In this document: positions 1-64,000 of the stretch, piece by piece
Layout: the number at the start of each line of letters is the position of its first letter
Position numbering within the stretch: position 1 is the stretch's first letter
Assembly: GCA_041674925.1 (NCBI GenBank)
Contig: JBAYUW010000001.1
Coordinates: forward strand, 5,967 to 69,966
Length of the DNA stretch: 64,000 nucleotides
DNA from: Minisyncoccota bacterium
GTDB taxonomy: Bacteria; Patescibacteriota; Minisyncoccia; Phycocordibacterales; GWA1-40-21
Direction: 5' to 3'
The notes under the pieces: generated by a model
The model's database searches: none
Seen by the model: the letters and a program-made list of their open reading frames with translations, nothing else
Told to the model about the DNA's origin: nothing
Position numbers and translations under genes: made by a program

Positions 1-312
1 AAACAAACTAATTTTGTCTTTATAATAAGGAAAGCTGATTCAGAGATTATTGGCGCGATTGATATTAAAAGTCCAAACACAGAGAGGGCTGAAATAGGTT
101 ATTGGTCAGATGAAAACTATAGCGGTTTTATGACAAATACGGTAAATGAACTATTATCACTGGCTAAAGAAGGAGGTTTTAAAAAACTCTTTGCCGGTGT
201 TTTGGCTAGGAATAGTAAGTCAGTTGGTGTCCTTGAGCGTTCAGGCTTTATTAAAACTAAAGAAGATATTAAAGATGACGAGGCTCATTTTGAGTATGAA
301 AAGCCACTGTAG
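1..312 (+). CDS. GNAT family N-acetyltransferase (RimJ/RimL-like), 5' end outside window
   Basis: Frame 1 is open from nt 1. The translation ...IGAIDIKSPNTERAEIGYWSDENYSGFMTNTVNELLSLAKEGGFKKLFAGVLARNSKSVGVLERSGF is a typical GNAT core. Stop TAG 310-312. Confidence 0.7.
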   Translation, partial: KQTNFVFIIRKADSEIIGAIDIKSPNTERAEIGYWSDENYSGFMTNTVNELLSLAKEGGFKKLFAGVLARNSKSVGVLERSGFIKTKEDIKDDEAHFEYEKPL

Positions 313-377
313 TGGTTTATAAAATTAGTAATATGAATAATCCTAAAAGCGGAAAAGAGTCAGTGGAGGATATCAGT

Positions 378-833
378 ATGGAGACTGTCTTTAAATGTGT
401 TATAGAGGTATCAGGAAAAACCCTAAAGGAGATGGCGGAATCCTTAAGGATGTCCTGGGTTAATCCCCGAGTCACTGACGTATTCTATCCTTTCAGGGAT
501 ACATTCTCTGGAAAGTGGAAGGTTGAGGTGCAGAAACTTCGAAAAAAGGAGAAATTCGAGGAGATCGTGCGGGTGACCAGAGAAGATGGTTGGCAACCAG
601 CGACCATTTATCATCTTCTAACACTTCTTGACTCACAAGAAGGCAAACACTTGTCTGGCGCATTTATGGCGCCAGGATCCCTGTGTATAGATGATTTTGA
701 ATACCCAGGGTGTGTTGTGTTAAGTATAGCAGGAGAGGACAGAAAGATCGGCCTTGGTAATTGGAGAGGTTCCAAGATCTGTGGTTATAGTGTCGTAAGG
801 GTGAAGAGAGAACAGGATATACCAATCCCCTAG
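378..833 (+). CDS. hypothetical protein, GC-rich ORFan (cassette A)
   Basis: The ORF is open from 312. I prefer ATG 378 because GGAGG at 365-369 sits 8 nt upstream. The body is visibly GC-richer than its flanks (30/60 G+C at 541-600). No recognisable motif. Confidence 0.55.
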   Translation: METVFKCVIEVSGKTLKEMAESLRMSWVNPRVTDVFYPFRDTFSGKWKVEVQKLRKKEKFEEIVRVTREDGWQPATIYHLLTLLDSQEGKHLSGAFMAPGSLCIDDFEYPGCVVLSIAGEDRKIGLGNWRGSKICGYSVVRVKREQDIPIP

Positions 834-959
834 TGAAGCTAGAATTCGGGACTTTACAAAAACCAAAAACAACTTATACTGTAGAGTAGTTTTTTTAGTA
901 GTTCTGCTGATTCTCAATGATAATAGAGACGCTCTAGTATTGCACTATATTGCTCTAAA

Positions 960-1925
960 ATGGAAACAACTAACAAAAAACCAAACGAAATGATTGAAAC
1001 GCTGGAGTATTCATTCCATATTGAATCCATTTTTGGTTTGTGCGGACCGTTATCACTTTCAAAAATTCACGATGGCCCAGATAATAATGTTTATCTGGTT
1101 GTTGATAATAAAGGGGAAAAGTATGCGCTGCGTGAGAGTAAAAGACCCGAAAAAGATATATCATTCGAAATTGAGGTTCTTGCCAATCTAGCTAGATTAG
1201 GTTTTTCTGTACCAAATCCTATCAAGGTTATTGAAGAAAATGGTGTTCAATTTGTACTTTTTAATTATATATCAGGAGACCAAATCAGGAATCTTAATGA
1301 AGAGAATATTAATACTAATGTTTTAGAACTGGGAGCGAGAAAATTTGGAGAATTACATAGTCATACAAATAATATGAGGGTTGAGGCTATATCGAATAGA
1401 ACAATATTTACTGAGTTCGATCGTTTACTTAGACTCAGTGTTGGCGCCTTAAGGCAATATGAGGGTTATGAGATTTTTTTGGAACAAGTGCGGAAATACT
1501 ATGATGAGGCTAAGTTACGAATTAAAGACGAGAACGAACTTTGTGGTGTCATTCACAATGATTATCGAGTACAAAATTTAATTTATGCTAAAGATGATTG
1601 TTTTATCATCGACTTCGATTGGGCTACCTACGGACCTTTATTAAAGGACCTAGGCTTGGCGGTTGCTGTCTGGTCTTCATATACCAAAGATGGTCTTCCG
1701 TCAAAATTACTTATTGATAGGTTTCTAGCAAGCTATAATCAAACTGCACCGCGAGCAATTGTATATGACGAGGACCTTATCTTTTGGATATGTTTTGCCT
1801 GTCTATCTGATGCCTGTACATTTTTTGCAGATCTAAATGGGGGTCAGCATCCAGATAAAGTTATTACGAACGTTGAGCAATGTTATATGTATCAGAAGTA
1901 TAAATTTTTTGCGCCATCAAAATAA
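960..1925 (+). CDS. phosphotransferase-family kinase (APH / homoserine-kinase-II / choline-kinase fold)
   Basis: Brenner motif HNDYRVQNLIY (HxDxxxxN) followed by IIDFDWATYG (DFD). An N-terminal nucleotide-binding lobe with YALRE lysine-type strand. Confidence 0.75.
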   Translation: METTNKKPNEMIETLEYSFHIESIFGLCGPLSLSKIHDGPDNNVYLVVDNKGEKYALRESKRPEKDISFEIEVLANLARLGFSVPNPIKVIEENGVQFVLFNYISGDQIRNLNEENINTNVLELGARKFGELHSHTNNMRVEAISNRTIFTEFDRLLRLSVGALRQYEGYEIFLEQVRKYYDEAKLRIKDENELCGVIHNDYRVQNLIYAKDDCFIIDFDWATYGPLLKDLGLAVAVWSSYTKDGLPSKLLIDRFLASYNQTAPRAIVYDEDLIFWICFACLSDACTFFADLNGGQHPDKVITNVEQCYMYQKYKFFAPSK

Positions 1926-1935
1926 ATATAATTTA

Positions 1936-3033
1936 ATGAAAATTCCACTATATAAGCCATATATAGATAGAAAGACACAGAGTGCTGTTCTAAGGGTCCT
2001 AACCTCAGGGAAATTAAGCCGTGGACCAGAAGTTGAGAGATTTGAGAAAGAATTTGCAAAATATACTAACAAGAAATACGCCGTTGCTGTGAATAGTGGA
2101 ACGAGTGGTCTACACATGCTTGTTCGTGCGATGGGCTGGAAAAGTGGTGACGAAGTTATAACAACACCATTTAGTTATATTGCGTCATCAAATGCTCTGC
2201 TGTTTGAGGGGGTTAGACCAATCTTTGTGGATATTGATATAAAGACATTAAATATTGATCCACAAAAAATAGAGGAGAAAATCAATAAAAATACAAAAGG
2301 AATGCTACTCGTTGATATACTGGGATTACCTGTCGACCACAAGGCTATAAAAAAAATATGCGACAAATATAGGTTAAGAGTAATCGAAGATGCCTGTGAA
2401 GCGATTGGTAGGCCTAGTGAGGACTTTACTGTTAATAAACTGGGCGACGCTACTGTTTACGGTTTTCACGAGAATAAACAATTGACGACCGCTGGTGAGG
2501 GAGGAATGATTGTGACTGACAATATTGAGATTGCAAAAAGGTGTTGGGCCATGCGAGACCAGGGACGCTCTCTAAAAAAAGATTGGATAAACAGTGTCAC
2601 TCTGGGTTTTAATTTCAGAATGACTGAGGTTCAGTCTGCTTTCGGTCGAGAACAATTACGAGTTATGGATAAAGTTCTCGAAAAAAGAAGACTGCTAGCG
2701 CAGATATACACCGCTCTTTTTAATAATGTTAAAGGGGTTGTTCTCCCAATTCAAAAATCATTTAATAGCAGAAGCTGGTTCTTGTACTTCATAGTCCTCG
2801 AAAGCTCAGTGATAAGAGACAGGGTCTATAAAACATTACTAGCTAACGATATTTCTTCAAGTAAGAATTATTTTCCGCCTATTTATGATTTTCCAATGTA
2901 CCATGGTTTTAAAAAGAATTGTCCAAATACTGAGGCTATATCGCAGACACTTCTTGCTCTACCGATGTTTTATGAAATGAACATCACTCAAGTAAAAAAA
3001 GTTGTCGATGTCGTAAGGAGAACTTTAATGTAA
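1936..3033 (+). CDS. DegT/DnrJ/EryC1/StrS-family PLP aminotransferase (sugar aminotransferase)
   Basis: MKIPLYKPYI..., AVNSGTSGLHM, DATVYGFHENKQLTTAGEGGMIVTD (PLP-lysine region) and NFRMTEVQSAFG are all hallmark segments of the family. The ORF is open from 1837 but ATG 1936 fits the family N-terminus. Confidence 0.85.
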   Translation: MKIPLYKPYIDRKTQSAVLRVLTSGKLSRGPEVERFEKEFAKYTNKKYAVAVNSGTSGLHMLVRAMGWKSGDEVITTPFSYIASSNALLFEGVRPIFVDIDIKTLNIDPQKIEEKINKNTKGMLLVDILGLPVDHKAIKKICDKYRLRVIEDACEAIGRPSEDFTVNKLGDATVYGFHENKQLTTAGEGGMIVTDNIEIAKRCWAMRDQGRSLKKDWINSVTLGFNFRMTEVQSAFGREQLRVMDKVLEKRRLLAQIYTALFNNVKGVVLPIQKSFNSRSWFLYFIVLESSVIRDRVYKTLLANDISSSKNYFPPIYDFPMYHGFKKNCPNTEAISQTLLALPMFYEMNITQVKKVVDVVRRTLM

Positions 3034-3037
3034 AAAT

Positions 3038-3754
3038 ATGATGCTGCCTTCAAAGACATTCTACACATTATTTGCTGGTTCATATACGGAATATAGTCAC
3101 AACAAGGCTGAATATCTTTCAGCTGTCAATCGATTTATTAAAAACGAATCTGTTTCACCAAAGTCTATGATTGACGTGGGGGCCGGGGACGGTAAAAGGG
3201 GTAAATATATCGCTGGTGTTTTGAGTCTGGAGGGATTTACCATTTTAGATAATAGTGATGGTATGATTGCTCTTGCCCGTGAAATACCTGGTGCAAGAAT
3301 TATTCAAGCTGATATTTCACAGCCCGAGTTTGATATTAAACAGAGTTACGATTTAGTGTTGTCTTTATGGAATGTCCTCGGACATATATTACCGGCCAAT
3401 AGAAAAACAACCCTAATGAATTTGGCGAGTCTGGTTAGTCCGGGTGGTTCGATAATCATTGATGTTAATAACCGCTATAACGTGAGTCATTACGGTGTAT
3501 GGTCGGTCGTTAAAAATATTTTGAGGGATGTATTTATGTCAAATAAATCTAATGGGGATTTCAAACTAAAAATTAAAACTGACAAAGGGGAGATTGAGAC
3601 AATAGTTCACATATTTAACCCGCTTGAAATCGAGAAGCTGATTAAAACAGCAGGCCTAGTGGTCGAAAAAAGAAAAATAATAAATTACGACAACGGCAAG
3701 GATTGCAAGTCATTTTTTGGCGGACAACTAGTGTATAAACTTAAAAAGATATGA
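3038..3754 (+). CDS. class I SAM-dependent methyltransferase
   Basis: Motif I MIDVGAGDGKRG, post-I acidic ILDNSDGM, motif II-like DLVLSLWNVLGH. Confidence 0.75.
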   Translation: MMLPSKTFYTLFAGSYTEYSHNKAEYLSAVNRFIKNESVSPKSMIDVGAGDGKRGKYIAGVLSLEGFTILDNSDGMIALAREIPGARIIQADISQPEFDIKQSYDLVLSLWNVLGHILPANRKTTLMNLASLVSPGGSIIIDVNNRYNVSHYGVWSVVKNILRDVFMSNKSNGDFKLKIKTDKGEIETIVHIFNPLEIEKLIKTAGLVVEKRKIINYDNGKDCKSFFGGQLVYKLKKI

Positions 3755-4803
3755 AACATAGAGAAAAACAGACAATTAGTTCAATGGTTATCAGTACCTC
3801 AAACGATTATTCAAGGGTAGAAGGGGATTTTATAAAAAAAACCGGTCTAAATCTTATTAAACTAGATCGCAGAGCCATTAAGTTCGCAAAGGACCCAATT
3901 TCAATAGTCATCCCGACTTATATTGGTGAAAGATTAGATATTATTTTACAAAATTTGAACAATCAAGTCTATAAAAATTTTGAGGTTATAATTGTTGACG
4001 ATGCTTCTCCAAACGATGTTACAACGAAATTTAAGAATTCTATTTTTAGTTTTCCGATAAAATATATAAGAGTCCTAAAGAATCAAGGTGCTTCGACGGC
4101 GACAAACATTGGGGTAGATCTTTCTAACTCAAATATAATCATTCTCATGGAACAAGATATGATTCCACCGATAGACCTTACGGCTAAGATGGCCGTAAGG
4201 CAACAGTTTACGACAAAATCGGTATTTGTCGGATTTAGGGAAACAATTAGATACGAAGATTATGTCCGTAGACACAAACCGGCCAGCATGTCGGGGGATT
4301 GGCGTTACAAAATTAAAGATGACGGTAGTTTCCTAGATCTTACAATCAAACAGACATTTAAAAGTATTATAAAAGGTAAGATTAACCTGTTGAAAAAGTC
4401 TGACTATTTTAAGAAATTTGGTATGGGGGAGACAATCAGCCACTGGGATTTGGCTAGTATGGTTATTGGTCATAGCTTATGTTTTAAAAAAGACGATATA
4501 GTCGAAGCTGGCGGTTTTATCGAAAGATTCTTTTATGGTTGGGGCATGGATGATATTGCTCTTGGTGCAAGTATGATTGCAAATAAGAATTTCATAATTC
4601 CCGCGGTTGACTGGGTTTCTTATCATATTGAGCATGATAGATATTCCGGTTCGCGCGCCATCGAAATGGCTGAGCTTAAAAAAAATCTTGATCTCTATCT
4701 AAATAAGTATATAGCCTATTCAAATAATAAATTGAAATTTAGACATCACAAAATTAAAAAGATAAAGTCCGTAAATAATATTACATATTATGAAAGTTAC
4801 TAA
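3751..4803 (+). CDS. glycosyltransferase family 2
   Basis: ISIVIPTY...FEVIIVDDASPND is a GT-A N-terminal signature, with a later acidic EQD motif. The start overlaps the upstream stop (ATGA). Confidence 0.75.
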   Translation: MKHREKQTISSMVISTSNDYSRVEGDFIKKTGLNLIKLDRRAIKFAKDPISIVIPTYIGERLDIILQNLNNQVYKNFEVIIVDDASPNDVTTKFKNSIFSFPIKYIRVLKNQGASTATNIGVDLSNSNIIILMEQDMIPPIDLTAKMAVRQQFTTKSVFVGFRETIRYEDYVRRHKPASMSGDWRYKIKDDGSFLDLTIKQTFKSIIKGKINLLKKSDYFKKFGMGETISHWDLASMVIGHSLCFKKDDIVEAGGFIERFFYGWGMDDIALGASMIANKNFIIPAVDWVSYHIEHDRYSGSRAIEMAELKKNLDLYLNKYIAYSNNKLKFRHHKIKKIKSVNNITYYESY

Positions 4804-5674
4804 AACAAAAAATGATAGAATGATTTTGTATAATTATTTAACTGTGGCAAAAAAAGTCGCTAAGCTCTTTTCTGACTTACAAAATGTAGTTGCGGTCGTT
4901 ATTGGTGGTTCATTAGCTAGAGGTTTTTATGATAATTATTCAGATATTGAAATGTACGTCTATTATGATCAAAAGATACCCACAAAAGCAGAGATTAGCG
5001 ATATTCTTAAAAAACTTAATTCTAAATTAAATAGATCAAAAAAGATCTTCTGGTTTCATAAAGCCTGGGGACACCATACATTTTTTATGGTCGATGGCAT
5101 TAAGATAGAATTGGGATATAGAGAAATCGGAGAAACACAAGCTAGGATGGAGTCGTTTTTAAATGAGTTTTCTTTACCTAAACACGGTATACACGATACT
5201 CCTTTTGGACACTACGAAAGTGGTGTTGCGAATTGCATCTTGGAATGCATTCCGTTATATACGAAAGGTGATTGGATTAGTAAAATTAGAGAAAAAATCA
5301 GAATATACCCAATAAAATTAAAAAAGGACAATCTGAGATACTATTATCAGGATGCTAAAACGATTACAAAAATAAAAATTAAAAATGCAATCCATCGAAA
5401 CGATACACTTCTTTTCAATGCTTGTCTGGCGAAAGTAATTAGATCCATGAATCTGTGCCTATTTGCACTAAATGATGTTTATTACCCTGGAGATAAATGG
5501 AACCATAAGTACATCTCTAAATTCGCAGCAATACCGACAGACTACCTTATAAAGATTGATTCCATTTTGGCTATGGATTGTACTTTATTAAAAAATAAGA
5601 AGGTCATCTATAACAATCTAAATATGATCATATCTTCTATACACGACTTGATACAAGCGACAATAGAAGCTTAA
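4790..5674 (+). CDS. Pol-beta-superfamily nucleotidyltransferase domain protein
   Basis: VVIGGSLARGFYDNYSDIEMYVYY matches the G[SG]x9-13[DE]x[DE] minimal NTase motif. The C-terminal part is helical. Overlaps the upstream gene by 14 nt. Confidence 0.65.
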   Translation: MKVTKTKNDRMILYNYLTVAKKVAKLFSDLQNVVAVVIGGSLARGFYDNYSDIEMYVYYDQKIPTKAEISDILKKLNSKLNRSKKIFWFHKAWGHHTFFMVDGIKIELGYREIGETQARMESFLNEFSLPKHGIHDTPFGHYESGVANCILECIPLYTKGDWISKIREKIRIYPIKLKKDNLRYYYQDAKTITKIKIKNAIHRNDTLLFNACLAKVIRSMNLCLFALNDVYYPGDKWNHKYISKFAAIPTDYLIKIDSILAMDCTLLKNKKVIYNNLNMIISSIHDLIQATIEA

Positions 5675-5810
5675 GGGACTGGAGCTGATTTCGAGTTTAC
5701 TATTATACTTTTAATCAACCAGGGTCTAACGTTGACAATAATCTGTATTTCAATTAATATAGAAGTATCTTTTAACATGATTTATCAATACAGAATTCTA
5801 AAATAGTTAT

Positions 5811-8387
5811 ATGGAATCCATGGAAAATAGTAACAACATGCCTAGTCATTCAGAAAAACCAAAAGACCCTGAAAAGAAAGCTGAAGAAAAAGAGAGGTAT
5901 AATCCTTTTGACAAGGAAAAGTATTGGCAAGATTTTTGGGAAAGGGAAGGTGTATATCGATTTAATCCTGAACAACCAGGGCCGCTTTATACAATAGATA
6001 CTCCACCACCGACTATTTCTGGGGCGCTCCATCTAGGGCATATTTTCTCTTATACTCAAGCGGAGGTTATTACTCGATTTAAAAGAATGCAAGGAGCCAA
6101 TGTTCGTTATTCGTTCGGCCTCGATAATAATGGTTTACCGACAGAACGATTAGTGGAAAAAGAAACAGGGGTCAGAGGCGGAACTGTAAGTTTGGAGGAT
6201 TTTACCAAGACTTGCGTTGAGATTACTGATCGTTATAAACATCTTTACGAAAATTTATGGAAGTCTATCGGTTTAAGTGTTGATTGGAGACTGGAATATT
6301 CAACAATCTCTCCGGAAGTTCAGAAAATATCTCAATCCACTTTTAAGGAATTATATGAAAAAGGGGTGATTTATACAAAAAATGCTCCAGCCCTTTATTG
6401 TACCGAGTGCCACACCTCTTTTGCTCAAGCGGAGAAAGAGGATAAGGAGAAAGAGTCAGTTTTTTACGATCTATCATTTAAAATGGAGGACGGACAGGAA
6501 TTAGTTATCGCGACAACTCGTCCAGAATTGTTGCCTGCCTGTAGCGCTGTATTTGTGCATCCAGACGATCAAAGGTTCAAAGATTTGGTAGGTAAAAAAG
6601 TGACTACACCTTTAGGTCAAGAAGTTGAAATTATGACTGATGAAAAAGTTGATAAGGAAAAAGGAACCGGCGCTGTAATGTGCTGTACTTATGGAGATGA
6701 AACCGATATTTATTGGGCAAAAAAATATAATCTTACCGAAAGAGTTGTTTTAAACCGTGACGGTAGATTTTCCGGAGTTGCTGAAATACCAGAATTAGAT
6801 GGTAAATCAATCAAGGAAGGAAGAAAAATTATTGTCGAAAAATTAAAGGCTGATGGATTAGTGAGAAAAGAGCAACCCATTACGCATAATGTTGACGTTC
6901 ACGAAAGATGTGGCACGCCAGTCGAATTTCTACCTACCACTCAGTGGTTTATGAAAATACTCGATATGAAAGATCGAATGCTCGAGGCAGGGAATCAAAT
7001 AAAATGGCATCCGCCGTATATGCAGAAAAGATATGAAGAATGGATAACTGGTCTTAAATGGGATTGGTGTATTTCAAGAGAAAGATTTTACGGAATACCA
7101 ATACCAGTATTTACTTGTGATAATTGCGGGAAGGTTGAAATTCCGGAAAAAGATAAGTTACCTGTTGATCCAAAAGCGGAAGAAATTCACGATTGCACGG
7201 ATTGTGGTAAAGGAAAAATGATTCCAGAAAGGAGTGTCTTAGATACTTGGTTTACTTCAGCTTTGTCACCGGAGGTGAATAATAGCCATCCTCTAAACGG
7301 CAATCTTAATGGCAAGTTATACCCAATGTCTATGAGGCCCCAAGCTCATGATATTATCAGAACCTGGGCCGTGTACTCCATTCTTATGGGATTATATAAT
7401 CACAATGAAGTTCCATGGAAGGATTTGATGATCTCTGGCCATATTTTAGTTCAAAAGGGCGAGAAAATAAGTAAGAAAACCGGTGGGGGAAAGTATAAAC
7501 CAGAGGAACTGATTGCCACACAATCGGCAGATGCCGTTAGATATGCCATGAGTGGGACATCTCTCGGTAAAGACTCATACTTTGACGAAAAAGAGGTTCA
7601 GAAAGGTAAGAAATTATTTAACAAACTTTATAATGCCGGTAAATTGGTATTGAGTAAATTAGATGACTTTGATCCAAAAGTGGAAGTCAAAAATGAAGAC
7701 CTTGAAGCGATTGATAGATGGATTCTCGATAGATCGACCGAAACAGCTGATAGAATGGCAGAGGCGTTTGCCGATTATGAGTTTGCCCAGGCGCGCCAGA
7801 TATTCGAAGACTTTTTCTGGAGCGATTTTTGTGATAACTACTTAGAAATAGTTAAAAAAAGATTAGCAATTGAGTCGGATGGAGATAAAAGTAAATTGTC
7901 TGCACAGTTCGCTTCTTACAATTGTTTCCTCAATGTTATCAAAATGGCTTCGCCGTTTGTTCCACATATAACAGAAGAAATGTTCCATGCTCAAATTACG
8001 AAGGTTGGGACTGGTGAAGATATAAGGTTATCTGTTAAATCAGAGAGTGATAGTGGTTATTTCTCAACTAATGAAGGTGCCAAGAGTGTACATAATACCA
8101 AGTGGCCGTCATCAGATGTTGAATATTCAGATGGTCAAAATAACGAAGCAGCTAAATTGGCTCTGACGGTTATAGCTGAAATTAGAAAATACAAAACTGA
8201 TAAAAAAATAAAATTTAACACCCCAGTATTAGTATTAAAAATAATATGTTCTCAAGAACAAAAAGACAAATTACAGGGTTTTGCGGAGGATTTAGCTTCT
8301 GTATCAAAGGCCGAAAGATGTGAAATTATAGCAACAGAAGGCACTGGTCCGGTTGTTGAAATGGAGATTGCGAGCAACGAGCCTTAA
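5811..8387 (+). CDS. valS: valine--tRNA ligase (type-2/archaeal-actinobacterial-like class Ia aaRS)
   Basis: IDTPPPTISGALHLGHIFSYTQAEVITRFKRMQG...GLDNNGLPTE (HIGH region of type-2 ValRS), editing domain, WCISRERFYGIPIP, and a KMSKS-like KISKKTG. Confidence 0.8.
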   Translation: MESMENSNNMPSHSEKPKDPEKKAEEKERYNPFDKEKYWQDFWEREGVYRFNPEQPGPLYTIDTPPPTISGALHLGHIFSYTQAEVITRFKRMQGANVRYSFGLDNNGLPTERLVEKETGVRGGTVSLEDFTKTCVEITDRYKHLYENLWKSIGLSVDWRLEYSTISPEVQKISQSTFKELYEKGVIYTKNAPALYCTECHTSFAQAEKEDKEKESVFYDLSFKMEDGQELVIATTRPELLPACSAVFVHPDDQRFKDLVGKKVTTPLGQEVEIMTDEKVDKEKGTGAVMCCTYGDETDIYWAKKYNLTERVVLNRDGRFSGVAEIPELDGKSIKEGRKIIVEKLKADGLVRKEQPITHNVDVHERCGTPVEFLPTTQWFMKILDMKDRMLEAGNQIKWHPPYMQKRYEEWITGLKWDWCISRERFYGIPIPVFTCDNCGKVEIPEKDKLPVDPKAEEIHDCTDCGKGKMIPERSVLDTWFTSALSPEVNNSHPLNGNLNGKLYPMSMRPQAHDIIRTWAVYSILMGLYNHNEVPWKDLMISGHILVQKGEKISKKTGGGKYKPEELIATQSADAVRYAMSGTSLGKDSYFDEKEVQKGKKLFNKLYNAGKLVLSKLDDFDPKVEVKNEDLEAIDRWILDRSTETADRMAEAFADYEFAQARQIFEDFFWSDFCDNYLEIVKKRLAIESDGDKSKLSAQFASYNCFLNVIKMASPFVPHITEEMFHAQITKVGTGEDIRLSVKSESDSGYFSTNEGAKSVHNTKWPSSDVEYSDGQNNEAAKLALTVIAEIRKYKTDKKIKFNTPVLVLKIICSQEQKDKLQGFAEDLASVSKAERCEIIATEGTGPVVEMEIASNEP

Positions 8388-8418
8388 AGGTTTTTTGCTG
8401 TAATACAATAAATGATAA

Positions 8419-11209
<2,791 letters not shown>

Positions 11210-11263
11210 CTTTTTAGTCTTTTTGTGGTATATTGGAAGTATTAAAAATAATTTATTATTACT

Positions 11264-11701
11264 ATGTTTAAGGCTATAACTAGATTTTTTGACAAATTAG
11301 AAGATAAAGTCCGGGTGAGTTTAAGTCATCGTTCCGTCATCTATGCTTTTATTGGCGGAACGGCTCATGTTATCTTTTGGCGTGGAATTTGGCATACCAG
11401 TGACTTTATTATGAGTGGAAATTGGCATTTGGATGAGACGCGGGATTTCTGGGGTTGGTTGTTTTATGAACCGATTACTCTTATCTGGACTTCGGCTATT
11501 TTACTTTTGACCGGACTGTTTGTGGCAACCTTTATTGGTGAACGAGTGATTATGTCTGGTTTGAAGCATGAAAAAAAGGTAACTGATCGAACAGAGGAAG
11601 AGGTGAAGAAGGAAGAGGATAAAATTGTTGTTATAAATAATAAAATCAATGCCATTACGAATGATTTGGCCGAAATTAAAGATGCGCTTTCTAAGAAGTA
11701 A
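11264..11701 (+). CDS. hypothetical membrane protein with C-terminal charged coiled-coil tail
   Basis: Two or three hydrophobic helices (VIYAFIGGTAHVIFW, ITLIWTSAILLLTGLFVATFI) followed by EEEVKKEEDK. Confidence 0.5.
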   Translation: MFKAITRFFDKLEDKVRVSLSHRSVIYAFIGGTAHVIFWRGIWHTSDFIMSGNWHLDETRDFWGWLFYEPITLIWTSAILLLTGLFVATFIGERVIMSGLKHEKKVTDRTEEEVKKEEDKIVVINNKINAITNDLAEIKDALSKK

Positions 11702-12593
11702 AAAAATTGTCGCTGTTCACTCGGGTAATTTTCACCCCGATGATGTTTTTGCTACGGCCGCATTATCAATTTTGTTAGATGGAAAAATCGAGATCCTTCG
11801 AACTAGAGATGAGGGTGAGCTGGCCAAAGCGGATTATGTGGCAGATGTCGGTCATATTTATGATCCAGCGATCAATCGTTTTGATCATCACCAGGAGGGC
11901 GGCGCGGGTTTTCGAAACGAGCAGATAAGTTATTCTGCTTTTGGTTTGGTCTGGAAAACATACGGTGAGAAGATCTGTGGTTCTAAACAGATCGCCAAAA
12001 TGATAGATGAGAATTTGGTGGCGGCTATTGATGCTGATGATGACGGTCTTGACGTGTGTCAAAAATCTTTACCTGGAGTGAAACCTTTTATGTTGGTTGA
12101 CGTGATATATTCTATGCGCCCAACCTGGAAGGAAGATGGTCTAAATATTGATCAGGTCTTTCTCAAGGCGGTGGCTTTTGCTAGAGAGGTTCTTTTGCGA
12201 GAGATAAAAATCGCGAAAGATGAAATCGAGGCAGAAGGTCTGATGGCTGAAGTCTATAAAAAAGCTGAAGATAAGAGGATTATTATTCTTGACAGACAAT
12301 ATCTTCCATCAAAATTATTACAAAAATATTCAGAGCCACTTTTTACGATTTATGAGAATCGGGATAAAAAAATGTGGCGAGTGGGGACAATTGATAAAAG
12401 TGAGAATACCTATGTGCCAAGAAAGAATTTTCCAGAAAGCTGGTGGGGAAAGAAGGGGGAGGATTTTGCGAGGGTTTCTGGAGTAGAAGATGCGATATTT
12501 TGTCGAAATAAGGGCATTTTTCTGGGGGTAAAAACCAAAGAGGGGGCTTTAAAATTAGCGAATATCGCTTTGAATCAAAATAATAATAAATAA
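11682..12593 (+). CDS. MYG1/UPF0160 family metal-dependent hydrolase
   Basis: VAVHSGNFHPDDVFATAAL...DVGHIYDP..RFDHHQ is the MYG1 signature. The start is uncertain: ATGs at 11649, 11661 and 11682 are all in frame. Confidence 0.75.
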   Translation: MRFLRSKKIVAVHSGNFHPDDVFATAALSILLDGKIEILRTRDEGELAKADYVADVGHIYDPAINRFDHHQEGGAGFRNEQISYSAFGLVWKTYGEKICGSKQIAKMIDENLVAAIDADDDGLDVCQKSLPGVKPFMLVDVIYSMRPTWKEDGLNIDQVFLKAVAFAREVLLREIKIAKDEIEAEGLMAEVYKKAEDKRIIILDRQYLPSKLLQKYSEPLFTIYENRDKKMWRVGTIDKSENTYVPRKNFPESWWGKKGEDFARVSGVEDAIFCRNKGIFLGVKTKEGALKLANIALNQNNNK

Positions 12594-12594
12594 T

Positions 12595-13566
12595 ATGGCT
12601 TTCATTGATGAAATAAAATTAAATATCAAGGCGGGGAACGGTGGTGACGGGGTGGTGCGTTGGCTTCATGAGCGAGGCAAGGAATTCTTGGGCCCCGCGG
12701 GCGGTAATGGTGGAAATGGTGGTGATGTGTATGCTAAAGCCGTGCGGGATATTGGCATTTTAAATAATTACAAGAATCTCAAGACAATTAGTGGTGAAAA
12801 CGGTTTTCCTGGTGAAAAGAAGAGCATGCATGGAAAAAATGGTCAGGATTTATTTATTGATTTTCCAATCGGTTCGGTTATTACTAATTTAGAGACTGAT
12901 GGAAAAGTGTATTTGAATACCGAAGGCGAGACAAAACTGTTAGCAAAAGGCGGTCGCGGTGGTTTAGGTAATGAATTTTTTAAATCTTCTACCAATCAAG
13001 CCCCCGAAAAATGTACTCCGGGAAAAGAAGGTGAGGGTTTTGATTTTTATATCGAAGTTGAACTCGTGGCCGACGCTGGGCTCATCGGTTTGCCCAATGC
13101 CGGCAAATCGAGCCTTATTAATGAATTGACAAATGCTAAATCAAAAGTCGGCGCCTATCAATTCACCACTTTGGAACCGGCCCTCGGTGACATGTATGGT
13201 TATATTCTTGCCGATTTACCCGGCCTGATTGAAGGGGCATCGGAAGGGAAAGGTTTGGGTCATAAATTTCTACGACACATCAAGCGTACTAAAATGCTTT
13301 TCCATTGCTTGTCACTCGAAAGTACCAAATTAATTACGGATTATAAAACTATTAGACAAGAGTTGAAAGCTTATAGTCCTGAATTGGCAGATAAAAAAGA
13401 AGTTTTGATTTTGACTAAGACTGACGTGCTTGATAAAAAAGAGTTAGAATCAGCTAAAAAGAAACTGGCCAAATATAATAAAAATATTTTAACGGTCTCG
13501 ATTTTAGATGACGCTTCACTGAAAAAATTGAAAGATGATCTCATAAAGATTTTGCGAGTTTCGTGA
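12595..13566 (+). CDS. obg: GTPase Obg
   Basis: FIDEIKLNIKAGNGGDGVVRW, Gly-rich Obg fold, G1 GLPNAGKSS, G3 DLPGLIEGA and G4 TKTD. Confidence 0.93.
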   Translation: MAFIDEIKLNIKAGNGGDGVVRWLHERGKEFLGPAGGNGGNGGDVYAKAVRDIGILNNYKNLKTISGENGFPGEKKSMHGKNGQDLFIDFPIGSVITNLETDGKVYLNTEGETKLLAKGGRGGLGNEFFKSSTNQAPEKCTPGKEGEGFDFYIEVELVADAGLIGLPNAGKSSLINELTNAKSKVGAYQFTTLEPALGDMYGYILADLPGLIEGASEGKGLGHKFLRHIKRTKMLFHCLSLESTKLITDYKTIRQELKAYSPELADKKEVLILTKTDVLDKKELESAKKKLAKYNKNILTVSILDDASLKKLKDDLIKILRVS

Positions 13567-13579
13567 TAATATTTAAGAT

Positions 13580-15001
13580 ATGGAAAACACTAAATACAAG
13601 GCCACAATTGGATTAGAGGTTCACGCTGAACTGAAAACAGACAGCAAAATGTTTTGCGGTTGTGCCAATAATCCTGATGAAGAAAAACCCAATGTAAATA
13701 TTTGTCCAGTTTGTACTGGTCAGCCGGGAACTTTGCCCGTCCTGAATAATCAAGCGATTAAAAATGTTTTAAAAGTAGGAGTGGCACTTGGTTCAAAAAT
13801 CGCTGATTTCACGGAATGGGATCGAAAGAATTATTTTTACCCCGATATTCCCAAAGGTTATCAAATCAGTCAGTATAAATATCCACTGGTGACTGGCGGA
13901 CAGCTGAATGGTGTAAACATCACTAGAATTCATTTGGAAGAAGATACAGCCAAATCTAGTCATGATCAGGGTGAATTTTCTCTGGTTGATTTTAATCGTG
14001 CTGGCGTGCCCCTCATGGAGCTCGTGACTGAACCAGAATTACATAGTGGAAAAGACACGGCTGATTTTGCCCGCGAATTGCAATTACTTTTGCAATATTT
14101 AGGTGTGGGTGAAGCAAATTTGGAAAAAGGCGAGATGAGAATTGAAGCCAATATTTCAATTAGTGATACTGATAAATTGGGGACAAAAGTGGAAGTTAAA
14201 AACTTGAACTCCTTCAAGGCGGTGGAAAAAGCCGTGACTTATGAAATCGAACGTCATATTCAGGTTTTGAGCGAGGGTGGAAAAATTGTTCAGGAGACGC
14301 GTGGTTGGGATGAAGATAAACAAAAAACTTTTTCGCAGAGATTAAAAGAAGATTCGCATGATTATCGCTATTTTCCAGATCCTGATTTGCCAAAAATGAA
14401 AATTTCCGAGATTCCTGAATTTTCTGTTGATAACCTTAAGAAAGAATTACCGGAATTACCTTGGGAAAAAAGAACTCGTTATGAAAAAGATTATGGTATC
14501 AAGCCAGAAGATGTGGAGATTTACGTTCGCCCTGGTATCATCAGCGCTTTTTTTGAAAAAGTATGTGCCGATTTTGCTGGTGACAAAAACTTAATCAAAC
14601 TCGCTTCCAACTACATTATTTCCGATCTTTTAGGTTTGATGTCCGGTGAAACTTCTCTTGGTGGCCTGACGGACAAAGCTTTTGCTGATTTAATCAAAAT
14701 GGTCGCAGAATCAAAAATTTCGTCTCGTGGTGCTAAAGACATTTTAAAAATTATGTTTGAGCAGGGTGGTGTGCCAGCGCAAATTGCTGAAGAAAAAGGC
14801 CTGCTTCAAAAAAGTGATGAAGGTGAATTGCTTAAAATGGCGGAAAAAATTGTTGCAGACAATCCGGTTCAGGTGGCGGATTATAAGGCGGGCAAGGCGA
14901 TGCTATTGCAGTATTTTGTCGGCCAGGCTATGAAAGTTTCTAAAGGCTCGGCTAATCCCAAGCTATTACAAGACATCTTTTTGAAGTTACTCTCTAAATA
15001 G
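13580..15001 (+). CDS. gatB: Asp-tRNA(Asn)/Glu-tRNA(Gln) amidotransferase subunit B
   Basis: IGLEVHAELKT.SKMFCGC, ICPVCTGQPGTLPVLN, NYFYPDIPKGYQISQ, IHLEEDTAKS, EVKNLNSF and a C-terminal YqeY-like domain. Confidence 0.95.
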   Translation: MENTKYKATIGLEVHAELKTDSKMFCGCANNPDEEKPNVNICPVCTGQPGTLPVLNNQAIKNVLKVGVALGSKIADFTEWDRKNYFYPDIPKGYQISQYKYPLVTGGQLNGVNITRIHLEEDTAKSSHDQGEFSLVDFNRAGVPLMELVTEPELHSGKDTADFARELQLLLQYLGVGEANLEKGEMRIEANISISDTDKLGTKVEVKNLNSFKAVEKAVTYEIERHIQVLSEGGKIVQETRGWDEDKQKTFSQRLKEDSHDYRYFPDPDLPKMKISEIPEFSVDNLKKELPELPWEKRTRYEKDYGIKPEDVEIYVRPGIISAFFEKVCADFAGDKNLIKLASNYIISDLLGLMSGETSLGGLTDKAFADLIKMVAESKISSRGAKDILKIMFEQGGVPAQIAEEKGLLQKSDEGELLKMAEKIVADNPVQVADYKAGKAMLLQYFVGQAMKVSKGSANPKLLQDIFLKLLSK

Positions 15002-15009
15002 GGTATAAT
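14981..15009 (+). promoter_or_regulatory. sigma70-type promoter giving a leaderless rpiB mRNA
   Basis: TTGAAG (14981-86), 17-nt spacer, TATAAT (15004-09), then 6 nt to ATG 15016. No SD is possible. Confidence 0.55.
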
Positions 15010-15015
15010 TAAAAC

Positions 15016-15522
15016 ATGAAGAAAGACTCGCTTGGGAAAATTTTTATTGGCGCTGATCATGCTGGTTTCAAGTTGAAAGAAAATTTGGTTATTTATTTAG
15101 AAAAGCTTGGCTATGAGGTGATCGATTGTGGGGCGCATCGTTATGATGAATTTGATGATTATCCAGATTTTGTTTTGCCGGTTGCGCAAGCAGTTTCTAG
15201 TCATCCAAATTCAGCTCGTGGAATTGTAATCGGTGGTTCCGGGCAGGGTGAGGCGATGGCGGCGAATCAATTTCCGAATGTGCGTGCGGCCTTGTTCTAT
15301 GGTAATAAAATTTTTGGCAGTACCGATATTATTAAATTATCCCGTCAGCACAATGATGCTAATATTTTATCTCTAGGTGCGCGATTTATCAGTTTAGGTG
15401 AAGCGAAAGATGCTGTGCGAGTTTGGCTCAAGACTCCTTTTTCTTCAGACTATAAATATATTCGTCGCATCAAAAAGATCGAGAAAATTTTACGGGAAAT
15501 TCGTTTAAATAAGAATTTTTAA
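15016..15522 (+). CDS. rpiB: ribose-5-phosphate isomerase B (RpiB/LacA/LacB family)
   Basis: IFIGADHAGFKLKE, GIVIGGSGQGEAMAANQFPNVRAAL, NILSLGARF. Confidence 0.88.
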   Translation: MKKDSLGKIFIGADHAGFKLKENLVIYLEKLGYEVIDCGAHRYDEFDDYPDFVLPVAQAVSSHPNSARGIVIGGSGQGEAMAANQFPNVRAALFYGNKIFGSTDIIKLSRQHNDANILSLGARFISLGEAKDAVRVWLKTPFSSDYKYIRRIKKIEKILREIRLNKNF

Positions 15523-15525
15523 ATT

Positions 15526-16254
15526 ATGATTGAAATTACTCCAGCAATCCTAGAGGAAAGTATTGAAGAAATCCGAGGCAAGATGGCTTTGGTGTCAGGT
15601 CTCGCACCTTTAGTGCAAATCGATATTTGTGATGGGAAATTTGTTACGAGAAAAACTTGGCCGTATGTCCGTGGTGGAATGGATGAATTTGCCAGAATTT
15701 CCGCTGAAGACGAAGGCTTTCCGTTTTGGGATTCGTTGGATTTTGAGGTGGATATGATGGTTCGTCAGCCAGAAGAGATGGTCCATGATTGGATTAAGGC
15801 TGGTGCTAAAAGTGTTATCCTTCATCTTGGTTCGAGTCCGGATATTTTAGGCTTGATTGAAAAATTGCGAGAAGAATATGGCACGGCCAAGGAAGAAGCT
15901 TTTGGTCTGAGAATTGGCGTGGCGTTAAGTACTGATACCGATAACGAAGAAGTCTTTGAGATTCTGGATATGATTGATGAAGATGGTGACTCGATTATTG
16001 ATTTTGTGCAGTTTATGGGGATTGATCAGATTGGTTTTCAAGGTCAAGAATTTAATGAGAGTGTCTTAGAAAAAATTAGCGACCTACGTGGTATGTATCC
16101 AAATATCGAGATCGCTGTCGATGGTGGAGTAAATTTTGATAATGCAGCTGATTTGATCAGCGCTGGGGCGACCCGTCTAGTTTCCGGTTCAGCGATTTTT
16201 GAAAGTGGTGATGTAGCTAAAGCTCTGGATGATTTAAAAAACGCCGGGGAATAA
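15526..16254 (+). CDS. rpe: ribulose-phosphate 3-epimerase family protein (divergent)
   Basis: ITPAILEES...VQIDICDGKFV..., DFEVDMMV, VDGGVN and LVSGSAIF follow the Rpe TIM-barrel order. The usual His ligands are replaced by Q/D and there is an insertion after strand 2. Confidence 0.6.
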   Translation: MIEITPAILEESIEEIRGKMALVSGLAPLVQIDICDGKFVTRKTWPYVRGGMDEFARISAEDEGFPFWDSLDFEVDMMVRQPEEMVHDWIKAGAKSVILHLGSSPDILGLIEKLREEYGTAKEEAFGLRIGVALSTDTDNEEVFEILDMIDEDGDSIIDFVQFMGIDQIGFQGQEFNESVLEKISDLRGMYPNIEIAVDGGVNFDNAADLISAGATRLVSGSAIFESGDVAKALDDLKNAGE

Positions 16255-16271
16255 TATGTTAGAATAGAAGA

Positions 16272-17138
16272 ATGAAAAAACTTAGAGAATATATTTTGGA
16301 GGCGGAAAAAAATGGTACAGCGATCGGGCACTTTAATATTTCTAATCTTGAGGCCTTGAAAGGAATTTTCCAAGCGGCGAAAAATTTGAATGTGCCGGTC
16401 ATTATCGGTACGGCCGAAGGCGAGCGCAATTTTATTGGCACCAGACAAGCAGTTGCTCTGGTCAAAAGCCTGCGTGAGGAACACGATTTCCCAATTTTCT
16501 TGAATGCGGATCACACTTATTCTTTTGAAAAAGTGAAAGAAGCCGTGGACGCTGGCTATGATGCGGTTATCTTTGATGCGACGAATTTATCTTTTGAAGA
16601 AAATATTAAAATTACTAAGCAGTGTGTCGAATATGCCAAGAGTGTAAATCCCGACATTGTGGTGGAATCCGAACTTGGTTTTATCGGCAGTTCTTCAAAG
16701 GTTTTAGATGGCATTCCAGAGGGAGTAAAAATCACAGAAGAATTCCTAACTAAACCAGAAGAAGCGAAAAAGTTTGTCGAGGAAACTGGTGTAGATATGA
16801 TCGCTCCCGCGGTTGGAAATATTCACGGCATGCTCAAGGGTGGCAAGGACCCAGCCTTAAATATCGCTAGAATTTCAGAAATTAAGAAAGTCGTAGGAAT
16901 TCCGATGGTTTTACACGGCGCCTCTGGTAATTCACCAGAAGATATTCGTGAAGCCATCAAAGCCGGTATGTCCATAGTCCATATTAATACTGAAATTCGC
17001 GTGGCTTACAAGAGTGCTTTAAAATTATCACTTCAAAATAATCCCGAAGAAGTCGCCCCTTATAAATATCTGAAAGAGCCAGTTTTGGCTGTGCAGAATG
17101 TAGTCGAAGATAAGCTAAAGTTGTTCAACAATCTTTAA
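16272..17138 (+). CDS. fba: class II fructose-bisphosphate aldolase
   Basis: AIGHFNISNLE, FLNADHTYSFE, VIFDAT, ESELGFIGS, APAVGNIHG and VLHGASG. TAGAAT (16260-65) lies 6 nt before the ATG, so the mRNA is leaderless. Confidence 0.92.
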   Translation: MKKLREYILEAEKNGTAIGHFNISNLEALKGIFQAAKNLNVPVIIGTAEGERNFIGTRQAVALVKSLREEHDFPIFLNADHTYSFEKVKEAVDAGYDAVIFDATNLSFEENIKITKQCVEYAKSVNPDIVVESELGFIGSSSKVLDGIPEGVKITEEFLTKPEEAKKFVEETGVDMIAPAVGNIHGMLKGGKDPALNIARISEIKKVVGIPMVLHGASGNSPEDIREAIKAGMSIVHINTEIRVAYKSALKLSLQNNPEEVAPYKYLKEPVLAVQNVVEDKLKLFNNL

Positions 17139-17184
17139 TCCCTTTGGGCTTGCGCCGTTTGATTTTTTGTGTATAATTGTCTGC

Positions 17185-17871
17185 ATGCTTAAATTAAAGG
17201 TAGAAAAACGAGATTTAAAAGAAAGTCTAGATAGCTTGCGATCGGCATTCAAATTGCCAGCGGTTTATTATGGAAAAAAAGAGGCTTCGACCCCAATCAA
17301 GCTTAATTTAATAGATTTTAAAAGAGCTCTGAAGACAGCGGGTGAGTCAACCATTATCTCTCTTGATGGTGCCGGTATCGACGTGGATGTTTTGATTCAT
17401 GATGTGGATTTGGATCCAGTTACTGATGTGCCGATCCATGTAGATTTTTATGCGATTGAAAAAGATAAAAAATTGTCTGTTGGTGTACCACTCGAATTCG
17501 TCGGTGTTTCTCCGGCTGTCAAAGATTTAGGCGCGGTCTTGGTCAAGGTGGCCCATGAAATTGAAATCGAAGCTTTGCCAAAAGATTTACCAGGTAAATT
17601 AGAAGCTGATATTTCTGCCCTAGTGAATTTTGATAGCGTCATTACCGCTGCTGATATTAAATTACCGAGTGGCGTCTCTTTGAAGGGTAAACCAGAAGAA
17701 GTTATTGCTTCTGTTTATGAACCAAAAGAAGAAGTCATTGAAACGGCTCCAGTAGATTTGTCTTCAATTGAAGTTGAAAAGAAGGGTAAGGAAACTAAAG
17801 AAGGCGCCGAAGGTGAAGCCGCTCCTGCGACTGAGACCAAGGAAAAAGAAGAGAAGAAAGATAAAAAATAG
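17185..17871 (+). CDS. rplY: 50S ribosomal protein L25/general stress protein Ctc
   Basis: LRSAFKLPAVYYGK, IHDVDLDPVTDVPIHVDFY, a long Ctc-type C-terminal domain and an acidic/K-rich tail. TATAAT (17172-77) lies 7 nt before ATG 17185. Confidence 0.88.
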   Translation: MLKLKVEKRDLKESLDSLRSAFKLPAVYYGKKEASTPIKLNLIDFKRALKTAGESTIISLDGAGIDVDVLIHDVDLDPVTDVPIHVDFYAIEKDKKLSVGVPLEFVGVSPAVKDLGAVLVKVAHEIEIEALPKDLPGKLEADISALVNFDSVITAADIKLPSGVSLKGKPEEVIASVYEPKEEVIETAPVDLSSIEVEKKGKETKEGAEGEAAPATETKEKEEKKDKK

Positions 17872-17893
17872 GATATATGATAAAATAACAGGG

Positions 17894-19249
17894 ATGAAAA
17901 AGATAATCACCCTGTTTTTTATTTGTTTGTTTTTGTTGATTGGATTGAATATTTCAGCTCAGGCTCTTTCGCCGGCCGAGCGGGCTCGTCTGCAAACCGA
18001 ATATGATCAACTCCAGAAAGAAATCGCCGAGTGGCAGAAGGTCTTGGATGAAACCAAGGCGAAAAAGAACACCCTGCAAGGCGATGTGACGGCTTTGAAT
18101 GCTCAGATTGCCAAAGCGGAGAAGGAAATCAAACAAAGAAACATTACCGTTACAACTCTGACAGCTGAGATCAATAAAAAAGTAGCAAACATCAGCTCGC
18201 TCGAAGCTAGAATTGAGAACAATAAAGATTTGCTGGCCAATCTCTTAAAAAAGAAATATCAAAATGATGTGGAGCCGATTTACTATCTTCTCTTATCGGC
18301 CGAAGATCTTTCTGATTTAATTGTAGATATGGATTCGATTAGTGTAGTCAATAGCGGTTTGCAGGATTTATTTGCTGAACTACGTTCGACAAAAACTGAA
18401 ACCCAAAAAGAGAAAGAAGATTTAGATATTAAAAAGAATAAAGAACTAGATGCTAGATACGAAGTCGAACAAAAGAAAAAAGTGATTGCCCAAAGCGAAG
18501 CCGAAAAGAAACAGCTTTTGACTTTAACGACCAAGGTGGAGTCAAATTATCAGCAAGTTTTATCTGATCGTCAGCGTCGGGCGGAGGTGATCAGAAGTGC
18601 TTTGTTTGATTTGCGTGATGCCGGAGGAATTTCTTTTGCTAAGGCTTTGGAATATGCTACTTATGCTTCAGAAAAAACTGGTGTGCGGGCGGCGATGATC
18701 TTGGCAATCTTATCTCAAGAATCTGATCTCGGCAAAAATATTGGTTCATGTTATGTCTCGGATTTGGCGACCGGAAATGGCGTGGGTAAAAATACCGGGA
18801 CTCCATTCCAGCAGGTGATGAAAGCTCCACGCGATACTGTGCCGTTTGGTGAAATCACCAAAGCTCTCGGTTTGACCTGGTCGGTCACACCCGTCTCTTG
18901 TCCTCTTGGTGCAACTTATTATGTTGGTCGTGGTTTCGGTGGAGCGATGGGGCCATCACAATTCATTCCTTCAACTTGGAAATTGTTTGAAAATCGTTTG
19001 AAAACAGCCTTAGGCGTTTCGATGCCAAACCCTTGGGATCCGAAACACGCGGTGATGGCCACAGCCATGTATATGGCCGATTTGGGAGCTAGTACCCAGA
19101 CTTACACCGGTGAAAGAAACGCCGCTTGTCGCTATTATTCTGGTCGGGCTTGCGATGCTCAAAAACCTTACAACACTTCTTATGGTAATTCGGTGATTGC
19201 CAAGGCCGAAAAATTCCAAACTGATATTGATTTTTTGAAGGAGATTTAG
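17894..19249 (+). CDS. secreted coiled-coil protein with C-terminal lytic murein transglycosylase (SLT_2/MltB-like) domain
   Basis: Signal peptide MKKIITLFFICLFLLIGLNISAQA, about 230 aa of heptad-rich coiled coil, then ILSQESDLG (catalytic Glu motif) and GGAMGPSQFIPSTW. Confidence 0.75.
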   Translation: MKKIITLFFICLFLLIGLNISAQALSPAERARLQTEYDQLQKEIAEWQKVLDETKAKKNTLQGDVTALNAQIAKAEKEIKQRNITVTTLTAEINKKVANISSLEARIENNKDLLANLLKKKYQNDVEPIYYLLLSAEDLSDLIVDMDSISVVNSGLQDLFAELRSTKTETQKEKEDLDIKKNKELDARYEVEQKKKVIAQSEAEKKQLLTLTTKVESNYQQVLSDRQRRAEVIRSALFDLRDAGGISFAKALEYATYASEKTGVRAAMILAILSQESDLGKNIGSCYVSDLATGNGVGKNTGTPFQQVMKAPRDTVPFGEITKALGLTWSVTPVSCPLGATYYVGRGFGGAMGPSQFIPSTWKLFENRLKTALGVSMPNPWDPKHAVMATAMYMADLGASTQTYTGERNAACRYYSGRACDAQKPYNTSYGNSVIAKAEKFQTDIDFLKEI

Positions 19250-19299
19250 AATTATAAGGGCTTGCTTTTGGGGTCGAAACCTGCTAGAATCTTAAAACT

Positions 19300-19521
19300 A
19301 TGAAAAAAGAGATACATCCAACATATTTTGCCAAAGCGGAGACTGTTTGTGCTTGCGGTGCGAAATATACTATTGGTTCAACCAAGGAAAAGACCGAGGT
19401 GGAAATTTGTGCTACTTGCCATCCCTTTTATACTGGTAATGATAAAGTCCTAGATACTGCCGGTCGAGTGGAGAAATTCAAAGCCCGCCGAGAAGCTGGA
19501 GCCAAGAAGAAATCCAAATAG
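19300..19521 (+). CDS. rpmE: 50S ribosomal protein L31
   Basis: MKKEIHPTY...C.CG.......[12 protein letters not shown]...DTAGRVEKF. Confidence 0.95.
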
Positions 19522-20505
19522 ATGCTAATTGACGATTTTAAAAATAACAAAAAAACCAGCTATTTAGCTGAGGAATTTTTGCGTCTGGAAAAAGAGGAAA
19601 ATTCTGTGATTGAAATGTCGGCACAAGATCCGGCCATGGCCGAAATGGCCAAAGAAGAATTGGCTAGTTTAACTTCGCAAAAAGAAGTCATCTGGAAACA
19701 AATGGAAGAAATTCTGACGGAAGAGAAGAAGGAAGAAGAATTTCCCAACGAAGCAATTTTGGAAGTACGAGCCGGTGTCGGCGGTGATGAGGCGGCTTTA
19801 TTTGCCGAGGTCTTGGCGAAAATGTATGCCGGTTACGCTGGAATTAAAGGCTGGAGTTTTTCCCCGGTGGATGAATCTCGCAGCGATTTAGGTGGTTATA
19901 AAGAAGCCTCTTTTGAAATCAAAGGCCTAGGAGTTTATAAAGAATTAAGATATGAGACCGGAGTGCATCGTATTCAGCGTATTCCTGAAACTGAGAAAAA
20001 TGGTCGGGTCCACACTTCAACTGCCTCGATTGCAATTCTACCGATTCGCAAGAAAAGTAATATTGAAATCAAGCCAGCAGATTTGATGATCGAAACTTCT
20101 CGCGCTGGTGGTAAGGGTGGGCAAAATGTGAACAAAGTGGAGACAGCCGTGCGCATTGTCCATAAACCCAGCGGTTTAGAGGTGCGTTGTACCGCGGAAC
20201 GCAGCCAGTCGCGCAACAAAGAGAAAGCGATGGCGATTCTCTTGGCTAAATTAGAGCAACAGAAAGCAGAAAGTGATGCTATTCAGTTTGCTAAAGAAAG
20301 AAAGGATCAAATTGGTACCGCTGATCGTTCGGAAAAAATTCGCACCTACAATATTTTGCAGGATCGAGTGACGGATCACCGAGTCAAAAACTCTTGGTAT
20401 AATATTGAGAAAATTTTACAAGGTGAAGGGATGGTCGAGGTGATTTCTTATGTCGGTGAGAATATTGGTAAACCAATAGATGGTAAAACCGACGAGGAAG
20501 ACTAA
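19522..20505 (+). CDS. prfA: peptide chain release factor 1
   Basis: RAGVGGDEAALFA, an RF1-type PxT tripeptide context (RIQRIPETEKNGRVHTS) and the GGQ motif SRAGGKGGQNVNKVETAVR. Confidence 0.9.
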   Translation: MLIDDFKNNKKTSYLAEEFLRLEKEENSVIEMSAQDPAMAEMAKEELASLTSQKEVIWKQMEEILTEEKKEEEFPNEAILEVRAGVGGDEAALFAEVLAKMYAGYAGIKGWSFSPVDESRSDLGGYKEASFEIKGLGVYKELRYETGVHRIQRIPETEKNGRVHTSTASIAILPIRKKSNIEIKPADLMIETSRAGGKGGQNVNKVETAVRIVHKPSGLEVRCTAERSQSRNKEKAMAILLAKLEQQKAESDAIQFAKERKDQIGTADRSEKIRTYNILQDRVTDHRVKNSWYNIEKILQGEGMVEVISYVGENIGKPIDGKTDEED

Positions 20506-20557
20506 ATCGGCCTACCAGTTGCATTTTTGGACTTAATTTGATAAGCTAGTCGAACAT

Positions 20558-21265
20558 ATGGAAGAAATTAAAAAGGTAAATAATGCTCGAATTGATGAAA
20601 TGTTTAAGGCAGGTGCTCATTTTGGTTACTCTAAAACCAGACGACATCCTAGCGTTTCTCAATACATTTTTGGGGTCAAGAATAAAGTGGAGATTGTCAA
20701 TCTAGAAAAGACTGATGAGCTCTTGGAACAAGCGCTTAATTTTGTTGCTGGTTTAGCCAAAGAGGGCAAGCAGGTCTTGTTTGTCGGTGGCAAAAACGAA
20801 GCTCGAGGTTCTTTGAAAATGGCCGCGGAATCCGCCGGCATGCCTTTTGTGGATGGACGCTGGATCGGAGGAACTTTGACCAACTTTTCTGAAATCAAGA
20901 AGCGTTTAGCCAAATTAGATGATTTAACTAAACAAAAAGAAAGAGGGGAATTGTCAAAATATACCAAGAAAGAAAGATTGATGATTGATCGTGAGATTGC
21001 TAATCTTGATCGATTTTTCTCTGGTATTTCTTCTTTGAAAGATTTACCAAAAGCTTTGATTGTGATCGATTCCAAGAAAGAAATAATTGCCGTCACTGAA
21101 GCGCAAAAAATGAATATTCCTGTCTTAGCTTTGTGTGGTACTGATTGTGATATTAGTGATATCGATTATCCAATCGTCGCCAATGATTCAGCTGTCTCGA
21201 GTATTACCTTCTTTGCAAATGAGATTGCCAAGGCGTATAATAAAGCGAAAGTCTTAAAAGCTTAA
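20558..21265 (+). CDS. rpsB: 30S ribosomal protein S2
   Basis: MFKAGAHFGYSKTRRHP, IFGVKN.V.I.NLEKT, LFVGGK, WIGGTLTNF. Confidence 0.95.
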   Translation: MEEIKKVNNARIDEMFKAGAHFGYSKTRRHPSVSQYIFGVKNKVEIVNLEKTDELLEQALNFVAGLAKEGKQVLFVGGKNEARGSLKMAAESAGMPFVDGRWIGGTLTNFSEIKKRLAKLDDLTKQKERGELSKYTKKERLMIDREIANLDRFFSGISSLKDLPKALIVIDSKKEIIAVTEAQKMNIPVLALCGTDCDISDIDYPIVANDSAVSSITFFANEIAKAYNKAKVLKA

Positions 21266-21267
21266 TT

Positions 21268-21858
21268 ATGGTCATTACCACCGAACAAATAAAAGAGTTA
21301 CGTGATACTACTGGTCTGTCGATTATGCAATGCAAGAAAGCTCTTGAAGAAACCGCCGGCGATATGGGCAAGGCAATAATTTTGCTACAGAAAAAAGGGG
21401 CAGGGATTGCGGCCAAGAAAGCCGATCGAAATCTGGGGGCGGGTAAAGTCGCTGCCTACGTCCACTCTACTGGTAATATTGCCAGCTTGGTGGAATTGCT
21501 CTGTGAGACCGATTTCGTCGCTAAAAACGAAGAATTTGGCGCTTTAGCCTATAATATCGCGATGCAAATTGCTGCAACTAATCCGCAATATCTGAAAATG
21601 GCTGATATTCCTGCCGAGGCTCGAGCTCAGGCCGAAGAAGTTTTTGCTAAAGAAGTAGAAGGTAAACCGGCCGATATGAAAGCCAAGATTTTGGAAGGCA
21701 AGATCAATGCGTATTTTAAAGATAAAGTATTACTCGAACAAGAATATATCAAAAATCCTGAGGTTACCATCAACGGTCTAATCGAGAGTTTCATTCAAAA
21801 ATTTGGTGAACGCACTGAAATCGGTCGCTTCATCAGAATCGGTGTCGGTCAAAAATAA
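21268..21858 (+). CDS. tsf: translation elongation factor Ts (short form)
   Basis: N-terminal UBA-like IKELRDTTGLSIMQCKKALEETAGDMGKAI, then VELLCETDFVAKNEEF. Confidence 0.9.
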   Translation: MVITTEQIKELRDTTGLSIMQCKKALEETAGDMGKAIILLQKKGAGIAAKKADRNLGAGKVAAYVHSTGNIASLVELLCETDFVAKNEEFGALAYNIAMQIAATNPQYLKMADIPAEARAQAEEVFAKEVEGKPADMKAKILEGKINAYFKDKVLLEQEYIKNPEVTINGLIESFIQKFGERTEIGRFIRIGVGQK

Positions 21859-21861
21859 TCT

Positions 21862-22239
21862 ATGACTACTTTTGTAGTATTTATTGTCGCCTTAATATTG
21901 CTCATTGCTTTAGTAACCCTAAAAGGTCTTGAGCTCTCTTCTGGCAGGGTTTTTATCTTGACTAATCTTTTTTTGAAATGCGATAGTTGGTTTTTGAAAG
22001 TTTGGTCAAATCTCGTCTCAGGGTTTAAAAAAATTAATTGGTCAAATACCTGTTTGATTTTTCAAAGAATTTTCGTTAGTATCAGGAGGTTGATCGTCAG
22101 TATTAAAAGACGCTTCGATCACAAGCAGTCACACTTTTTCATCAAGCGAGATCATTCTTCATCCAAAAAAGGCGCCGTCTCATTTTTCCTAAAGGATGTT
22201 GCGGAGTATAAGAAGCAGTTAAGAGATGGGGGAAAATAA
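21862..22239 (+). CDS. hypothetical membrane-anchored basic protein
   Basis: An N-terminal TM helix FVVFIVALILLIALVTL. The rest is K/R-rich with no known motif. Confidence 0.4.
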   Translation: MTTFVVFIVALILLIALVTLKGLELSSGRVFILTNLFLKCDSWFLKVWSNLVSGFKKINWSNTCLIFQRIFVSIRRLIVSIKRRFDHKQSHFFIKRDHSSSKKGAVSFFLKDVAEYKKQLRDGGK

Positions 22240-22253
22240 GGAAACTAATAATT

Positions 22254-22280
22254 AAAAAATCGCCAATAAGCGATTTTTTT
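22254..22280. terminator. short hairpin + T-run between ORF 21862-22239 and tRNA-Thr
   Basis: aaaaaATCGCcaataaGCGATttttttt. Confidence 0.45.
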
Positions 22281-22284
22281 GATG

Positions 22285-22357
22285 AGCCACCTCCCAGATT
22301 TGAACTGGGGGCATCCACTTTACAAAAGTGGCGCTCTACCAACTGAGCTAAGGTGGC
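22285..22357 (-). tRNA. tRNA-Thr(UGU)
   Basis: The reverse complement GCCACCTTAGCTCAGTTGGTAGAGCGCCACTTTTGTAAAGTGGATGCCCCCAGTTCAAATCTGGGAGGTGGCT folds as a cloverleaf. Anticodon loop UUUGUAA. CCA is not encoded. Confidence 0.92.
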
Positions 22358-22468
22358 TTAATTTTCCTGACCTAGAGATTATACACAATTTTATAAATAA
22401 ATCTAGCAATAACTCCAGACACTTTGTGTAGCATTCGCAGGCTTACTTGTGGTATAATATTTTTTATT

Positions 22469-22879
22469 ATGAATTGTATTAACTGTGAGAGGGAGGCCAA
22501 GACACGACATCAAATAAAATTTTGTTCAAATAAGTGCCAATTAAATTATCAGTATAAAATTTATATTAAATCCTGGAAATCGGGTAAGCAAGACGGCAAT
22601 AAAGGTATTTTAACCAAGGGTATGTCGGGGCATATAAGGAAGTATTTAATTGAAAAATATGGAGAAGCTTGTTCTATTTGCGGTTGGGATGAAAGATATA
22701 CGATAACAGGAAAAGTACCACTTGAAATAGATCATATCGATGGTAATTCAGATAACAATAATGAATCAAATCTAAGACTTATTTGTCCAAATTGTCATGC
22801 TCTAACACCTCATTTCCGAAATCTAAATAAGGGCAAAGGTAGAAAATGGAGAATAGAAATGATTAGAAGAAATAAATAG
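22469..22879 (+). CDS. HNH endonuclease (free-standing)
   Basis: CxxC...CxxC zinc knuckles at the N-terminus, then LEIDHIDGNSDNNNESNLRLICPNCHA (HNH/His-Me finger). The ORF is open from TTG 22424, and ATG 22469 follows a TGGTATAAT box. Confidence 0.85.
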   Translation: MNCINCEREAKTRHQIKFCSNKCQLNYQYKIYIKSWKSGKQDGNKGILTKGMSGHIRKYLIEKYGEACSICGWDERYTITGKVPLEIDHIDGNSDNNNESNLRLICPNCHALTPHFRNLNKGKGRKWRIEMIRRNK

Positions 22880-22892
22880 CCCGAGAGGCGGC

Positions 22893-23570
22893 TCAGTTTT
22901 TCGGACTAGTACTTGTCGCCTTGGTCGAAGTGGCAGTTAGCCAAGCGGGAAGGGTTTTGGTTAGTTTATCTTTATCAACAAAACCGTTATAGACTTTATC
23001 ATTGATAACCAGGGTGGGCGCTGGACCTTTTAAGTCGTAAAGTGAGATCAAGGTCTTTAAAGCCGGATTGTCTAAATCATAATCAAAAGAGTAAATTCTT
23101 AAATTAGGATATTGTTCTCGCATGTAGGTCAGGACATAACCCTGCTGTTCACATTCAGGACAGTTGCCGGAATAAAAATATAAAATAAAGACCGGTTTGG
23201 TATTGCATTTCAAACTAATCTTTTTCATTAGTAAGTAATCTTTAATTTGAAGGAGGGTGTAATAAGTTTTTAGTCTAAGTAAATCACTGCTATTTTGATT
23301 TAAATTTTCTTCGGTGTAAGTGAGTTTCTGAGCAAAAGCATTCAATTCTTGAGAGAGGACAGTACCCGCTAAATCTTTACAAGTCGATTCAGCCAGTAAA
23401 TCATATTGGGTTTCTGATGACATGATGTCGGTGGCAATCTTATTTTGAATATCGTTGATACTGTCGATTTTTTTATTATTGAAATAATTGCTTAAGATGA
23501 TGGCGGTAATGAAAATAACCACAGTAATTAAAAAGGTGTAAAGATATTTTTTCCAATTCATGTTTTCCAT
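22893..23570 (-). CDS. membrane-anchored thioredoxin-fold protein (CxxC)
   Basis: N-terminal TM (YLYTFLITVVIFITAIILS). The extracytoplasmic domain has FYSGNCPECEQQGY (CPEC redox motif) in a Trx-like beta-alpha context. Confidence 0.6.
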   Translation of the reverse strand: MENMNWKKYLYTFLITVVIFITAIILSNYFNNKKIDSINDIQNKIATDIMSSETQYDLLAESTCKDLAGTVLSQELNAFAQKLTYTEENLNQNSSDLLRLKTYYTLLQIKDYLLMKKISLKCNTKPVFILYFYSGNCPECEQQGYVLTYMREQYPNLRIYSFDYDLDNPALKTLISLYDLKGPAPTLVINDKVYNGFVDKDKLTKTLPAWLTATSTKATSTSPKN

Positions 23571-23582
23571 TATGAAGACAGA

Positions 23583-24827
23583 TTAACGCCAGTTAGTATT
23601 TTTCGATACTAGCACATTGTAGACTGATTTCGCAAGCCACACCGGAGCGATAAATGGGTAGAGGATCAAAAAATATACGAGCTCTGCTCTTAATTTAAAT
23701 TTACCCTCAGATATTTTTCGTCCCAATAAAACCATCGTTAAGCCGATAATAAAGGTAGGAATGGCAACCATGGTTACAAGGCCGGTATCGATATAGAACC
23801 AATCAAAATTAAGATTGAAAGTTTTAAATAAAGAATTGAAATTTAAAGCTTGCCAATGACCAAACCATTCTTTTATCTTTATTCCGATTGCTAATAGAAA
23901 TGAACCAGCTAGCCATAAAGTTGAAAGAGTAGAAATAATCATAACTGGTAGAACAAAGAAGCCTAGATTACCTTGAGTTTTATTAAAGAATAGGTGTTTA
24001 TAATCGATTGTATTTTTCAAGAAACCATAAGTCCATCTGATGCGTTGAGTATATAGCTTGGAGAATTTATCAGGAGCAATAGTATAGACAAAGGCATCGT
24101 GAGCATTTTTTATCTTATAACCGTGAGTTTGCAAGCGCATCGCCATTTCCATGTCTTCAGTATTGTGGGCGTTACGATAAGGGCCTAAGTTTTGAAAAAC
24201 TTTTTTTCGGAAAAAAGAAAAAGGTCCAGGTGTGACATATAAAGCATCCAAGAAAGAGAGCATCTTTCTTAAAAAAATTCCCCAGTCATATTCCACTTTT
24301 TGGACTTTCCTGAGAATATTATTTGGTTGAAAGATTTTAATTGCGGGCGTGACAGCCATAGTTTCTGGATTTGAAAAATAAGCCACAATATTTTTTAGCG
24401 CATCCTGATCGACAAACGAATCAGCATCCAAACAGCCAATGATATCACTTTTTGATTTAGCAATCGCTAGGTTTAAAGCCGTGTGCTTGCCACCATTTTC
24501 TTTTTTGATCAATTCGACTTGCGGATGATCTTTATATTTTTGAATTAAACTCCAAGTATTGTCGGTACTGCCATCGTCAACCACCATGATATTTAATTTG
24601 TCTTTTGGATAGTCCAAGTTCAATAAAGATTCGATTGTCCCAAAAACGCTTTCTTCTTCGTTGTAGCAGGGGACCACAATTGTGGCGGTTGGGAGTCTGG
24701 TCAGAGTATTTGATTTTTTGCTCCTCATTTCTTCTTTATTCTCCAGGAACGTCAAAAGCAAGAAAATCTCAAAAAAAAGCGAGATAAAAAGAAAGAAACA
24801 AACAATTAAGCTTGGTAATTCCAACAT
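23583..24827 (-). CDS. processive family-2 glycosyltransferase (PgaC/IcaA/cellulose-chitin synthase-like)
   Basis: TIVVPCYNEE, VVDDGSTD, LDADS and the QRIRWTYG (QxxRW) motif, flanked by N- and C-terminal TM helices. Confidence 0.85.
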   Translation of the reverse strand: MLELPSLIVCFFLFISLFFEIFLLLTFLENKEEMRSKKSNTLTRLPTATIVVPCYNEEESVFGTIESLLNLDYPKDKLNIMVVDDGSTDNTWSLIQKYKDHPQVELIKKENGGKHTALNLAIAKSKSDIIGCLDADSFVDQDALKNIVAYFSNPETMAVTPAIKIFQPNNILRKVQKVEYDWGIFLRKMLSFLDALYVTPGPFSFFRKKVFQNLGPYRNAHNTEDMEMAMRLQTHGYKIKNAHDAFVYTIAPDKFSKLYTQRIRWTYGFLKNTIDYKHLFFNKTQGNLGFFVLPVMIISTLSTLWLAGSFLLAIGIKIKEWFGHWQALNFNSLFKTFNLNFDWFYIDTGLVTMVAIPTFIIGLTMVLLGRKISEGKFKLRAELVYFLILYPFIAPVWLAKSVYNVLVSKNTNWR

Positions 24828-24881
24828 AATTCAAGCTTACCATTTTTTCGGGTTTTATGCTAGAATCTAGTTTATAAATAT

Positions 24882-26024
24882 ATGTCCAAAGAAATCATCA
24901 TCAAAGATCAAAACGAGGCCAATTTATTAGCTAGTTTAGGGACGAGAACCGATATTAAAGCTGAGCGAGTTAAACGTTTATTAAAATTGCCTGATCTGAC
25001 AAAAAAGGCTAATTCGCCAGTTAAATTTTTGTTTGATCAAATTCTCACCTTGCCAAGATTTAAAGATTTTGATTTAGTGGATTTCCCACGTATTGTGACG
25101 GTCGCAGAGAATTTTGATTTATTGAATACTCCCAAGGATCATGTGAGCCGAAGAGAGACCGATACTTATTATGTTGATGATAGCCACGTCTTGCGCACAC
25201 AGATGACGGTGATGTGGTCGTACTATTTGAAAGATAAAGAGATTTTAAAAAAGTTGGAGACTGAAGGAGTGATCAAGGCGTTGTCAAAAGGAATTGTTTT
25301 TCGTAAAGATGAAATCGACCGTCATCATTTTCCCGCTTTTCATCAGATTGATGGTTTATATATTTGCAAAAAATCACAAAAGATTATCACCCTCGACGAT
25401 TTGAAAGAAGTGCAGATTGATATGGCTCAAGGGGTCTTGGGTAAAGAAATCGAATATAAATTTTTGGAAGATGCCTTTCCTTTTACGACCCCATCTTTGG
25501 AAATGGATGTGATGTTTAATGGTGATTGGATGGAGGTAAATGGTGCTGGTTTGGTCCACCCTCAAGTGTTGAAAAATTTTGGTTTGGATCCGGAAGTTTA
25601 TAATGGCTGGGCTTTTGGTTTTGGCGACCGCTTGGCGATGATTAAAATGGAGATTCCCGATATTCGTATTTTGTGGTCAGAAGATCCACGTATCACCTCG
25701 CAGTTTAAAGACATCAACAGTAAATTTAAAGCTGTCAGTAAATACCCAGAAACCTTCCGTGACATTTCCTTTGTGATTGATAAAAATATAAATCTCAATA
25801 ATTATTATGAAATCGTGCGCGATTTCGCCGAGAACTTGATTGAAGAAGTAAAACTAATTGACGAATACGAATCAGAAGAAAAATTCGGAGCTGGCAAGAA
25901 ATCTTACACATTTAGAATCGTGTATCGTTCCCACGAACGCACTTTGACCAACGACGAAGTCAATAAAATCCAAGATCAAATTATTGCTAAAACCAAGGGT
26001 GATTTACAGGCGGTGGTGAGATAA
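24882..26024 (+). CDS. pheS: phenylalanine--tRNA ligase, single-chain form (PheS catalytic core fused to FDX-ACB domain)
   Basis: Class II motifs FRKDEIDRHHFPAFHQIDG and GWAFGFGDRLAMIKMEIPDIR. The C-terminal YPETFRDISFVID...LIDEYESEEKFGAGKKSYTFRIVYRSHERTLTNDEV is the ferredoxin-fold anticodon-binding domain normally found at the end of PheT. Confidence 0.85.
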   Translation: MSKEIIIKDQNEANLLASLGTRTDIKAERVKRLLKLPDLTKKANSPVKFLFDQILTLPRFKDFDLVDFPRIVTVAENFDLLNTPKDHVSRRETDTYYVDDSHVLRTQMTVMWSYYLKDKEILKKLETEGVIKALSKGIVFRKDEIDRHHFPAFHQIDGLYICKKSQKIITLDDLKEVQIDMAQGVLGKEIEYKFLEDAFPFTTPSLEMDVMFNGDWMEVNGAGLVHPQVLKNFGLDPEVYNGWAFGFGDRLAMIKMEIPDIRILWSEDPRITSQFKDINSKFKAVSKYPETFRDISFVIDKNINLNNYYEIVRDFAENLIEEVKLIDEYESEEKFGAGKKSYTFRIVYRSHERTLTNDEVNKIQDQIIAKTKGDLQAVVR

Positions 26025-26070
26025 ATTTTCACTTCCTTTCCCTTAAAAAATTTGCTATAATACTGGCTAA

Positions 26071-28113
26071 ATGGCTAAAGAAAAAGAAGCTAAATATGGG
26101 GCGGATCAGATTACTGTGCTCGAAGGTTTGGAGCCAGTGCGACGACGTCCTGGTATGTATATTGGTACAACCGGCCCAGACGGCTTGCATCATTTGATTA
26201 CCGAAATTTTCGACAACTCTCGCGATGAAGCGATGGGTGGTTATGCTAATGATATTGAAGTCGTTCTTTTGCCGGGCAACCGAATCAGAATTACTGATAA
26301 TGGCCGAGGTATCCCAGTGGATGTGCACAAGCAGACTAAAGTTTCAGCCCTAGAAACTATCATGACCGTTTTGCACGCCGGAGGAAAATTCGGTGGTGAT
26401 GAGGGAAGTGGCTACAAAGTTTCTGGCGGTTTGCACGGGGTGGGTGCGTCGGTGGTAAATGCTCTGTCTATTTATATGAAAGTCACTGTCCACAAAGACG
26501 GTGGTGTTTATATGCAGGAATATTCCAAAGGCAAGCGAAAAGCACAAGTCAAAAAAATTGGCAGTACAAAATTTCACGGCACCATTGTTATGTTTGAACC
26601 TGATGCTGAAATATTTAAAGAAGGAACAGCTTTTGATCCAAACAAAGTCATTGCCCACATGCGACAGCAGGCCTATTTGGTAAAAGGTCTAAAAATTTCT
26701 GTTATTGACGCGCGAGAAGTGAAAGAAAAATTTGATGAAAGTGACGTCTTTTATTTCCGTGATCTTGGACTTGAAGCTTTGTCTCAATCCTTTTATTTCG
26801 AGGGCGGTTTATATTCCTTAATTAGATTTTACAATCAGTTCCAAAAACCGATTCATAAAAATATTTTTTATATTGAAAAGAAAACTGATCAAGTGGAATC
26901 AGTGGAAGTCGCGATGCAATATGTGGACGATATTTCGGCGCGCATCAGTGCTTTCGCCAACAATATTTCGACACCAGAAGGTGGAACACATTTGACTGGT
27001 TTTAAGGCAGCTTTGACTCGATCATTAAATGCGTATGGACGCAAAAATGGAATTATAAAAGACAGTGAGGATAATTTTACTGGTGACGATGTGCTCGAGG
27101 GATTGACGGCGGTGATTTCTGTTAAATTACGTGAGATTCAATTTGAAGGTCAGACCAAGGCGAAACTTGGAAGTGTGGAGGCGCGCGCAGCGGTGGAAGA
27201 TGTTTTCGGCACTGCTTTTGAAGCTTTCTTAGAAGAAAATCCAGAAGACGCCAGGGCGATAGTTCAAAAGGTAATTTTGGCCCTGAAGGCCCGTAAAGCG
27301 GCCAAGGCGGCAAAAGACTCTGTATTACGAAAAGGAGCACTTGAGGGTATGACCTTGCCAGGAAAGCTCGCAGATTGTCAGACCAATGATGCTTCGGAAT
27401 CTGAACTATTCATTGTAGAGGGAGATTCGGCCGGTGGTACGGCCAAGACTGGGCGTGATCGTCGCACTCAAGCCATCTTACCTTTGCGCGGAAAAATTCT
27501 GAACATTGAACGAGCGCGACTAGATAGAATGCTTGGCTCCGAACAAATTAAAAATCTAGTTTTGGCACTTGGTACAGCCATTGGTGATACGTTCAATCTA
27601 GAAAAATTACGTTATCACAAAGTAATTATCGCGACCGATGCCGACGTGGATGGAGCGCACATTCGCACCCTACTTTTGACTTTATTCTACCGATATTTCC
27701 GACCGTTAATTGATGGGGGATTTATTTACATCGCTCAACCACCTTTGTATAAAATTAAAAAAGGAAAGGAGATCACTTATGTCTATTCTGAAGAGGAAAA
27801 GACTAAAGTATTTGGTAAAGATATGCCAGCCGAAGAAGTTGAAATTATTTCTGAAGAAGCTGAGACGAAGGAGGATGAAAAAATTGAAAAATCTAACAAA
27901 ATACACGTTCAACGTTACAAAGGTCTTGGAGAAATGAACGCTGAAGAATTGTGGGAAACGACCATGGACCCAGAAGCTCGAGTCCTTAAACAAGTAAATA
28001 TTGATGACGCCGCCGAAGCTGATAAAATCTTTGATATGCTCATGGGAACTGATGTGCCAGCTCGAAAATCTTTCATTCAAAGCAACGCCAAGATGGCAAA
28101 TCTGGATATTTAG
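26071..28113 (+). CDS. gyrB: DNA gyrase subunit B
   Basis: LEGLEPVRRRPGMYIG, GGLHGVGASVVNALS, EGDSAGG, PLRGKILN, IATDADVDGAHI and QRYKGLGEM. Confidence 0.97.
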   Translation: MAKEKEAKYGADQITVLEGLEPVRRRPGMYIGTTGPDGLHHLITEIFDNSRDEAMGGYANDIEVVLLPGNRIRITDNGRGIPVDVHKQTKVSALETIMTVLHAGGKFGGDEGSGYKVSGGLHGVGASVVNALSIYMKVTVHKDGGVYMQEYSKGKRKAQVKKIGSTKFHGTIVMFEPDAEIFKEGTAFDPNKVIAHMRQQAYLVKGLKISVIDAREVKEKFDESDVFYFRDLGLEALSQSFYFEGGLYSLIRFYNQFQKPIHKNIFYIEKKTDQVESVEVAMQYVDDISARISAFANNISTPEGGTHLTGFKAALTRSLNAYGRKNGIIKDSEDNFTGDDVLEGLTAVISVKLREIQFEGQTKAKLGSVEARAAVEDVFGTAFEAFLEENPEDARAIVQKVILALKARKAAKAAKDSVLRKGALEGMTLPGKLADCQTNDASESELFIVEGDSAGGTAKTGRDRRTQAILPLRGKILNIERARLDRMLGSEQIKNLVLALGTAIGDTFNLEKLRYHKVIIATDADVDGAHIRTLLLTLFYRYFRPLIDGGFIYIAQPPLYKIKKGKEITYVYSEEEKTKVFGKDMPAEEVEIISEEAETKEDEKIEKSNKIHVQRYKGLGEMNAEELWETTMDPEARVLKQVNIDDAAEADKIFDMLMGTDVPARKSFIQSNAKMANLDI

Positions 28114-28141
28114 GGTATAATGATACTTGTAAGACAAGTAG

Positions 28142-30775
28142 ATGCGTTATTTTTCCAAATATAATCCAAAATCTTTTTTTGTTGTTGGTCTAATTATTTT
28201 TGCGTTAAGCTTTTTTCTATCAAGTAGTATTTTTGCTGAAGGTCCGGGTTGTACTGACCCTTTGGCAATCAATTACAATGCCACTTCGACTATCGAAAAC
28301 GGTACCTGTACCTATCCGACTTTAACTGTTTCGACCTTAGGATCGCAATTACCGTCATTTGAAACTCCGATGAATCTTGATTTAGGAGGAGCTTTTACTT
28401 TTCAAACAGATGAAGGGTCGGTTGTTGTTAATGAAATAACCATCAAGCAGGTTGGATCATTTCCAATTGAATCAATAGGTGATGTAGAACTCATTTATGC
28501 CGAAAGCTCTGGTGGTGTTTGTGAAGACGTTGCGCCTAGTGGATCCAGTTTGGGAGGCGGAAATTTCGAAGAGGGTAATATTGTGACGATAAATAATGGT
28601 GAACCGATGACCGTTAGCACCATTAAAGTCTGTCTTTATGTTGTCTATAATACTTTACCCGACTCGACCGAAGATTTGCTTGGTTATTCAATTGATTTTG
28701 AAATTTCAACAGCCGAAGATATTGTTTTGTCGGCCGCTTCAGCCAACATTGAGATGAACGCACCGCTTAATATATCCGGTGTCAGTATTTTAACTGATGG
28801 ATCCATTACTACTTCATTACTATCATTAAAAATGGCTGATGAGACCAAAGACCCAACCGTTTTTTATTTGAAAGATGATTCAATTTGGAAAAAAGCGGGT
28901 ACTGGTACATCTACCCGTCTTACTAATTCGAATCTAATTGTTCAAGCTTTGGATTTTGAGAGATTAACTCGCTCGATTGGTGAAGGAATTGTGAGGATGT
29001 CGCTAACTATGTCTAATGTGGCGACTGGCACACCAGCTAGTTATCTAAATTTTGCTAAAACTTATACTACAACCGCCAGCACCCGCTCTAATATTTCAGG
29101 CTCATCAGTTACCTCGGTTCACACTGAAATTCTGCCAGTAATTATTTTGTCTGGAACGGCTAGTACGACAATTACTGTTGGTGATTCATACACTGATGCC
29201 GGAGCAACCGCGGTTGATGCTCTTGGTGTAAATATCACAAGTCTGATTGTGACTGGTGGTTTACCAATTAGTACGGTCGCGACTGGCACTCATCAAGTTA
29301 CTTACAATGTCACCGATGCTTATGGTAACTCCGCCACTCCAAAGACTCGAACCGTCACCGTTATCGCTTCTGAAACTGTACCCGACGCTCCAACTATCGG
29401 CACCGCTACTGCTGGTAATGCTACTTCAACCATCACTTACACCGCACCAGGTAATGATGGCGGTTCTGCTATACTTTATTATACAGTCACTTCTTCTAGT
29501 ACTGGAGCAGTTATTTCAGCTACAACTACTTCTTCCACAACAGCTACATTAACTGGCCTAACAAACGGCACCGCCTATACATTTAGTGTAAAAGCGACCA
29601 ATGCCATCGGTACTAGTGCTTCATCTTCAGCTTCAAATCCTGTTACTCCTGCAACAGTTCCCGGAGCTCCAACAATCGGTACCGCGACTGCTGGTAACGC
29701 TACATCAACTGTCACTTACACAGCTCCAGTTTCTAATGGAGGCTCACCTATACTGTATTATACAGTTACTTCAAATCCCGGAAGTATTTCTGCGTCGACT
29801 ACCAGTTCAACAACTGCAACTGTGACTGGTTTAACCAACGACACCGCTTATACCTTTACTGTTACCGCAACAAATGCCGCCGGAATCTCTACCTCATCTT
29901 CGGCTTCAAACTCTGTTACTCCAACCGCTCCAGCAACTTTCATGGTGGCCACTTGCCCAGGTACTGAAACAAATGATGGAGATTATAAAGTATGTAAATT
30001 TACAAGCTCAGGAACATTTACTGTTACCACATTAGGTGATGGCCTGGTAGATGTATTAGTTGTCGGTGGTGGCGGTGGTGGAGGTGGATATAATTACGCA
30101 GGTGGTTCAGGTGGTGGTGGTGGTGGTGGATACACGTCTACTACAAGTCTATCAATTTCTCTGGCGGCTCATAGTGTCACCGTCGGTGCAGGGGGAAGTG
30201 CTGGATCAAATGGAGCCCATGGAAACTCGGGCGGTGCTTCTTCTTTCGGAAGTTACATTTCTGTCTTAGGTGGAGGTGGTGGTGGGCGTAGTCCATTAGT
30301 AGCTGAGCAAGCTCCGTCTGGTGGTTCAGGTGGAGGGGGTGGTGGAAAAAGTGGATCAAAAACATCAACAGGTGGTGCTGGTACGTCTGGTCAGGGTTAT
30401 GCTGGTGGTACAGGAAAAGGATCCGTTAACAGTGGAGATGGTGGTGGTGGAGGAGGAGCTGGCGGTGCTGGGCATTATCAAGCTGGTTATGCCAATGTAG
30501 ATGGAGGAGCTGGTAAGGCTAATAGTATCACTGGTACTTCACTTTATTACGCTGGTGGAGGGGGAGGAGGAGGTGTGTATATCGCCGGAGGATTAGGCGG
30601 TTCAAGTGTTGGCGGACGCGGTTCAGGGCGTATGGAAGATTTGAACTCTTCAACTCCAACCGCTAATCGTGGAGGTGGAGGTGGAGGTGGAGCGCAGGAC
30701 GATAGTCCTGCCGTTTGGAGACCCCCATCATCAGGTGCTGATGGAGTCGTTATTATTCGGTATAAATACAAATAA
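28142..30775 (+). CDS. large secreted surface protein: N-terminal beta-rich region, Ig-like (DUF5011/HYR-type) domain, 2 x fibronectin type III, C-terminal glycine-rich domain
   Basis: Signal/anchor FFVVGLIIFALSFFLSSSIFA. The Ig-like segment is GDSYTDAGATAVDA...GTHQVTYNVTDAYGNSA. Two 93-aa FN3 repeats read PTIGTATAGNATST.TYTAP...LYYTVTS...TGLTN.TAYTF.V.ATNA.G. A GGGGG-rich tail ends in DGVVIIRYKY. Confidence 0.8.
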   Translation: MRYFSKYNPKSFFVVGLIIFALSFFLSSSIFAEGPGCTDPLAINYNATSTIENGTCTYPTLTVSTLGSQLPSFETPMNLDLGGAFTFQTDEGSVVVNEITIKQVGSFPIESIGDVELIYAESSGGVCEDVAPSGSSLGGGNFEEGNIVTINNGEPMTVSTIKVCLYVVYNTLPDSTEDLLGYSIDFEISTAEDIVLSAASANIEMNAPLNISGVSILTDGSITTSLLSLKMADETKDPTVFYLKDDSIWKKAGTGTSTRLTNSNLIVQALDFERLTRSIGEGIVRMSLTMSNVATGTPASYLNFAKTYTTTASTRSNISGSSVTSVHTEILPVIILSGTASTTITVGDSYTDAGATAVDALGVNITSLIVTGGLPISTVATGTHQVTYNVTDAYGNSATPKTRTVTVIASETVPDAPTIGTATAGNATSTITYTAPGNDGGSAILYYTVTSSSTGAVISATTTSSTTATLTGLTNGTAYTFSVKATNAIGTSASSSASNPVTPATVPGAPTIGTATAGNATSTVTYTAPVSNGGSPILYYTVTSNPGSISASTTSSTTATVTGLTNDTAYTFTVTATNAAGISTSSSASNSVTPTAPATFMVATCPGTETNDGDYKVCKFTSSGTFTVTTLGDGLVDVLVVGGGGGGGGYNYAGGSGGGGGGGYTSTTSLSISLAAHSVTVGAGGSAGSNGAHGNSGGASSFGSYISVLGGGGGGRSPLVAEQAPSGGSGGGGGGKSGSKTSTGGAGTSGQGYAGGTGKGSVNSGDGGGGGGAGGAGHYQAGYANVDGGAGKANSITGTSLYYAGGGGGGGVYIAGGLGGSSVGGRGSGRMEDLNSSTPTANRGGGGGGGAQDDSPAVWRPPSSGADGVVIIRYKYK
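29378..29926 (+). repeat. tandem 279-nt (93-codon) FN3-encoding repeat, 2 copies
   Basis: Copy 1 starts GTACCCGACGCTCCAACTATCGGC at 29378 and copy 2 starts GTTCCCGGAGCTCCAACAATCGGT at 29657. Both are in frame and roughly three-quarters identical by eye. Confidence 0.8.
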
Positions 30776-30786
30776 AAATATAAATC

Positions 30787-30814
30787 AAAAAACCGAGATT
30801 AGTCTCGGTTTTTT
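30787..30814. terminator. bidirectional intrinsic terminator between convergent genes
   Basis: AAAAAACCGAGA-ttag-TCTCGGTTTTTT is a perfect 12-bp stem flanked by an A-run and a T-run. Confidence 0.85.
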
Positions 30815-30835
30815 GATTTGTTATTTGAGATATCT

Positions 30836-31963
30836 TTACTTCTTCTCCACAAACGACAAGCCCATTTTTTGATTTTTGACTTCTAAGAGGATGATCTTGA
30901 AAGTATAGCTTTTACCAAGTTCTAATTTTTCCTTCATATTCGCTTCAGAAGTAAATTCAGAAATATGAATTAAACCGGAGATTCCTTCCTCAATTGAGGC
31001 AAGAGCACCGTGCTTATTGAATTTAATAACCACACCCTTAACTTCATCACCTTTTTTATATTTCTTCTCAGCTTCTACCCAAGGATTCTCTTTCAAGGCT
31101 TTGATGGAGAGAGAAATCTTGCCATCTTTAACTTCAATTACTTTGACATTAATTTTCTCACCGACTTTGTATAGGGCGCGTGGATTTTCTACCAAAGTCC
31201 AATCGATCTCAGAAATGTGGACCAAGCCCTCAAGGCCATCTTCGATTCGCACAAAGATACCAAAGTCCACTAGACCAGTAACTTCAGCTTCAAAGATGTC
31301 ACCAACTTTGTGTTTATCCACCATTTTCTGCTTGCTTTTCTTTTCAATATTTTTCTCAGAGAAAATAAGTTTACCTTCTTTTGGTAGGGCAGTAATGATC
31401 GCGACAGAAATCTTTTGACCAACTAATTTTTTTAGTTCATCTAAAATCTTGTCTTTATCACCATCGTTTACGCGGGGATAATGCTCGGTTTTTAATTGAG
31501 AAGCAGGAAGGAAACCCTTGATCCCTTGCCAATTAATAATCAAACCACCTTTGTTAGCTTCTTCAACTGGCAATTCCAAAATAGTTTTGTTTTTAATCGC
31601 CACTTCGGCTTCGTCCCAAATCAAGGCTGTACGAGCTTCTTTTAGAGAAAGTTCAATATAACCATCGGCGTTGCCAGCATCAACCACCTTGGCCGATACC
31701 TTATCGCCAATATTTACTTTCTTGATAATGTCGCGGGCATTGATAAATTCCTTACCAAAAATAATACCAGTACCATATGGTGTAAGATTAATGTAAACCG
31801 CGGATTTTTCCACGCCAATCACATCACCCTCGACAACATCACCGACGCTCGGTGGGGTGGCACTAGTATCCACAATTTTAGTCATTAAACTGTCCTGTTT
31901 TAGTTTCAGGGCCTTTTCTTCAGCTGTGCTATCGTCAATTACTACTTTTGCTTTTTTTGCCAT
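30836..31963 (-). CDS. rpsA: 30S ribosomal protein S1 (four to five S1 domains)
   Basis: Repeated S1 OB-fold signatures: VGDVVEGDVIGVEKSAVYINL, GFLPASQL, VGDIFEAEVTGLVDFGIFVRIEDGLEGLVHISEI and GDEVKGVVIKFNKHGALASIEEGISGLIHISEF. Confidence 0.88.
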   Translation of the reverse strand: MAKKAKVVIDDSTAEEKALKLKQDSLMTKIVDTSATPPSVGDVVEGDVIGVEKSAVYINLTPYGTGIIFGKEFINARDIIKKVNIGDKVSAKVVDAGNADGYIELSLKEARTALIWDEAEVAIKNKTILELPVEEANKGGLIINWQGIKGFLPASQLKTEHYPRVNDGDKDKILDELKKLVGQKISVAIITALPKEGKLIFSEKNIEKKSKQKMVDKHKVGDIFEAEVTGLVDFGIFVRIEDGLEGLVHISEIDWTLVENPRALYKVGEKINVKVIEVKDGKISLSIKALKENPWVEAEKKYKKGDEVKGVVIKFNKHGALASIEEGISGLIHISEFTSEANMKEKLELGKSYTFKIILLEVKNQKMGLSFVEKK

Positions 31964-32085
31964 ATTTTTTATTAAAAATTCCGCCTATGGCGGATGTTTC
32001 GCCAAAAAGGTCTAAAGCCAAACCGCCAGCCCTAGGGTTATCTTTTTGAATTACTAAATAACCCCATCATTATACACGTCTTTGA

Positions 32086-33459
32086 TTAGAAATCAAGGGT
32101 GATTAAGTAAATGTCTTTTATAGCTGTTTTTTCTAAGGTGATTACAGTCGAAGCACCTTCAATTTTTATTTTCCTATTTTCAGTTGTTGGTGTCGCCGTA
32201 TTGGAATTGGAGAAGGGTACTTTCACAATTTGCACGGTTATCTCGCCAGTAGTTTTTGGTAGATTAGAGATTTTAAGAGAAATATTTCCACCTTTTTCCG
32301 AGCCTAAAAGGATTCCACCTTTGCGATTTTGAAGATCAAATGTGACGAGTGAGGGGAAGTTGATATTATCGGTGGTAGTAATTATTTTTCCACTTAGCTG
32401 TGAGTAGCCCTTGAAAGCATACCAGATTGATTTGGCCTGACCTTGACCATTAATCAGGTTGTCGAGACGGCCGTTTAGACAACCAGAAGTACCGTCAGGA
32501 TCATTCCAACACGCTTTCGCCGAAGCATCGATCTGTGCTTTTTCTAGGTTCTTAAAGTAGCGAATCATCAAGACGGGGTTAGAAGGGTCATTCGATGGGC
32601 CGTATTCTTGAATCTGAATTTTAGGATTTAAATTTTTGGTGGCTAGATAGGTTTTGATTTCTGCTACATGCGTTGGAATTTCTTCTGGGGTACTGGAATC
32701 GAGTTCGTGCCAAGTCAAAATATCTGGCATGACATTGTTTGCGGCTGAAAAATCAATAAAACCTTTCAATAATTGGGAATCGTAACCACTAAAACTTGGT
32801 CCAGCAATTTTGAAAGTCGGCGCTTCTTTTCGAATGGTCAAAAAAGCTCGACGCCAAGTTTCAGTTAAATTATTTTGAATTTCAGCATTGCTCCAACCGA
32901 CACTTTTACCGTGTCGCACCCAAATCGAAGTTGGTTCATTAAAGATGTCCACTTCGAGCGCTCGATTACCAATTTTTTCTTCAATTTCACGCACAATTGT
33001 GCCAATATATGTCTCCCATTTGGTCCAATTGTCATTTTCACCCGGCCAAAAACCCTTGGTCCAGCCAGTCGTTGGTTCTAGGTCCGATAGAATCACTTGT
33101 GGTCTCATTCCCGCTGAGTTTATTCTTTGGGCGATTGGCATACTCTTAAACCACCACAGTGGCCCGCGAACATATTCTGGTTTTAAACCTTCTAATAATG
33201 TACGATTTGGTGATGTGGCATCAAAGCCAAAAGTGAAACCCAAGCCGACACCCGTCAAATTAGTTTCAGTTTTATTTAAATCAATCAGGATTTGATCACC
33301 GCTGATTACTACTGGCTTAGTGCTCGTGGCTGGATCTGGCAGAATGTTAGGAATTGTGATTCCGGTAATAAGATGATTACGTTTTGCTAAACGCCAGCCA
33401 ATAAAGACGATGAGAGCAATAACTATTAATAAAATTAAAATTTTTAACATCATTTTCAT
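32086..33459 (-). CDS. membrane-anchored clan GH-A-like glycoside hydrolase with C-terminal beta-sandwich
   Basis: N-terminal TM MLKILILLIVIALIVFIGW. A candidate acid/base VDIFNEPT (NEP) and nucleophile IQEYGP sit in a (beta/alpha)8-like spacing. The GH family is not assignable by eye. Confidence 0.55.
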   Translation of the reverse strand: MKMMLKILILLIVIALIVFIGWRLAKRNHLITGITIPNILPDPATSTKPVVISGDQILIDLNKTETNLTGVGLGFTFGFDATSPNRTLLEGLKPEYVRGPLWWFKSMPIAQRINSAGMRPQVILSDLEPTTGWTKGFWPGENDNWTKWETYIGTIVREIEEKIGNRALEVDIFNEPTSIWVRHGKSVGWSNAEIQNNLTETWRRAFLTIRKEAPTFKIAGPSFSGYDSQLLKGFIDFSAANNVMPDILTWHELDSSTPEEIPTHVAEIKTYLATKNLNPKIQIQEYGPSNDPSNPVLMIRYFKNLEKAQIDASAKACWNDPDGTSGCLNGRLDNLINGQGQAKSIWYAFKGYSQLSGKIITTTDNINFPSLVTFDLQNRKGGILLGSEKGGNISLKISNLPKTTGEITVQIVKVPFSNSNTATPTTENRKIKIEGASTVITLEKTAIKDIYLITLDF

Positions 33460-33539
33460 ACTTTTATTGTATCAGACTGGTTTTATTAGGCAAATTTTAG
33501 GTTGTTTTTTACCCTCAGATTTGCTATAATTAAGGAGTT

Positions 33540-34178
33540 ATGATTATCACTTATCAAGGAGTGGAATTTTTTAAAGTGCAGTTTGGGGATACTATCCTAG
33601 CCTTTAATCCGATTTCCAAAGAGTCAAAATTTAAACCAACTCGTTTTTTCTCTGATGTCGCTTTGGTCACGTCCAACAATCCTGATTTTAATGGCGTCGA
33701 AAACTTGTCTTATAACGGCAAGGATCCACTCGTAATTTCCGGTCCTGGTGAATATGAAACTAAGGGAGTCTTTATCAAAGGCTTTGCTTCCAAGACAAAC
33801 TATGGTGGCAAAGAAAAAATTAACACTGTTTATACCGTTGTCTTGGAAGGTATGACTTTGTGTTTTTTGGGGGCGACGGCCGATGAAAAATTAAGCCCGG
33901 AGTTTATGGAATCAATTGAAGACATTGATATTCTCTTTGTGCCGATTGGTGGTGAAGGGGTGTTGGATGCTAGTCATGCCAACAAACTAGCCGTGACTTT
34001 GGAACCGAAAATTATTATCCCGATGCATTATGGTGATGTCGGGGCAGATAACGCTTTGAAAAAGTTTTTGAAAGAAGCTGGGGAAGACAATGTCAAACCG
34101 GTTGATAAATTGACCTTAAAAAAGAAAGATTTAGAAGGTAAGGAAGGTGATATCGTAGTTTTGGAACAAGCTAATTAA
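33540..34178 (+). CDS. MBL-fold metal-dependent hydrolase (UPF0173-like)
   Basis: MIITYQGVEFFKVQFGDTILAFNP...DILFVPIGG...IIIPMHYG is a typical layout for short beta-lactamase-fold proteins. Confidence 0.65.
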   Translation: MIITYQGVEFFKVQFGDTILAFNPISKESKFKPTRFFSDVALVTSNNPDFNGVENLSYNGKDPLVISGPGEYETKGVFIKGFASKTNYGGKEKINTVYTVVLEGMTLCFLGATADEKLSPEFMESIEDIDILFVPIGGEGVLDASHANKLAVTLEPKIIIPMHYGDVGADNALKKFLKEAGEDNVKPVDKLTLKKKDLEGKEGDIVVLEQAN

Positions 34179-34185
34179 AATTAAA

Positions 34186-34458
34186 ATGAGTATTTTAGAA
34201 AAAATTAGACAAAAAGATGATCGACAGAAAAAGATTTTTTCTTTTGTTTCGGCTTTAGTTTTAACTTTGGTAATTTTGGTCGGTTGGTTATCTTTATCCA
34301 ATAAATCAGAAAGTAATTTAGTTATAGAAAAACAGGAAAATAAGTTAAGTTCGGTTAGTCCAATGCAGATGATCAGAGACGAATTCTCCAAAGCTTTTGC
34401 TAATTTTAATCAATCGGTAGAAATTGTGAGTACTACGACCGAAGAAATAAATCAATAA
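34186..34458 (+). CDS. hypothetical single-pass membrane protein
   Basis: One TM helix [21 protein letters not shown]. Tightly packed before gyrA. Confidence 0.4.
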
Positions 34459-34459
34459 G

Positions 34460-36916
34460 ATGGCCAAAGAAGAAATTAAAAAAGAAAAGGTAGTTGAAAG
34501 AGGTATTTCTGCTAGAAATATTACTGTTGAGATGAAGGAGTCGTATTTGGATTATGCCATGTCGGTTATTACCTCGCGTGCTTTGCCCGATGTGCGTGAC
34601 GGTTTAAAACCAGTGCATCGTCGAATCTTGTATGCCATGCATGAGATGGGTTTAACTTCTGGTGCTAAAACTCGAAAGTCTGCGGCCGTGGTTGGAGAGG
34701 TGCTTGGTAATTATCACCCACACGGTGACGCTTCGGTTTATGAAGCGATGGTGAAAATGGCGCAAGATTTTTCTCACCGTTATCCTTTAATCGTGGGACA
34801 AGGAAACTTTGGAAACATTGATGGAGACTCGGCAGCGGCCATGCGTTATACCGAAGCCAAAATGTCGAAAGTTGCGGGTGAGCTTTTAAAAGATTTAGAA
34901 AAAGAAACTGTTGAGTGGCGACCAAACTATGACAATACTAGACAAGAACCTGATGTCTTACCGGCCGCTTTACCAAACTTACTTTTGAATGGAACCTTGG
35001 GAATCGCTGTGGGTATGGCCACAAACATCCCACCTCACAATTTGAAAGAAGTTGTTGAGGCGACAGTCCATCTAATAGATAATTCTGAAGCAACAACGGA
35101 AGATTTACTGGGCTTTATTAAGGGGCCGGATTTTCCTACTGGTGGCGTGGCTTATAATCAAACTGATATCAATCATGCTTATGCCACCGGTCGTGGCGGT
35201 GTTGTAGTTCGCGGTGTGGCCGAGATTGTTGAAGATAAAAAGGGAGCTTATCAGATCATCATTACTTCGATTCCGTACCGCGTGAACAAAGCGGAATTGA
35301 TCATTGCGATTGCTGATTTGGTGCGCGAAAAAAAGGTGGAAGGTATTCGTGGTTTACGTGATGAATCAGCCAAAGATTTGCGAATCGTAATTGATTTAAA
35401 AAACGGCGCTCAACCACAGAAAGTTTTAAACTTTATTTATAAACACACTCAACTCGAAGAAGCTTTTCATTACAACTTGGTCGCCTTGGTTAAAGGTGTG
35501 CCACAAACCTTGTCTCTGAAATCATTTTTGGATGAATTTATTGACCACCGAAAAATCGTTGTTAAGAGACGCACGGAATTTGATTTGAAAAAAGCCGAGG
35601 CTCGCGAGCATATCTTGCTGGGCTTGAAAAAAGCCCTTGATCATATTGATGAAATCATCAAGATAATCAAAAAGAGTAAGGATATAGAAGATTCTAAAAA
35701 GAATTTGATTAAAGCTTTCAAATTTTCGGAAATTCAAGCCCAGACGATTGTGGATATGAAGATCGGTCGCTTGTCTGGTTTGGAGAGACAGAAAATTGAA
35801 GATGAGTTGAAAGAAGTGCAGTCTTTAATCAAGAATCTAAAAGAAATTTTGGCCAGCGCCAAGAAAATTCTTGGTATTGTGAAGAGTGAATTGCAAGAGA
35901 CGGCTTTGAAGTATGCCGATGAGCGGAAAACCAAAATTGTGAAGTCGGGAGTCGGCTCGATGTCGGATGAAGATTTAATTGCTGATGAAGAGAATGTGCT
36001 CGTGCTCACGACTGGTGGCTATATTAAGAGAACTAATCCCGATGAGTATAGAAAGCAAAAAAGAGGGGGAGTTGGCGTGGTAGATTTAGATACTAAAGAC
36101 GAGGATTTTGTGGTTAATTTTTTGACCGCTACCACCCACAATGACATTCTATTCTTCAGTGATAAAGGTAAGGCCTATCAAATCAAAATGCATGAATTAC
36201 CAGAGGGCAGGAGAGCCACAAAAGGTAAAGCTTTGGTGAATTATCTATCAATTTCTAATGAGGAAAAAGTCACTTCTGTTTTAGCCATGCCTAAAGAGCT
36301 AAAGAATTCAAAATTAGCTTTGATGATGGTGACGAAACAGGGTGTGGCGAAAAAAGTGGATGCTGCTGCCTTTCATGATGTCCGACGCAGTGGTCTGATC
36401 GCGATCAGTTTGCATGATGGCGATGAATTAACCTCCGTGCAGTTTGTCGCACCAAACGATGAGATGATTTTAGCTACTGCGAAAGGTCAATCTATCAGAT
36501 TTAAAGAAAAAGATATTCGCGAAATGGGTCGTGGGGCAGCCGGCGTGCGGGCAGTGAAAATGTCTAAAGATGATCACGTGGTCAGTACCGATGTGATTAA
36601 AAAAGATATGCCAAATCCTACTTTCTTTGTCATTAGCTCCAACGGTTACGGTAAAAAAACTGCCCTAAAAGAATATAAAGTTCAAAATCGCGGTGGTTCG
36701 GGTATTAAGACTATGAAGGTTACTCCAAAAACCGGTAAAATTATCTCAGCCAAAGTTTTGACGGATGCTCAAGAAGAAATTGCGGCTATTTCTCAAAAAA
36801 GTCAGGTCATTCGCGTGGCAACTAAAGAGATTCCTACTCTGGGACGACAAACTCAAGGCGTCCGTATTATGAAACTTCGAGAAGGGGATAATTTGGCTTC
36901 GGTGACTTGTTTGTAG
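34460..36916 (+). CDS. gyrA: DNA gyrase subunit A
   Basis: [32 protein letters not shown] (catalytic Tyr), and C-terminal beta-pinwheel repeats with a GyrA-box-like QKRGGVG. Confidence 0.97.
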
Positions 36917-36922
36917 TAAACT

Positions 36923-36945
36923 AGCCTTATTTTATAAGGTTTTTT
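36923..36945 (+). terminator. gyrA terminator hairpin
   Basis: AGCCTTAT-ttt-ATAAGGTT followed by TTTTT. Confidence 0.6.
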
Positions 36946-36964
36946 AAATATATCTAAATTTACC

Positions 36965-36993
36965 TTGACTTCTTATCTATTTGGGTGTATAAT
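36965..36993 (+). promoter_or_regulatory. conserved promoter module (copy C) driving GC-rich cassette B
   Basis: cCTTGACTTcttatctATTTGGGTGTATAAT: TTGACT, 17-nt spacer, TATAAT. About 26/31 identical to the modules at 56266-56294 and 57198-57226. Confidence 0.7.
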
Positions 36994-37054
36994 AGCAAAT
37001 AGATTGGGGTGTTTGAAAATTAGTACATGTGGCGATGCCACGGAGGATTAAGTC

Positions 37055-37519
37055 ATGACAAGACTGATGTTTTGGTCCTTGGTAACCTTGCTGGGAGGCG
37101 GGATGCTCGTCCTTGGTTTTATCAAAAAGAAAAACTGGCGGGCCCTTATGCTTTTCGGAGCCTTGTTTTTTATGGTGGGCGTACAGGTAATAGAATTTTA
37201 CCTCGAGCCCAAAGTATCACCAGTGAAGAATCAAGTTCAAATCGAGGCAGAAGATGGTTTTTTTGGCCTCGGCTATCTTCCGGTGGTGAGTAACAGCTAC
37301 TGCAAGTATAGTGGCGCGCATATGATCACCGTTGTGAATACCAACGATCCTGCTTTCCGAGCAGACTGTGTTGTTCGGGAAGAAGCAGAACATGATTCGA
37401 TCGTGTATCTGGCTAATGGAGAAGCGGTGGCTTATGTCGGTTTCCGACTTCTCGGTTCCGAGAGCAACAAGGTTTACTTCGTGTTGCGCGATGCCTATCG
37501 TCTGTACCCACTCAAGTGA
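37055..37519 (+). CDS. hypothetical 2-TM membrane protein, GC-rich ORFan (cassette B)
   Basis: GGAGG at 37042-46, 8 nt before the ATG. TM helices FWSLVTLLGGGMLVLGFI and ALMLFGALFFMVGVQVIEF, then a beta-rich soluble domain. 29/60 G+C at 37381-37440. Confidence 0.6.
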   Translation: MTRLMFWSLVTLLGGGMLVLGFIKKKNWRALMLFGALFFMVGVQVIEFYLEPKVSPVKNQVQIEAEDGFFGLGYLPVVSNSYCKYSGAHMITVVNTNDPAFRADCVVREEAEHDSIVYLANGEAVAYVGFRLLGSESNKVYFVLRDAYRLYPLK

Positions 37520-37536
37520 CACACCTGTTCCTCTCG

Positions 37537-37576
37537 AGCCCTGCCTAGCATTTCGGTGCGAAGCGGGGCTTTTTTT
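37537..37576 (+). terminator. GC-rich intrinsic terminator of cassette B
   Basis: AGCCCTGC...GCGGGGCT 8-bp stem followed by TTTTTT. Confidence 0.7.
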
Positions 37577-37659
37577 ATTGTAATTTTCTTAAACTGCCCC
37601 GTCTTTAGGAAATGAGGTCGGGAGGTGATTTTGAAAGTCTGTTGTGGTATAATAATCCC

Positions 37660-38187
37660 ATGTTCTCTGATCCGGAAAATAATATTCGACAACTATCTTT
37701 AGTCGATGGTATGCATGTGGCTGATTTTGGTTCGGGCTCAGGTTTTTATAGTCTAGCAATTGCCAAAGCCGTCGCTCCAACTGGGCGAGTTTTTGCTGTC
37801 GATATTCAAAAAGATTTATTGCAAAAGTTGAAAAACGGTGCGAAGCAAAGTCATTTAAATAACGTTGATATTATCTGGGGTGATTTAGAGCATTTAGGTG
37901 GCACAAAACTGCGAGAAAATTCGATGGACGCCGTGGTGGTCGCTAATCTCTTTTTTCAGATTCAAAATAAAGACGGATTATGTTTAGAGATTAAGCGAGT
38001 TTTGAAACCAAAAGCCCGCGTCTTGGTAGTTGATTGGTCTGCATCTTTTGGTGGTATTGGTCCTCAAGAAAATGATGTCGTGCCAAAAATCAACATGACG
38101 ACCTTGTTTCATGATCATGGTTTTACTTTGGATCGCGAAATCGCCGCCGGCGCCGAGCATTATGGTTTGGTTTTTAGAAAAAATTAA
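37660..38187 (+). CDS. class I SAM-dependent methyltransferase
   Basis: Motif I VADFGSGSGFYS, VFAVDIQ, and motif IV-like VVVANLFF. The ORF is open from 37612, but TGGTATAAT (37645-53) lies 6 nt before ATG 37660. Confidence 0.7.
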   Translation: MFSDPENNIRQLSLVDGMHVADFGSGSGFYSLAIAKAVAPTGRVFAVDIQKDLLQKLKNGAKQSHLNNVDIIWGDLEHLGGTKLRENSMDAVVVANLFFQIQNKDGLCLEIKRVLKPKARVLVVDWSASFGGIGPQENDVVPKINMTTLFHDHGFTLDREIAAGAEHYGLVFRKN

Positions 38188-38197
38188 TTTTAAATAA

Positions 38198-39505
38198 ATG
38201 AAGAATACTAAATTATTTCAATACGTCTTAATCGGTGTTTTCGTTTTCTTTATTATTATCGGGGCGATCATGTTTGCTACTTATCGTTCTACTAGTCAGT
38301 CCACAGCCGATATCAATATTTCTGTTTGGGGAACTTTGTCAGCAGATAATTTTGAATCTTTCGTTAATCGTTATTTTAATGATACAGAAATTAAATCTCA
38401 AGTTGAATATAAAGAAGTTGAGATTGCTGATTTTGATAAAGAATTAGTTGAAGCTCTCGCCAGTGGTGTTGGTCCAGACGCCGTCATCTTGCCAGAAGAT
38501 TTAATTGTGAGATATCGTAATAAAGTTTATCCAATCCCATACACTACTTTACCTGAACTTACTTTTAAACAAACCTATATTCAAGAGGGGGAGCTTTATT
38601 TGAATAATCAAGGTATTATCGCTTTACCATTTAGTCTTGATCCGTTAGTAATGTATTGGAATCGTGACATTTTTAACAATATTGGTGTGACTAAACCACC
38701 AGTCAGCTGGACCGAAATTTCATCATTGATTCCTAAAATTACTCAAAAAGATTCAGCTCAGAATATTTCTCGCAGCACCGTCGCGCTCGGAGAGTTTAGA
38801 AATATAAATAATGCCAAGGAAATACTGAGTGCTTTGATTATGCAAGCTGGTAATCCGATCGTTTCTTTAAATTTAGGCGACGATTCGTTGACTAGTGTTT
38901 TAGATAGTGATCTTAATCTTTCGAGTTTGCCCACCTCGGCCGCTTTGCAGTTTTATACCAATTTTTCTAATCCAGTGAAAAAAGAATATACCTGGAATCG
39001 CGCCCTGCCTTCTTCGCTCGATGCTTTTGCCAATGGTGATTTAGCCATATATTTTGGTTTTTCTTCAGAATATGTGAAAATTAAAAATAAAAATCCTAAT
39101 TTAAATTTTGATGTAGCCTTATTACCACAAGCTCAAGGCGCAAAGACTTACAGTACTTTTGGTAACATGTTAGGCTTGGCGATAATGAAGAATTCCGCCA
39201 ATCCGGCTGGTACCTACTCTATTATTTCGGCTTTGGCTAGTGCTCAAGCGGTACCATTTTGGCAAGATTTGTTTAATGTCCCTTCCGCTCGGCGAGATGT
39301 TTTGAGTCAAAATGAAAAAAACGCGGTTAAAACTATTTTCAATAAATCAGCCATCATGAGTCGTGGTTGGCTTGATCCCGACGGCATCAAAACCGGCACC
39401 ATCTTTCAAGAGATGGTCGAATCATACACCACCGGTCGCAGCACTCTCGATGAAGCCGTCATCACCGCCTCGGCCCGTTTAGATAGTTTGTTAAATAATA
39501 AATAA
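38198..39505 (+). CDS. extracellular solute-binding protein (ABC family-1 sugar-type SBP), TM-anchored, no cognate permease/ATPase adjacent
   Basis: N-terminal anchor YVLIGVFVFFIIIGAIMFA. ISVWGT..., GVGPDAVILPEDL, LPFSLDPLVMYWNRDIFNNIGVTKPPVSWTEI and LAIYFGFSSEY are typical SBP_bac_1 segments. Confidence 0.75.
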   Translation: MKNTKLFQYVLIGVFVFFIIIGAIMFATYRSTSQSTADINISVWGTLSADNFESFVNRYFNDTEIKSQVEYKEVEIADFDKELVEALASGVGPDAVILPEDLIVRYRNKVYPIPYTTLPELTFKQTYIQEGELYLNNQGIIALPFSLDPLVMYWNRDIFNNIGVTKPPVSWTEISSLIPKITQKDSAQNISRSTVALGEFRNINNAKEILSALIMQAGNPIVSLNLGDDSLTSVLDSDLNLSSLPTSAALQFYTNFSNPVKKEYTWNRALPSSLDAFANGDLAIYFGFSSEYVKIKNKNPNLNFDVALLPQAQGAKTYSTFGNMLGLAIMKNSANPAGTYSIISALASAQAVPFWQDLFNVPSARRDVLSQNEKNAVKTIFNKSAIMSRGWLDPDGIKTGTIFQEMVESYTTGRSTLDEAVITASARLDSLLNNK

Positions 39506-39506
39506 A

Positions 39507-39875
39507 ATGAAATCATTTTTTATAACTTTTTTAGTTTTAGTAATGCCGCTTACTGTTTTGGGAGCGACAGGCCTTGTCACTTGTGATGGGTCAGATTGCG
39601 ATATCGATGCTTTCATCAAAATGATCAACAATATCATTAACTGGATTATTGGAATTTCGATTACAATCTTTGCGATTTCTTTGATCTGGGGTGGTTTTCT
39701 CTATATGACCTCGGGGGAAAATACTGGTAATAAAGAAAAAGCCAAAACTATCATCTGGTCAACCCTGAAAGGGTTTGTTATAATATTAGTTGCTTGGGTA
39801 ATTGTTTACACAATATTAAATACTCTAGTTAAAGATCCAGGCTCCAACACAATATTTAAATTCCTGGAGGAATAA
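39507..39875 (+). CDS. VirB2/TrbC-like 'T4SS pilin' family small membrane protein (paralog 1)
   Basis: Signal peptide, then GLVTCDGSDCD, then TM, short charged loop (SGENTGNKEKAK) and TM. This matches the CPR pilin-like family architecture. Confidence 0.65.
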   Translation: MKSFFITFLVLVMPLTVLGATGLVTCDGSDCDIDAFIKMINNIINWIIGISITIFAISLIWGGFLYMTSGENTGNKEKAKTIIWSTLKGFVIILVAWVIVYTILNTLVKDPGSNTIFKFLEE

Positions 39876-39888
39876 AAATCAATATTTT

Positions 39889-40245
39889 ATGAAAACATTT
39901 TTCAAAAAACGCCTAATAATAAATCTACTTTCTTTTGTCATTCTCTTTTTACCAATGTTTCTATTTGCGGCCGAGACGATACATAACCCCTTAAAATCAA
40001 ACGATGTCAACGCTATTCTTGGAGATATTATGAAACTTGTGGCTACGGCTGGAGCAATTGTGGTCGTGTTTTTCATAATTTATTCTGGTTATAAATTCGT
40101 CACCGCGCGCGGTAATGAAAGCGAGGTGACAAAAGCCAAGGATATCTTCTGGGCTACAATTATTGGTGGGGCGATTTTATTAGGAGCTGATGTGATTGCC
40201 ACCGTGGTAATCAACACGGTTAGAACTACCACGGGAGCTCAATAA
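39889..40245 (+). CDS. VirB2/TrbC-like small membrane protein (paralog 2)
   Basis: Signal peptide ...LFLPMFLFAAE, TM, loop ARGNESEVTKAK, TM. Confidence 0.6.
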   Translation: MKTFFKKRLIINLLSFVILFLPMFLFAAETIHNPLKSNDVNAILGDIMKLVATAGAIVVVFFIIYSGYKFVTARGNESEVTKAKDIFWATIIGGAILLGADVIATVVINTVRTTTGAQ

Positions 40246-40265
40246 TTTTTAATTAATAAAATAAA

Positions 40266-40562
40266 ATGAATACACCGGATAATTTCAAAGAGCTAGTCCA
40301 AGATACTTTCATTGAGGGTATTTTAAATCCAATCGTGCCTTTTTTGATTGGTTTGGCGGTCGTTATGTTTATTTACGGAGTCTTACTCTTCATGTTTAAT
40401 GACGGTGGGGAAAAGAGGGAAGAGGGTAAACAATATATGATCTGGGGCATTGTCGGTATCTTTGTCATGGTTTCAGTTTGGGGTTTGGTAGCGATTTTGA
40501 CCGGTACTTTTCAATTAAACAATAGCGTACCGACAATCCAAATGAACGTACCGAATCTATAG
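40266..40562 (+). CDS. VirB2/TrbC-like small membrane protein (paralog 3, no obvious signal peptide)
   Basis: TM, loop NDGGEKREEGKQ, TM. Shares WGI.GIFVMVSVWGLVAIL with paralogs 4 and 5. Confidence 0.55.
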   Translation: MNTPDNFKELVQDTFIEGILNPIVPFLIGLAVVMFIYGVLLFMFNDGGEKREEGKQYMIWGIVGIFVMVSVWGLVAILTGTFQLNNSVPTIQMNVPNL

Positions 40563-40649
40563 GGGTAGTTGCCACTTTTTTATAATAAGTTATAATTACA
40601 CAGTAAATAAAAGGTCGGATAATAAAATTTTACCAATAAAAATAATTTC

Positions 40650-41018
40650 GTGAAAAAAATAGCAAGTTTAATCTCAGCCATAGTTTTGCTTCTCCCAATG
40701 ATTGGATCAGCCGCGGTGAACTCAACTTATTTTACCGATGTGATCAAGGAAGGATCAAAGGTGTTGAATGATCTGGTGATTTTCTTGGTTGCCTTGGCTG
40801 TCGTCTGGTTTATTTGGAATGTGATTCGTTACACCCTAGCCGATGATGAGGAAAAAAAAGGAGCAGCTAAAATGCAGATGGTTTGGGGTATTATCGCTAT
40901 TGCGGTCATTGTTTCGGTCTGGGGCTTGGTAGCTATCTTAAGAAATATGTTTGGGGTTGATAATAATAGTGCTATTCCCACCAGAGAGATAAATAGTATG
41001 ATTCCTCAGGTTCGATAA
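40650..41018 (+). CDS. VirB2/TrbC-like small membrane protein (paralog 4)
   Basis: GTG start. Signal peptide, then ALAVVWFIWNVIRYT-LADDEEKKGAAK-...WGIIAIAVIVSVWGLVAIL. Confidence 0.6.
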   Translation: MKKIASLISAIVLLLPMIGSAAVNSTYFTDVIKEGSKVLNDLVIFLVALAVVWFIWNVIRYTLADDEEKKGAAKMQMVWGIIAIAVIVSVWGLVAILRNMFGVDNNSAIPTREINSMIPQVR

Positions 41019-41053
41019 TGTTTATTAATTTATTAGTTTTAATTAAAAAAAAT

Positions 41054-41410
41054 ATGAAGAAGTTTGTGAAAGTTATTGCCGGTTCCGCTTGGGCTCTGCC
41101 ATTTGTGGCTTTAGCTCAAGAAGCTAACGCTAGTTATATTAGTTCGCTTATTGATAGTGCCAAGACTGTCTTGGACCAATTGGTGGTCTTTTTAATTGCT
41201 TTAGCTGTCGTTTGGTTCATTTGGAACGTCATTCGCTATACTATGTCCTCTGATGAAGAGAAGAAAGGTGCGGCAAAGGGTCAGATGATTTGGGGTATTA
41301 TCGCTATTGCGGTTATTGTCTCAGTTTGGGGTTTGGTCGCCATCTTACAAAGCCTATTCGGAGTTGGTAATACCAGCGCTGGTGATGTCGGTGGTCTTTT
41401 GCCTCAATAA
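41054..41410 (+). CDS. VirB2/TrbC-like small membrane protein (paralog 5, recent duplicate of paralog 4)
   Basis: The core is identical to paralog 4 over ALAVVWFIWNVIRYT, DEEKKGAAK and WGIIAIAVIVSVWGLVAIL. The DNA differs mostly at synonymous sites. Confidence 0.6.
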   Translation: MKKFVKVIAGSAWALPFVALAQEANASYISSLIDSAKTVLDQLVVFLIALAVVWFIWNVIRYTMSSDEEKKGAAKGQMIWGIIAIAVIVSVWGLVAILQSLFGVGNTSAGDVGGLLPQ

Positions 41411-41412
41411 TT

Positions 41413-41676
41413 ATGAATTCCTCATCATCAATCGGAGATTATAACACCCTTTTGATTAGTATTTTAGAGAATATTGGTAATCCTCTTGTTACCCTAATGT
41501 TGGGTGTGGCGGTGGTTTACTTTCTCTACGGAGTATTCGTCTTCGTCCGTAATGCCGAAAGTCCGGAAAAAAGGAAGGAGGGTGGAATGCATATACTTTT
41601 TGGAGCTCTGGGTCTATTCATTATGATCTCGGCCTATGGAATTATAAATTTGATTTTGGGCACGATGGGGAAATAG
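41413..41676 (+). CDS. VirB2/TrbC-like small membrane protein (paralog 6)
   Basis: TM, loop NAESPEKRKEGG, TM. The N-terminus resembles paralog 3. Confidence 0.55.
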   Translation: MNSSSSIGDYNTLLISILENIGNPLVTLMLGVAVVYFLYGVFVFVRNAESPEKRKEGGMHILFGALGLFIMISAYGIINLILGTMGK

Positions 41677-41690
41677 AAATAAGTTAAAAT

Positions 41691-41722
41691 AAAAACACCT
41701 AGTAAATTTACTAGGTGTTTTT
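41691..41722. terminator. perfect 32-nt palindrome, bidirectional terminator
   Basis: AAAAACACCTAGTAAA|TTTACTAGGTGTTTTT lies between the pilin array (+) and tRNA-Leu (-). Confidence 0.8.
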
Positions 41723-41730
41723 ATTTTGTT

Positions 41731-41814
41731 TGGTGCGCGGGAGAGGACTTGAACCTCCATGGGTCACCCCGCTTGCTCCTAAGGCAAGTGCGTCTACCAT
41801 TTCGCCACCCGCGC
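41731..41814 (-). tRNA. tRNA-Leu(UAG)
   Basis: The reverse complement is GCGCGGGTGGCGAAATGGTAGACGCACTTGCCTTAGGAGCAAGCGGGGTGACCCATGGAGGTTCAAGTCCTCTCCCGCGCACCA. It has a long variable arm, anticodon loop CUUAGGA and an encoded CCA. Confidence 0.9.
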
Positions 41815-41867
41815 ATACTTATTCATATGTCATCACGGATAATTTCTCGCCGTCGCTCGAAATTATG

Positions 41868-41940
41868 TCCGCCCAGTAGGGATCGAACCTACGACCTTAT
41901 CCTTAAGAGGGATCTGCTCTACCAGCTGAGCTATGGGCGG
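41868..41940 (-). tRNA. tRNA-Lys(CUU)
   Basis: The reverse complement is CCGCCCATAGCTCAGCTGGTAGAGCAGATCCCTCTTAAGGATAAGGTCGTAGGTTCGATCCCTACTGGGCGGA. Anticodon loop CUCUUAA. Confidence 0.88.
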
Positions 41941-42091
41941 ATGAGCTTTAAAAATAACAGAAAAAAGGAATAAAATCAATAGCGTTCTTTTTGTTGCAAA
42001 TGGTTATCTGAGTGATATAATTAAAATAATATCAAAAGCAAAGTCGAAATTACTCGTTTTTATAAATAATTTATTAATCAAAATATTATGA

Positions 42092-44044
42092 GTGAAGGAA
42101 TGCCATCGTCACCAACACCTGATTCAGAGGATGAATTACAGCCTGCCAGTCTGGCAGAAATCAGAGAGCTTGCGAGGGAGGCTGAAAGCAGATCGATTGG
42201 TAAAAACAGAAGAAGAACGTCTGTTGAGGAACCTGAAGAAGAAGAACCCACTCCAGTTGCTCCACCGATCACTGAACCAGTTGCTGAGGCTTCACCTGCT
42301 GCCCCAGAGACTGTTCCTGCTGCTCCGGTTACCCCCGGAACCAATTCCAGTTCCTCCCCCCACCCCTGAACCGACTCCTGAAAGTGTTCCAGAACCCAAA
42401 AAGTTAGCAAGACTACCAAAACAAGAAGCGCCAAAACCTAAGGGGCGTGTTATGGCCGATCCAGACGTCGTCGGTCGTGATCCATTGGTTGCTAAAGGTA
42501 TTAGGGATTTTAGTAAGACAGGAAAAGATGCATTAAAAAATAATCCTTTGATGGCTGATTCATTAAATGCTTTTAATAATACAAGTGAAAAACCAAAAGT
42601 TGAAGCAAAAAGAGCACCTGGAACTCCTCCACCACTACCAAACACACCTACAACACCAAAACCACCTGAGGCTGGTCCAAGAAGACCAGAAGTAACACCT
42701 GAGGCAGATCCACGTGTTATATTGAATTCACACAATCGTAGTTTTTTTGGTCGAATGTCTGAGGGGGCGAAAAATCTAGCGAGAAAAGCTTATGAAGGCT
42801 TGTATAAAATTCCATTAGTCAATCGAATTGTCGGTAAAATGGAAATTGCTTATCACCAATTTTGGGCGGATGAACATGAACAAAAAGCTAAAAGTTTTAA
42901 ACTGAAATTAGATACGATTGATCAGGAAATCGCAGCAATGAATGCTGCCAAAGATGAGACTGTCGCTCTTTATGAAAAATTAGAGGCTGGTAAAGTCCTA
43001 GGTAGTACTGAGGACAAAGAAAGTATGATAAGAAAAGCGGACGCGGAAATTAGCAAACTTTCAACTAAACGACAAGAACAAAATGATGAGTTCATAAAAT
43101 ACAATAGTCGAACAATTCGAAGTATTAGTGAACGTGATCGAGTAGCGGATAAATTGATCGACCGTTATCAAAGTAAACTAAAGCCAATCGAAGCTGAATT
43201 GGCTGGATTTAAAGACCTGCAGGCCGAATACTCCCTAGAGGCCAAAAAACTTGAAGCTGATAATGCAATACAAGAACAAACTTTTGTTGAGCTGGAACAG
43301 ACCAAAATAAGATTAAAAGAAAAGCTTACCGCTTTGGGTTATTCTGACAGAGAGGTTGCTAAAAAGCTTATGAATACTGAAGAAACGGTCACCAGGGGGC
43401 GTAATGAAATTCAAAAATCTAAGGATAACATGGCAAATAAACAGAGAGAAGTCGAGCAGGCGATTGCCGCGACACTTGAAAAAGTTAATCCATATAGACA
43501 AAAACGAGATGAATTTTTGCGCATTAAAGAGAACCGTCCAATCAAGATGAACCCTGCACCATCTAGACAACCAAAAGGATATTCTGGTCTGGATATGATA
43601 ACAGATAACTACGTATCGTCTGATGGTGAAAGAGTCGAGACCTCATCTACATCTACATCTGAGTCAGAGTCTGAGGTAGAACCAGAAGCAGTAGAGGTTG
43701 AAACACAGGAATCAGCAGAAACGAAAGAAAAGCAGCCGACTATCAAAGTTGGTACCCTGATCGAGATGTGGAATAATTTTCTTAAAACAATTGGAAATGA
43801 CCGTTGGACAAATGGAGAAGAAAAGATAAAAGATAAACTGATTGTCTTAAAAGACTTTCTAAATAAGAGAAAGTTAAGCAAGGATCAAGAACTTGACTGG
43901 GAGAATGTTCGAACAAATCTCAGGGGGTATTATTATAAGGATAAGAAATTACCTGTAGATAGTCTCAGTAGTTTTAATCGAAATCTTGAGAAATTTATTA
44001 CGGACAACAAAAATCCTAATATCATAAAAAATGACAAACGATAA
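42092..44044 (+). CDS. hypothetical Pro-rich / long coiled-coil protein; N-terminus probably encoded in the other frame from ATG 42088 (apparent +1 frameshift at C5 run 42332-42336)
   Basis: Two frames overlap. The frame from 42088 gives MSEGMPSSPTPDSEDEL...PAAPVTP. The other frame continues PPEPIPVPPPTPEPTPESVPEPKK, then about 330 aa of heptad-rich sequence, an acidic S/E stretch and a K-rich tail. No catalytic motif. Confidence 0.5.
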   Translation: MKECHRHQHLIQRMNYSLPVWQKSESLRGRLKADRLVKTEEERLLRNLKKKNPLQLLHRSLNQLLRLHLLPQRLFLLLRLPPEPIPVPPPTPEPTPESVPEPKKLARLPKQEAPKPKGRVMADPDVVGRDPLVAKGIRDFSKTGKDALKNNPLMADSLNAFNNTSEKPKVEAKRAPGTPPPLPNTPTTPKPPEAGPRRPEVTPEADPRVILNSHNRSFFGRMSEGAKNLARKAYEGLYKIPLVNRIVGKMEIAYHQFWADEHEQKAKSFKLKLDTIDQEIAAMNAAKDETVALYEKLEAGKVLGSTEDKESMIRKADAEISKLSTKRQEQNDEFIKYNSRTIRSISERDRVADKLIDRYQSKLKPIEAELAGFKDLQAEYSLEAKKLEADNAIQEQTFVELEQTKIRLKEKLTALGYSDREVAKKLMNTEETVTRGRNEIQKSKDNMANKQREVEQAIAATLEKVNPYRQKRDEFLRIKENRPIKMNPAPSRQPKGYSGLDMITDNYVSSDGERVETSSTSTSESESEVEPEAVEVETQESAETKEKQPTIKVGTLIEMWNNFLKTIGNDRWTNGEEKIKDKLIVLKDFLNKRKLSKDQELDWENVRTNLRGYYYKDKKLPVDSLSSFNRNLEKFITDNKNPNIIKNDKR

Positions 44045-44285
44045 AAAAACATTACAAGATGAGCTTGAGGCTTTGGAAGCAGAAGCGAAGAGGGTTAGTA
44101 AAAATATTGAGAGAAATAATTTAACAGCCAAAAAAGAGGCCAATGAAGTGATTGAGCGGGTGAATGAGAAGATTATTTCGATCGAAAAAGGTCTGACCGA
44201 TTTAGACAAAATCGAAGAAGAGGCGGGGGATGAACTAGACGCGGTGATTCTAGCGCAGGCTGAGGACCTAGCGACAGAAGAATAA
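44031..44285 (+). CDS. hypothetical small acidic coiled-coil protein
   Basis: 84 aa, E/K/L-rich heptads (LQDELEALEAEAKRVSKNIE...). Overlaps the upstream stop by 14 nt. Ends 2 nt before the tRNA-Leu 3' end. Confidence 0.45.
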   Translation: MTNDKKTLQDELEALEAEAKRVSKNIERNNLTAKKEANEVIERVNEKIISIEKGLTDLDKIEEEAGDELDAVILAQAEDLATEE

Positions 44286-44287
44286 TG

Positions 44288-44369
44288 TGCCCGGAGTGGG
44301 AATCGAACCCACATCCCTTTCGAGACACGATTTTAAGTCGTGCGCGTATACCAGTTCCGCCATCCGGGC
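44288..44369 (-). tRNA. tRNA-Leu(UAA)
   Basis: The reverse complement is GCCCGGATGGCGGAACTGGTATACGCGCACGACTTAAAATCGTGTCTCGAAAGGGATGTGGGTTCGATTCCCACTCCGGGCA. Anticodon loop CUUAAAA, uninterrupted, with a long variable arm. Confidence 0.9.
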
Positions 44370-44394
44370 ATATTTAATTTTCAAACGACCGCTG

Positions 44395-44468
44395 AGGCTC
44401 AGGCCGGGTTTGAACCGGCGCATAACAGTTTTGCAGACTGTCGCGTTAACCAACTTCGCCACTGAGCC
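44395..44468 (-). tRNA. tRNA-Cys(GCA)
   Basis: The reverse complement is GGCTCAGTGGCGAAGTTGGTTAACGCGACAGTCTGCAAAACTGTTATGCGCCGGTTCAAACCCGGCCTGAGCCT. Anticodon loop CUGCAAA. Confidence 0.88.
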
Positions 44469-44471
44469 GTA

Positions 44472-45188
44472 TTACCCATGCCTCTTCATTATTTCGACTA
44501 TTTTGTTCGATAACCTATCTGGCCGTACAGATAAATACTCTTTAAACTTATTGTATTTTCTCCTTGTAAATAATCTCCCCTGGACATTATTATACATAAA
44601 TTCGAATAATTTAACAGTGTCATTTGTACCATAGCGTAATTGATAAGATCTGTGACTTTTATAGATTCTAAATTTAGTATCTGTAACTTTTGTTAGTACC
44701 TTACCTAATCCGTTTAAAAAATCCTTGCTTCCACTGGTAATTGCGACCAGAAGTCTTTTGTACATTAACCTACCATTTTTATCTTGCGATTTTTCTAGAT
44801 AGATACAACCATCACCATCAAAATAACCTCTAATAAAATGGTGAATTACTGGTTTTGGTATTTTTGGGAAAATCATTGTGAATGTTTTATTTGGGTATAA
44901 ACCAAGTTTATTTAATCGATTAAACAATTTATGGCTACCTATTCGCAGTATATACCTTATCTTTCTAGCGCTTGTTATTGGCGGTAAAATAACAATTTTA
45001 TGTTTAGAACCCATAAGCCTCTTGAATAGATAAATTCTGTCCTTATCAATACTAGTAATCGATATGTATTTTGCTCTTATATCTTTACAATCAGATAGGC
45101 AACCGTCGGCATATAAGTATCCCAGTATATAGGCCATTTCAGGTTTCCAGATATTGAAGAACTTCTCATTGATTTTATGTTTTGACAC
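44472..45188 (-). CDS. LAGLIDADG family homing endonuclease (two-motif, free-standing)
   Basis: Two dodecapeptide motifs, AYILGYLYADGCL and IRGYFDGDGCIYL, about 100 aa apart. The stop codon lies 3 nt from the tRNA-Cys 5' end. Confidence 0.85.
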   Translation of the reverse strand: MSKHKINEKFFNIWKPEMAYILGYLYADGCLSDCKDIRAKYISITSIDKDRIYLFKRLMGSKHKIVILPPITSARKIRYILRIGSHKLFNRLNKLGLYPNKTFTMIFPKIPKPVIHHFIRGYFDGDGCIYLEKSQDKNGRLMYKRLLVAITSGSKDFLNGLGKVLTKVTDTKFRIYKSHRSYQLRYGTNDTVKLFEFMYNNVQGRLFTRRKYNKFKEYLSVRPDRLSNKIVEIMKRHG

Positions 45189-45238
45189 TTATATATTATA
45201 AGTGGTAAGAATGTATTCTGCAAGTCTTCTCAAGCAAA

Positions 45239-45568
45239 CTAATTTTTTATTGTGATTTCGTCAATTCTTTGTCGGTGTTTTTCCCCTCGATCAATATCGA
45301 AATGAAAAAAGGGCATTCGGCCAATTTTCACCTTTTTGCCGAGGAATTCGCGGAACTCACTCAGTTGTCGACGAGCAAACTCAAGAGCCGCTTCCTGTTT
45401 GCTTTCTGGTAAGACGGTAAAAAGAATGGTGGCCTCTTTAGCATCTGTGGAAATTTTAACGTCGGTGACCGTGATCAAAGAATTACCGTTGGATTCTCTC
45501 TGCAAGAATTCCGCCGCCCATTTCTTGATCTGATCTTTTAATTTTTCATCTCTAAATGTTGTAGTCAT
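45239..45568 (-). CDS. rbfA: ribosome-binding factor A
   Basis: LITVTDVKISTDAKEATILFTV..., a KH-like fold of 109 aa, immediately downstream of infB as is usual. Confidence 0.85.
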   Translation of the reverse strand: MTTTFRDEKLKDQIKKWAAEFLQRESNGNSLITVTDVKISTDAKEATILFTVLPESKQEAALEFARRQLSEFREFLGKKVKIGRMPFFHFDIDRGEKHRQRIDEITIKN

Positions 45569-45576
45569 ATTTTAAA

Positions 45577-47067
45577 TTATTTTTGAGTGATTTTATAAGC
45601 CTCGAATTTGTCACCCGGGGCGGGGACAATAGCACTTTGCAACTGACAGCCGAATTCAACTCCTGAGCGCACCTCGCTCGTCTTTTCTTTTTGCTGTTGT
45701 AATTCACGAATCTTACCTCGACCAATTTCTTTTTCTTGACGCATAATTTTTACTTCATCACCAACTTTAATTTCACCTTCTTCGACTCTAGCCCCAATCA
45801 CATTTTTATCTTTGGTGGCACTAAAAAATTTCAAAACTTTCGCTCTCCCCGTCATCTCCTCGACAGCAATTTTTGGCGTTTTGCTCTCCGCCATTTCCAC
45901 CAGCCATTCTGTAAGTTTATAAATAATATCAAATATTTTTACGTTGATGCCAGATTTCTCGGCGGATGCTTGCGCTTGATGATCAATCTTAACATTGAAT
46001 CCAAGAATTAGAGAATCTGGTCGGCCCGCCAGCATTTGCACATCATTGTCGGTAATATCGCCGACTCCAAAATTGACGATTTTGACTTTCATTCTCTCGC
46101 TCTTAATTTTTTCTAATTCATGTTCAATCCCTTCAATCGAACCAGACACATCAGCTTTAATGATGACATTGATCACGCCAGTATTTTCCGCTAATTCTTC
46201 TGTCAGACATTTGGTAATTTTTGGTTCCTGATATTTAGTAATATATTCTAAAGCTGATTCTTTTTCATCAAAAGCCAAAAATTTATTACCGACCTTGGGT
46301 AGGGAATCAAAACCGATAATTCTGATCGGCGAGGAAAAAGTCGCTTCAGTAATTTTTTTCCCTAGAAAATTTTCCATTATTCTAGTTGGAGCAATAGTTT
46401 TACCACATGCCACAAACATACCATTCTTAATTGAACCATCCTTTATAATCATTGTCGCCGAAATACCTTTTTGTTTGTCGAGGTTGGCCTCAATGATGAC
46501 CCCCTCAGCAGCTCTTTCTGGTGAGCCTTTTAGTTCTTCAATTTCGGCCACCAAGAGCATCAAATCAAGCAAATCACTGACTCCAGCTCCGGTCTTGGCC
46601 GAGATAGGCACAAAAGGAATATTGCCACCATAGCCCTCGAGATAAATTTCATTTTCGGCCAGATTTATTTTAGTCTTTTCAATATCTGCTCCGGGTTTGT
46701 CGATCTTATTAATTGCCACAATGAAGGGGGTCTGGCTCTCTTGAATACACTTCAAAGCTTCGATAGTTTGCTTTTTTACGCCATCTTCGGCAGAAACCAC
46801 CAGCACCGCAATATCTGCGACACTCGCGCCACGTTGACGAATTTTAGCAAAACTCTCGTGTCCTGGGGTGTCCAAAAAGGTTATCTTTTTTCCACCATGA
46901 ACTACTTCATAGGCTGATATTTTTTGAGTAATACCGCCGGCTTCTTTGTCCACAATATTTGTCTTACGAATGTAATCTAGGAGAGTACTTTTACCATGAT
47001 CAATATGCCCCATGATACAAATCACGGGTGGACGCTCGATCTGCTTTTGTGCGTTCGCTTTTTCCAT
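45577..47067 (-). CDS. infB: translation initiation factor IF-2 (minimal form lacking the N-terminal region)
   Basis: RPPVICIMGHIDHGKSTLLD, DTPGHESF, NKIDK, SAKTG, then domains II-C2 (VIIKADVSGSIEGI, and VGDITDNDV with similarity to the GAISESDV motif). Confidence 0.93.
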   Translation of the reverse strand: MEKANAQKQIERPPVICIMGHIDHGKSTLLDYIRKTNIVDKEAGGITQKISAYEVVHGGKKITFLDTPGHESFAKIRQRGASVADIAVLVVSAEDGVKKQTIEALKCIQESQTPFIVAINKIDKPGADIEKTKINLAENEIYLEGYGGNIPFVPISAKTGAGVSDLLDLMLLVAEIEELKGSPERAAEGVIIEANLDKQKGISATMIIKDGSIKNGMFVACGKTIAPTRIMENFLGKKITEATFSSPIRIIGFDSLPKVGNKFLAFDEKESALEYITKYQEPKITKCLTEELAENTGVINVIIKADVSGSIEGIEHELEKIKSERMKVKIVNFGVGDITDNDVQMLAGRPDSLILGFNVKIDHQAQASAEKSGINVKIFDIIYKLTEWLVEMAESKTPKIAVEEMTGRAKVLKFFSATKDKNVIGARVEEGEIKVGDEVKIMRQEKEIGRGKIRELQQQKEKTSEVRSGVEFGCQLQSAIVPAPGDKFEAYKITQK

Positions 47068-47084
47068 ATAAAAATGTAAAAAAT

Positions 47085-47555
47085 TTATTTTTCATCGATC
47101 GATCCTTGAGCTTTGTTTAGAGCTTCTTTTTCTTCGGCGGTTAATTCTCCTTGTTCCGATATCATATTTTTGATCGGTTTGGAAAAGACACTGACATGAT
47201 CACGAGAATACATACTTGAGATGACGACACCATTCTTTTCTTCATTAAGGAAAGCTGTGGCGAAACTTTGATTACCACCCGAACCATCACCCTTGAAAGG
47301 ATTAAATCTGATTGTCTCAACCCCAGACACAGTCTTCTTTAAACGGGCATCATGATTTTGAAAAGTCTTTTCCGCTAAAGCTTTAAATTTTTTCAAGTCA
47401 GCGATTTCTTTCTCAAGCAAGGCAAAAGATTCATCTAGATTTTTTGTCTTACCGACGAGTAATTCTCCCAGTTTATTTTGTAGCCAAATGACCCAAATAA
47501 AGAGAATAACTATGACCAGCGCCAAGGCGCCTAAGATGTATATTTCAAACTCCAT
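47085..47555 (-). CDS. DUF4446-like membrane-anchored protein
   Basis: N-terminal TM, a coiled coil, then RFNPFKGDGSGGNQSFATAFLNEEKNGVVISSMYSRD, which is characteristic of DUF4446. Confidence 0.65.
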   Translation of the reverse strand: MEFEIYILGALALVIVILFIWVIWLQNKLGELLVGKTKNLDESFALLEKEIADLKKFKALAEKTFQNHDARLKKTVSGVETIRFNPFKGDGSGGNQSFATAFLNEEKNGVVISSMYSRDHVSVFSKPIKNMISEQGELTAEEKEALNKAQGSIDEK

Positions 47556-47622
47556 ACAATTAAGGATTATACAGTATTTGACAGGATTTGCAAAGGTGCA
47601 AACTTTTATATATGATGCGGTA

Positions 47623-48810
47623 ATGAAGAAGACAATTTATCTAGACAATGCTTCAACCACCCCAGTCAGACCGGAGGTGATTTCGGCTATGAAGCCTTGT
47701 TGGGGCCAAAATTTCGGCAATCCGAGCTCAATAACCAAGATGGGGGTCTTGGCCAAGCAAGCGATCGAAAAAGCTAGGCAAACGGTCGCCGAAGTGTTAA
47801 TGAGAAGGCCAAATGAGATTATTTTCACTTCTGGGGGCACGGAGTCTAATAATTTAGCCATTTTGGGACTAGTAAAATCTTTAGAAAAAAGCGGTCAGAA
47901 GATCTCTGATTTGCATTTTATTACTACTAATGTTGAACATAGCTCCATTACTGAATGTTTTAAAGATCTAGAAAATCGGGGAGCGAAAGTGGACTATTTG
48001 AAAGTTAAAGAAAATGGAATTGTTGATCCGTCGGATTTAAGAAAGTTAATTAAACCCAATACTGTTTTAGTTTCGATCGGATATGCTAATAATGAAATTG
48101 GAACAATTCAACCAATTCGAGAATTAGCGAAAGAAATTAGACATGCCCGAAAAAATAATAAAATTTCAGATGAGTTTCCACTTTTTCATACCGATGCCAG
48201 TCAGGCTGGATTATGGCTTGACCTAAATGTAAACCAGTTGGGTGTGGACTTGATGACTTTGGATGCGCAAAAAATGAACGGACCAAAAGGGATTGCTGTT
48301 TTGTTTGTCCGAGCTGGTGTGAATTTGTCACCAATTATTCTGGGAGGTGGCCAAGAAAAAAGTTTACGATCGGGGACAGAAAATGTGCCACTGATTGTCG
48401 GCTTGGCGAAAACTTTTGAACTAGCAAGAAAAAACCTCGCGAAGAAAAATGAAAAGGTAAAAAAAGTTCGTGATTATTTTTGGCAAAAAATTCAGAAAGA
48501 AATTCCCGAAGCTATTTTAAACGGTGATTTGGAAAATAGATTGCCAAATAATTTAAATATCTCTATTAAAGACATAAACTCAGAATTCTTGGTTTTGGGT
48601 TTGGATGAAGAAGGGATAGTTTGTTCGACTAAAAGCTCGTGCGAACGTGACGCTGAAGAGTCTTTTGTGGTCCGCGCTTTGGGTGGAGCTGAGTGGCGAG
48701 CGAGGACAAGTTTACGTTTTTCTTTAAGTGAAGACGTTACAAAGAAAGACATTGATTTTATTTTGAAAAAGTTTTATACTATATATTATGGATATGGAAA
48801 AACTCACTAA
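47623..48810 (+). CDS. cysteine desulfurase (NifS/IscS class V aminotransferase)
   Basis: IYLDNASTTP, FTSGGTESNN, HTDASQA, DAQKMNGPKG (PLP Lys) and RSGTENV. The ORF is open from 47488 but the homologous N-terminus starts at ATG 47623. Confidence 0.88.
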   Translation: MKKTIYLDNASTTPVRPEVISAMKPCWGQNFGNPSSITKMGVLAKQAIEKARQTVAEVLMRRPNEIIFTSGGTESNNLAILGLVKSLEKSGQKISDLHFITTNVEHSSITECFKDLENRGAKVDYLKVKENGIVDPSDLRKLIKPNTVLVSIGYANNEIGTIQPIRELAKEIRHARKNNKISDEFPLFHTDASQAGLWLDLNVNQLGVDLMTLDAQKMNGPKGIAVLFVRAGVNLSPIILGGGQEKSLRSGTENVPLIVGLAKTFELARKNLAKKNEKVKKVRDYFWQKIQKEIPEAILNGDLENRLPNNLNISIKDINSEFLVLGLDEEGIVCSTKSSCERDAEESFVVRALGGAEWRARTSLRFSLSEDVTKKDIDFILKKFYTIYYGYGKTH

Positions 48811-49630
48811 ACAGCAGATCGTCCTAGTCACCTTACTCGTGAGCTTTGTGACGTCTATTGCAACCGGAATTGTGACCGTGGCTTTGATGGATCAAGCGCC
48901 ACCAGGAGTGACCCAGACTATTAATCGAGTCGTAGAAAGAACGGTGGAAAAAGTGGTCACCGAACCGGCCAACAACACCGCCGCGGTTGTTACCCGTGAG
49001 ACGATTGTGGTGAAAGAGGATGACAAGATTGTCGAATCGGTTGATAAAAATAAAAATAGTATAGTGAGGATTTATACCAAACCTGAAGGCGATACCCCGA
49101 CTGTTTTTGTCGGACTTGGCACTATTGTTTCAAAAGATGGTCTGATCGTCACTGGCGATGTGTTTTCCGATGTCCGTGGAAAATATACTGTCTCTTTAAA
49201 TAATAATTTTTATAACGTGACTGTTTTGCCGCAGAAAAAAGATGGGCAGTTTTATTTTCTAAAAGTTAATCAAGACGAAAAGGCGCCAGTCGCATTTACC
49301 CCGGTTACTTTTTCAGATTCTAATAGTTTGAAATTGGGTCAGACGGTGATTGCTTGGGGCGGAGCGACGCAAAATGCCGTTTCGACTGGAATTATTTCTA
49401 GCTTGGTTGATGTCGCTAGTACGACTGCTACTACCACCGCCTCAACTCGAGAAATAATGGCTATGTCTACTAATATCAATCTAGCGGATAGTATTGCTGG
49501 TGGGCCATTATTGAATCTCTACGGTGAAGTCGTCGGTTTGCGCGTCAGCCCCAGCCTTTCTGGTCAACACAATTTTTTGCCTGCTAATATTTTAAAACCT
49601 GAAATTACCAGTTATGCCTCCGTTCAATAA
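48788..49630 (+). CDS. membrane-anchored trypsin-like (S1C/HtrA-fold) protein lacking the catalytic triad
   Basis: TM helix, then the chymotrypsin-fold pattern SIVRIY...GLGTIVSKDGLIVTGDVF...LKLGQTVIAWG...STGIIS...DSIAGGPLLNLYGEVVGL. His (TNxHV to TGDVF) and Ser (GNSGGP to DSIAGGP) are both replaced. Confidence 0.6.
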   Translation: MDMEKLTKQQIVLVTLLVSFVTSIATGIVTVALMDQAPPGVTQTINRVVERTVEKVVTEPANNTAAVVTRETIVVKEDDKIVESVDKNKNSIVRIYTKPEGDTPTVFVGLGTIVSKDGLIVTGDVFSDVRGKYTVSLNNNFYNVTVLPQKKDGQFYFLKVNQDEKAPVAFTPVTFSDSNSLKLGQTVIAWGGATQNAVSTGIISSLVDVASTTATTTASTREIMAMSTNINLADSIAGGPLLNLYGEVVGLRVSPSLSGQHNFLPANILKPEITSYASVQ

Positions 49631-52313
49631 TTTCACAACCAAAGCTAAAGAGGTCATCCGCCGAGCGCATGAGCTGGCAATTGAGCGTGGTCAAAATCAC
49701 GTCAATCCAAATCATCTTTTGTTGGCTTTAATTATGCAAGAGGAAAGCCTGGTTTCTTCAATTCTTGATCGGATAGAAATCGATACTATTTTATTGACCG
49801 ATTCATTACTTGAGATGATTGATAATATTTCAACTCCAGGCGCTAATATTTCTTCTCCCGCCATGCAGATTTATCTGACGCCAGAATTAGCTCAAGTGAT
49901 TGAATCCTCTGGAAAAATTGCTGGCGAATTGAAGGACGAATTTATTTCCGCTGAACATCTATTTATTGCTGTTCTTGATATACCTAGCCCAGCGCGTGAT
50001 ATTTTGGCTAAATTTAAAATTGACCGAGTGAAAGTGATCAAGATTTTAACGGAATTGAAAAATAACAACTCATCAGATACACCAACTGTTAAAAAATTCC
50101 GGGCGATCTCTAAATACACGAGAAACCTGACAAAGATGGCCAAAGAAAATCGTCTTGACCCAGTGATTGGTCGCGACAATGAAATTTCTCGAATCATTCA
50201 GATTTTATCGCGTCGAACCAAGAACAATCCAATTTTGATTGGTGAAGCAGGGGTGGGTAAAACTGCCATTGTTGAGGGACTAGCTTTGCGAATGTCGCAG
50301 AACGATGTGCCAGAATCACTGAAAGATAAGGAACTAGTTTCTTTGGATCTTGGTCTATTAATCGCCGGCACAAAATACCGCGGTGAATTTGAAGAGCGAT
50401 TGAAAAATATTATTAAAGAGATCGAAAAATCTGAAGGAAAAATTATTGTTTTTATTGACGAGATTCACACCATCGTCGGCGCTGGTTCGGCTGAAGGCTC
50501 ACTTGATGCTTCTAATATGCTCAAACCAGCTTTGTCGCGTGGAGAATTTCGAACCATCGGTGCCACCACCACTAAAGAATTTCAAAAAATAGAAAAAGAT
50601 CCTGCTTTAACGCGCCGTTTTCAATCTGTCTATGTCAGCGAACCATCGATCGAAGATGCGATTGCCATCTTGCGTGGATTGAAAGATAAATATGAATTGT
50701 ATCACGGTGTACGTATCACCGATGATGCGATTATCTCTGCGGTAAATTTAAGCTCGCGTTATATCACAGACCGTTTCTTACCCGATAAAGCTGTGGATTT
50801 AATAGACGAAGCTTCATCTGCCTTGAAAATTTCTTTAGAAAACATGCCACCGATTTTAGAAGAAACTCATCGTCGAGTTTTACGTTTAGAAATTGAACGT
50901 GAAGCTTTGAAAAAAGAGGCTCAGGATGGCGACAAAAAAGCTAAGACCCGCACGAAAATAATCGAAAAAGAAATTGCCGATCTGAAAGAAAAGACTTCGG
51001 AAATCGAATTGAAATGGAAGAATGAAAAAGAGACGATTATTGAGATTAAGGCCCTAAAGAAAGGTCTAGAGCAGGCTAAAATTGAAGCCGAAGCGGCCGA
51101 AGTGAAGGTTGATTTGGCTAAAGCGGCAGAAATTCGCTATGGCCAAATTCCGCAAATGGAAAAAGATTTGGCCACTAAAATCAAACGCCTAAAACAATTA
51201 CAAAGCTCGCGTCGAATGCTGAAAGAAGAAATTGGCGAAGAAGATATTGCCGATATTGTCTCGCGCTGGACAGGTGTGCCGGTCAAAAGGATGCTGGAAG
51301 CTGAAGCGGAAAAATTGAATCGTATGGAAGATGAGCTGCGAAAAAGAATTATCGGTCAAGATGATGCGGTTCAAAAAATCTCGGATACAATTAAAAGATC
51401 AAGAGCGGGGATTGCCGACCCTAATCGTCCCATCGGCTCATTTATTTTCCTTGGCCCAACTGGTGTCGGTAAAACGGAACTGACAAAAGCGCTCGCTGAA
51501 TTCATGTTCGATGATGATAAAGCTCTGATTCGTGTGGACATGTCGGAATTTATGGAGCGTCATGCTGTTTCCAAATTGATTGGTTCACCACCAGGTTATG
51601 TCGGTTACGAAGAAGGAGGAAATTTGACCGAGATGGTTCGTCATCGTCCATACTCTGTTATTCTTTTTGATGAAATTGAAAAAGCTCATCCCGAGGTCTT
51701 TAATATTTTGCTGCAAGTCTTGGATAGTGGTCATTTGACTGATGCCAAAGGCCGAGTGGTGAATTTTAAAAATACAGTTATCATTCTCACTTCAAATATC
51801 GGCGCTCAATATATTGATAAGATGGAAGAGATTGGTTTTAGTATGAACAAGGGTCAAAAGGCTGAATATGAAGATGTGAAAGATAAAGTGACAAAAGCTT
51901 TGAAGGATCATTTCCGTCCGGAATTTTTGAATCGTCTGGATGATATTATTATTTTTGATATTTTGAGTGAGAAAGCCGTCTCGGAAATTGTGAACATTCA
52001 GTTGGAGATTGTTAGAAAAAGATTGGAAGAAAAAGAAATAAAATTGCTTATTAGCAAAGAGGTAGTTTCTTATCTTGCGAAAGAAGGTTACAATCCACAG
52101 TACGGCGCTCGACCACTCAAGCGTTTGATTCAAACTAAAATTCTTAATGCTGTCGCTTCACTGATGATTTCTCGTGGCGTAATGGCGGGCGGAGTGATTA
52201 ATGTGGGCATGAAGAATAAAGAGTTTACTTTTGAAGTGAAGGGGAAGCAGAACCTCACCCGGCATCAGAATGCCACCCTCTCCTTAGAAAAGGAGAGGGC
52301 AAGAAAGTCTTGA
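49614..52313 (+). CDS. clpB: ATP-dependent chaperone ClpB
   Basis: Clp N repeats, two AAA+ modules (GEAGVGKTA; GPTGVGKTE), a long middle coiled-coil M-domain, and a sensor/ClpB C-terminal domain. Confidence 0.93.
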
Positions 52314-52354
52314 TATAAACCTAAAACCTGATAGACTGTATCAGTCAGAAATAT

Positions 52355-52439
52355 GCGCCGATCGGATAGCGGCTATTCCAGGAGACTGTAAATCTCCGGC
52401 CTTACGGCATCGTTGGTTCGAGTCCAACTCGGCGCACCA
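52355..52439 (+). tRNA. tRNA-Tyr(GUA)
   Basis: GCGCCGATCGGATAGCGGCTATTCCAGGAGACTGTAAATCTCCGGCCTTACGGCATCGTTGGTTCGAGTCCAACTCGGCGCACCA. It has a bacterial-type long variable arm and an encoded CCA. Confidence 0.9.
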
Positions 52440-52442
52440 GGT

Positions 52443-52476
52443 GAACGGCTCAACGATAAACTTCGTTGAGCCGTTC
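52443..52476 (+). terminator. hairpin after tRNA-Tyr
   Basis: GAACGGCTCAACG-ataaactt-CGTTGAGCCGTTC is a perfect 13-bp stem. The T-tract is weak. Confidence 0.6.
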
Positions 52477-52524
52477 AGATTTATGCTATAATATATAGAC
52501 TTTAATAATCATTAATCAAATTTT

Positions 52525-53265
52525 ATGTTTTACACCATTTTGATTGTCGTCTTCTTTTTGCTAATCTCGAGCATTCGTCAGATCAATCAATACGAACGCG
52601 GGGTGAGGTTTACTTTTGGTAAATTTACTTCCGTGATGGAACCTGGCTGGAGACTAGTTTGGCCGATTGTCCAAACTTATCAAAAAGTCGATGTGCGAAC
52701 TAAAGCCGTGGATGTGCCGGATCAAAATGCAATTACTAGAGACAATGTGTCGGTTCGAGTGAATGCCGTGATTTATTATAAAGTCAGTGAAGCTCAGAAG
52801 GCGATTATTGAAGTGGAAGATTTTCGTTATGCCATTTCTCAATATGCTCAGACGACTATGAGAAATATTGTCGGAGAAGTGACTTTGGATGAATTGCTTT
52901 CCAGTCGAGACAAAATCGCTGATCGAATTCGAGAAATCGTAGATAGAGAGACTGATGCTTGGGGCCTTAAAGTAAATAATGTTGAACTGAAAGATGTGAG
53001 TCTACCGCCAGATTTGGAAAGAACAATCGGTAAACAAGCTGAAGCCGAAAGAGAAAAAAGAGCGGTCATTATCAATTCTGAAGGGGAATTAGCGGCCTCT
53101 GAAAATATTTCCAAAGCGGCCGAAATGCTGGCCAAGACTCCAGGTGCTCTACATCTTCGAACCTTGCAATCGGTCAATGATATGGCTTCGGATCAAAGTA
53201 ATACTGTGGTTTATATGATACCAGTTGAAATCTTGAAAGCCCTCGAGGGTTTTACTAAGAAATAA
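52525..53265 (+). CDS. SPFH/Band-7 (stomatin/slipin-like) domain protein
   Basis: N-terminal TM, then IRQINQYERGVRFTFGKF...GWRLVWP..., ITRDNVSVRVNAVIYY and DAWGLKVNNVELKDV. Confidence 0.88.
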   Translation: MFYTILIVVFFLLISSIRQINQYERGVRFTFGKFTSVMEPGWRLVWPIVQTYQKVDVRTKAVDVPDQNAITRDNVSVRVNAVIYYKVSEAQKAIIEVEDFRYAISQYAQTTMRNIVGEVTLDELLSSRDKIADRIREIVDRETDAWGLKVNNVELKDVSLPPDLERTIGKQAEAEREKRAVIINSEGELAASENISKAAEMLAKTPGALHLRTLQSVNDMASDQSNTVVYMIPVEILKALEGFTKK

Positions 53266-53369
53266 ATATAATATAAGCCGTTGATAAATGATTATAAACG
53301 TGCTATCGTTTTACAAGAATTCAGTGAACATTAACGTGCGGAGTGAGCGAAATTGAGAGGAGGAATGCG

Positions 53370-53834
53370 ATGATACGTATATTGTTGGTGTCGATACTCT
53401 TCGCGGCCATGGTCTGCTTTTGCACGGTGGATGACGAATTCACCGTTAGGGACCGAGATGACGCACAGGTAATCTTTGGGATCAGTATTCCCATGAGTAC
53501 TGAGGAAAAAGAGGCAGCTCGTCCCGTAGTGATGGACGTCATACTCGAGCGACGCGAAATCACTCGCAGTAGTTGTAAGGAGTATAAAGCTCTGGCCAAT
53601 CTCGCGTCCACTCAAAAGGTCGAATCGGTTGAGGTGGCCTTTTCCGATATGAGTCGCCTTGAACAACGAGAGAAGGAACTGGATATTTCGTGGTCAGCAT
53701 ACAGTGAGTCATATGACCGCTATCTTCGTTCCGTCTCGTTGGCCCATCACATGGGGTTCAAGGAGGAAGCTCGATATTTCGGTTATTGCACCGAAGATGA
53801 TGGGTTTAAGGTGACCGAATACGTTGCCTTCTGA
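53370..53834 (+). CDS. hypothetical exported/anchored protein, GC-rich ORFan (cassette C)
   Basis: GAGGAGG at 53357-63, 6 nt before ATG 53370 (the ORF is open from GTG 53343). N-terminal hydrophobic MIRILLVSILFAAMVCFC. 34/60 G+C at 53401-53460. Confidence 0.55.
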   Translation: MIRILLVSILFAAMVCFCTVDDEFTVRDRDDAQVIFGISIPMSTEEKEAARPVVMDVILERREITRSSCKEYKALANLASTQKVESVEVAFSDMSRLEQREKELDISWSAYSESYDRYLRSVSLAHHMGFKEEARYFGYCTEDDGFKVTEYVAF

Positions 53835-53852
53835 ACGGAACAGGTCTTTCTC

Positions 53853-53881
53853 GTGGCGTGCCAAACGGTGCGCCACTTTTT
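53853..53881 (+). terminator. GC-rich intrinsic terminator of cassette C
   Basis: GTGGCG-tgccaaacggtg-CGCCAC followed by TTTTT. Confidence 0.7.
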
Positions 53882-53968
53882 ATTTTCCCCACAAAGACCG
53901 CTGTGTTCAAACGAGATTAACTGTATAATCAACTTTACTAACCAGATTTTGTTTGTTAGATTAAGTTC

Positions 53969-54640
53969 ATGACTTTCCATATCATCACTTTATTTCCCGA
54001 GATGTTTGACTCATATTTAAATGAGTCGATTTTGGGGCGAGCGCAAAAGGATAAGAAGTTAAAATTTAATTTTTATAATCCACGGAATTTTACTAGTCCA
54101 ACCGAAACTCAAAAAAAGAACGCAAAACCATATTTAAGGGTTGATGATAAACCCTACGGCGGTGGGCCGGGAATGGTGATGCAGGCGGAGCCAATGATTA
54201 AAGCTATTGCCGCGGCGATTAAAAAAACCAAAAATAAAAATAAGACAAAAATTATTTTTTTATCACCAGCCGGCAAGCAGTTTGATACTACTTATGCTAA
54301 AAATATTTCCCAAAAGTTTGTTGATATTATCATCATTTGTGGACGATATGAAGGAATTGATTCTCGTGTGAAAAAAATTTTTAAAACCGAAGAAATTTCC
54401 GTGGGACCTTTTGTTCTGACCGGTGGGGAATTACCAGCCATGATTATTGTCGATTGTGTCGCGCGACAAATTGAAGGTGTGCTTGGCAATTTTGATTCGC
54501 GTGAGGAGGAGAGAATCGCCAGTTCGGAAATGTATACTCGTCCCGAAGTCTTAGTCTACAAAGGCAAAAAATACCGAGTCCCTAAAGTTCTCTTGTCTGG
54601 CAATCACCAAAAAATCGAGGAGTGGAGAATGGGGAAATAA
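53969..54640 (+). CDS. trmD: tRNA (guanine37-N1)-methyltransferase
   Basis: FHIITLFPEMF, DDKPYGGGPGMVM, IICGRYEGIDSRV, GPFVLTGGELPAM, LLSGNH..IE.WR. Confidence 0.95.
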   Translation: MTFHIITLFPEMFDSYLNESILGRAQKDKKLKFNFYNPRNFTSPTETQKKNAKPYLRVDDKPYGGGPGMVMQAEPMIKAIAAAIKKTKNKNKTKIIFLSPAGKQFDTTYAKNISQKFVDIIIICGRYEGIDSRVKKIFKTEEISVGPFVLTGGELPAMIIVDCVARQIEGVLGNFDSREEERIASSEMYTRPEVLVYKGKKYRVPKVLLSGNHQKIEEWRMGK

Positions 54641-54657
54641 AAGAGTATAATTGGGAT

Positions 54658-55674
54658 ATGAAAAATCAAAAAGGTTTTATTGTGCCAGTACTCGTCGCTA
54701 TTATCGCTGTTTTAATAATTAGCGGTGGGGTATATCTTTATCAAAATAAAAAAGTCGAAGTGCCAGGAATAAATATTAATAGTAATATTCCGACATCGAC
54801 CAAGACTTATAAAAGTGATAAATTTTCTCTCCAGTTTCAATATCCAGCAGAACTATCTGTTAGTGAAAACTCTCAGAAAATTATTTTAAATCATTCTATT
54901 CCTTATAAACACCAAGATCCTTGTGATTTTAAAGGCGACGGCACCAGTCTCGATAATCTCACAGATTTTAATGTCTCCCTACAACTTTTTAATCAAAACA
55001 TAAGTGATTTACTACAAAGTAGCGCATCACCCGGAGAAAGCTATGTTTACAGTAATCCTTTCAAAACTAATTCTTTAAACGGCTATAAAATTCAACTTGG
55101 AGTGGAAGGTTGCGGTAATTATACATATTATTTTCCTACCTCCATTAATCAGACATTGGTAATTACACGCTCACTTATCACCGAGCTTGGTGACGCGATT
55201 ACAAATAAACAAGAATATTTAAGCCTTCCTGGTGTCATCTTACCATCACAAGAAGAGATGATGATGAATCAGATTTTAGACTCTCTCAAGTTTACACCAA
55301 CCAAAACCGCGGTCGAATTTGTGGAGCTAATCTTGTATATTCAAGACAAAACCCAAGTTGCAACCAACAGCTGTAGTATTACTCACCAGGTTGTTTACAA
55401 AATTCCTAAGACTACCGCGGTGGCCGACGCTTCATTAAGGATTCTTTTCAATGGGGAATTATTCAGCTATGGTTCTTATAAATCAGTAACTATTGTAAAT
55501 GGTGTGGCTAAAGTCATGCTGGAAAGTAATTTGACAAAGGCAGGTAAACCAATCGGTTCACTGAGTAGCTGTGAGAGCTCACATTTGTTATCTGTTTTGA
55601 GGGATACGCTTACGCAATATGATTCTATAAAATCTGTCGAATTGCTTTCCCCGCAGGGTTCTATTCAGTTCTAA
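54658..55674 (+). CDS. hypothetical membrane-anchored protein (possible C-terminal GerMN-like domain)
   Basis: TM FIVPVLVAIIAVLIISGGVYL. The C-terminal ~110 aa (LYIQDK...YKIPKTTAVADASLRILFNG...SVLRDTLTQYDSIKSVEL) resembles GerMN, which is a weak by-eye call. Confidence 0.4.
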   Translation: MKNQKGFIVPVLVAIIAVLIISGGVYLYQNKKVEVPGININSNIPTSTKTYKSDKFSLQFQYPAELSVSENSQKIILNHSIPYKHQDPCDFKGDGTSLDNLTDFNVSLQLFNQNISDLLQSSASPGESYVYSNPFKTNSLNGYKIQLGVEGCGNYTYYFPTSINQTLVITRSLITELGDAITNKQEYLSLPGVILPSQEEMMMNQILDSLKFTPTKTAVEFVELILYIQDKTQVATNSCSITHQVVYKIPKTTAVADASLRILFNGELFSYGSYKSVTIVNGVAKVMLESNLTKAGKPIGSLSSCESSHLLSVLRDTLTQYDSIKSVELLSPQGSIQF

Positions 55675-56276
55675 TGATAAAGAAATCTAAATCCTACACC
55701 ATCGGTATCGACGAAGTTGGTCGTGGGCCAATCGCTGGACCAGTTGCCGTCTGTTCTTTGTGTTTGGGGCCGAAATTCAAAAAGAGTAATTTCCAGAATT
55801 TTCGTGACTCCAAGAAACTTTCGCATCTTCAAAGATTAAACTGGCTGGAGAAAATAAATATTGAAAAAGAGAAAGGAAACATTTTTTACAAAGTCTGTCT
55901 GGAGAGTAATGAAGTCATTGATCAAAGAGGTCTAACTTTTGCGATAAAACGCGCGCTCAGTAATTCTTTAAATAGTTTAAAAATCAAACCAAAAAATTGC
56001 GAAGTTCTTTTGGATGGGGGATTGAGGGCACCGATAGAATACATAAATCAAAAAACAATTATAAAAGGGGATGAAAAAGAATTGGCGATTGCGCTGGCTT
56101 CGATTGTGGCGAAAGTTACTCGTGATGCTTTGATGGTGAAATTAGCCAAGAAATATCCAGGGTACGGTCTAGAGAAGCATAAGGGTTATGGCACCTCAGC
56201 GCACTATAAAGCCTTGAAAAACAAGGGTCTTTCTCCAATACATCGCAAGAGCTTCCTCAAGAAGCTTGACTTTTAA
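55674..56276 (+). CDS. rnhB: ribonuclease HII
   Basis: IGIDEVGRGPIAGPV, DSKKLS, ASIVAKVTRD, GYGLEKHKGYGT..H. The last 5 codons and the stop (AAG AAG CTT GAC TTT TAA) lie inside the conserved promoter module. Confidence 0.9.
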   Translation: MIKKSKSYTIGIDEVGRGPIAGPVAVCSLCLGPKFKKSNFQNFRDSKKLSHLQRLNWLEKINIEKEKGNIFYKVCLESNEVIDQRGLTFAIKRALSNSLNSLKIKPKNCEVLLDGGLRAPIEYINQKTIIKGDEKELAIALASIVAKVTRDALMVKLAKKYPGYGLEKHKGYGTSAHYKALKNKGLSPIHRKSFLKKLDF

Positions 56277-56304
56277 CCAATTTGGGTGTATAATTGTGGG
56301 TAGA
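56257..56304 (+). repeat. direct repeat copy 1 (promoter module; partner at 57189-57236)
   Basis: The core AAGCTTGACTTTTAAcCaATTTGGGTGTATAATTGT (56262-97) is 34/36 identical to 57194-57229. About 42/48 identical over the extended span. Confidence 0.85.
56266..56294 (+). promoter_or_regulatory. conserved promoter module (copy A) driving GC-rich cassette D
   Basis: TTGACT (56266-71), 17-nt spacer, TGTATAAT (TATAAT at 56289-94). Confidence 0.7.
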
Positions 56305-56372
56305 GTAGCTGGCCTAGCTATTTGGATTACATAACGAGCAATTGTATTTTTGTCGGCCGCAAGCTTACAAAA

Positions 56373-57119
56373 ATGTCCGCAAGACTATGGTCCCGAAAAA
56401 AGGCAGAGAAAGAGATAGTTGACATGAATGCTCATGGCGAAAATATCGACGACTTGCTCGGTCTGGTTGATCCCGAACTCGTGCGATCGTACGGACGAAA
56501 CCGTCTAAGTGATGGAATGAATCTGGCGCAGGTTAACGACAAGTATAAGGAAGTCGAACAGAAACTGGTGGTTCTTGCACGTCGACACAAAATGCTTTTA
56601 CTCTGTGTTGTCACAATGCTTCCCATCAGTTTTCTTGCTTCTGTGTTCATGAAATCACCTGGCCTCGGCATTGTGTTGGCGTGCATATTGGCGCTCGGTT
56701 CGAAATTCATTGACAATCTATATGTTCGGGCAGAAGATCGGATCGGCACACTTCGGCACTCACTCGTGGCGGATCTCAAGACCTTCAGGAATGCTACGGA
56801 GGCGCTGAAGAGCCCGATCGGGCGGACGATGCGTGAGTATACGGCGGCCTCGACCCGTGACAATTTGATCACGTGCGCGGTTCGGATACTCGACGCGGAA
56901 GCCAAGCTCGATGAGGTGCGCTTCATGACGAATCGGCGGTTGCATGATCTGGTCCACTACAGCAACTGGTTGATGCGTTGCCAAGAGGAGCAGAAGAAGA
57001 TCGAGGAGGGAATCAAGGTCTTCGGTCTGAAGTTTGATCGTTCGGAGATATTCGCGGAGGCTCGCAAGCACAACGCGCGCGTCGACGCCGAGATTCAAAA
57101 AGGGATCGACGGTAAGTAA
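56373..57119 (+). CDS. hypothetical 2-TM membrane protein, GC-rich ORFan (cassette D)
   Basis: The ORF is open from TTG 56322; the first ATG is 56373. The central hairpin MLLLCVVTMLPISFLASVF / GLGIVLACILALGSKFI is flanked by helical cytoplasmic domains. 36/60 G+C at 56761-56820, versus 19/60 at 55861-55920 in rnhB. Confidence 0.55.
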   Translation: MSARLWSRKKAEKEIVDMNAHGENIDDLLGLVDPELVRSYGRNRLSDGMNLAQVNDKYKEVEQKLVVLARRHKMLLLCVVTMLPISFLASVFMKSPGLGIVLACILALGSKFIDNLYVRAEDRIGTLRHSLVADLKTFRNATEALKSPIGRTMREYTAASTRDNLITCAVRILDAEAKLDEVRFMTNRRLHDLVHYSNWLMRCQEEQKKIEEGIKVFGLKFDRSEIFAEARKHNARVDAEIQKGIDGK

Positions 57120-57139
57120 GTCCAGCATCGCTGGCATTT

Positions 57140-57168
57140 GGGTACCTCTTCACGGAGGTGCCCTTTTT
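57140..57168 (+). terminator. GC-rich intrinsic terminator of cassette D
   Basis: GGGTACCTC-ttcac(g)-GAGGTGCCC followed by TTTTT. Confidence 0.8.
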
Positions 57169-57188
57169 AATACTTAAATTTGAATATT

Positions 57189-57236
57189 TTAAAAAGCTTG
57201 ACTTTTAATCCATTTGGGTGTATAATTGTATGTAGA
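57189..57236 (+). repeat. direct repeat copy 2 (promoter module; partner at 56257-56304)
   Basis: Contains AAAAAGCTTGACTTTTAA, the same string that encodes the rnhB C-terminus and stop in copy 1, but here it is non-coding. Confidence 0.85.
57198..57226 (+). promoter_or_regulatory. conserved promoter module (copy B) driving the GC-rich Nudix cassette E
   Basis: TTGACT (57198-203), 17-nt spacer, TGTATAAT (TATAAT at 57221-26). Confidence 0.7.
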
Positions 57237-57298
57237 AAGATAAGAACAGGTTTCCTGTGTGGGAGGCCTTTGACAGCAATTCCAATTGGAGATTCAGC

Positions 57299-57817
57299 AT
57301 GAATAACGTGATTGAGAAGCCGAGTCATTTTTCGGCCGGACTTTTTCTGCACCGACGTACCGATGGTAGTGGTCTCTATGACACGATCGGCGTCACCAAG
57401 CATCGGTTTCCGGATGGCGTACAGATGCCTGGTGGCACGAATCGACGTTGCCTCTGGGAAGTGCCAGAGATGACCTTGGAGCGCGAGTTCGCGGAAGAGA
57501 CCGGATATCGTCCGGTGTCTTATAACCTCCTGCTGTCTAGGGAGTTTGGGGATGGAGGGCATACCCAGAACTTTTTCGTCATCAAGCAGGCTGTCGGTCA
57601 CTTTAACGGTCCACGGACTTTTACTGAGACTGATGGAGAGATGGTGGAGGTTCGGATTTGGGAACTCGGTGAATTTCATCGCCACCTCTGCCCGACCCAT
57701 CGGCCAGCCTTTCTGAAGGCATGTCAGGTGTTGATCCGCGTAGACGTGTCGTTTCGCAGGAATTATCCCGAGATCTGCGATGATGTCCGCGCCGCCGAGT
57801 ATCGGCAAGAGTTCTGA
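57299..57817 (+). CDS. Nudix hydrolase, GC-rich (cassette E)
   Basis: The Nudix box at 57431-57508 is GGTNRRCLWEVPEMTLEREFAEETGY (Ex7REUxEExGU intact). GGAG lies 7 nt before ATG 57299 (the ORF is open from GTG 57257). 34/60 G+C at 57421-57480. Confidence 0.75.
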   Translation: MNNVIEKPSHFSAGLFLHRRTDGSGLYDTIGVTKHRFPDGVQMPGGTNRRCLWEVPEMTLEREFAEETGYRPVSYNLLLSREFGDGGHTQNFFVIKQAVGHFNGPRTFTETDGEMVEVRIWELGEFHRHLCPTHRPAFLKACQVLIRVDVSFRRNYPEICDDVRAAEYRQEF

Positions 57818-57845
57818 ACTAATCGAAGGGAGAGTGTGAGCGAAT

Positions 57846-57884
57846 AGCTGGGTTGTTGCACGTTGAGCAACCCGGCTATTTTTT
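57846..57884 (+). terminator. GC-rich intrinsic terminator of cassette E
   Basis: AGCTGGGTTG...CAACCCGGCT 10-bp stem (one G.U pair) followed by TTTTTT. Confidence 0.75.
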
Positions 57885-57930
57885 ATACCCGAACATTGCT
57901 TTTTATATCAAATATGCTAAGATAGTCCCC

Positions 57931-58158
57931 ATGGTAAATCGAATGCGACATAACCGAGCTCAGCGAGGCGACACTCGCTCACATCACGCTTTAAAAGCGG
58001 TGGACCTTTCCGTTTGTCCTGATTGCAATACTAAAAGATTAAATCACAAAGTTTGTTCTAACTGTGGTAAATATAATGGCCGAGTGGTCATTGATGTCGG
58101 TGCTAAAATCGCTAAAAAAGAGAAGAAACTAAAAGCGAAGAAAGAGGAGAGTAAGTAA
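57931..58158 (+). CDS. rpmF: 50S ribosomal protein L32
   Basis: MVNRMRHNRAQRGDTRSHHAL.....CP.C......H.VC..CG.Y.G with a Zn-ribbon and a K-rich tail. The ORF is open from 57853. Confidence 0.88.
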   Translation: MVNRMRHNRAQRGDTRSHHALKAVDLSVCPDCNTKRLNHKVCSNCGKYNGRVVIDVGAKIAKKEKKLKAKKEESK

Positions 58159-58230
58159 AAACAAACATAGTTTGAATTTTGAGTGGAATGGTTGGTGCCG
58201 TCCCGAAAAATTTAAACTATGTTTGTTTTT
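58157..58230 (+). other. long inverted repeat (23-24 bp stem, ~28-nt loop) between rpmF and nusB-rnc
   Basis: AAAAACAAACATAGTTTGAATTT (58157-79) pairs with AAATTTAAACTATGTTTGTTTTT (58208-30) with a single G.U. The left arm starts inside the rpmF stop codon. A T-run follows. Confidence 0.7.
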
Positions 58231-58278
58231 ATTTGTGTTTTGCTGTATAATTACCCCAGCGTAATTAAAGTTATTTAC

Positions 58279-59187
58279 ATGGCCAATCGGCACATTGCAA
58301 GATCAATCGTATTACAGTCTTTGTTTGAACTCGATTTTCGAGATTATTCAGACGTTAATCCTGAAGAAATACTTTTGCGCAATGCGGCAGAATTTGCCAA
58401 TGATGTGGTGGATATTAAATTCGTTGAGTCTCTACTTGACGGTGTTTTGAAAAAGAAAAACGAAATTGATCTCGTGATTGAAAAAGCGGCGCCTGATTGG
58501 CCACTTGATAAAATTTCTATGATTGATCGCAACGTTCTGCGTATTGGCCTGTTTGAATTATTATTTGCTGATTCGAAAGAAGTGCCAGCCAAGGTGGCCA
58601 TTAACGAAGCGATTGAACTATCCAAAAATTATGGCGGAGAAAAAAGTAGTAAATTCGTGAACGGTGTCCTTGGTTCTGTCTACAAAGAGTTGGGTGAGCC
58701 GGATAAAGAGGCGACTTCCAAAAAGAAGAAAAATGCCATTGTGGATATTCCATATGAAAAGATGCCGATTGAAAGATTGGGCGGAGCAATTGTTTATACA
58801 AAAAACGAAGGTCAGTATTATCTTGCTCTGGTCCACGATGTCTTTGGTTACTGGACTTTATCCAAGGGCCGACTGGAAGAAGGCGAAAGTGAGACCGACG
58901 GTACCGCTCGAGAAATAAAAGAAGAAATTGGCTTATCGGTAAAGGTTCTAGACGAAATTGGTCGCAATGAATATATTGCCAATCATCCAGAAAAAGGCAA
59001 AGTGCGCAAGCAAGTGACCTATTTTCTTGCTCAATCAGATTATCAAGATCTGCAATTAGAGAAAGACAATGGTGGTTTGGACGAAGCCCGCTGGTTTAAA
59101 TTGACGGAAGTACAAGATATAAAAACCTACGGTGATATTTTGCCGTTCATCACCAAAGCGATTAGCTTGATTTCCCAGCGAGAATAA
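58279..59187 (+). CDS. nusB: NusB transcription antitermination factor fused to a C-terminal Nudix hydrolase domain
   Basis: The N-terminal ~140 aa is NusB (ARSIVLQSLFELDF, DRNVLRIGLFELLF, PAKVAINEAIELSKNYGGEKSSKFVNGVLG). The C-terminal domain has a perfect Nudix box GRLEEGESETDGTAREIKEEIGL (58867-58935). Confidence 0.8.
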   Translation: MANRHIARSIVLQSLFELDFRDYSDVNPEEILLRNAAEFANDVVDIKFVESLLDGVLKKKNEIDLVIEKAAPDWPLDKISMIDRNVLRIGLFELLFADSKEVPAKVAINEAIELSKNYGGEKSSKFVNGVLGSVYKELGEPDKEATSKKKKNAIVDIPYEKMPIERLGGAIVYTKNEGQYYLALVHDVFGYWTLSKGRLEEGESETDGTAREIKEEIGLSVKVLDEIGRNEYIANHPEKGKVRKQVTYFLAQSDYQDLQLEKDNGGLDEARWFKLTEVQDIKTYGDILPFITKAISLISQRE

Positions 59188-59201
59188 GTAATATAAGTTC
59201 T

Positions 59202-59909
59202 ATGACCAAGAAGAATAATCCGGATTTTACCAAGTTTGAAGAATTGTCAGGTATTACCTTTAAGAATAAGGAGCTGTTAAGACGTGCCTTTACTCATCGT
59301 TCATATTTAAATGAAAATCGTGGAACGGAATCTTCGCACAATGAACGCCTAGAATTTTTAGGTGATGCAGTTTTGGAGCTCATGGTCACCGAATATTTGT
59401 TTGAAAAATATCCCGATAGTAATGAAGGAGACCTGACGGCTTATCGCGCGGCTTTGGTGAATGCTATCACCTTGTCTGAAGCGGCGCAGAAAATCAATGT
59501 CAATGATTTTTTGCTGTTATCAAAAGGTGAAACCAAAGATACCGGTAAGGCTCGTCAATATATTTTGGCTAATACTATGGAAGCGATTATCGGCGCGATT
59601 TATTTGGATCAAGGTTATGACGCTGCCAAATATTTTATTTCCAAGAATATTTTCCATTTGATCGACAAGATCATCGAAGAAAAGAGTTGGATTGATGCTA
59701 AAAGTCAGTTTCAAGAAAAAGCTCAGGAGATGGCCGGGACGACTCCTTTATACAAAAGCTTAAAAGAAGAAGGTCCTGATCACGACAAACAGTTTACTGT
59801 GGGGGTCTTTTTGGGCAAAGAGCTGGTGGCTGAAGGGACCGGTAAATCCAAGCAAGAAGCCGAGCAGATTGCCGCGCGCCAAGCTTTGACGATAAAAAAG
59901 TGGTTGTAA
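59202..59909 (+). CDS. rnc: ribonuclease III
   Basis: FTHRSY...NERLEFLGDAVLEL (signature ERLEFLGD), MEAIIGAIYLD, and a C-terminal dsRBD (DHDKQFTVGVFLG.....GTGKSKQEAEQIAA). Confidence 0.95.
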   Translation: MTKKNNPDFTKFEELSGITFKNKELLRRAFTHRSYLNENRGTESSHNERLEFLGDAVLELMVTEYLFEKYPDSNEGDLTAYRAALVNAITLSEAAQKINVNDFLLLSKGETKDTGKARQYILANTMEAIIGAIYLDQGYDAAKYFISKNIFHLIDKIIEEKSWIDAKSQFQEKAQEMAGTTPLYKSLKEEGPDHDKQFTVGVFLGKELVAEGTGKSKQEAEQIAARQALTIKKWL

Positions 59910-59937
59910 ATTCGGCTATTTTTGATAAAATAAGGCG

Positions 59938-62184
59938 ATGTTGAAAAGTATTGAAATATACGGCTTTAAATCTTTTGCGAAAAAAAGCGTCTTGAATTTT
60001 AATACTCCAATCTCAGCGATTGTCGGTCCAAATGGTTCGGGGAAAAGTAATGTCGCCGAGGCTTTTCGTTTTGTCTTGGGTGAACAATCAATTAAATCTT
60101 TGCGTGGAAAAAGAGTGGAGGATTTAATTTTCAACGGCGGAAAAGACGCGCCACGGGCCAACCGAGCCTCCGCCAAAGTTGTTTTTGACAATAGCCGAAG
60201 AATCTTGAACCTAGATTTTGATGAAGTTTCTATTGAACGCGTCATTCATCGTGATTCTGTTTCAGAGTATTTTATTAATGGCTCGGCAGTGCGCTTGAAA
60301 GATATTATTGAATTGCTGGCTTCGGCGCACATCGGTGCCTCTGGTCACCATATTATTTCTCAAGGTGAAGCAGATAAGATTTTGAATTCCAATTTACGTG
60401 AACGCCGTGAGATTATTGAGGAAGCTTTAGGTCTAAAAATTTATCAATATAAGAAAGAGGAGAGTCAAAGAAAATTAGACAAGACCGAGGAAAATATCAA
60501 ACAAGTGGAATCGTTACGTCGCGAGATTGCGCCACATATTAAATTCCTGCAAAAACAAGTCGAAAAAATTGAGAAGACAATCGAGCTAAGAAACAGTCTC
60601 GCTAGTTTGTATCAAGAATATTTTAAACGTGAAGCTGATTATTTAAAAAGCGAGCAGGAAGGTTTACAATCAGAAAAAAGTGAGCCTTTGGCTAAATTGA
60701 AAAGACTGGAAGAGGAATTAAGACAAGCCAAAGATACTCTGGAAAAATCTGAAGGTCGCGATGCCAAGAGTGGACAGATTATAGAAATTGAAAATAAACT
60801 CCGTGCCGAGCGCCTAGCCAAAGATGCGGTCATGCGCGATGTCGGACGAATTGAAGGAGAAATAATTTCTCTCGACCGTTTGCTTAAAAAACAAAAAGAG
60901 GCATCGCAGAATACTCAGGCCAAGATGGTGGAATTGTCGGCGGTTGAAAATTTGTCTAAATCCATCAAACTTGAATTAGAAGAGGCTGAAGGATCAGAGG
61001 ATCTGAGCCGAATTAAAAGTATTTTTCAGAAAATTAAAGAAATTCTGTCGGGTTTTATTGAACAAAACCGTCAGCAAGAAGATCTTTCGGTTACCCAAGA
61101 TTTAGAAAAAGAGATCGCTGATCTGAAGGATAAAAAGAGTAATCTCGAAAGTGATTTAACCAAGCATCTGAATAATGAAACCAGACTTTCAGCTGAATAC
61201 AATGCCGTAAAAGAGGATATTGAGAAAGAAAAAGACTCGAATCGTGATGCAGAAAAAGCCGTCTTCCGTATTGTAGCCGAGCAAAATGAAATCAATACTC
61301 AATTGGCCTCTTTGAATAATCGTGAAGAGAATTTGAAGTTAGCCGAAAATAATTTTAAACAAGAATTGACCGAGGCCGGTGTCTTGGTTGGATTAAACGC
61401 TGTGCGCTATCAGGATTTTGTGATTGGGGAGATGGATACAGATCGTAGTAAACAAGAAGACCGAAGAAGAAACATCGAACGTATTAAAATTCGAATTGAA
61501 GATTCGGGCGTCGGTTCGGGCGAGGAAGTGATGAAAGAATTCCGCGAGGTAAGTGAGCGAGATCAGTTTTTAGCTAAAGAGTTGGAAGACCTCATTAAAT
61601 CGTCAGAGTCCTTACTCGCACTGATCAAAGAACTAGATGATAAATTGGTTTTGGAGTTCAAACTTGGCGTGGAGAAAATAAATATTCAATTCCAAGAATT
61701 TTTCAGTCAAATGTTTGGTGGAGGAACGGCGAAATTAAATGTCATTCGCGAAAAGAAACGAAAGCGTAGTGATACTGATTTAGAAATTGAAAATGATGGT
61801 GAAGTTATTATCGAAGAAGAAGAGGGCGAGGAGGGAATTGATATTGAGGTCAATTTGCCCAAGAAAAAAATCAAAGGTTTGATGATGCTCTCGGGTGGGG
61901 AACGAGCGCTCACCTCGATTGCTTTGCTGTTTGCGATGTCGCAAGTCAATCCACCACCATTTATTATTTTGGATGAAACCGACGCGGCTTTGGATGAAGC
62001 GAATTCGAAAAAATATGGTGATATGATTGCAACTTTGTCCAAATATTCACAGCTAATCTTGGTGACTCACAATCGCGAGACCATGTCCCGCGCTGGAATC
62101 ATTTACGGAGTGACCATGGGTATGGATGGGGTTTCTCGCCTTCTATCAATTCAATTCGAAGAGGCAGTTCAGGTTGCAAAATAA
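59938..62184 (+). CDS. smc: SMC-family chromosome segregation ATPase, unusually short (748 aa), no recognisable hinge
   Basis: N-terminal head GFKSFAKKSVLNF...IVGPNGSGKSNVAEAFRFVLGEQS. C-terminal head LSGGERALTSIALLFAM...PFIILDETDAALD...LILVTHNRETM..IYGVTM. The ~430 aa between them are coiled-coil only. Confidence 0.8.
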   Translation: MLKSIEIYGFKSFAKKSVLNFNTPISAIVGPNGSGKSNVAEAFRFVLGEQSIKSLRGKRVEDLIFNGGKDAPRANRASAKVVFDNSRRILNLDFDEVSIERVIHRDSVSEYFINGSAVRLKDIIELLASAHIGASGHHIISQGEADKILNSNLRERREIIEEALGLKIYQYKKEESQRKLDKTEENIKQVESLRREIAPHIKFLQKQVEKIEKTIELRNSLASLYQEYFKREADYLKSEQEGLQSEKSEPLAKLKRLEEELRQAKDTLEKSEGRDAKSGQIIEIENKLRAERLAKDAVMRDVGRIEGEIISLDRLLKKQKEASQNTQAKMVELSAVENLSKSIKLELEEAEGSEDLSRIKSIFQKIKEILSGFIEQNRQQEDLSVTQDLEKEIADLKDKKSNLESDLTKHLNNETRLSAEYNAVKEDIEKEKDSNRDAEKAVFRIVAEQNEINTQLASLNNREENLKLAENNFKQELTEAGVLVGLNAVRYQDFVIGEMDTDRSKQEDRRRNIERIKIRIEDSGVGSGEEVMKEFREVSERDQFLAKELEDLIKSSESLLALIKELDDKLVLEFKLGVEKINIQFQEFFSQMFGGGTAKLNVIREKKRKRSDTDLEIENDGEVIIEEEEGEEGIDIEVNLPKKKIKGLMMLSGGERALTSIALLFAMSQVNPPPFIILDETDAALDEANSKKYGDMIATLSKYSQLILVTHNRETMSRAGIIYGVTMGMDGVSRLLSIQFEEAVQVAK

Positions 62185-62286
62185 GGCTTGCTATTTTAAG
62201 GAAAATAGTGCATAATAGAAAACTAATTTAATAATTCGTAATTCATCCGCCTACGCTTAAAAAGCTACGGCGGACAAAGCAAACAA

Positions 62287-62772
62287 ATGGGAAAATTTAA
62301 CCGCGGAGGAGGAAATAGTTTTGGTGGCGGTCATGGTGGACATGGCGGTGGTTTTAGAGCACGTGGTAATGGTTTTGGTGGTGGTGATCGCGGTCCGGTC
62401 ACTATGCATGATGTGATCTGTTCAGATTGTCGCAAGAATTGCCAAGTTCCTTTCAGACCAAGTAATGATAAGCCAGTTTATTGTAAAGATTGTTTTGCTA
62501 AACACGGTGGTCCTGATCGCGCCAATTCTGGTCCAATGCCAAGACGCGATTCTTTTGGCGGTAATCGACCAGCCGATAATTTTGCTCAAAATGATATTAA
62601 GACGCAGTTATCAATGATAAATATTAAGTTGGACAAGTTATTGAAATCGGCTAATCTAGATATTATTCCTAAAAAAGAAGTAGTCGTGGCTCCAGCGCCA
62701 GTTTCGGCTCCTGTTATTAAAACAAAAAAAGTGGTAAAATCAGTGAAAGCTAAAAAAGCTTCCAAGAAATAA
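62287..62772 (+). CDS. CxxC-x17-CxxC zinc-ribbon protein with RGG/Gly-rich N-terminus and Lys-rich tail
   Basis: GGGNSFGGGHGGHGGGFRARGNGFGGGDRG, then CSDCRKNCQVPFRPSNDKPVYCKDC (CxxC-17-CxxC), then KTKKVVKSVKAKKASKK. Confidence 0.7.
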   Translation: MGKFNRGGGNSFGGGHGGHGGGFRARGNGFGGGDRGPVTMHDVICSDCRKNCQVPFRPSNDKPVYCKDCFAKHGGPDRANSGPMPRRDSFGGNRPADNFAQNDIKTQLSMINIKLDKLLKSANLDIIPKKEVVVAPAPVSAPVIKTKKVVKSVKAKKASKK

Positions 62773-62795
62773 TTATTAATTAATTTTTTAAAACT

Positions 62796-62918
62796 ATGGC
62801 CAAAAGAGCAAGTCAGGATATTAAAAACAAAACCTCTCGATCACGAAAAACCAAAAAGCGAATGGCGATCAAGCACGCACGTCTAGTTGCCAAGAAGGTG
62901 AAGAAGGGCTGGAAATAA
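62796..62918 (+). CDS. candidate 40-aa highly basic small protein (not in the >=60-aa ORF track)
   Basis: ATG 62796 to TAA 62916-18 gives MAKRASQDIKNKTSRSRKTKKRMAIKHARLVAKKVKKGWK, which fills an otherwise empty 156-nt gap. It is not recognisably L34, L36 or S21. Confidence 0.35.
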   Translation: MAKRASQDIKNKTSRSRKTKKRMAIKHARLVAKKVKKGWK

Positions 62919-62928
62919 TTTTTCAAAT

Positions 62929-63144
62929 ATGATGTTAGATAAAAATATTATGCCACCGGAGTCTGATCTAGAAGAGAAATCTAGAGTAGAAGATGAAATC
63001 GGTATGGCTAGACAAAAGTGTATTATGGAAGGGGCTAGTGGTGGTGCAACTAATCAGCTTGATGGGATATTAACGGATTATTTGAATGGGGATCTTGGTG
63101 CAGATGAGGCTGTTTCGAAAGCAAAGAAAATTTCTGGTCAATAA
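62929..63144 (+). CDS. hypothetical small acidic protein
   Basis: 71-aa ORF with no motif. The coding call rests only on length and packing. Confidence 0.35.
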   Translation: MMLDKNIMPPESDLEEKSRVEDEIGMARQKCIMEGASGGATNQLDGILTDYLNGDLGADEAVSKAKKISGQ

Positions 63145-63153
63145 AATCGATCG

Positions 63154-63645
63154 ATGAAAAATTTATTCTATCGAAAATATTTGGATGAATTTGTGTATGG
63201 TGCTATGGACGGTACGGTCACCACTTTTGCGATTGTGGCTGGAGCGGTGGGAGCGGTTTTAAGTCCAGCGATAATTTTAATTCTCGGCTTTGCCAATCTT
63301 TTTGCCGATGGTTTTTCCATGGCCGCCTCCAACTATCTTTCGGTTAAATCAAAAAACGAGATCGAGCAGATTAATATCGAGAGCCCCCTCAAAAGTGCTT
63401 TTGCAACTTTTGTTTCTTTTATCGTCATTGGCTTCATTCCTCTGTTTTCTTTCGTCTTTGCCTTTCAGTCTTCTTTTCTGATTTCCACCATTTTGACTCT
63501 GATAGCTTTTGCTTTAATCGGCGCAATCAAGGGCAAAATTACTGGTAAAAATTGTTTTCGTTCAGCCATGGAGACTTTATTAATCGGCATCTTGGCCGCC
63601 GGCATTGCTTATTTTGTCGGGGTCTTTTTAAAGAGCATAGCTTAA
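63154..63645 (+). CDS. VIT1/CCC1-family membrane protein (short form)
   Basis: YLDEFVYGAMDGTVTTFAIVAGAVGA is the VIT-family N-terminal signature, followed by 4-5 TM helices. Confidence 0.7.
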   Translation: MKNLFYRKYLDEFVYGAMDGTVTTFAIVAGAVGAVLSPAIILILGFANLFADGFSMAASNYLSVKSKNEIEQINIESPLKSAFATFVSFIVIGFIPLFSFVFAFQSSFLISTILTLIAFALIGAIKGKITGKNCFRSAMETLLIGILAAGIAYFVGVFLKSIA

Positions 63646-63661
63646 TTTAAAAAATAAAAAA

Positions 63662-64000
63662 ATGAAAAAAATTCCTAATGTTGTCTTTAAAACTCGAGTC
63701 TTTGACGGCACACTTACCACCTTAAATAAATATCGCTGGCAAGATGTTTCTTCCCTTGATCTCTTCAGAAAAAAAAGAATAGTCCTCTTTGCTTTACCAG
63801 GCGCCTTTACTCCGACTTGTTCCTCGACTCATTTACCTGGTTATGAAGCAAATTATGCCAAATTCAAGAAACTCGGTATTGATGAAGTGTATTGCCTCTC
63901 GGTCAATGATGCTTTTGTCATGTTTAACTGGGCGAAAGATTTAAAAATTAAAAAGGTAAAATTATTACCCGATGGTTCTGGCTTATTTACAAAGAAATTA
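63662..64000 (+). CDS. Prx5-type peroxiredoxin, 3' end outside window
   Basis: RIVLFALPGAFTPTCSSTHLPGY (PGAFTPTCS peroxidatic Cys motif), VYCLSVNDAFVM. Confidence 0.85.
   Translation, partial: MKKIPNVVFKTRVFDGTLTTLNKYRWQDVSSLDLFRKKRIVLFALPGAFTPTCSSTHLPGYEANYAKFKKLGIDEVYCLSVNDAFVMFNWAKDLKIKKVKLLPDGSGLFTKKL

Follow-up and report, generated by a model that had tools for sequence, protein, structure and literature searches.

The 729-bp segment that separates gyrA from a methyltransferase gene in this genome is probably an autonomous accessory cassette, akin in type to the morons and the PeSL (promoter-early stem-loop) elements of phages, which was acquired at a core-gene hotspot and which makes use of a portable promoter module resident in the clade. 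The segment occupies positions 36917 to 37645 of the window, by which we mean the whole stretch of 64,000 nucleotides that was analysed. The window has a GC content of around 39% and encodes gyrA, gyrB, eno, obg, rnhB and trmD together with six tandem T4SS-pilin paralogues. Its GyrA sequence places it among the freshwater Paceibacteria/Parcubacteria of the CPR, with 88-93% GyrA identity to the best GTDB species representatives. The genomes of the CPR/Patescibacteria are tiny and streamlined, and to our knowledge little is understood of how these organisms come by new surface and accessory genes.

The segment and its component parts, several of which are predictions from the sequence, are as follows.

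36917 to 37645, plus strand: inserted segment of 729 bp, running from the gyrA stop codon to the -10 box of the methyltransferase promoter
36923 to 36950, plus strand: weak AT-rich stem-loop (AGCCTTAT/ATAAGGTT) followed by T6, predicted by folding, at the 5' edge of the cassette
36963 to 36993, plus strand: promoter module CCTTGACTTCTTATCTATTTGGGTGTATAAT, with the -35 box TTGACT at 36965-36970, a 17-nt spacer that includes ATTTGGGTG, and the -10 box TATAAT at 36988-36993
36975 to 37004, no strand assigned: perfect 9-bp inverted repeat ATCTATTTG/CAAATAGAT, which brackets the -10 box
37000 to 37054, plus strand: predicted 5' leader of about 55 nt, with the hairpin GTGGC-GAT-GCCAC at 37029-37041 and the adjoining Shine-Dalgarno (SD) sequence GGAGG at 37042-37046
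37055 to 37519, plus strand: orf154, an ORFan of 154 aa with a predicted N-terminal two-helix membrane hairpin, a KKKNWR loop and an acidic C-terminal domain of about 100 aa
37536 to 37576, plus strand: GC-rich intrinsic terminator, consisting of a hairpin (37536-37571) and T7
37577 to 37653, plus strand: end of the insert, leading into the methyltransferase promoter, with TGgTATAAT at 37645-37653, 6 nt before the ATG at 37660, of leaderless type

In folding calculations the upstream hairpin (36923-36945) reaches -6 kcal/mol (z -1.3) and the hairpin and T7 of the strong 3' terminator -20.9 kcal/mol (z -2.3). An AT-rich stretch separates the upstream stem-loop from the promoter module. Hairpin/T-run structures thus flank the orf154 unit on both sides, in agreement with a preliminary description of this DNA, which had seen an insulated unit ending in a GC-rich terminator. 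The same description had taken the upstream hairpin for gyrA's own terminator. A hairpin is indeed present there, albeit a weak one, but it is missing from the relatives that have no cassette, and it therefore belongs to the insert and not to gyrA. An extended -10 had also been ascribed to the promoter; here, the TG at -14/-13 abuts TATAAT directly, which differs from the canonical TGnTATAAT arrangement. The SD sequence does lie 8 nt upstream of the ATG at 37055, as first reported, but the leader, originally given as 61 nt, is predicted to be about 55 nt as transcribed, since the 61 nt are counted from where the -10 box stops up to the ATG. No Rfam family matched the leader or the cassette, with a single sub-threshold sX13 hit at E 0.78. 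The 9-bp inverted repeat around the -10 box is a possible candidate operator, and is missing from the other two module copies in the window (56264 and 57196).

An ENA MEGAHIT contig shows gyrA, cassette and methyltransferase gene in the same arrangement with 100% identity, and so does a 1.5-kb Logan contig from SRR6484325, which spans all three components and both junctions; the 91-kb contig of the window is carried in ERZ27247358. As three assemblies, one of them a short Logan contig, are identical across the cassette and both of its junctions, mis-assembly is excluded and an assembly chimera was ruled out.

The order of the surrounding genes is kept across the relatives: an MBL-fold gene, a small ORF, gyrA, the methyltransferase gene and a gene for a solute-binding protein. 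In the five closest relatives (L001 and L003-L006, with 89-93% aa identity in gyrA) the junction is free of any cassette, and about 12 nt separate the gyrA stop codon from (G)GTATAAT, after which come 6-8 nt and the ATG of the methyltransferase gene. Positions 36917-37645 are therefore extra DNA in the window. The -35 box of the relatives' methyltransferase promoter (TTGTCT) lies inside the last codons of gyrA and the -10 box lies close to the start, and the methyltransferase mRNA is therefore of the leaderless type. In the window this -35 box has been displaced by the insert, and a TG extended -10 (TGgTATAAT, 37645-37653) is found instead. The start context reads GGTATAAT-ATG, and an empty site would have the gyrA stop codon joined directly to it; plausibly, the TG supplied by the tail of the insert compensates for the displaced -35. 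No target-site duplication, terminal inverted repeats or flanking direct repeats are found at 36917/37645, and the first two of these findings ruled out the insertion of an IS, a MITE or a transposon. An integron cassette was likewise ruled out, as the unit has its own promoter and, on the 3' side, no structure other than the hairpin and T-run of its terminator; there is no attC-type site, nor an integrase in the annotated parts of the contig.

Different cassettes occupy the same junction in other relatives, namely L007, L010, L012/L021, L020, L017, L027 and L028. That of L007 is a 683-bp GC-rich membrane ORF with a GAGGAG SD, L020 has a membrane ORF, and L012 and L021 have a homologous promoter-SD-ORF-terminator unit. 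In L010 the unit lies between palindromic direct repeats of about 90 bp, and in L017, L027 and L028 the inserts are larger. The presence of different small cassettes in these relatives makes the gyrA-methyltransferase junction a hotspot. Short junctions without orf154 are found in the more distant L011, L013, L014, L018, L019, L025, L026 and L029 as well. No mobility genes were found in the annotated parts of the contig, and the neighbourhood of the cassette contains no phage genes and gave no PHROG matches.

The cargo protein is an ORFan in every collection that was searched. Among 5.8 billion clustered proteins orf154 matched only itself, and an exhaustive HMMER search of 1.84 billion representatives again returned the protein itself, the other matches being multi-stretch and of the transmembrane type, with E values of 2e-7 or weaker. 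There was no tblastn match in phages and plasmids and no PHROG family, and Pfam gave just two sub-threshold matches, both to the TM region. None of the three cassette proteins matched a PADLOC model of anti-phage defence, and no donor for any cassette ORF was found in the phage, plasmid, protein or viral collections. A single-sequence AF2 model has confident helices only at residues 3-24 and 28-50, with the C-terminal domain at pLDDT below 50; the two helices accord with the 2-TM ORFan that had been proposed from the sequence. From the KKKNWR loop and the acidic tail, the positive-inside rule would make orf154 an N-out/C-out membrane hairpin with an exposed C-terminal domain, and such a protein may have a surface, host-interaction or exclusion-type accessory role. 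The gene is also unusual in composition, as was first noted, with a GC content of 0.48 and a GC3 of 0.53 in comparison to around 0.39 and 0.36 for native genes.

It is very improbable, given these observations, that orf154 represents an ancestral gene kept here and lost elsewhere, or that it is an artefact in the form of a chimeric assembly or a non-coding, ORF-like stretch. If the genome of the window is sister to L001-L006, then a single deletion in their common ancestor could explain the absence of the gene, and no homologue is available to prove coding constraint on orf154. However, the more distant relatives also have short junctions without the gene. An artefact is likewise at odds with the difference in GC3 from native genes, with an SD at ideal spacing, with a confidently predicted TM hairpin and with the three identical assemblies. 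That the ORF might be conserved at this position in relatives had been raised at the outset as the finding that would count against acquisition, but the closest relatives have no such ORF between gyrA and the methyltransferase gene.

Native and cassette genes differ in their start regions. An SD core of 4 nt precedes only 1 of 50 native genes, and a 5-mer none of the 50, whereas in 17 of the 50 a -10-like box lies close to the start codon, its end 4-12 nt away; the 20 bases upstream have a mean GC of 0.22. Among the four GC-rich cassette genes of the window (starts at 37055, 53370, 56424 and 57299), on the other hand, three have the SD 4-mer, two the 5-mer and none an adjacent -10 box. The claim that the gene is built to different translation rules is thus upheld by these counts. 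SD-like motifs are rare in all 80 loci from relatives, whatever their GC. The native pattern of starts has its counterpart in the leaderless 'group C' class of GeneMarkS-2 (PMC6028130), and the literature that we searched contained no account of SD usage in Patescibacteria. Two regimes of initiation thus appear to coexist in one genome, in which the core genes have no SD and a short leader or none, and the accessory cassettes have a long leader and a canonical SD.

The promoter of orf154 belongs to a small family. Within the window, the only matches to CCTTGACTTCTTATCTATTTGGGTGTATAAT at 21/31 or better are at 57196 (27/31) and 56264 (26/31), both at the rnhB locus, and these two agree with each other at 29/31. 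As a background, all 47 promoter-like 31-mers of the window with a 17-nt spacer were compared pairwise. Every pair outside the three module pairs scored 19 or less, bar one at 23, and in the spacer alone the module pairs agree at 13-15 of 17 positions, with all other pairs at 11 or less. The module scores thus lie far above the background, and therefore beyond the normal spread of promoters in the window; the third promoter copy near gyrA that had been reported is borne out, and the reservation that its likeness might fall within that spread does not apply. The genome has three copies in about 91 kb, with none further in the roughly 27 kb of contig beyond the window.

The module also lies at the 3' end of rnhB, in the junction with rpmF, in three related genomes. 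These are L178, whose contig record is JGI 3300014205 (Ga0172380) and which, as L177/L178, is a sibling genome from the same sample as the window with a 91% identical RNase HII; L179, with 80% identity; and L183, which as L183/L184 is the same MAG as L001. Their copies match those of the window at 26-30/31. In each of the three, the module heads a GC-rich (0.52-0.61) Nudix-like gene that encodes 211-225 aa and whose GGAG SD is conserved, and in L180 and L181 the unit of module and gene at this locus is missing entirely. A related promoter and leader precede a GC-rich, lipoprotein-like ORF that adjoins gyrA in L045 (GyrA 70%). Across the seven instances that were compared, including those of L178, L179, L183 and L045, identity ranges from 21 to 30 of 31. 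The module can be written as the pattern TTGAC-N9-WTTTGGGTGTATRAT; no copy at 25/31 or better occurs in 934 kb of relatives' gyrA neighbourhoods. The gyrA copy matches those of L178 and L183 at 26/31, on a par with the other copies in the window, and its first transcribed bases (AGCAAATAGAT) are akin to those of L179 (AGTAAACAGAT). As it is no closer to the copies in its own genome than to those in relatives, it is a diverged member of the family and not a fresh intragenomic duplicate. The module appears, from its distribution, to be a resident element of the clade as opposed to a foreign signature, and is best read as a portable boundary element of about 45 bp that extends from the -35 box to about +12.

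It is at the rnhB locus that the behaviour of such an element can be followed most closely, by alignment of the window to the DNA of L178. The features of this locus are as follows.

56264 to 56294, plus strand: module copy 1, which overlaps the rnhB stop codon and is orthologous to the copies in L178, L179 and L183
56295 to 57190, plus strand: inserted orf231 cassette (ORF and terminator), between the two module copies, with no alignable counterpart in L178
56424 to 57119, plus strand: ORFan encoding a 231-aa membrane protein, within the orf231 cassette
57196 to 57226, plus strand: module copy 2, followed by a leader orthologous to that of L178
57299 to 57817, plus strand: Nudix-like gene of 172 aa, its coding part replaced while the leader before it and the terminator after it are conserved

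Positions 55008-56294 are 87% identical to L178, and this homology stops precisely with the -10 box of module copy 1. The orf231 cassette that follows (56295-57190), whose terminator folds at -24.7 kcal/mol (z -5.8), has no counterpart in the DNA of L178. Homology resumes at 85% across module copy 2 and its leader (57191-57279), breaks again about 20 nt before the Nudix-like ORF, which is unalignable (57280-57841), and returns from 57842, at the terminator. This pattern reveals one repeat-bracketed insertion and one replacement of an ORF between conserved regulatory flanks. The 172-aa protein of the window has a Pfam NUDIX match at E 6.6e-4, which is under the gathering cut-off, and just 22% identity to the 211-225-aa family of the relatives; NCBI labels one protein of this genome 'MAG: NUDIX hydrolase [Candidatus Paceibacterota bacterium]'. 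The edges of the module are thus the breakpoints of homology, with its copies at the boundaries of indel and replacement, as in PeSL elements, and recombination through the module appears well supported at this locus. It is not demonstrated at the gyrA locus, since there is only one clear copy there and the stretch of 23 nt ahead of the methyltransferase -10 box agrees with the module at just 11/23 by manual count.

The relatives' Nudix-like genes retain their high GC despite divergence to 44-54% aa identity, and high GC alone is therefore no proof of recent import. High GC and the use of SD sequences look like lasting traits of this class of accessory gene, and not just the leftovers of a recent acquisition. 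They may persist through selection, through GC-biased gene conversion at a hotspot of recombination, or because the genes are replaced again and again from an outside pool.

A regulon could also generate a family of like promoters with no mobility involved. In such a scheme a regulator, or a specialised contact of sigma factor or RNA polymerase, would bind the ATTTGGGTG spacer, selection would keep the copies alike, and orf154 would be a lineage-specific recruit. Although non-coding, the spacer after the rnhB stop codon has been kept in L178, L179 and L183, which implies a function, and at gyrA a palindrome particular to that copy surrounds the -10 box; convergence is possible too on the 20 specified bases TTGAC-N9-ATTTGGGTGTATAAT, which equal a multi-copy early promoter of T4-like phages. 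We nevertheless consider a regulon an unlikely explanation, though one to be taken seriously. It would leave unaccounted for the absence of orf154 and orf231 in relatives, their atypical composition and lack of homologues, and the breakpoints of homology that fall exactly on the module edges at rnhB, and the likeness of the copies runs past any plausible operator into the first transcribed bases.

The phage promoters just mentioned were found in IMG/VR, where TTGAC-N9-ATTTGGGTGTATAAT occurs at 70 loci; with N10 in place of N9 there are none, and the strict module pattern gave no match in viral contigs. In metagenomes, the N10 form has at least 21 matches in very diverse organisms with a GC of 0.25-0.65, which would show only that ATTTGGGTGTATAAT occurs in strong promoters generally. 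One family of the IMG/VR matches is coding sequence (EIWVYN), and most of the others belong to uncultured T4-like phages, as judged by matches to RIIA/RIIB, DNA ligase and NAMPT. In these contigs the motif is present in 2-6 copies per locus, each before a small SD-led ORF, with the consensus TTGACAaTAAATggaTTTGGGyrTATAAT; this is how PeSL elements are arranged in the descriptions of Arbiol et al. and Comeau et al., cited below. The DNA of the contigs has no match in cultured phages apart from tRNAs. The core common to the module and these phages may reflect convergence on an optimal sigma-70 promoter or actual exchange.

Such a core raises the prospect that the cassettes are remnants or captures of a phage whose early genes carry the promoter, the SD and the terminator. 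The repeated phage promoters and their small SD-led ORFs fit with such an origin, as do the architecture of the cassette, which equals that of a moron or PeSL unit, and the SD sequences that the cassettes use and the host core genes do not. Against this, tblastn with the cassette proteins gives no match among 50,697 phage genomes, nor among the viral loci and T4-like contigs that were fetched. The T4-like phages have a GC of 0.29-0.47 (mostly 0.36-0.44), in comparison to 0.48-0.54 for the cassette ORFs of the window and higher values still for the relatives' Nudix-like genes. There are no prophage genes beside the cassette, and in relatives the module has been kept beside rnhB by vertical descent. 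We know of no T4-like phages that infect CPR bacteria. Overall, a phage origin seems improbable.

The cassette, in our favored reading an acquired unit under a resident module, shares most with the PeSL elements of T4-type phages (Arbiol et al. 2010, PMC2839356; Comeau et al. 2014, PMC4122927). As in those elements, a stem-loop (36923-36945), a sigma-70-like promoter (36965-36993) and an SD (37042-37046) lie directly upstream of a small ORFan, several conserved copies are present per genome (three here, at 26-29/31), and the copies mark the boundaries of insertion, deletion and replacement between close relatives. The rnhB-locus cassette lies between two copies, as expected from the integration of a mini-circle, and the 20-base promoter core is literally common with the multi-copy promoters of uncultured T4-like phages. 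In contrast, the setting is a Paceibacteria chromosome (gyrA, rnhB, trmD, rpmF) and not the hyperplastic region of a T4-type phage, and for this reason the cassette works like a PeSL without being a member of that group. The copies are also few, numbering three in about 91 kb, they do not have the stem-loop in common, and the cassettes are GC-richer than the genome.

Several other systems are similar in some respects. Like the morons of lambdoid and other (pro)phages (PMC3594210), the orf154 unit is autonomous, with its own promoter and terminator, an atypical base composition and a position between genes that are adjacent in relatives; morons, too, carry accessory cargo, often a membrane or surface protein. 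Unlike morons, the unit has no prophage context, and unrelated cargos come under a common promoter module. Chromosomal hotspots of horizontal transfer and single-gene islets also harbor varied small insertions at one core-gene junction with no adjacent mobility gene, but the cassettes described here have a clade-conserved promoter module and a mode of initiation, with long leader and SD, that the core genome does not use. Integron cassettes resemble them as single-ORF units that gather at a fixed site and whose cargos are mostly ORFans; here, however, each unit has its own promoter and terminator and the units are scattered over several junctions.

The likely working of the cassette can be outlined from these features. 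The stem-loop and T-run at the 5' edge of the insert would stop read-through from gyrA, and the housekeeping RNA polymerase would use the near-consensus, sigma-70-type promoter to produce a monocistronic mRNA from around 37000 to 37576. This mRNA would be translated by SD-dependent initiation, unlike the SD-less core genes with their short leaders, to give a small protein on a membrane hairpin with its loop in the cytoplasm and a C-terminal domain of about 100 aa facing outward. The short tail of the insert would then restore a TG-extended -10 for the leaderless-type methyltransferase gene. Cassettes in this genome seem to have been gained or swapped at or beside copies of the module, for which the likeliest route would be homologous recombination via conserved regulatory sequence, as proposed for PeSL.

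Promoter- and terminator-bounded ORFan cassettes have previously been described in phages, and here they are found in a CPR chromosome. They provide a concrete anatomy for the gain of genes without mobility genes, in which whole promoter-to-terminator units come to lie in the gaps from one essential gene to the next, and insertion and replacement have their limits at a promoter that the clade has conserved. If recombination does proceed as modelled, then a mechanism known to date from T4-type phages alone would also be at work in a bacterial chromosome. We would go further only tentatively, with the speculation that the Paceibacteria run an integrase-free, PeSL-like system in which the module of about 45 bp and the strong terminators act as the homology for inserting, duplicating and swapping GC-rich, SD-led ORFan cassettes of one gene each. 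Were this true, these genomes, with core genes that lack a leader or an SD, would contain a separately wired set of accessory genes, and the exact match of the promoter core would point to a pool of regulatory cassettes shared or exchanged between phages and ultra-small bacteria.

The core of the 31-nt promoter module that heads the GC-rich orf154 cassette, downstream of gyrA, is also found in uncultured T4-like phages (IMG/VR contigs L104-L173, e.g. L120, L130, L133, L142 and L150), an assignment based on the presence of RIIA/RIIB, DNA ligase and NAMPT. In these phages the motif TTGACAaTAAATggaTTTGGGyrTATAAT occurs in 2-6 copies per locus, and the copies stand before small SD-led ORFs. The exact 20 specified bases are common to the phage motif and the module of the window, and within the phage motif TTTGGG is strictly conserved at -20 to -15.

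The window and its contig harbor further GC-rich units, and a leader element recurs in relatives:

Window 53266-53880: fourth GC-rich single-gene unit, between a Band-7 gene and trmD.
L174 16200-18160: another GC-rich islet (GC 0.50-0.56), on the window's own contig, ~6-8 kb past the right end of the window.
Window 57248-57269: conserved hairpin AGGTTTCC-TGTGT-GGGAGGCCT in the leader of the Nudix-like cassette; also in the sibling genome L178 (~10640-10662) and in the relatives L179 and L183.

The first of these units encodes a lipoprotein-like ORF of 154 aa (53370-53834; GC3 0.55), which is preceded by the SD GAGAGGAGGAA and followed by a terminator that folds strongly (-18.7 kcal/mol). The promoter of this unit, TTGATA...TATCGT, differs from the module. 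The islet to the right of the window holds three SD-led ORFs, with the SDs GGAGAGGAGGAA, GGAGGAG and AAAGGAGC. Because two near-identical terminators, GGACCCGGGTGTGC...GGGTCCTTTTTTATTA, bracket a 62-aa membrane ORF, the repeated terminator serves as a cassette boundary in this islet.

The hairpin arms of the Nudix-like cassette leader read AGGTTTCCC/GGGTAAACCT in L183 and GTGGTTCC/GGAATCAC in L179, changes that are apparently compensatory. Rfam returned no match for the hairpin, which may act as a regulatory 5'-UTR element.

The junction between gyrA and the methyltransferase gene is also occupied in a relative, L010, by a small promoter-SD-ORF-terminator unit (7849-8679), flanked by two copies of a ~90 bp palindromic repeat (CTCGCATTTTAAAAAC...GTTTTAAAAATGCGAG), a further case of a cassette bounded by repeats. 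A second relative, L008, carries an AT-rich ORF after gyrA (6340-7702) in place of the usual methyltransferase, which by eye, from an NPPF motif, looks like an N6-adenine DNA methylase/type I R-M HsdM. On the CPR-like contig L101 (4327-5330), a TTGACA-N10-ATTTGGGTGTATAAT promoter precedes ~1 kb of GC-rich sequence (0.50-0.55 versus 0.42) with no convincing ORF, which may represent a structured RNA gene.

Elsewhere in the window, six tandem T4SS pilin paralogues (39507-41676; PF18895, E 1e-7 to 2e-10) lie immediately 3' of a solute-binding protein gene. An 877-aa surface protein with Ig-like, fn3 and Gly-rich domains is encoded at 28142-30775, with a GC3 of merely 0.26 despite an overall GC of 0.45. 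The unusual GC and GC skew at 29000-30500 are due to this gene, not to a foreign islet.

Native genes throughout the window have AT-rich upstream regions without an SD (e.g. at 15016, 26071, 33540 and 37660), and SD motifs are likewise rare in the gyrA neighbourhoods of 80 related genomes. A -10 box lies 4-12 nt upstream of the start codon in 17 of 50 native genes, a proximity that represents a leaderless or very-short-leader architecture.

What the first reader, a model, noticed from the sequence alone, without database searches (positions are those of the whole stretch)
38198..41727. Orphan solute-binding protein followed by six tandem VirB2/TrbC-like 'pilin' paralogs, with no secretion ATPase or ABC partners
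Six small ORFs of 87-122 aa follow a TM-anchored family-1 SBP, starting 1 nt after its stop. They share one topology: TM helix, 10-14-residue charged loop, TM helix, with or without a signal peptide.

The first has the GLVxC..xxC segment typical of the CPR T4SS-pilin family. Paralogs 3-6 share the ..WGI..I.V.VSVWGLVAIL helix.

No VirB4, VirB6 or VirD4 gene, and no ABC permease or ATPase gene, lies anywhere in the 64 kb. The block ends in a perfect 32-nt palindromic terminator.

An SBP co-transcribed with a set of diversified pilin-like subunits is not a described arrangement. It could be a surface fibre displaying or cooperating with a binding protein, which would be relevant to an epibiotic lifestyle.
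Basis: partly seen in the sequence, partly recalled or inferred. Interest (0 to 1): 0.62.

Follow-up and report, generated by a model that had tools for sequence, protein, structure and literature searches.

The report
Sugar-binding protein with ordered pilin set
A membrane-anchored sugar-binding protein and five ancient, fixed-order families of conjugation-type pilin proteins form one co-evolving gene block in more than 500 species of ultra-small Paceibacteria, which suggests a cell-surface fibre with a binding protein attached rather than an ordinary nutrient importer.

Summary
A TM-anchored MalE-like SBP (38198-39505) is followed 1 nt later by six small genes. All six score above Pfam's cut-off for T4SS_pilin (PF18895). 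No VirB4, VirD4, VirB6 or ABC importer gene lies in the window or in 78 kb of the contig.

Tandem VirB2-like pilin arrays in Patescibacteria are already published (Quinonero-Coronel 2025; Wang 2023). The literature I could search says nothing about the following points.

- At least 514 species representatives encode this SBP. In the 80 loci examined, pilins follow the SBP wherever there is downstream DNA.
- The pilins fall into five ortholog groups in fixed order A-B-C-D-E. The window is A-B-C-D-D'-E. They are old, specialised subunits, not fast-varying copies.
- SBP divergence tracks pilin divergence after correcting for GyrA (A: r=0.49, p=0.001). The upstream methyltransferase does not.
- Pilin A is modular. 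Its N-terminus carries the SBP itself in three species, and a subtilase, Ig-like or Fn3-like domain in others.
- D-E has its own conserved promoter-like site.

Best reading (about 0.5): a heteromeric T4SS-type surface fibre, with pilin A as the payload-bearing subunit that the SBP works with. The assembly ATPase would be encoded elsewhere. This is a new variant of a known kind. Function is not shown.

The parts
36965..36993 (+). Promoter-like site (TTGACT-17-TATAAT, 11/12) upstream of orf154, the methyltransferase and the SBP. Possible start of the upstream transcript.
   Evidence: A consensus match only. No comparably strong plus-strand site lies between it and the SBP start.
37612..38187 (+). 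Class I SAM-dependent methyltransferase, 10 nt upstream of the SBP. Probably co-transcribed, but it behaves as a housekeeping neighbour and not as part of the module.
   Evidence: Pfam Methyltransf_31/25/11. NCBIfam gives only sub-threshold generic hits. Adjacent to the SBP in 73 loci, with a 4-nt overlap in 14, but missing in L046, L073, L079 and L086. No co-evolution with the SBP or pilins (r about 0, not significant), but co-evolution with the MBL-fold gene (r=0.30, p=0.001).
38198..39505 (+). Solute-binding protein with an N-terminal TM anchor and a MalE-like (CUT1-type) oligosaccharide-binding fold.
   Evidence: Pfam SBP_bac_8/1. AF2 model with pLDDT 80.8 and pTM 0.79. Top Foldseek PDB hits are manno-oligosaccharide, cycloalternan, sophoro-oligosaccharide and cyclodextrin SBPs and MalE, at E about 1e-20. 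At least 514 species representatives encode a relative.
38207..38290 (+). TM anchor of the SBP (residues about 4-31), with four nearly invariant residues: F7, F15, G22 and F26.
   Evidence: In 80 species F7 is 100%, F15 99%, G22 96% and F26 95% conserved. The TM segment is as conserved (0.59) as the globular part (0.57), whereas the linker at 28-43 scores 0.32. AF2 predicts a helix at 4-31. That the four residues lie on one helical face is my estimate from their spacing.
39507..39875 (+). Pilin A: first-position VirB2-like pilin, with a signal peptide, a Cys pair (CDGSDC) and a helical hairpin. This is the modular, payload-bearing member.
   Evidence: PF18895 5.3e-10 and TrbC 2.5e-4. Position 1 in 73 of 78 loci and in 69 of 69 group members. 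Fused to the SBP in L028, L037 and L068. Other N-terminal payloads occur in L069, L075, L070 and P0125/P0128/P0135/P0138. Strongest co-evolution with the SBP (r=0.49, p=0.001).
39889..40245 (+). Pilin B: second-position pilin with a signal peptide.
   Evidence: PF18895 1.1e-7. Position 2 in 66 of 77 loci. The position-2 genes of L005 and L006 carry precomputed PF04956 TrbC hits.
40266..40562 (+). Pilin C: third-position pilin with no signal peptide and an acidic N-tail.
   Evidence: PF18895 2.3e-10. Group C sits at position 3 in 63 of its 96 members and is often duplicated.
40569..40596 (+). Internal promoter-like site (TTGCCA-16-TATAAT, 11/12) in the conserved spacer of about 100 nt before pilin D.
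   Evidence: The C>D gap has a median of 105 nt, against 4-14 nt for the other junctions. A match of 9/12 or better occurs in 44 of 59 spacers (shuffles: mean 24.3, maximum 34). An exact TATAAT occurs in 39 of 59 (shuffles: 16.6, maximum 25). The site lies about 57 nt before the D ORF.
40650..41018 (+). Pilin D (copy 1): penultimate-position pilin with a signal peptide.
   Evidence: PF18895 4.4e-10. Best hits sit in the penultimate position in 51 of 74 loci.
41018..41410 (+). Pilin D (copy 2): recent tandem duplicate of copy 1 at 57% identity. The likely true start is the ATG at 41054.
   Evidence: PF18895 5.9e-10. Identity to copy 1 is 57%. ABCDDE architecture in 10 loci, this window among them.
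41413..41676 (+). Pilin E: last-position, shortest pilin, with no signal peptide. It is the most conserved group.
   Evidence: PF18895 1.5e-7. Last position in 67 of 77 loci. Median identity within the group is 42%.
41686..41727 (.). Perfect 42-nt palindrome. Likely a bidirectional intrinsic terminator shared with the convergent tRNA-Leu.
   Evidence: 19-bp stem, 4-nt loop, U-runs on both strands. tRNA-Leu lies at 41731-41814 on the minus strand.

Best explanation
The block is a conserved Paceibacteria module. It encodes the structural parts of a heteromeric VirB2-type (type IV secretion) surface fibre or envelope-spanning conduit, together with a membrane-anchored oligosaccharide-type binding protein that works with it.

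Shown here:
- The SBP gene is followed directly by five anciently diverged pilin families in the fixed order A-B-C-D-E.
- SBP and pilins co-evolve.
- Pilin A's N-terminus carries extracellular domains in several lineages, including the SBP itself.
- The D-E pair has its own conserved promoter-like element.

Inferred:
- All pilins insert as N-out/C-out hairpins.
- D and/or E, being separately promoted, are the abundant shaft subunits.
- A, B and C, co-transcribed with the SBP, are low-copy initiator or tip subunits, comparable to the minor pilins of type IV pili.
- The SBP contacts pilin A and so places a glycan-binding domain on or at the base of the fibre. Its conserved TM residues F7, F15, G22 and F26 may form the contact surface.
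- Polymerisation is driven by the VirB4/TrsD/VirB3 machine that Paceibacteria encode elsewhere, near dnaA.
- The SBP binds a host-surface or host-derived oligosaccharide, for attachment, host recognition or capture of material.
For: 1. Family. All six window ORFs are above the PF18895 cut-off. In 24 other species 118 of 120 orthologues hit PF18895 and 26 of 120 hit TrbC/VirB2, best 2.7e-8. Five of the six hit the Mycoplasma ICE 'pilin-like conjugal transfer protein' family NF045849 at 1e-7 to 1e-9. The pilin A model is a signal helix plus a 36/37-residue helical hairpin.

2. Linkage. At least 514 species representatives encode the SBP. In the 80 best loci, every locus with downstream DNA has same-strand pilins after the SBP. 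The SBP>A gap has a median of 4 nt. Flanking genes vary.

3. Fixed order. Reciprocal-best-hit clustering gives exactly five groups with strong positional bias. The architectures ABCDE (24), ABCCDE (12) and ABCDDE (10) dominate. Identity within groups (33-42%) is close to that of the SBP (43%), so the pilins are not hypervariable.

4. Co-evolution. Partial Mantel tests controlling for GyrA give SBP~A 0.49, ~D 0.38, ~E 0.34 and ~B 0.26 (all p=0.001). SBP~MTase is -0.01 and SBP~MBL-fold gene is -0.04.

5. Fusions. SBP::pilin A is in frame in three species whose SBPs are 66-71% identical. The pilin's signal peptide is replaced by a non-hydrophobic linker, as the shared outside topology requires.

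6. Modularity of A. N-terminal payloads include subtilase S8 (L069), Kre9/KNH Ig-like (L075), a Cys-rich region (L070), Fn3/PAP_N-like (P0135 and relatives) and unknown domains (P0138, L074). An extension of 100 aa or more occurs in 6 of 76 position-1 pilins, 0 of 77 at position 2 and 2 of 75 at position 3.

7. Conserved internal promoter-like site before D.

8. Literature. T4SS pilins are among the most highly expressed secreted-protein genes in Paceibacterales metatranscriptomes (PMC10936435). A six-pilin array is essential in a Saccharibacterium (PMC10633639). Taylor-, Zambryski-, Campbell- and Wolfebacteria assemblies are listed as VirB4-positive (PMC12102498 Table S1).
Against: - No filament, SBP-pilin contact or ligand has been observed. 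Everything about assembly is inference.
- No VirB4, VirB6 or VirD4 gene lies within 38 kb upstream or 32 kb downstream in this genome, or within 10 kb either side in 80 loci. The link to a T4SS machine rests on family membership and on the literature.
- Fold search of the pilin model found nothing significant. The best pilin hit was the Aeropyrum conjugation pilus at E=1.7, and ATP-synthase c subunits score similarly. Profile searches found no solved pilin.
- The SBP looks like an ordinary, strongly conserved CUT1 SBP. An ABC partner elsewhere in the genome could not be excluded.
- The whole MBL-GyrA-MTase-SBP region is syntenic in this clade, so adjacency alone is weak evidence.
- The Mantel signal could also come from the block sharing a history of recombination or transfer as a unit.
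- The SBP::A fusion is probably a single evolutionary event.
Confidence: 0.5

Rival explanations
1. The pilin-like hairpins do not form an extracellular fibre. With the SBP's TM helix they build a fixed-stoichiometry membrane complex of about 11 TM helices. It would be a docking platform, channel or sensor that uses the SBP as its receptor, either independent of the T4SS or as the T4SS's membrane entry port for uptake.
For: - Five distinct subunits in fixed order with a co-evolving SBP suggest a defined hetero-oligomer more than a homopolymer.
- The SBP TM helix has nearly invariant residues.
- No assembly ATPase is nearby.
- SBPs normally deliver ligand to a membrane partner.
- Helical-hairpin membrane oligomers such as ATP-synthase c subunits match the model about as well as pilins do.
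Against: - Family membership points to VirB2/TrbC pilins.
- Large enzymatic or Ig-like payloads on pilin A and very high expression of such pilins (PMC10936435) fit a surface-exposed structure better.
- A separate promoter for D-E suggests unequal stoichiometry.
- No known transporter is built this way.
Confidence: 0.22
2. The SBP is simply the receptor of a conventional ABC sugar importer whose permease and ATPase genes lie elsewhere. Its position next to the pilin array is inherited gene order with no shared function.
For: - The SBP is a typical CUT1/MalE-like protein by sequence and fold, with the usual conserved motifs.
- Sources label relatives 'ABC-type glycerol-3-phosphate / multiple sugar transport SBP'.
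- GyrA, the MBL-fold gene and the methyltransferase are also syntenic, so this region keeps its order in general.
- The remainder of the genome could not be searched.
Against: - The SBP co-evolves with the pilins but not with its other neighbours once species divergence is removed.
- Gaps of 1-4 nt and overlaps suggest translational coupling.
- In-frame SBP::pilin A fusions persist across three species.
- The TM anchor is conserved like a contact surface.
- No importer genes were recognised within 10 kb either side of the SBP: the precomputed Pfam tables cover L001-L007 and L090/L091, and the ORFs of 450 aa or more in all 80 loci were clustered, with ten representatives (two or three of the larger clusters and some singletons) scanned. 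ORFs of permease or ATPase size were not screened in most loci.
Confidence: 0.13
3. The array is a set of interchangeable pilin variants maintained for antigenic variation or host-range versatility, as suggested for Patescibacteria VirB2 arrays in general and known for Bartonella and Anaplasma.
For: - Paralogues in the window are only 19-30% identical to the first, matching the published mean of 25% (PMC12102498).
- Lineage-specific duplications of C and D occur.
- The payloads on A vary between species.
Against: - Each paralogue has an orthologue in the same position in most of about 70 species, and divergence within groups is similar to that of the SBP. These are old, individually conserved subunits, not a rapidly turning-over repertoire.
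- The five groups differ consistently in signal peptide, Cys pair and length.
Confidence: 0.07

Closest known systems
VirB2-like pilin arrays of Patescibacteria T4SS (Quinonero-Coronel et al. 2025, PMC12102498; essential six-pilin array of Southlakia epibionticum, Wang et al. 2023, PMC10633639)
   Same: - Same Pfam family (PF18895, with weaker PF04956).
- Tandem arrays of 2-11 small, highly divergent pilin genes in a monoderm CPR bacterium.
- No relaxase context.
   Different: - The published arrays are described in or near the virB4 cluster, and the Fig. S9 legend counts 'VirB2 array near virB4'. [quoted passage not shown]
- Here the array is far from any virB4, follows an SBP, has a fixed five-group order conserved across species and includes a modular first pilin.
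- That paper has no occurrence of 'solute' or 'substrate-binding'.
Minor-pilin operons and modular pilins of type IV pili and T2SS (fimU-pilVWXY1E, gspHIJK; established knowledge, not tested here)
   Same: - An ordered set of distinct low-identity pilin paralogues is co-transcribed with a large non-pilin binding protein.
- The presumed major subunit is transcribed separately.
- One pilin carries grafted extracellular modules.
   Different: - A completely different pilin fold and machinery: type IV pilins have a class III signal peptide and a single N-terminal helix and use a PilB/PilC ATPase and platform.
- These proteins are VirB2-type helical hairpins.
- This is an analogy of organisation only.
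Sulfolobus bindosome (Bas system; reviewed in PMC4371748)
   Same: Sugar-binding SBPs are assembled at the cell surface with the help of small pilin-like proteins and pilus-type machinery, to improve substrate capture in a cell without a periplasm.
   Different: - It is archaeal.
- The SBPs themselves carry type IV pilin signal peptides and depend on a T4P-like ATPase and membrane protein (PilB and PilC homologues).
- By my own recollection (not checked here), those SBPs still feed ABC transporters.
- Here the SBP has an ordinary TM anchor, the pilins are VirB2-type, and no ABC transporter is evident.
CUT1-family ABC importer solute-binding proteins (MalE, UgpB, CpMnBP1 4r9f/4r9g, Lmo0181 5f7v)
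   Same: HMM membership in SBP_bac_1/8 and a predicted two-lobe fold with the best structural matches to oligosaccharide binders.
   Different: - No adjacent permease or ATPase genes in the loci whose gene content was checked.
- Always followed by pilin genes, and co-evolves with them.
- The TM anchor has invariant residues.
Mycoplasma ICE 'Mbov_0395 family pilin-like conjugal transfer protein' (NCBIfam NF045849)
   Same: Small two-helix membrane proteins of monoderm MPF-FATA-type conjugation systems. Five of the six window pilins match at E 1e-7 to 1e-9.
   Different: - Scores of 31-38 bits are below the family cut-off of 40.
- Nothing in this window or its contig suggests a mobile element, and no VirB4 gene is nearby. 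How the Mycoplasma genes are arranged was not examined here.

Membership tests
T4SS_pilin (PF18895) / VirB2-TrbC pilin superfamily | Profile-HMM match to PF18895 above the curated cut-off | tested here: met
   All six window ORFs score 31.9-40.9 bits against a cut-off of 26.6. 118 of 120 orthologues from 24 species match at E<=1e-3.
T4SS_pilin (PF18895) / VirB2-TrbC pilin superfamily | Recognisable similarity to classical TrbC/VirB2 (PF04956) | tested here: inconclusive
   Window pilin A scores E=2.5e-4 and 21.6 bits, below the cut-off of 27.9. 26 of 120 orthologues hit at E<=1e-3, best 2.7e-8. L074's first pilin scores 32.1 bits, above the cut-off.
T4SS_pilin (PF18895) / VirB2-TrbC pilin superfamily | Small protein with an optional leader and two hydrophobic helices joined by a short charged loop | tested here: met
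   Hydropathy segments, alignment and the AF2 model of pilin A with helices 33-68 and 73-109 and a 4-residue loop.
T4SS_pilin (PF18895) / VirB2-TrbC pilin superfamily | Structural similarity to solved conjugative pilins | tested here: inconclusive
   Foldseek against the PDB gave no hit at E<=0.001. The Aeropyrum conjugation pilus 8dfu ranked second at E=1.7 and TMt 0.63. Profile searches against PDB sequences found no pilin. A helical hairpin does not discriminate well.
T4SS_pilin (PF18895) / VirB2-TrbC pilin superfamily | Encoded with T4SS machinery (VirB4, VirB3, VirB6, TrsD) | tested here: not met
   None in the 64-kb window, in contig positions 1-78 kb, or within 10 kb either side in 80 loci.
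T4SS_pilin (PF18895) / VirB2-TrbC pilin superfamily | Polymerises into an extracellular pilus | not testable with these tools
   Needs microscopy or biochemistry.
ABC importer solute-binding protein, family 1 (CUT1) | SBP_bac_1/SBP_bac_8 profile match and a two-lobe periplasmic-binding fold | tested here: met
   Pfam 3.8e-17 and 1.4e-15. AF2 model with pLDDT 80.8. Foldseek hits to oligosaccharide SBPs and MalE at E about 1e-20.
ABC importer solute-binding protein, family 1 (CUT1) | Works with cognate permease and ATPase genes, usually in the same operon | tested here: not met
   None in the window, in 78 kb of the contig or in the neighbourhoods checked. Only a fused exporter-type ABC ORF was found, in 4 loci. 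The rest of the genome is not testable here.
ABC importer solute-binding protein, family 1 (CUT1) | Binds a small ligand in the inter-lobe cleft | not testable with these tools
   There are many invariant aromatic and polar residues (W44, Y71, D94, Y153, W154, N155, W171, Y264, W266, N267, Y285, W391), but they were not mapped onto the cleft.
Patescibacteria 'VirB2 array' as defined in PMC12102498 | 2-11 tandem pilin genes with low mutual identity | tested here: met
   Six genes at 19-30% identity to the first. The exception is the D/D' pair at 57%.
Patescibacteria 'VirB2 array' as defined in PMC12102498 | Located near virB4 (within 20 CDS) | tested here: not met
   No virB4 within about 40 CDS upstream or about 30 CDS downstream.
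Archaeal bindosome (Bas) type system | SBP carries a type IV pilin (class III) signal peptide, with a T4P-like ATPase and membrane protein present | tested here: not met
   The SBP N-terminus is a 28-residue TM helix and I see no prepilin-type site (my reading of the sequence). No PilB/PilC-like gene is in the window. This is an analogy only.

The most novel reading that the evidence does not exclude
A 'bacterial bindosome'. Paceibacteria would build a VirB2-type fibre whose first subunit, pilin A, is a universal adaptor for extracellular payloads. A dedicated oligosaccharide-binding protein rides on it to recognise the host envelope or to capture host-derived glycans, handing material to the T4SS conduit for uptake. 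That would be a nutrient-acquisition or host-docking organelle with no ABC transporter. It would give the essential but functionally 'completely unknown' CPR T4SS (PMC11665869) a concrete, testable role.
Probability: 0.15. Interest if true: 0.85.

Novelty: new variant of a known kind. Interest (0 to 1): 0.66.

Why it matters
The role of the type IV secretion system in CPR/Patescibacteria is an acknowledged open question. It is essential in the one species tested (PMC10633639), and a 2024 perspective calls its function 'completely unknown' (PMC11665869).

This module gives several concrete handles on that question in Paceibacteria, the largest CPR class.
- The pilins form a defined five-subunit set, not a bag of variants.
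- One subunit is specialised to carry extracellular domains.
- A conserved sugar-type binding protein co-evolves with the pilins.

Together these suggest that the fibre is a host-contact device with a glycan-recognition component. They also name the proteins to express, localise and test for ligands.

The result corrects two published general impressions. One is that such arrays sit near virB4. The other is that they mainly serve versatility or antigenic variation.

Tried and rejected
- **Methyltransferase as a pilin- or SBP-modifying enzyme.** Considered because it sits 10 nt upstream and overlaps the SBP start in 14 loci. Rejected as part of the module: it shows no co-evolution with the SBP or pilins, it tracks the housekeeping neighbours, it is absent next to the SBP in four loci, and it matches no specific family.
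- **L055 'SBP::pilin fusion'.** This is an artefact of a masked N-run.
- **Searching the 5.8-billion-protein collection with the fusion junction.** It found no further SBP::pilin fusions, only pilin A orthologues. These did reveal the extended pilin A forms.
- **Fold search and PDB profile searches for the pilins.** Uninformative.
- **Rfam scan of the window.** Only tRNAs were found, and no RNA element in the block.
- **Looking for VirB4 near the array.** I clustered all ORFs of 450 aa or more in the 80 loci and scanned ten representatives (two or three of the larger clusters and some singletons). I found MurJ, RelA/SpoT, a PBP, LeuRS and an exporter-type ABC protein, but no VirB4.
- **Mining Table S3 of PMC12102498 for this clade.** Paceibacteria T4SS loci there carry a single PF18895 gene next to virB4. 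Campbellbacteria list three consecutive 'PrgF' hits far from virB4, which may be this array. I could not verify that.
- **orf154 (37055-37519).** It is lineage-specific, with homologues only in the same contig, so it is not part of the module.
- **Antigenic-variation reading.** Rejected for this clade because of positional orthology.

Full report
**1. What is in the sequence**

The window is part of a 91-kb contig of a Candidatus Paceibacterota MAG. Its genes are housekeeping: GyrB, GyrA, ClpB, SMC, IF-2, aminoacyl-tRNA synthetases, glycolysis and ribosomal proteins.

The reported block is real:
- A 435-aa ORF at 38198-39505.
- Six small same-strand ORFs at 39507-39875, 39889-40245, 40266-40562, 40650-41018, 41018-41410 (likely start 41054) and 41413-41676.
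- A perfect 42-nt palindrome at 41686-41727, which abuts a convergent tRNA-Leu.

The large ORF is a family-1 solute-binding protein (SBP_bac_8 3.8e-17, SBP_bac_1 1.4e-15). Its AlphaFold model is good (pLDDT 80.8, pTM 0.79). It shows an N-terminal TM helix at residues 4-31, a poorly predicted linker and a two-lobe body. The best structural matches are oligosaccharide-binding SBPs and MalE at E about 1e-20 (sequence-profile matches).

All six small ORFs pass Pfam's curated cut-off for PF18895 T4SS_pilin. Five of the six also approach the NCBIfam family of Mycoplasma ICE pilin-like conjugal transfer proteins (E 1e-7 to 1e-9, just under the cut-off).

Their topology is the VirB2 one. ORFs 1, 2, 4 and 5 have a cleavable-looking leader. 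ORFs 3 and 6 have a short acidic N-tail instead. Two long hydrophobic helices follow, joined by a K/E-rich loop.

It also holds for contig positions 1-78 kb.

**2. What is already known**

Tandem 'VirB2 arrays' in Patescibacteria are published. Quinonero-Coronel et al. 2025 (PMC12102498) used PF18895 and PF04956 and report the following:
- VirB2-like pilins in 1,948 assemblies, near virB4 in 1,135 of them.
- An interpretation by analogy with Bartonella and Anaplasma antigenic or host-range variation.

Their Fig. S9 legend speaks of arrays 'near virB4'. Wang et al. 2023 (PMC10633639) showed that a pilin series inside the T4SS cluster is essential in Southlakia epibionticum. So the array as such is not new.

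Full-text searches found no paper that links these pilins to a solute-binding protein. The 2025 paper contains neither 'solute' nor 'substrate-binding'. The searchable library is incomplete, so this is absence of evidence only.

**3. Conservation**

The SBP has more than 2,000 relatives in the protein collection, all labelled Paceibacterota, Parcubacteria or Patescibacteria.

Neighbourhoods of homologues at 67%, 62% and 49% identity show the same order: MBL-fold gene, GyrA, methyltransferase, SBP, then 3-6 PF18895 genes.

A scan of one genome per GTDB species found at least 514 species with a relative of the SBP. I analysed the best 80, at 42-65% identity. They are named Taylor-, Zambryski-, Nomura-, Campbell- and Wolfebacteria, Paceibacter and similar.

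I iterated an HMM from the six window pilins. With it, every locus with enough downstream DNA has 3-7 pilin ORFs on the same strand directly after the SBP. The genes beyond the array differ between loci. Insertions such as a restriction-modification system occur between GyrA and the methyltransferase. The tight unit is therefore SBP plus pilins.

**4. The array is an ordered set of five old subunits**

The best hit of each window pilin in other loci sits in a matching position:
- ORF 1: first position in 73 of 78 loci.
- ORF 2: second position in 66 of 77.
- ORF 3: mostly third position.
- ORFs 4 and 5: penultimate position in 51-58 of 74.
- ORF 6: last position in 67 of 77.

Reciprocal-best-hit clustering gives exactly five communities, A to E, each with its own features:
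- A: leader plus a Cys pair.
- B: leader.
- C: often duplicated.
- D: leader.
- E: short, no leader.

The architectures are ABCDE (24 loci), ABCCDE (12), ABCDDE (10, the window's type) and minor variants. Median identity within groups is 33-42%, against 43% for the SBP.

These are individually conserved, specialised subunits. This argues against the variation reading for this clade. In the window, D and D' are a recent duplicate pair at 57% identity.

**5. Operon substructure**

Median gaps are SBP>A 4 nt, A>B 14, B>C 5 and D>E 11, but C>D is 105 nt (IQR 87-129).

That spacer carries a TTGnnn-16/17-TATAAT element about 57 nt before D in most species. A match of 9/12 or better occurs in 44 of 59 spacers, where shuffles give a mean of 24.3 and a maximum of 34. 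An exact TATAAT occurs in 39 of 59, against 16.6 and a maximum of 25. In the window it is TTGCCA-16-TATAAT at 40569-40596.

I infer two expression units: SBP-A-B-C, read from upstream, and D-E with its own promoter. This is a consensus match, not a mapped start site.

**6. Evidence that the SBP belongs with the pilins**

(a) Co-evolution. Partial Mantel tests on pairwise distances, controlling for GyrA distance, with 999 permutations:
- SBP~A r=0.49
- SBP~D r=0.38
- SBP~E r=0.34
- SBP~B r=0.26 (all four p=0.001)
- SBP~C r=0.14 (p=0.02)
- SBP~methyltransferase r=-0.01 (p=0.56)
- SBP~MBL-fold gene r=-0.04 (p=0.81)

The methyltransferase correlates only with the MBL-fold gene.

(b) Fusions. In three species (L028, L037, L068) the SBP and pilin A are one in-frame ORF. 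Their SBPs are 66-71% identical to each other. A non-hydrophobic linker replaces the pilin's signal peptide. This is the topology expected if the SBP body and the pilin N-terminus are both outside the cell.

(c) The TM anchor. F7, F15, G22 and F26 are 95-100% conserved in 80 species. The anchor is as conserved as the globular domain, while the following linker is not. From their spacing I estimate that the four residues lie on one helical face. I read this as a helix-helix contact surface. That is inference.

**7. Pilin A is modular**

The same first-position pilin carries other N-terminal extracellular domains in other lineages, and the SBP gene is still upstream where the context could be checked:
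- A subtilase Peptidase_S8 domain (L069).
- A Kre9/KNH Ig-like domain (L075) and a Cys-rich region (L070).
- An Fn3 / purple-acid-phosphatase-N-like beta domain with a Pro-rich linker (P0125, P0128, P0135).
- Unassigned domains (P0138, L074).

An N-terminal extension of 100 aa or more occurs in 6 of 76 first-position pilins, 0 of 77 second-position pilins and 2 of 75 third-position pilins. Pilin A therefore behaves as a scaffold that presents binding or enzymatic modules outside the cell.

**8. Most likely mechanism**

- Shown: points 3-7 above.
- Established knowledge: VirB2-type pilins are stored as membrane hairpins and extracted into a pilus by a VirB4-dependent machine.
- Literature: Paceibacteria usually encode VirB4/TrsD/VirB3 near dnaA. 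Assemblies of the candidate phyla in which I found the module are listed as VirB4-positive. T4SS pilins are among the most highly expressed secreted-protein genes of Paceibacterales parasitising methanogens.
- Inference: D and/or E form the bulk of a fibre or conduit. A, B and C are low-copy initiator or tip subunits. The SBP associates with A and supplies glycan recognition for host attachment or capture. I put this at about 0.5.

The organisational parallels are minor-pilin operons with a tip adhesin in type IV pili, and the archaeal bindosome. Neither is homologous.

The array lies in the origin-proximal part of the chromosome. ParB is about 32 kb downstream here and about 8 kb downstream in L006. 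The published virB4 position near dnaA may therefore not be very far away, but this was not verified.

**9. Rivals**

- A non-filament membrane complex that uses the SBP as receptor (0.22).
- An ordinary ABC-importer SBP with coincidental neighbours (0.13). The co-evolution, the fusions and the tight coupling weigh against it, but the genome outside the contig could not be inspected.
- A variant repertoire for antigenic or host-range variation (0.07). Positional orthology weighs against it.

**10. Limits**

- The pilin fold search was uninformative.
- No multimer modelling was possible.
- Mantel tests do not fully remove phylogenetic non-independence. Transfer of the block as a unit would give the same signal.
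- The SBP::A fusion is probably one event.
- Ligand, filament and ATPase dependence are all untested.

**11. Verdict**

The thing itself is a new variant of a known kind: an SBP-linked, fixed-order, five-family VirB2-like pilin module with a modular first pilin, widespread in Paceibacteria and located away from virB4. Interest is 0.66. It is a surprising and well-conserved association that makes the unknown function of the CPR T4SS more directly testable, but the mechanism remains inferred.

Noticed in passing
L069:4722-6347; L075:9462-10394; L070:1445-2194; L090:10001-10906 (P0125): First-position pilins carry large N-terminal domains: a subtilase S8, a Kre9/KNH Ig-like domain, a Cys-rich Dickkopf_N-like region and an Fn3/PAP_N-like domain. 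VirB2-type 'modular pilins' appear not to have been described.
   Followed up: partly
L023:12550-13281; L054:13567-14304; L055:12275-13210: Single ORFs contain two PF18895 domains, that is, pilin-pilin tandem fusions inside the array. I did not check whether these are real fusions or merged frames.
   Followed up: no
window 39507-41676: Five of the six pilins match NCBIfam NF045849, 'Mbov_0395 family pilin-like conjugal transfer protein' of Mycoplasma ICEs, at E 1e-7 to 1e-9, just under the cut-off. This bears on the published statement that MPF-FATA systems lack VirB2-like pilins.
   Followed up: no
PMC12102498 Table S3 (GCA_000990745.1 genes 174-176; virB4 at gene 619): Campbellbacteria assemblies list three consecutive 'FATA_PrgF' hits far from virB4. 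These may be this same array typed as PrgF. Other Paceibacteria T4SS loci in the table have one PF18895 gene next to virB4-trsD-virB3.
   Followed up: partly
window 28142-30775 (+): An 877-aa protein with a bacterial Ig-like domain, two Fn3 domains and a C-terminal Gly_rich_2 domain. It is a likely large surface protein or adhesin, and lies between gyrB and the S1-domain gene.
   Followed up: no
window 42092-44044 (+): A 650-aa protein directly downstream of the tRNA pair, Pro/Glu-rich at the N-terminus and rich in charged residues beyond (coiled-coil-like by eye), with no Pfam or NCBIfam match. Only one of the 80 related loci has a homologue, so it is lineage-specific.
   Followed up: partly
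window 44472-45188 (-) and 22424-22879 (+): A LAGLIDADG_3 endonuclease ORF lies next to the tRNA-Leu/tRNA-Cys pair, and an HNH endonuclease ORF lies next to tRNA-Thr. These are possible homing-endonuclease remnants in a reduced genome.
   Followed up: no
window 56000-58000: G+C rises to 0.487 against about 0.39 elsewhere. Overlapping ORFs on both strands (56322-57119, 57167-57808, 57257-57817) have no Pfam hit, and there is no Rfam hit at gathering threshold.
   Followed up: partly
L039:41-1870 and three other loci: A 609-aa ORF with an ABC_tran ATPase domain in its C-terminal part (residues 372-525), which I read as a fused exporter type, lies about 8 kb upstream of the SBP in 4 of 80 loci. 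It is not an importer partner for the SBP.
   Followed up: partly
L008, L017, L018, L020 and others (record titles): Many loci with Paceibacteria-type synteny are titled 'uncultured Candidatus Saccharibacteria bacterium' (TPA_asm MAGs). This is probably a generic or wrong label.
   Followed up: no

Follow-up and report, generated by a model that had tools for sequence, protein, structure and literature searches.

In an uncultured Paceibacterota bacterium (CPR), two accessory units lie between the core genes rnhB and rpmF, and the reading that we consider probable is that this interval is a fixed slot for accessory units, into which ~0.9 kb with ORF1 was inserted while the resident promoter was duplicated. 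In this reading the rnhB–rpmF interval of the clade would accommodate stand-alone transcription units, and its resident unit would consist of (i) a near-consensus sigma-70-type promoter (TTGAC, a 17-nt spacer ending in TTTGGGTG, and TATAAT) lying across the rnhB stop, (ii) a leader with a conserved hairpin, (iii) a fast-evolving GC-rich Nudix-like gene and (iv) an intrinsic terminator, rpmF behind it being driven by a promoter of its own. The segment holding ORF1, an orphan membrane-protein gene, and a terminator would have been inserted recently, just 3' of the resident promoter, and at least 50 nt, from the rnhB tail through the promoter to about the transcription start, would have been duplicated in the process. 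ORF1 would now stand on the original promoter and the Nudix-like gene on the copy; with separate promoter copies, each gene would be transcribed strongly and on its own, with insulation from the core genes. We describe here the anatomy of the locus, the orthology of its flanks, the pattern of presence and absence among relatives and the direction of the duplication; promoter and terminator activity is predicted from consensus matches and folding. Coordinates (Table 1) refer to the window, i.e. the whole 64 000-nt stretch of DNA that was analysed; where needed, they are prefixed W.

Table 1. Features of the rnhB–rpmF interval and of two further units in the window
Feature	Position	Strand	Remarks
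Third unit, after gyrA	36965–37578	+	Promoter TTGACTTCTTATCTATTTGGGTGTATAAT at 36965–36993
ORF3, orphan, 2-TM (third unit)	37055–37519	+	GC3 0.53
Predicted terminator, third unit	37536–37571	+	Followed by a T-run
Fourth GC-rich unit	53281–53885	+	Different promoter, TTGATA-17-TATCGT, at 53281–53309
ORF4, lipoprotein-like orphan (fourth unit)	53370–53834	+	
Predicted terminator, fourth unit	53853–53876	+	
rnhB (RNase HII)	55674–56276	+	Pfam RNase_HII, 2.7e-35
Promoter copy 1 (resident)	56255–56304	+	-35 TTGACT 56266–56271; -10 TATAAT 56289–56294
Cassette 1 leader	56305–56372	+	Unrelated to the cassette 2 leader; weak 5' hairpin only
ORF1, orphan, two hydrophobic helices; C-terminal part long and helical	56373–57119	+	
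Predicted intrinsic terminator, cassette 1	57140–57168	+	10-bp stem, 6 GC pairs, T-run
Promoter copy 2 (derived)	57187–57236	+	-35 57198–57203; -10 57221–57226
5'-UTR hairpin, cassette 2 (resident Nudix-like unit)	57248–57268	+	Preceded by GATAAG; conserved
ORF2, divergent Nudix-like protein, subtype A	57299–57817	+	Preceded by GGAG
Predicted intrinsic terminator, cassette 2	57842–57885	+	Partly conserved in L136
rpmF promoter-like site, TTGCTT-16-TAAGAT	57896–57923	+	Read from the sequence; conserved in L136
rpmF (ribosomal protein L32)	57931–58158	+	Pfam Ribosomal_L32p, 2.2e-12

The flanks named in the preliminary description, rnhB and rpmF, were borne out by Pfam, and the surroundings of the locus (trmD, rnhB, rpmF, nusB, rnc and smc) are not a phage or prophage setting. 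The sequence stems from a metagenome assembly, and the population of a close relative is present in the same sample; a chimera or collapse at the repeat could thus have produced the arrangement. However, in an independent Logan assembly of SRR6484325, contig L003 (1925 bp) runs from the rnhB end through both cassettes into the rpmF leader and is identical in sequence, and copies of the ORFs at NCBI and JGI are present on a 94-kb contig. The repeat itself (46–50 nt, 5 mismatches) is far shorter than the k-mer to which the prefix k141 of the contig name points. An assembly artefact is hardly credible in the face of these data.

The two promoter segments form a direct repeat (56259–56304 and 57191–57236; 46 nt, 89% identity), which stretches to ~50 nt when a decayed rnhB tail is counted in; the identities reported earlier, 34/36 and 42/48, are correct on direct reading. 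A perfect TTGACT-N17-TATAAT had been described before each ORF, and as a sequence match this holds: both copies agree with the consensus at 11/12 positions and are the two best sites within 54–60 kb. In copy 1, ATTTGGGTG precedes the -10 box TATAAT. The repeat is present at the locus as described, but its promoter core is not confined to it, since TTGAC-N18-TATAAT has three perfect matches in the window, all of them cassette promoters: two at this locus and a third ahead of the unit behind gyrA. The search motif proposed earlier gave 0 matches because it contained one N too many (N8), the real gap being N7. Could two promoters have come to resemble each other by convergence on an optimal sequence, without duplication? 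TTGAC-N10-TTTGGGTGTATAAT does recur in hundreds of unrelated contigs, where the spacers are unrelated too, and in viral contigs it is at least 5–24 times commoner than control variants. Yet the two copies also have in common a non-consensus spacer (TTTTAAyCmA), the 9 nt ahead of the -35 box, among them the context of the rnhB stop, and, on the downstream side, TGTnnGTAGA; altogether 41 of 46 positions match in the best 46-nt window, whereas 30 shuffles gave at most 29. Convergence, already disfavoured, is therefore very improbable.

Comparison with relatives separates the histories of the two cassettes. The closest one, L136 (RnhB 90% and other core proteins 93–94% identical), is collinear by blastn with W55603–56294, W57191–57279 and W57842–58276 (the last being L136 6358–6800), that is, with rnhB and its promoter, the cassette 2 leader, and the terminator with rpmF; W56295–57190 has no counterpart there, and both promoter copies of the window map to one L136 promoter. 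The number of slot genes is 0 in L406, 1 in L136, L137, L213, L405 and P0014, and 2 in the window and L407; by alignment, all of them except ORF1 belong to one Nudix-like family. A promoter at the rnhB stop, a Nudix-like gene and a terminator occupy the site in relatives with 68–91% RnhB identity, and cassette 1 is absent from L136, L137, L213 and L405. On these alignments cassette 2 is an old resident unit, not a recent arrival, and cassette 1 alone (the orphan 2-TM ORF with its terminator, ~0.9 kb) is specific to the lineage of the window. Conservation across distant relatives, which had been named as a sign of an ancient arrangement, is thus seen for cassette 2, down to 68% RnhB identity, and not for the lineage-specific cassette 1. 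The suggestion that a ~932-bp unit was inserted with duplication of the promoter fits cassette 1. In the empty slot of L406 promoter, gene and terminator are missing alike; it could represent a deletion instead of the primitive state.

The direction of the duplication can be read from the rnhB end. The last codons of rnhB (KKLDF*) hold the -35 box of copy 1, an overlap also found in L136, L137, L213 and L405 (in L407 the promoter lies directly downstream of the rnhB stop), and copy 1 is orthologous to the single promoter of L136 and L137 (L136 5583–5618 by blastn). Copy 2 contains AAAAAGCTTGACTTTTAA, a relic of the ancestral rnhB tail, in non-coding DNA; it retains the ancestral AAAAAG of L136 and L137, and further upstream CCTC has decayed to TTTT by C-to-T changes. 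Because it carries this decayed coding tail, copy 2 is the derived one, copied from the resident site, and the overlap of promoter and rnhB stop is ancestral. The proposal that copy 1 was the left end of a mobile cassette that had fused to rnhB is thus not sustained.

As to how the segment arrived, we prefer recombination through promoter homology, either by single-crossover integration of a circular fragment or by unequal crossover between related genomes. Neither would need a transposase or integrase, and a sister population (genome L135, ERZ27247358) is present in the same sample. Homology of 46–50 nt is short for RecA-dependent recombination, which counts against this route. A different course, in which the whole resident unit was doubled in tandem and ORF1 later took the place of, or overwrote, the leader, gene and terminator of the upstream copy, has a possible parallel in L407, where two tandem Nudix-like paralogues each have a promoter and a GATAAG-hairpin leader. 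We regard it as unlikely, given that it requires a second, unexplained replacement event and that the two cassettes share only the 46–50 nt promoter segment, their leaders, bodies and terminators being unrelated. Moreover, tblastn of the Nudix-like family against 56295–57200 gave a best E-value of 0.056 for a 13-residue match. A frameshifted Nudix copy was also considered for ORF1 and rejected, as no Nudix-like trace was seen in any frame of this region; ORF1 and ORF2 have no BLASTP similarity.

We return to insertion behind the resident promoter and to its product. ORF1 starts at 56373, or at 56424 as in the NCBI model (231 aa). Both ORFs had been described as led by a Shine-Dalgarno sequence; ahead of ORF1 no clear one was found. 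The cassette 1 leader does not fold significantly (−11.3 kcal/mol, z = −0.98). Among 5.8e9 proteins ORF1 retrieved only itself; it has no Pfam match and no relatives among INPHARED phages or in IMG/VR, and the same protein and viral searches revealed no donor. Its GC at the three codon positions (0.58/0.35/0.62) fits coding on the + strand, and the pattern of the antisense ORF is atypical. The AlphaFold2 model is all-helical (pLDDT 59.7), too uncertain for a fold search. ORF1 may be of de novo origin or an extremely diverged gene.

ORF2 had been called a Nudix hydrolase; we call it Nudix-like. Its Nudix box is intact (REUxEExGU; G-x7-E-x7-REFAEETGY, GGTNRRCLWEVPEMTLEREFAEETGY in the translation), with a first spacing of 7 residues instead of the canonical 5 (GX5EX7REUXEEXGU), and a profile of 7 slot genes matched only Nudix structures in the PDB (best E = 2.3e-3). 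On the other hand, its Pfam NUDIX score of 20.1 bits falls just short of the cut-off of 21.1, and those of two homologues (18.8 and 19.2 bits) are also below it. The single-sequence AlphaFold2 model, with a pLDDT of 36.1, is unusable. A word-indexed homologue search returned only the query itself; this search missed the slot gene of L405, 42% identical to ORF2, which came through synteny. In sister genomes a subtype B with a degenerate Nudix box occurs, and the distribution of subtypes A and B is incongruent with the core genes; either exchange or the differential loss of old paralogues would account for it, the data favouring neither. The leader hairpin of cassette 2 folds at −11.6 kcal/mol, and RNAalifold on 7 leaders gave 7 pairs, 5 of them with compensatory changes. 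Rfam found no family over 56200–57950, save a chance-level match to sbrA on the terminator.

That each unit has its own hairpin and T-run, a predicted terminator, was confirmed by folding (−17.9 kcal/mol, z = −3.9 for cassette 1; −24.6 kcal/mol, z = −6.6, followed by a T-run, for cassette 2), and so was the GC-richness of the cassette bodies (0.50–0.58 versus a background of ~0.39). ORF1 and ORF2 have GC contents of 0.52–0.54 versus 0.39–0.42 in neighbouring genes, and GC3 of 0.60–0.62 versus 0.36–0.43 in core genes. High expression was rejected as the cause, the genes for L32 and enolase having GC3 of 0.34–0.36, and so was the idea that the GC-rich bodies are RNA genes. Slot genes have GC3 of 0.57–0.73 in every lineage, in surrounding DNA of 0.3–0.4; as core proteins of these lineages are 68–94% identical, simple recent transfer cannot explain this.

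The preliminary description knew of no comparable element type, but two concepts that come closest had been overlooked: phage morons (PMC3594210) and putative mobile promoters (PMC3488235). A moron consists of one gene together with a promoter and terminator of its own, and its composition deviates from that of its neighbours (the concept of Juhala and Hendrix, reviewed in 'The moron comes of age'); morons are inserted between genes that adjoin each other in relatives, and otherwise collinear genomes may have or lack them (PMC3594210). Our cassettes resemble them in having their own predicted promoters and terminators and a differing composition, and cassette 1 is extra DNA in comparison with the collinear L136, L137, L213 and L405. 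Both might accordingly be mobile units from a GC-rich phage or plasmid donor, copy 1 having fused to rnhB on arrival; the joint lack of promoter, gene and terminator in L406 would fit, as would the abundance of the promoter core in viral contigs, often as arrays. Unlike morons, however, the cassettes reside in a cellular chromosome between housekeeping genes (rnhB/rpmF, with gyrA/methyltransferase and Band_7/trmD for the further units in Table 1), and neither phage genes nor phage homologues of ORF1 or ORF2 were found in PHROG, INPHARED or IMG/VR. One unit is an old resident of the slot: members of the clade share both the promoter/rnhB overlap and the Nudix-like gene, and the deviant GC is kept across lineages, which speaks against fresh import. 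The rnhB relic in copy 2 points to the resident site as its source, and public matches to the core differ in their spacers. A moron-like arrival of both cassettes is, in our opinion, decidedly unlikely.

Putative mobile promoters are segments of 50–100 nt with at least 80% identity upstream of non-homologous genes in one genome (Matus-Garcia, Nijveen and van Passel 2012; PMC3488235). The near-identical segments ahead of the dissimilar ORF1 and ORF2 resemble these, with a length about the lower limit (46 nt at 89%, ~50 nt with the decayed rnhB tail), but here the copies are adjacent, bracket an inserted gene, and have an origin traceable by the rnhB tail relic. Tandem single-gene units at a fixed chromosomal site with occupancy varying among relatives also recall integron gene cassettes, from which ours differ in that a separate promoter precedes every gene and the repeated element is on the 5' side; the three hairpins at the 3' ends have no sequence in common and each leads into a T-run, as expected of terminators and not of attC. 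Called genes between ~6 kb upstream and 20 kb downstream of rnhB include no Pfam integrase family (IntI). Neither cassette is flanked by inverted repeats, and the ORFs are without Pfam match; in contrast to the short target-site duplications of transposons and insertion sequences, the flanking direct repeat is 46–50 nt.

Further units of this kind were observed on the same contig and in sister slots. For ORF3, in the unit behind gyrA, a full phmmer search over 1.84e9 representatives yielded nothing beyond the query, and in L252 gyrA and the methyltransferase gene are ~25 nt apart, without a cassette. At the Band_7–trmD slot, which holds the fourth unit, L406 has a different small GC-rich ORF, preceded by CTTGACAAAATCTGTATTTGGGTATATACT. 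None of ORF1–ORF4 had a match in PADLOC or PHROGs.

The promoter core is not specific to an element. TTTGGGTGTATAAT with a 17-nt spacer is a favoured, widespread form of strong promoter in Patescibacteria, Clostridia and phages and not the signature of an element; because the spacers differ among public matches, these are instances of a consensus rather than copies of a single element. Of the 33 ORFs adjoining the promoter in Patescibacteria-named GTDB loci, 14 exceed their flanks by at least 0.08 in GC, versus 9% of other ORFs of the same loci; for Clostridia-named loci the count is 0/22. No rRNA or tRNA was found downstream of the promoter in other loci (Rfam). The 18-nt-spacer form (N11) precedes DGR target genes in CPR contigs, and L034, L057, L109 and L134 contain VR/TR pairs of 85–129 nt together with RVT_1 proteins. 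The cassettes resemble CPR DGR targets in their promoter type (TTGACA...TTTGGGTGTATAAT...GTAGA) and in being GC-rich genes in AT-rich surroundings. They were rejected as DGR targets, with no VR/TR detected; no direct repeats of at least 35 nt involving ORF 3' ends occur anywhere in the window, and no reverse transcriptase is among the called genes around the locus. Judged from these loci, this promoter type in Patescibacteria often precedes DGR targets and GC-rich genes without recognizable family, and such genes sit between AT-rich core genes; several of those without a family carry membrane or secretion signals.

The genomes of CPR/Patescibacteria are tiny and streamlined, and little is understood of how new genes are acquired and expressed in them. 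The locus offers a dated, stepwise case in which a new orphan gene would have come to be expressed after insertion behind a resident promoter that was duplicated. The recurrent architecture (GC-rich self-contained units, conserved slots, the promoter type of DGR targets) could be the main route to vary surface and accessory proteins. Tentatively, and with more doubt than confidence, we suggest that Patescibacteria possess a pool of rapidly diverging GC-rich expression units (promoter, leader, gene and terminator in fixed slots) that are moved by recombination and maintain their GC3. Besides DGR targets, such a pool would comprise genes of membrane, secreted and Nudix-like proteins; its units would be gained, lost, duplicated and swapped among co-occurring relatives via their promoter/leader and terminator flanks, without a dedicated recombinase, and high GC3 would be sustained by recombination (GC-biased gene conversion) or by selection. 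As a separate observation, promoters of phages and Patescibacteria are strongly enriched in TTTGGGTG ahead of TATAAT, and this element is a concrete target for promoter biochemistry.

The window, part of the 91-kb ENA contig ERZ27247358:k141_2270275, has two units between rnhB and rpmF, cassette 1 with ORF1 and cassette 2 with the Nudix-like ORF2. The features listed in the preliminary description (both core genes, a direct repeat, paired promoters, GC-rich ORFs and hairpins with T-runs) were present on re-examination. The two repeat copies (56259-56304 and 57191-57236) are identical at 41 of 46 positions, versus at most 29 of 46 for the best match in the shuffled region (n = 30). Each has the form TTGACT-17-TATAAT, and they are the top two promoter-like sites predicted between 54 and 60 kb. 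The cassette ORFs have a GC content of 0.52-0.54 and a GC3 of 0.60-0.62, the corresponding values for neighbouring core genes being 0.39-0.42 and 0.36-0.43, and 3' of each ORF lies a predicted terminator, i.e. a strong hairpin followed by a T-run (folds of -17.9 and -24.6 kcal/mol). An assembly artefact, a possibility raised earlier, is unlikely since the Logan assembly of SRR6484325 matches the window at every base from the end of rnhB through the two cassettes to the leader of rpmF.

Genes bounding the interval and further GC-rich units (L408, the same contig past the window end)
Feature	Position	Remarks
rnhB	55674-56276	Pfam
rpmF	57931-58158	Pfam
Third promoter-ORF-terminator unit	36965-37578	gyrA/methyltransferase gap; GC-rich orphan 2-TM ORF3, GC3 0.53, own terminator
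Fourth GC-rich single-gene unit	53281-53885	Band_7/trmD gap; lipoprotein-like orphan of 154 aa, strong terminator, promoter TTGATA-17-TATCGT
Further GC-rich units	L408 12990-13480, 16190-17900, 17900-18180	

A search with RnhB returned many close relatives; the locus was read in six of them and, in a seventh (the P0014 contig), by called genes only. Exactly one ORF separates rnhB from rpmF in loci L136/L135, L137, L213 and L405 (RnhB 90%, 78-81%, 77% and 72-74% identical to that of the window, respectively) and in the P0014 contig; there are two in L407 (68%) and none in L406 (70%). Wherever this slot is occupied, the same kind of promoter is found at the rnhB stop codon (AAAAAGCTTGACTTTTAACCCATTTGGGTGTATAAT in L136; CCTTGACATTTTACCCCTTTGGGTGTATAAT in L213, whose -35 box includes the TGA stop) or, in L407, just downstream of it. 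With the exception of window ORF1, the slot genes align collinearly as a single divergent family. Three of its members scored 18.8-20.1 bits with Pfam NUDIX, short of the cut-off of 21.1; a profile of the family matched only Nudix hydrolases in the PDB (best E = 2.3e-3), and the Nudix box is recognisable in window ORF2. The leaders of the Nudix-like genes have in common a GATAAG motif and, after it, a hairpin with compensatory changes in 5 of 7 pairs. This hairpin (57248-57268 in the window) occurs in the leaders of L136, L137, L213, L405 and L407, and no Rfam family matched it. The promoter, the Nudix-like family and the leader hairpin being shared with relatives, cassette 2 is a long-standing resident of the slot and did not arrive recently. 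Its recent insertion is at odds with the presence of a Nudix-like gene and promoter at the same site in relatives down to 68% RnhB identity.

The situation is different for cassette 1. Three segments of the window are collinear with L136, a locus where RnhB is 90% and other core proteins 93-94% identical: 55603-56294 with rnhB and its promoter, 57191-57279 with the same single promoter and its leader, and 57842-58276 with the terminator and rpmF. No counterpart was found in L136 for 56295-57190, the segment made up of ORF1 with its leader and terminator. Promoter copy 2, non-coding and preceding ORF2, holds AAAAAGCTTGACTTTTAA, the ancestral rnhB tail as in L136 and L137, and farther upstream has TTTT for the ancestral CCTC; copy 1, which precedes ORF1 and is still coding at the end of rnhB, has a synonymous AAG. 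This relic shows that the duplicated segment was at least 50 nt long and was copied from the resident promoter overlapping rnhB. The event is the insertion of a gene with duplication of the resident promoter, ordinary in kind but unusually clear in its reconstruction. The preliminary interpretation is thus supported in part: insertion with promoter duplication is supported for cassette 1, by the absence of 56295-57190 from L136 and the rnhB relic in copy 2; the other reading, the left end of a mobile cassette fused to rnhB, is contradicted by the rnhB tail copied into copy 2. Duplication of a whole unit followed by replacement of one copy is less likely because the cassettes have only the promoter in common and the DNA of cassette 1 retains nothing of the Nudix family. 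For insertion with promoter duplication, recombination through promoter homology would be the simplest route, either by integration of a circular fragment through a single crossover or by an unequal crossover involving a related genome; the sample that yielded the window also contains L135, a 90% relative.

ORF1 is an orphan: among 5.8 billion proteins only ORF1 itself was retrieved, and there was no match in Pfam, PADLOC or PHROG, nor were viral relatives found. Its GC by codon position (0.58/0.35/0.62) is the pattern of a real + strand gene; that of an antisense ORF called by one pipeline is atypical. The predicted protein has two hydrophobic helices and then long helices (AF2 pLDDT 59.7). 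Translation would start at 56373 or 56424, with no good Shine-Dalgarno sequence visible.

The promoter module had also been considered as the possible signature of an element. A third ATTTGGGTGTATAAT core is present in the window (36965-36993), 3' of gyrA, where a third unit is found (Table); in L252 (GyrA 68% identical), gyrA and the methyltransferase gene are ~25 nt apart. When public collections were scanned for TTGAC-N10-TTTGGGTGTATAAT, matches were found at 118 or more loci in GTDB genomes, many of them from Patescibacteria and Clostridia, and at 120 or more in IMG/VR, often in arrays 300-600 nt apart resembling phage early promoters. Spacers vary among these matches, which therefore represent a consensus rather than multiple copies of a single element; the module is no hallmark of an element. 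Control scans of IMG/VR returned far fewer matches (5 for GGG-to-CCC, 24 for TG-to-AC and 11 for an 18-nt spacer, versus at least 120), so that TTTGGGTG before TATAAT with a 17-nt spacer is probably a favoured form of strong promoter. Despite their generic core, copies 1 and 2 are true duplicates, being also alike in spacer, upstream rnhB context and first downstream bases. Large viral contigs (IMG/VR L283, L295, L308, L320, L362 and others) carry near-identical TTGACAtTAAATggtTTTGGGTGTATAAT promoters spaced by 300-600 nt, and these arrays look like phage early promoters.

Among known systems, phage morons work like the units described here but are defined by a phage-genome context, which the units lack. 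The two promoters may qualify as putative mobile promoters (PMC3488235), their length being at the lower limit of that definition. The units are not integron cassettes because they have no attC, no integrase nearby and promoters of their own. Transposons and targets of diversity-generating retroelements (DGRs) were considered for the units and rejected. In the limited literature searched, no papers on such units in Patescibacteria were found.

In GTDB loci with Patescibacteria names, the promoter-adjacent ORF exceeded its flanks by at least 0.08 in GC in 14 of 33 cases (9% for other ORFs in those loci); of 22 promoter-adjacent ORFs in Clostridia-named loci, none did so. The non-DGR cases read from GTDB loci had no detectable similarity to each other; the N-termini of several resemble those of proteins with signal or lipoprotein sequences. 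Most AT-rich metagenome matches of the 18-nt-spacer form are DGR target genes, with variable/template repeats of 85-129 nt that differ where the template has adenine; an RVT_1 protein is encoded downstream. Such CPR DGRs (metagenome loci L034, L044, L057, L109, L134 and others; GTDB L147, L162, L174, L180, L183) have a target gene with a GC content of 0.50-0.58 behind TTGACAAAnTAGGnTG-TTTGGGTGTATAAT-nnnGGTAGA, a template repeat 370-460 nt downstream and then a reverse transcriptase (~335 aa) that is AT-rich; CCTTATTTTAAGCC is a further recurrent motif upstream.

Other intergenic slots are similarly occupied (Table). In sister genomes, GC-rich small ORFs lie in the Band_7-trmD and rnc-smc slots; the one in the Band_7-trmD slot of L406 stands behind a ATTTGGGTATATACT promoter. 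The L408 units have promoter-like sites (AAGCTTGACA..., TTGCTA...TGTGATATACT) and GC-rich hairpin terminators, and encode small membrane ORFs and one 344-aa orphan. The GC3 of rnhB-rpmF slot genes is 0.57-0.73 in every lineage examined (0.26-0.47 for core genes), and they have diverged to 21-44% identity (78-94% for core proteins); their composition is therefore maintained across lineages and is not the fading trace of one transfer. The distribution of the two Nudix subtypes, A and B, is incongruent with the core genes. Exchange within a GC-rich gene pool could account for the GC-richness, as could selection or a recombination hotspot with GC-biased gene conversion. The more interesting lead is the existence of chromosomal moron-like units, persistently GC-rich, in fixed slots and with a promoter type in common with DGR targets.

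A second Nudix domain exists at the locus, just downstream of rpmF: the gene at 58279-59187 encodes a NusB-NUDIX fusion with the NUDIX domain at the C-terminus. Both domains score above their Pfam cut-offs, and the fusion is kept in all relatives examined. A 28-nt inverted repeat (58153-58234; 93% complementary, arms separated by 26 nt) covers the stop codon of rpmF and the region upstream of nusB, and is also kept in L136. Elsewhere in the window, small paralogous genes for membrane proteins follow one another (40266-41676), and their direct repeats of 62-213 nt (73-77% identity) suggest tandem gene duplication. An 877-aa secreted-looking protein (28142-30775) has internal repeats of ~275 nt (29367-29922), and the GC content of its gene (0.45-0.47) is above background. 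An AT-rich ORF on the minus strand (44472-45188; GC 0.31), adjoining tRNA-Cys and tRNA-Leu genes, contains a LAGLIDADG-like motif (LGYLYADG) and may encode a homing endonuclease. L137 has an AT-rich ORF that looks similar, with clpB on one side and a tRNA gene on the other.
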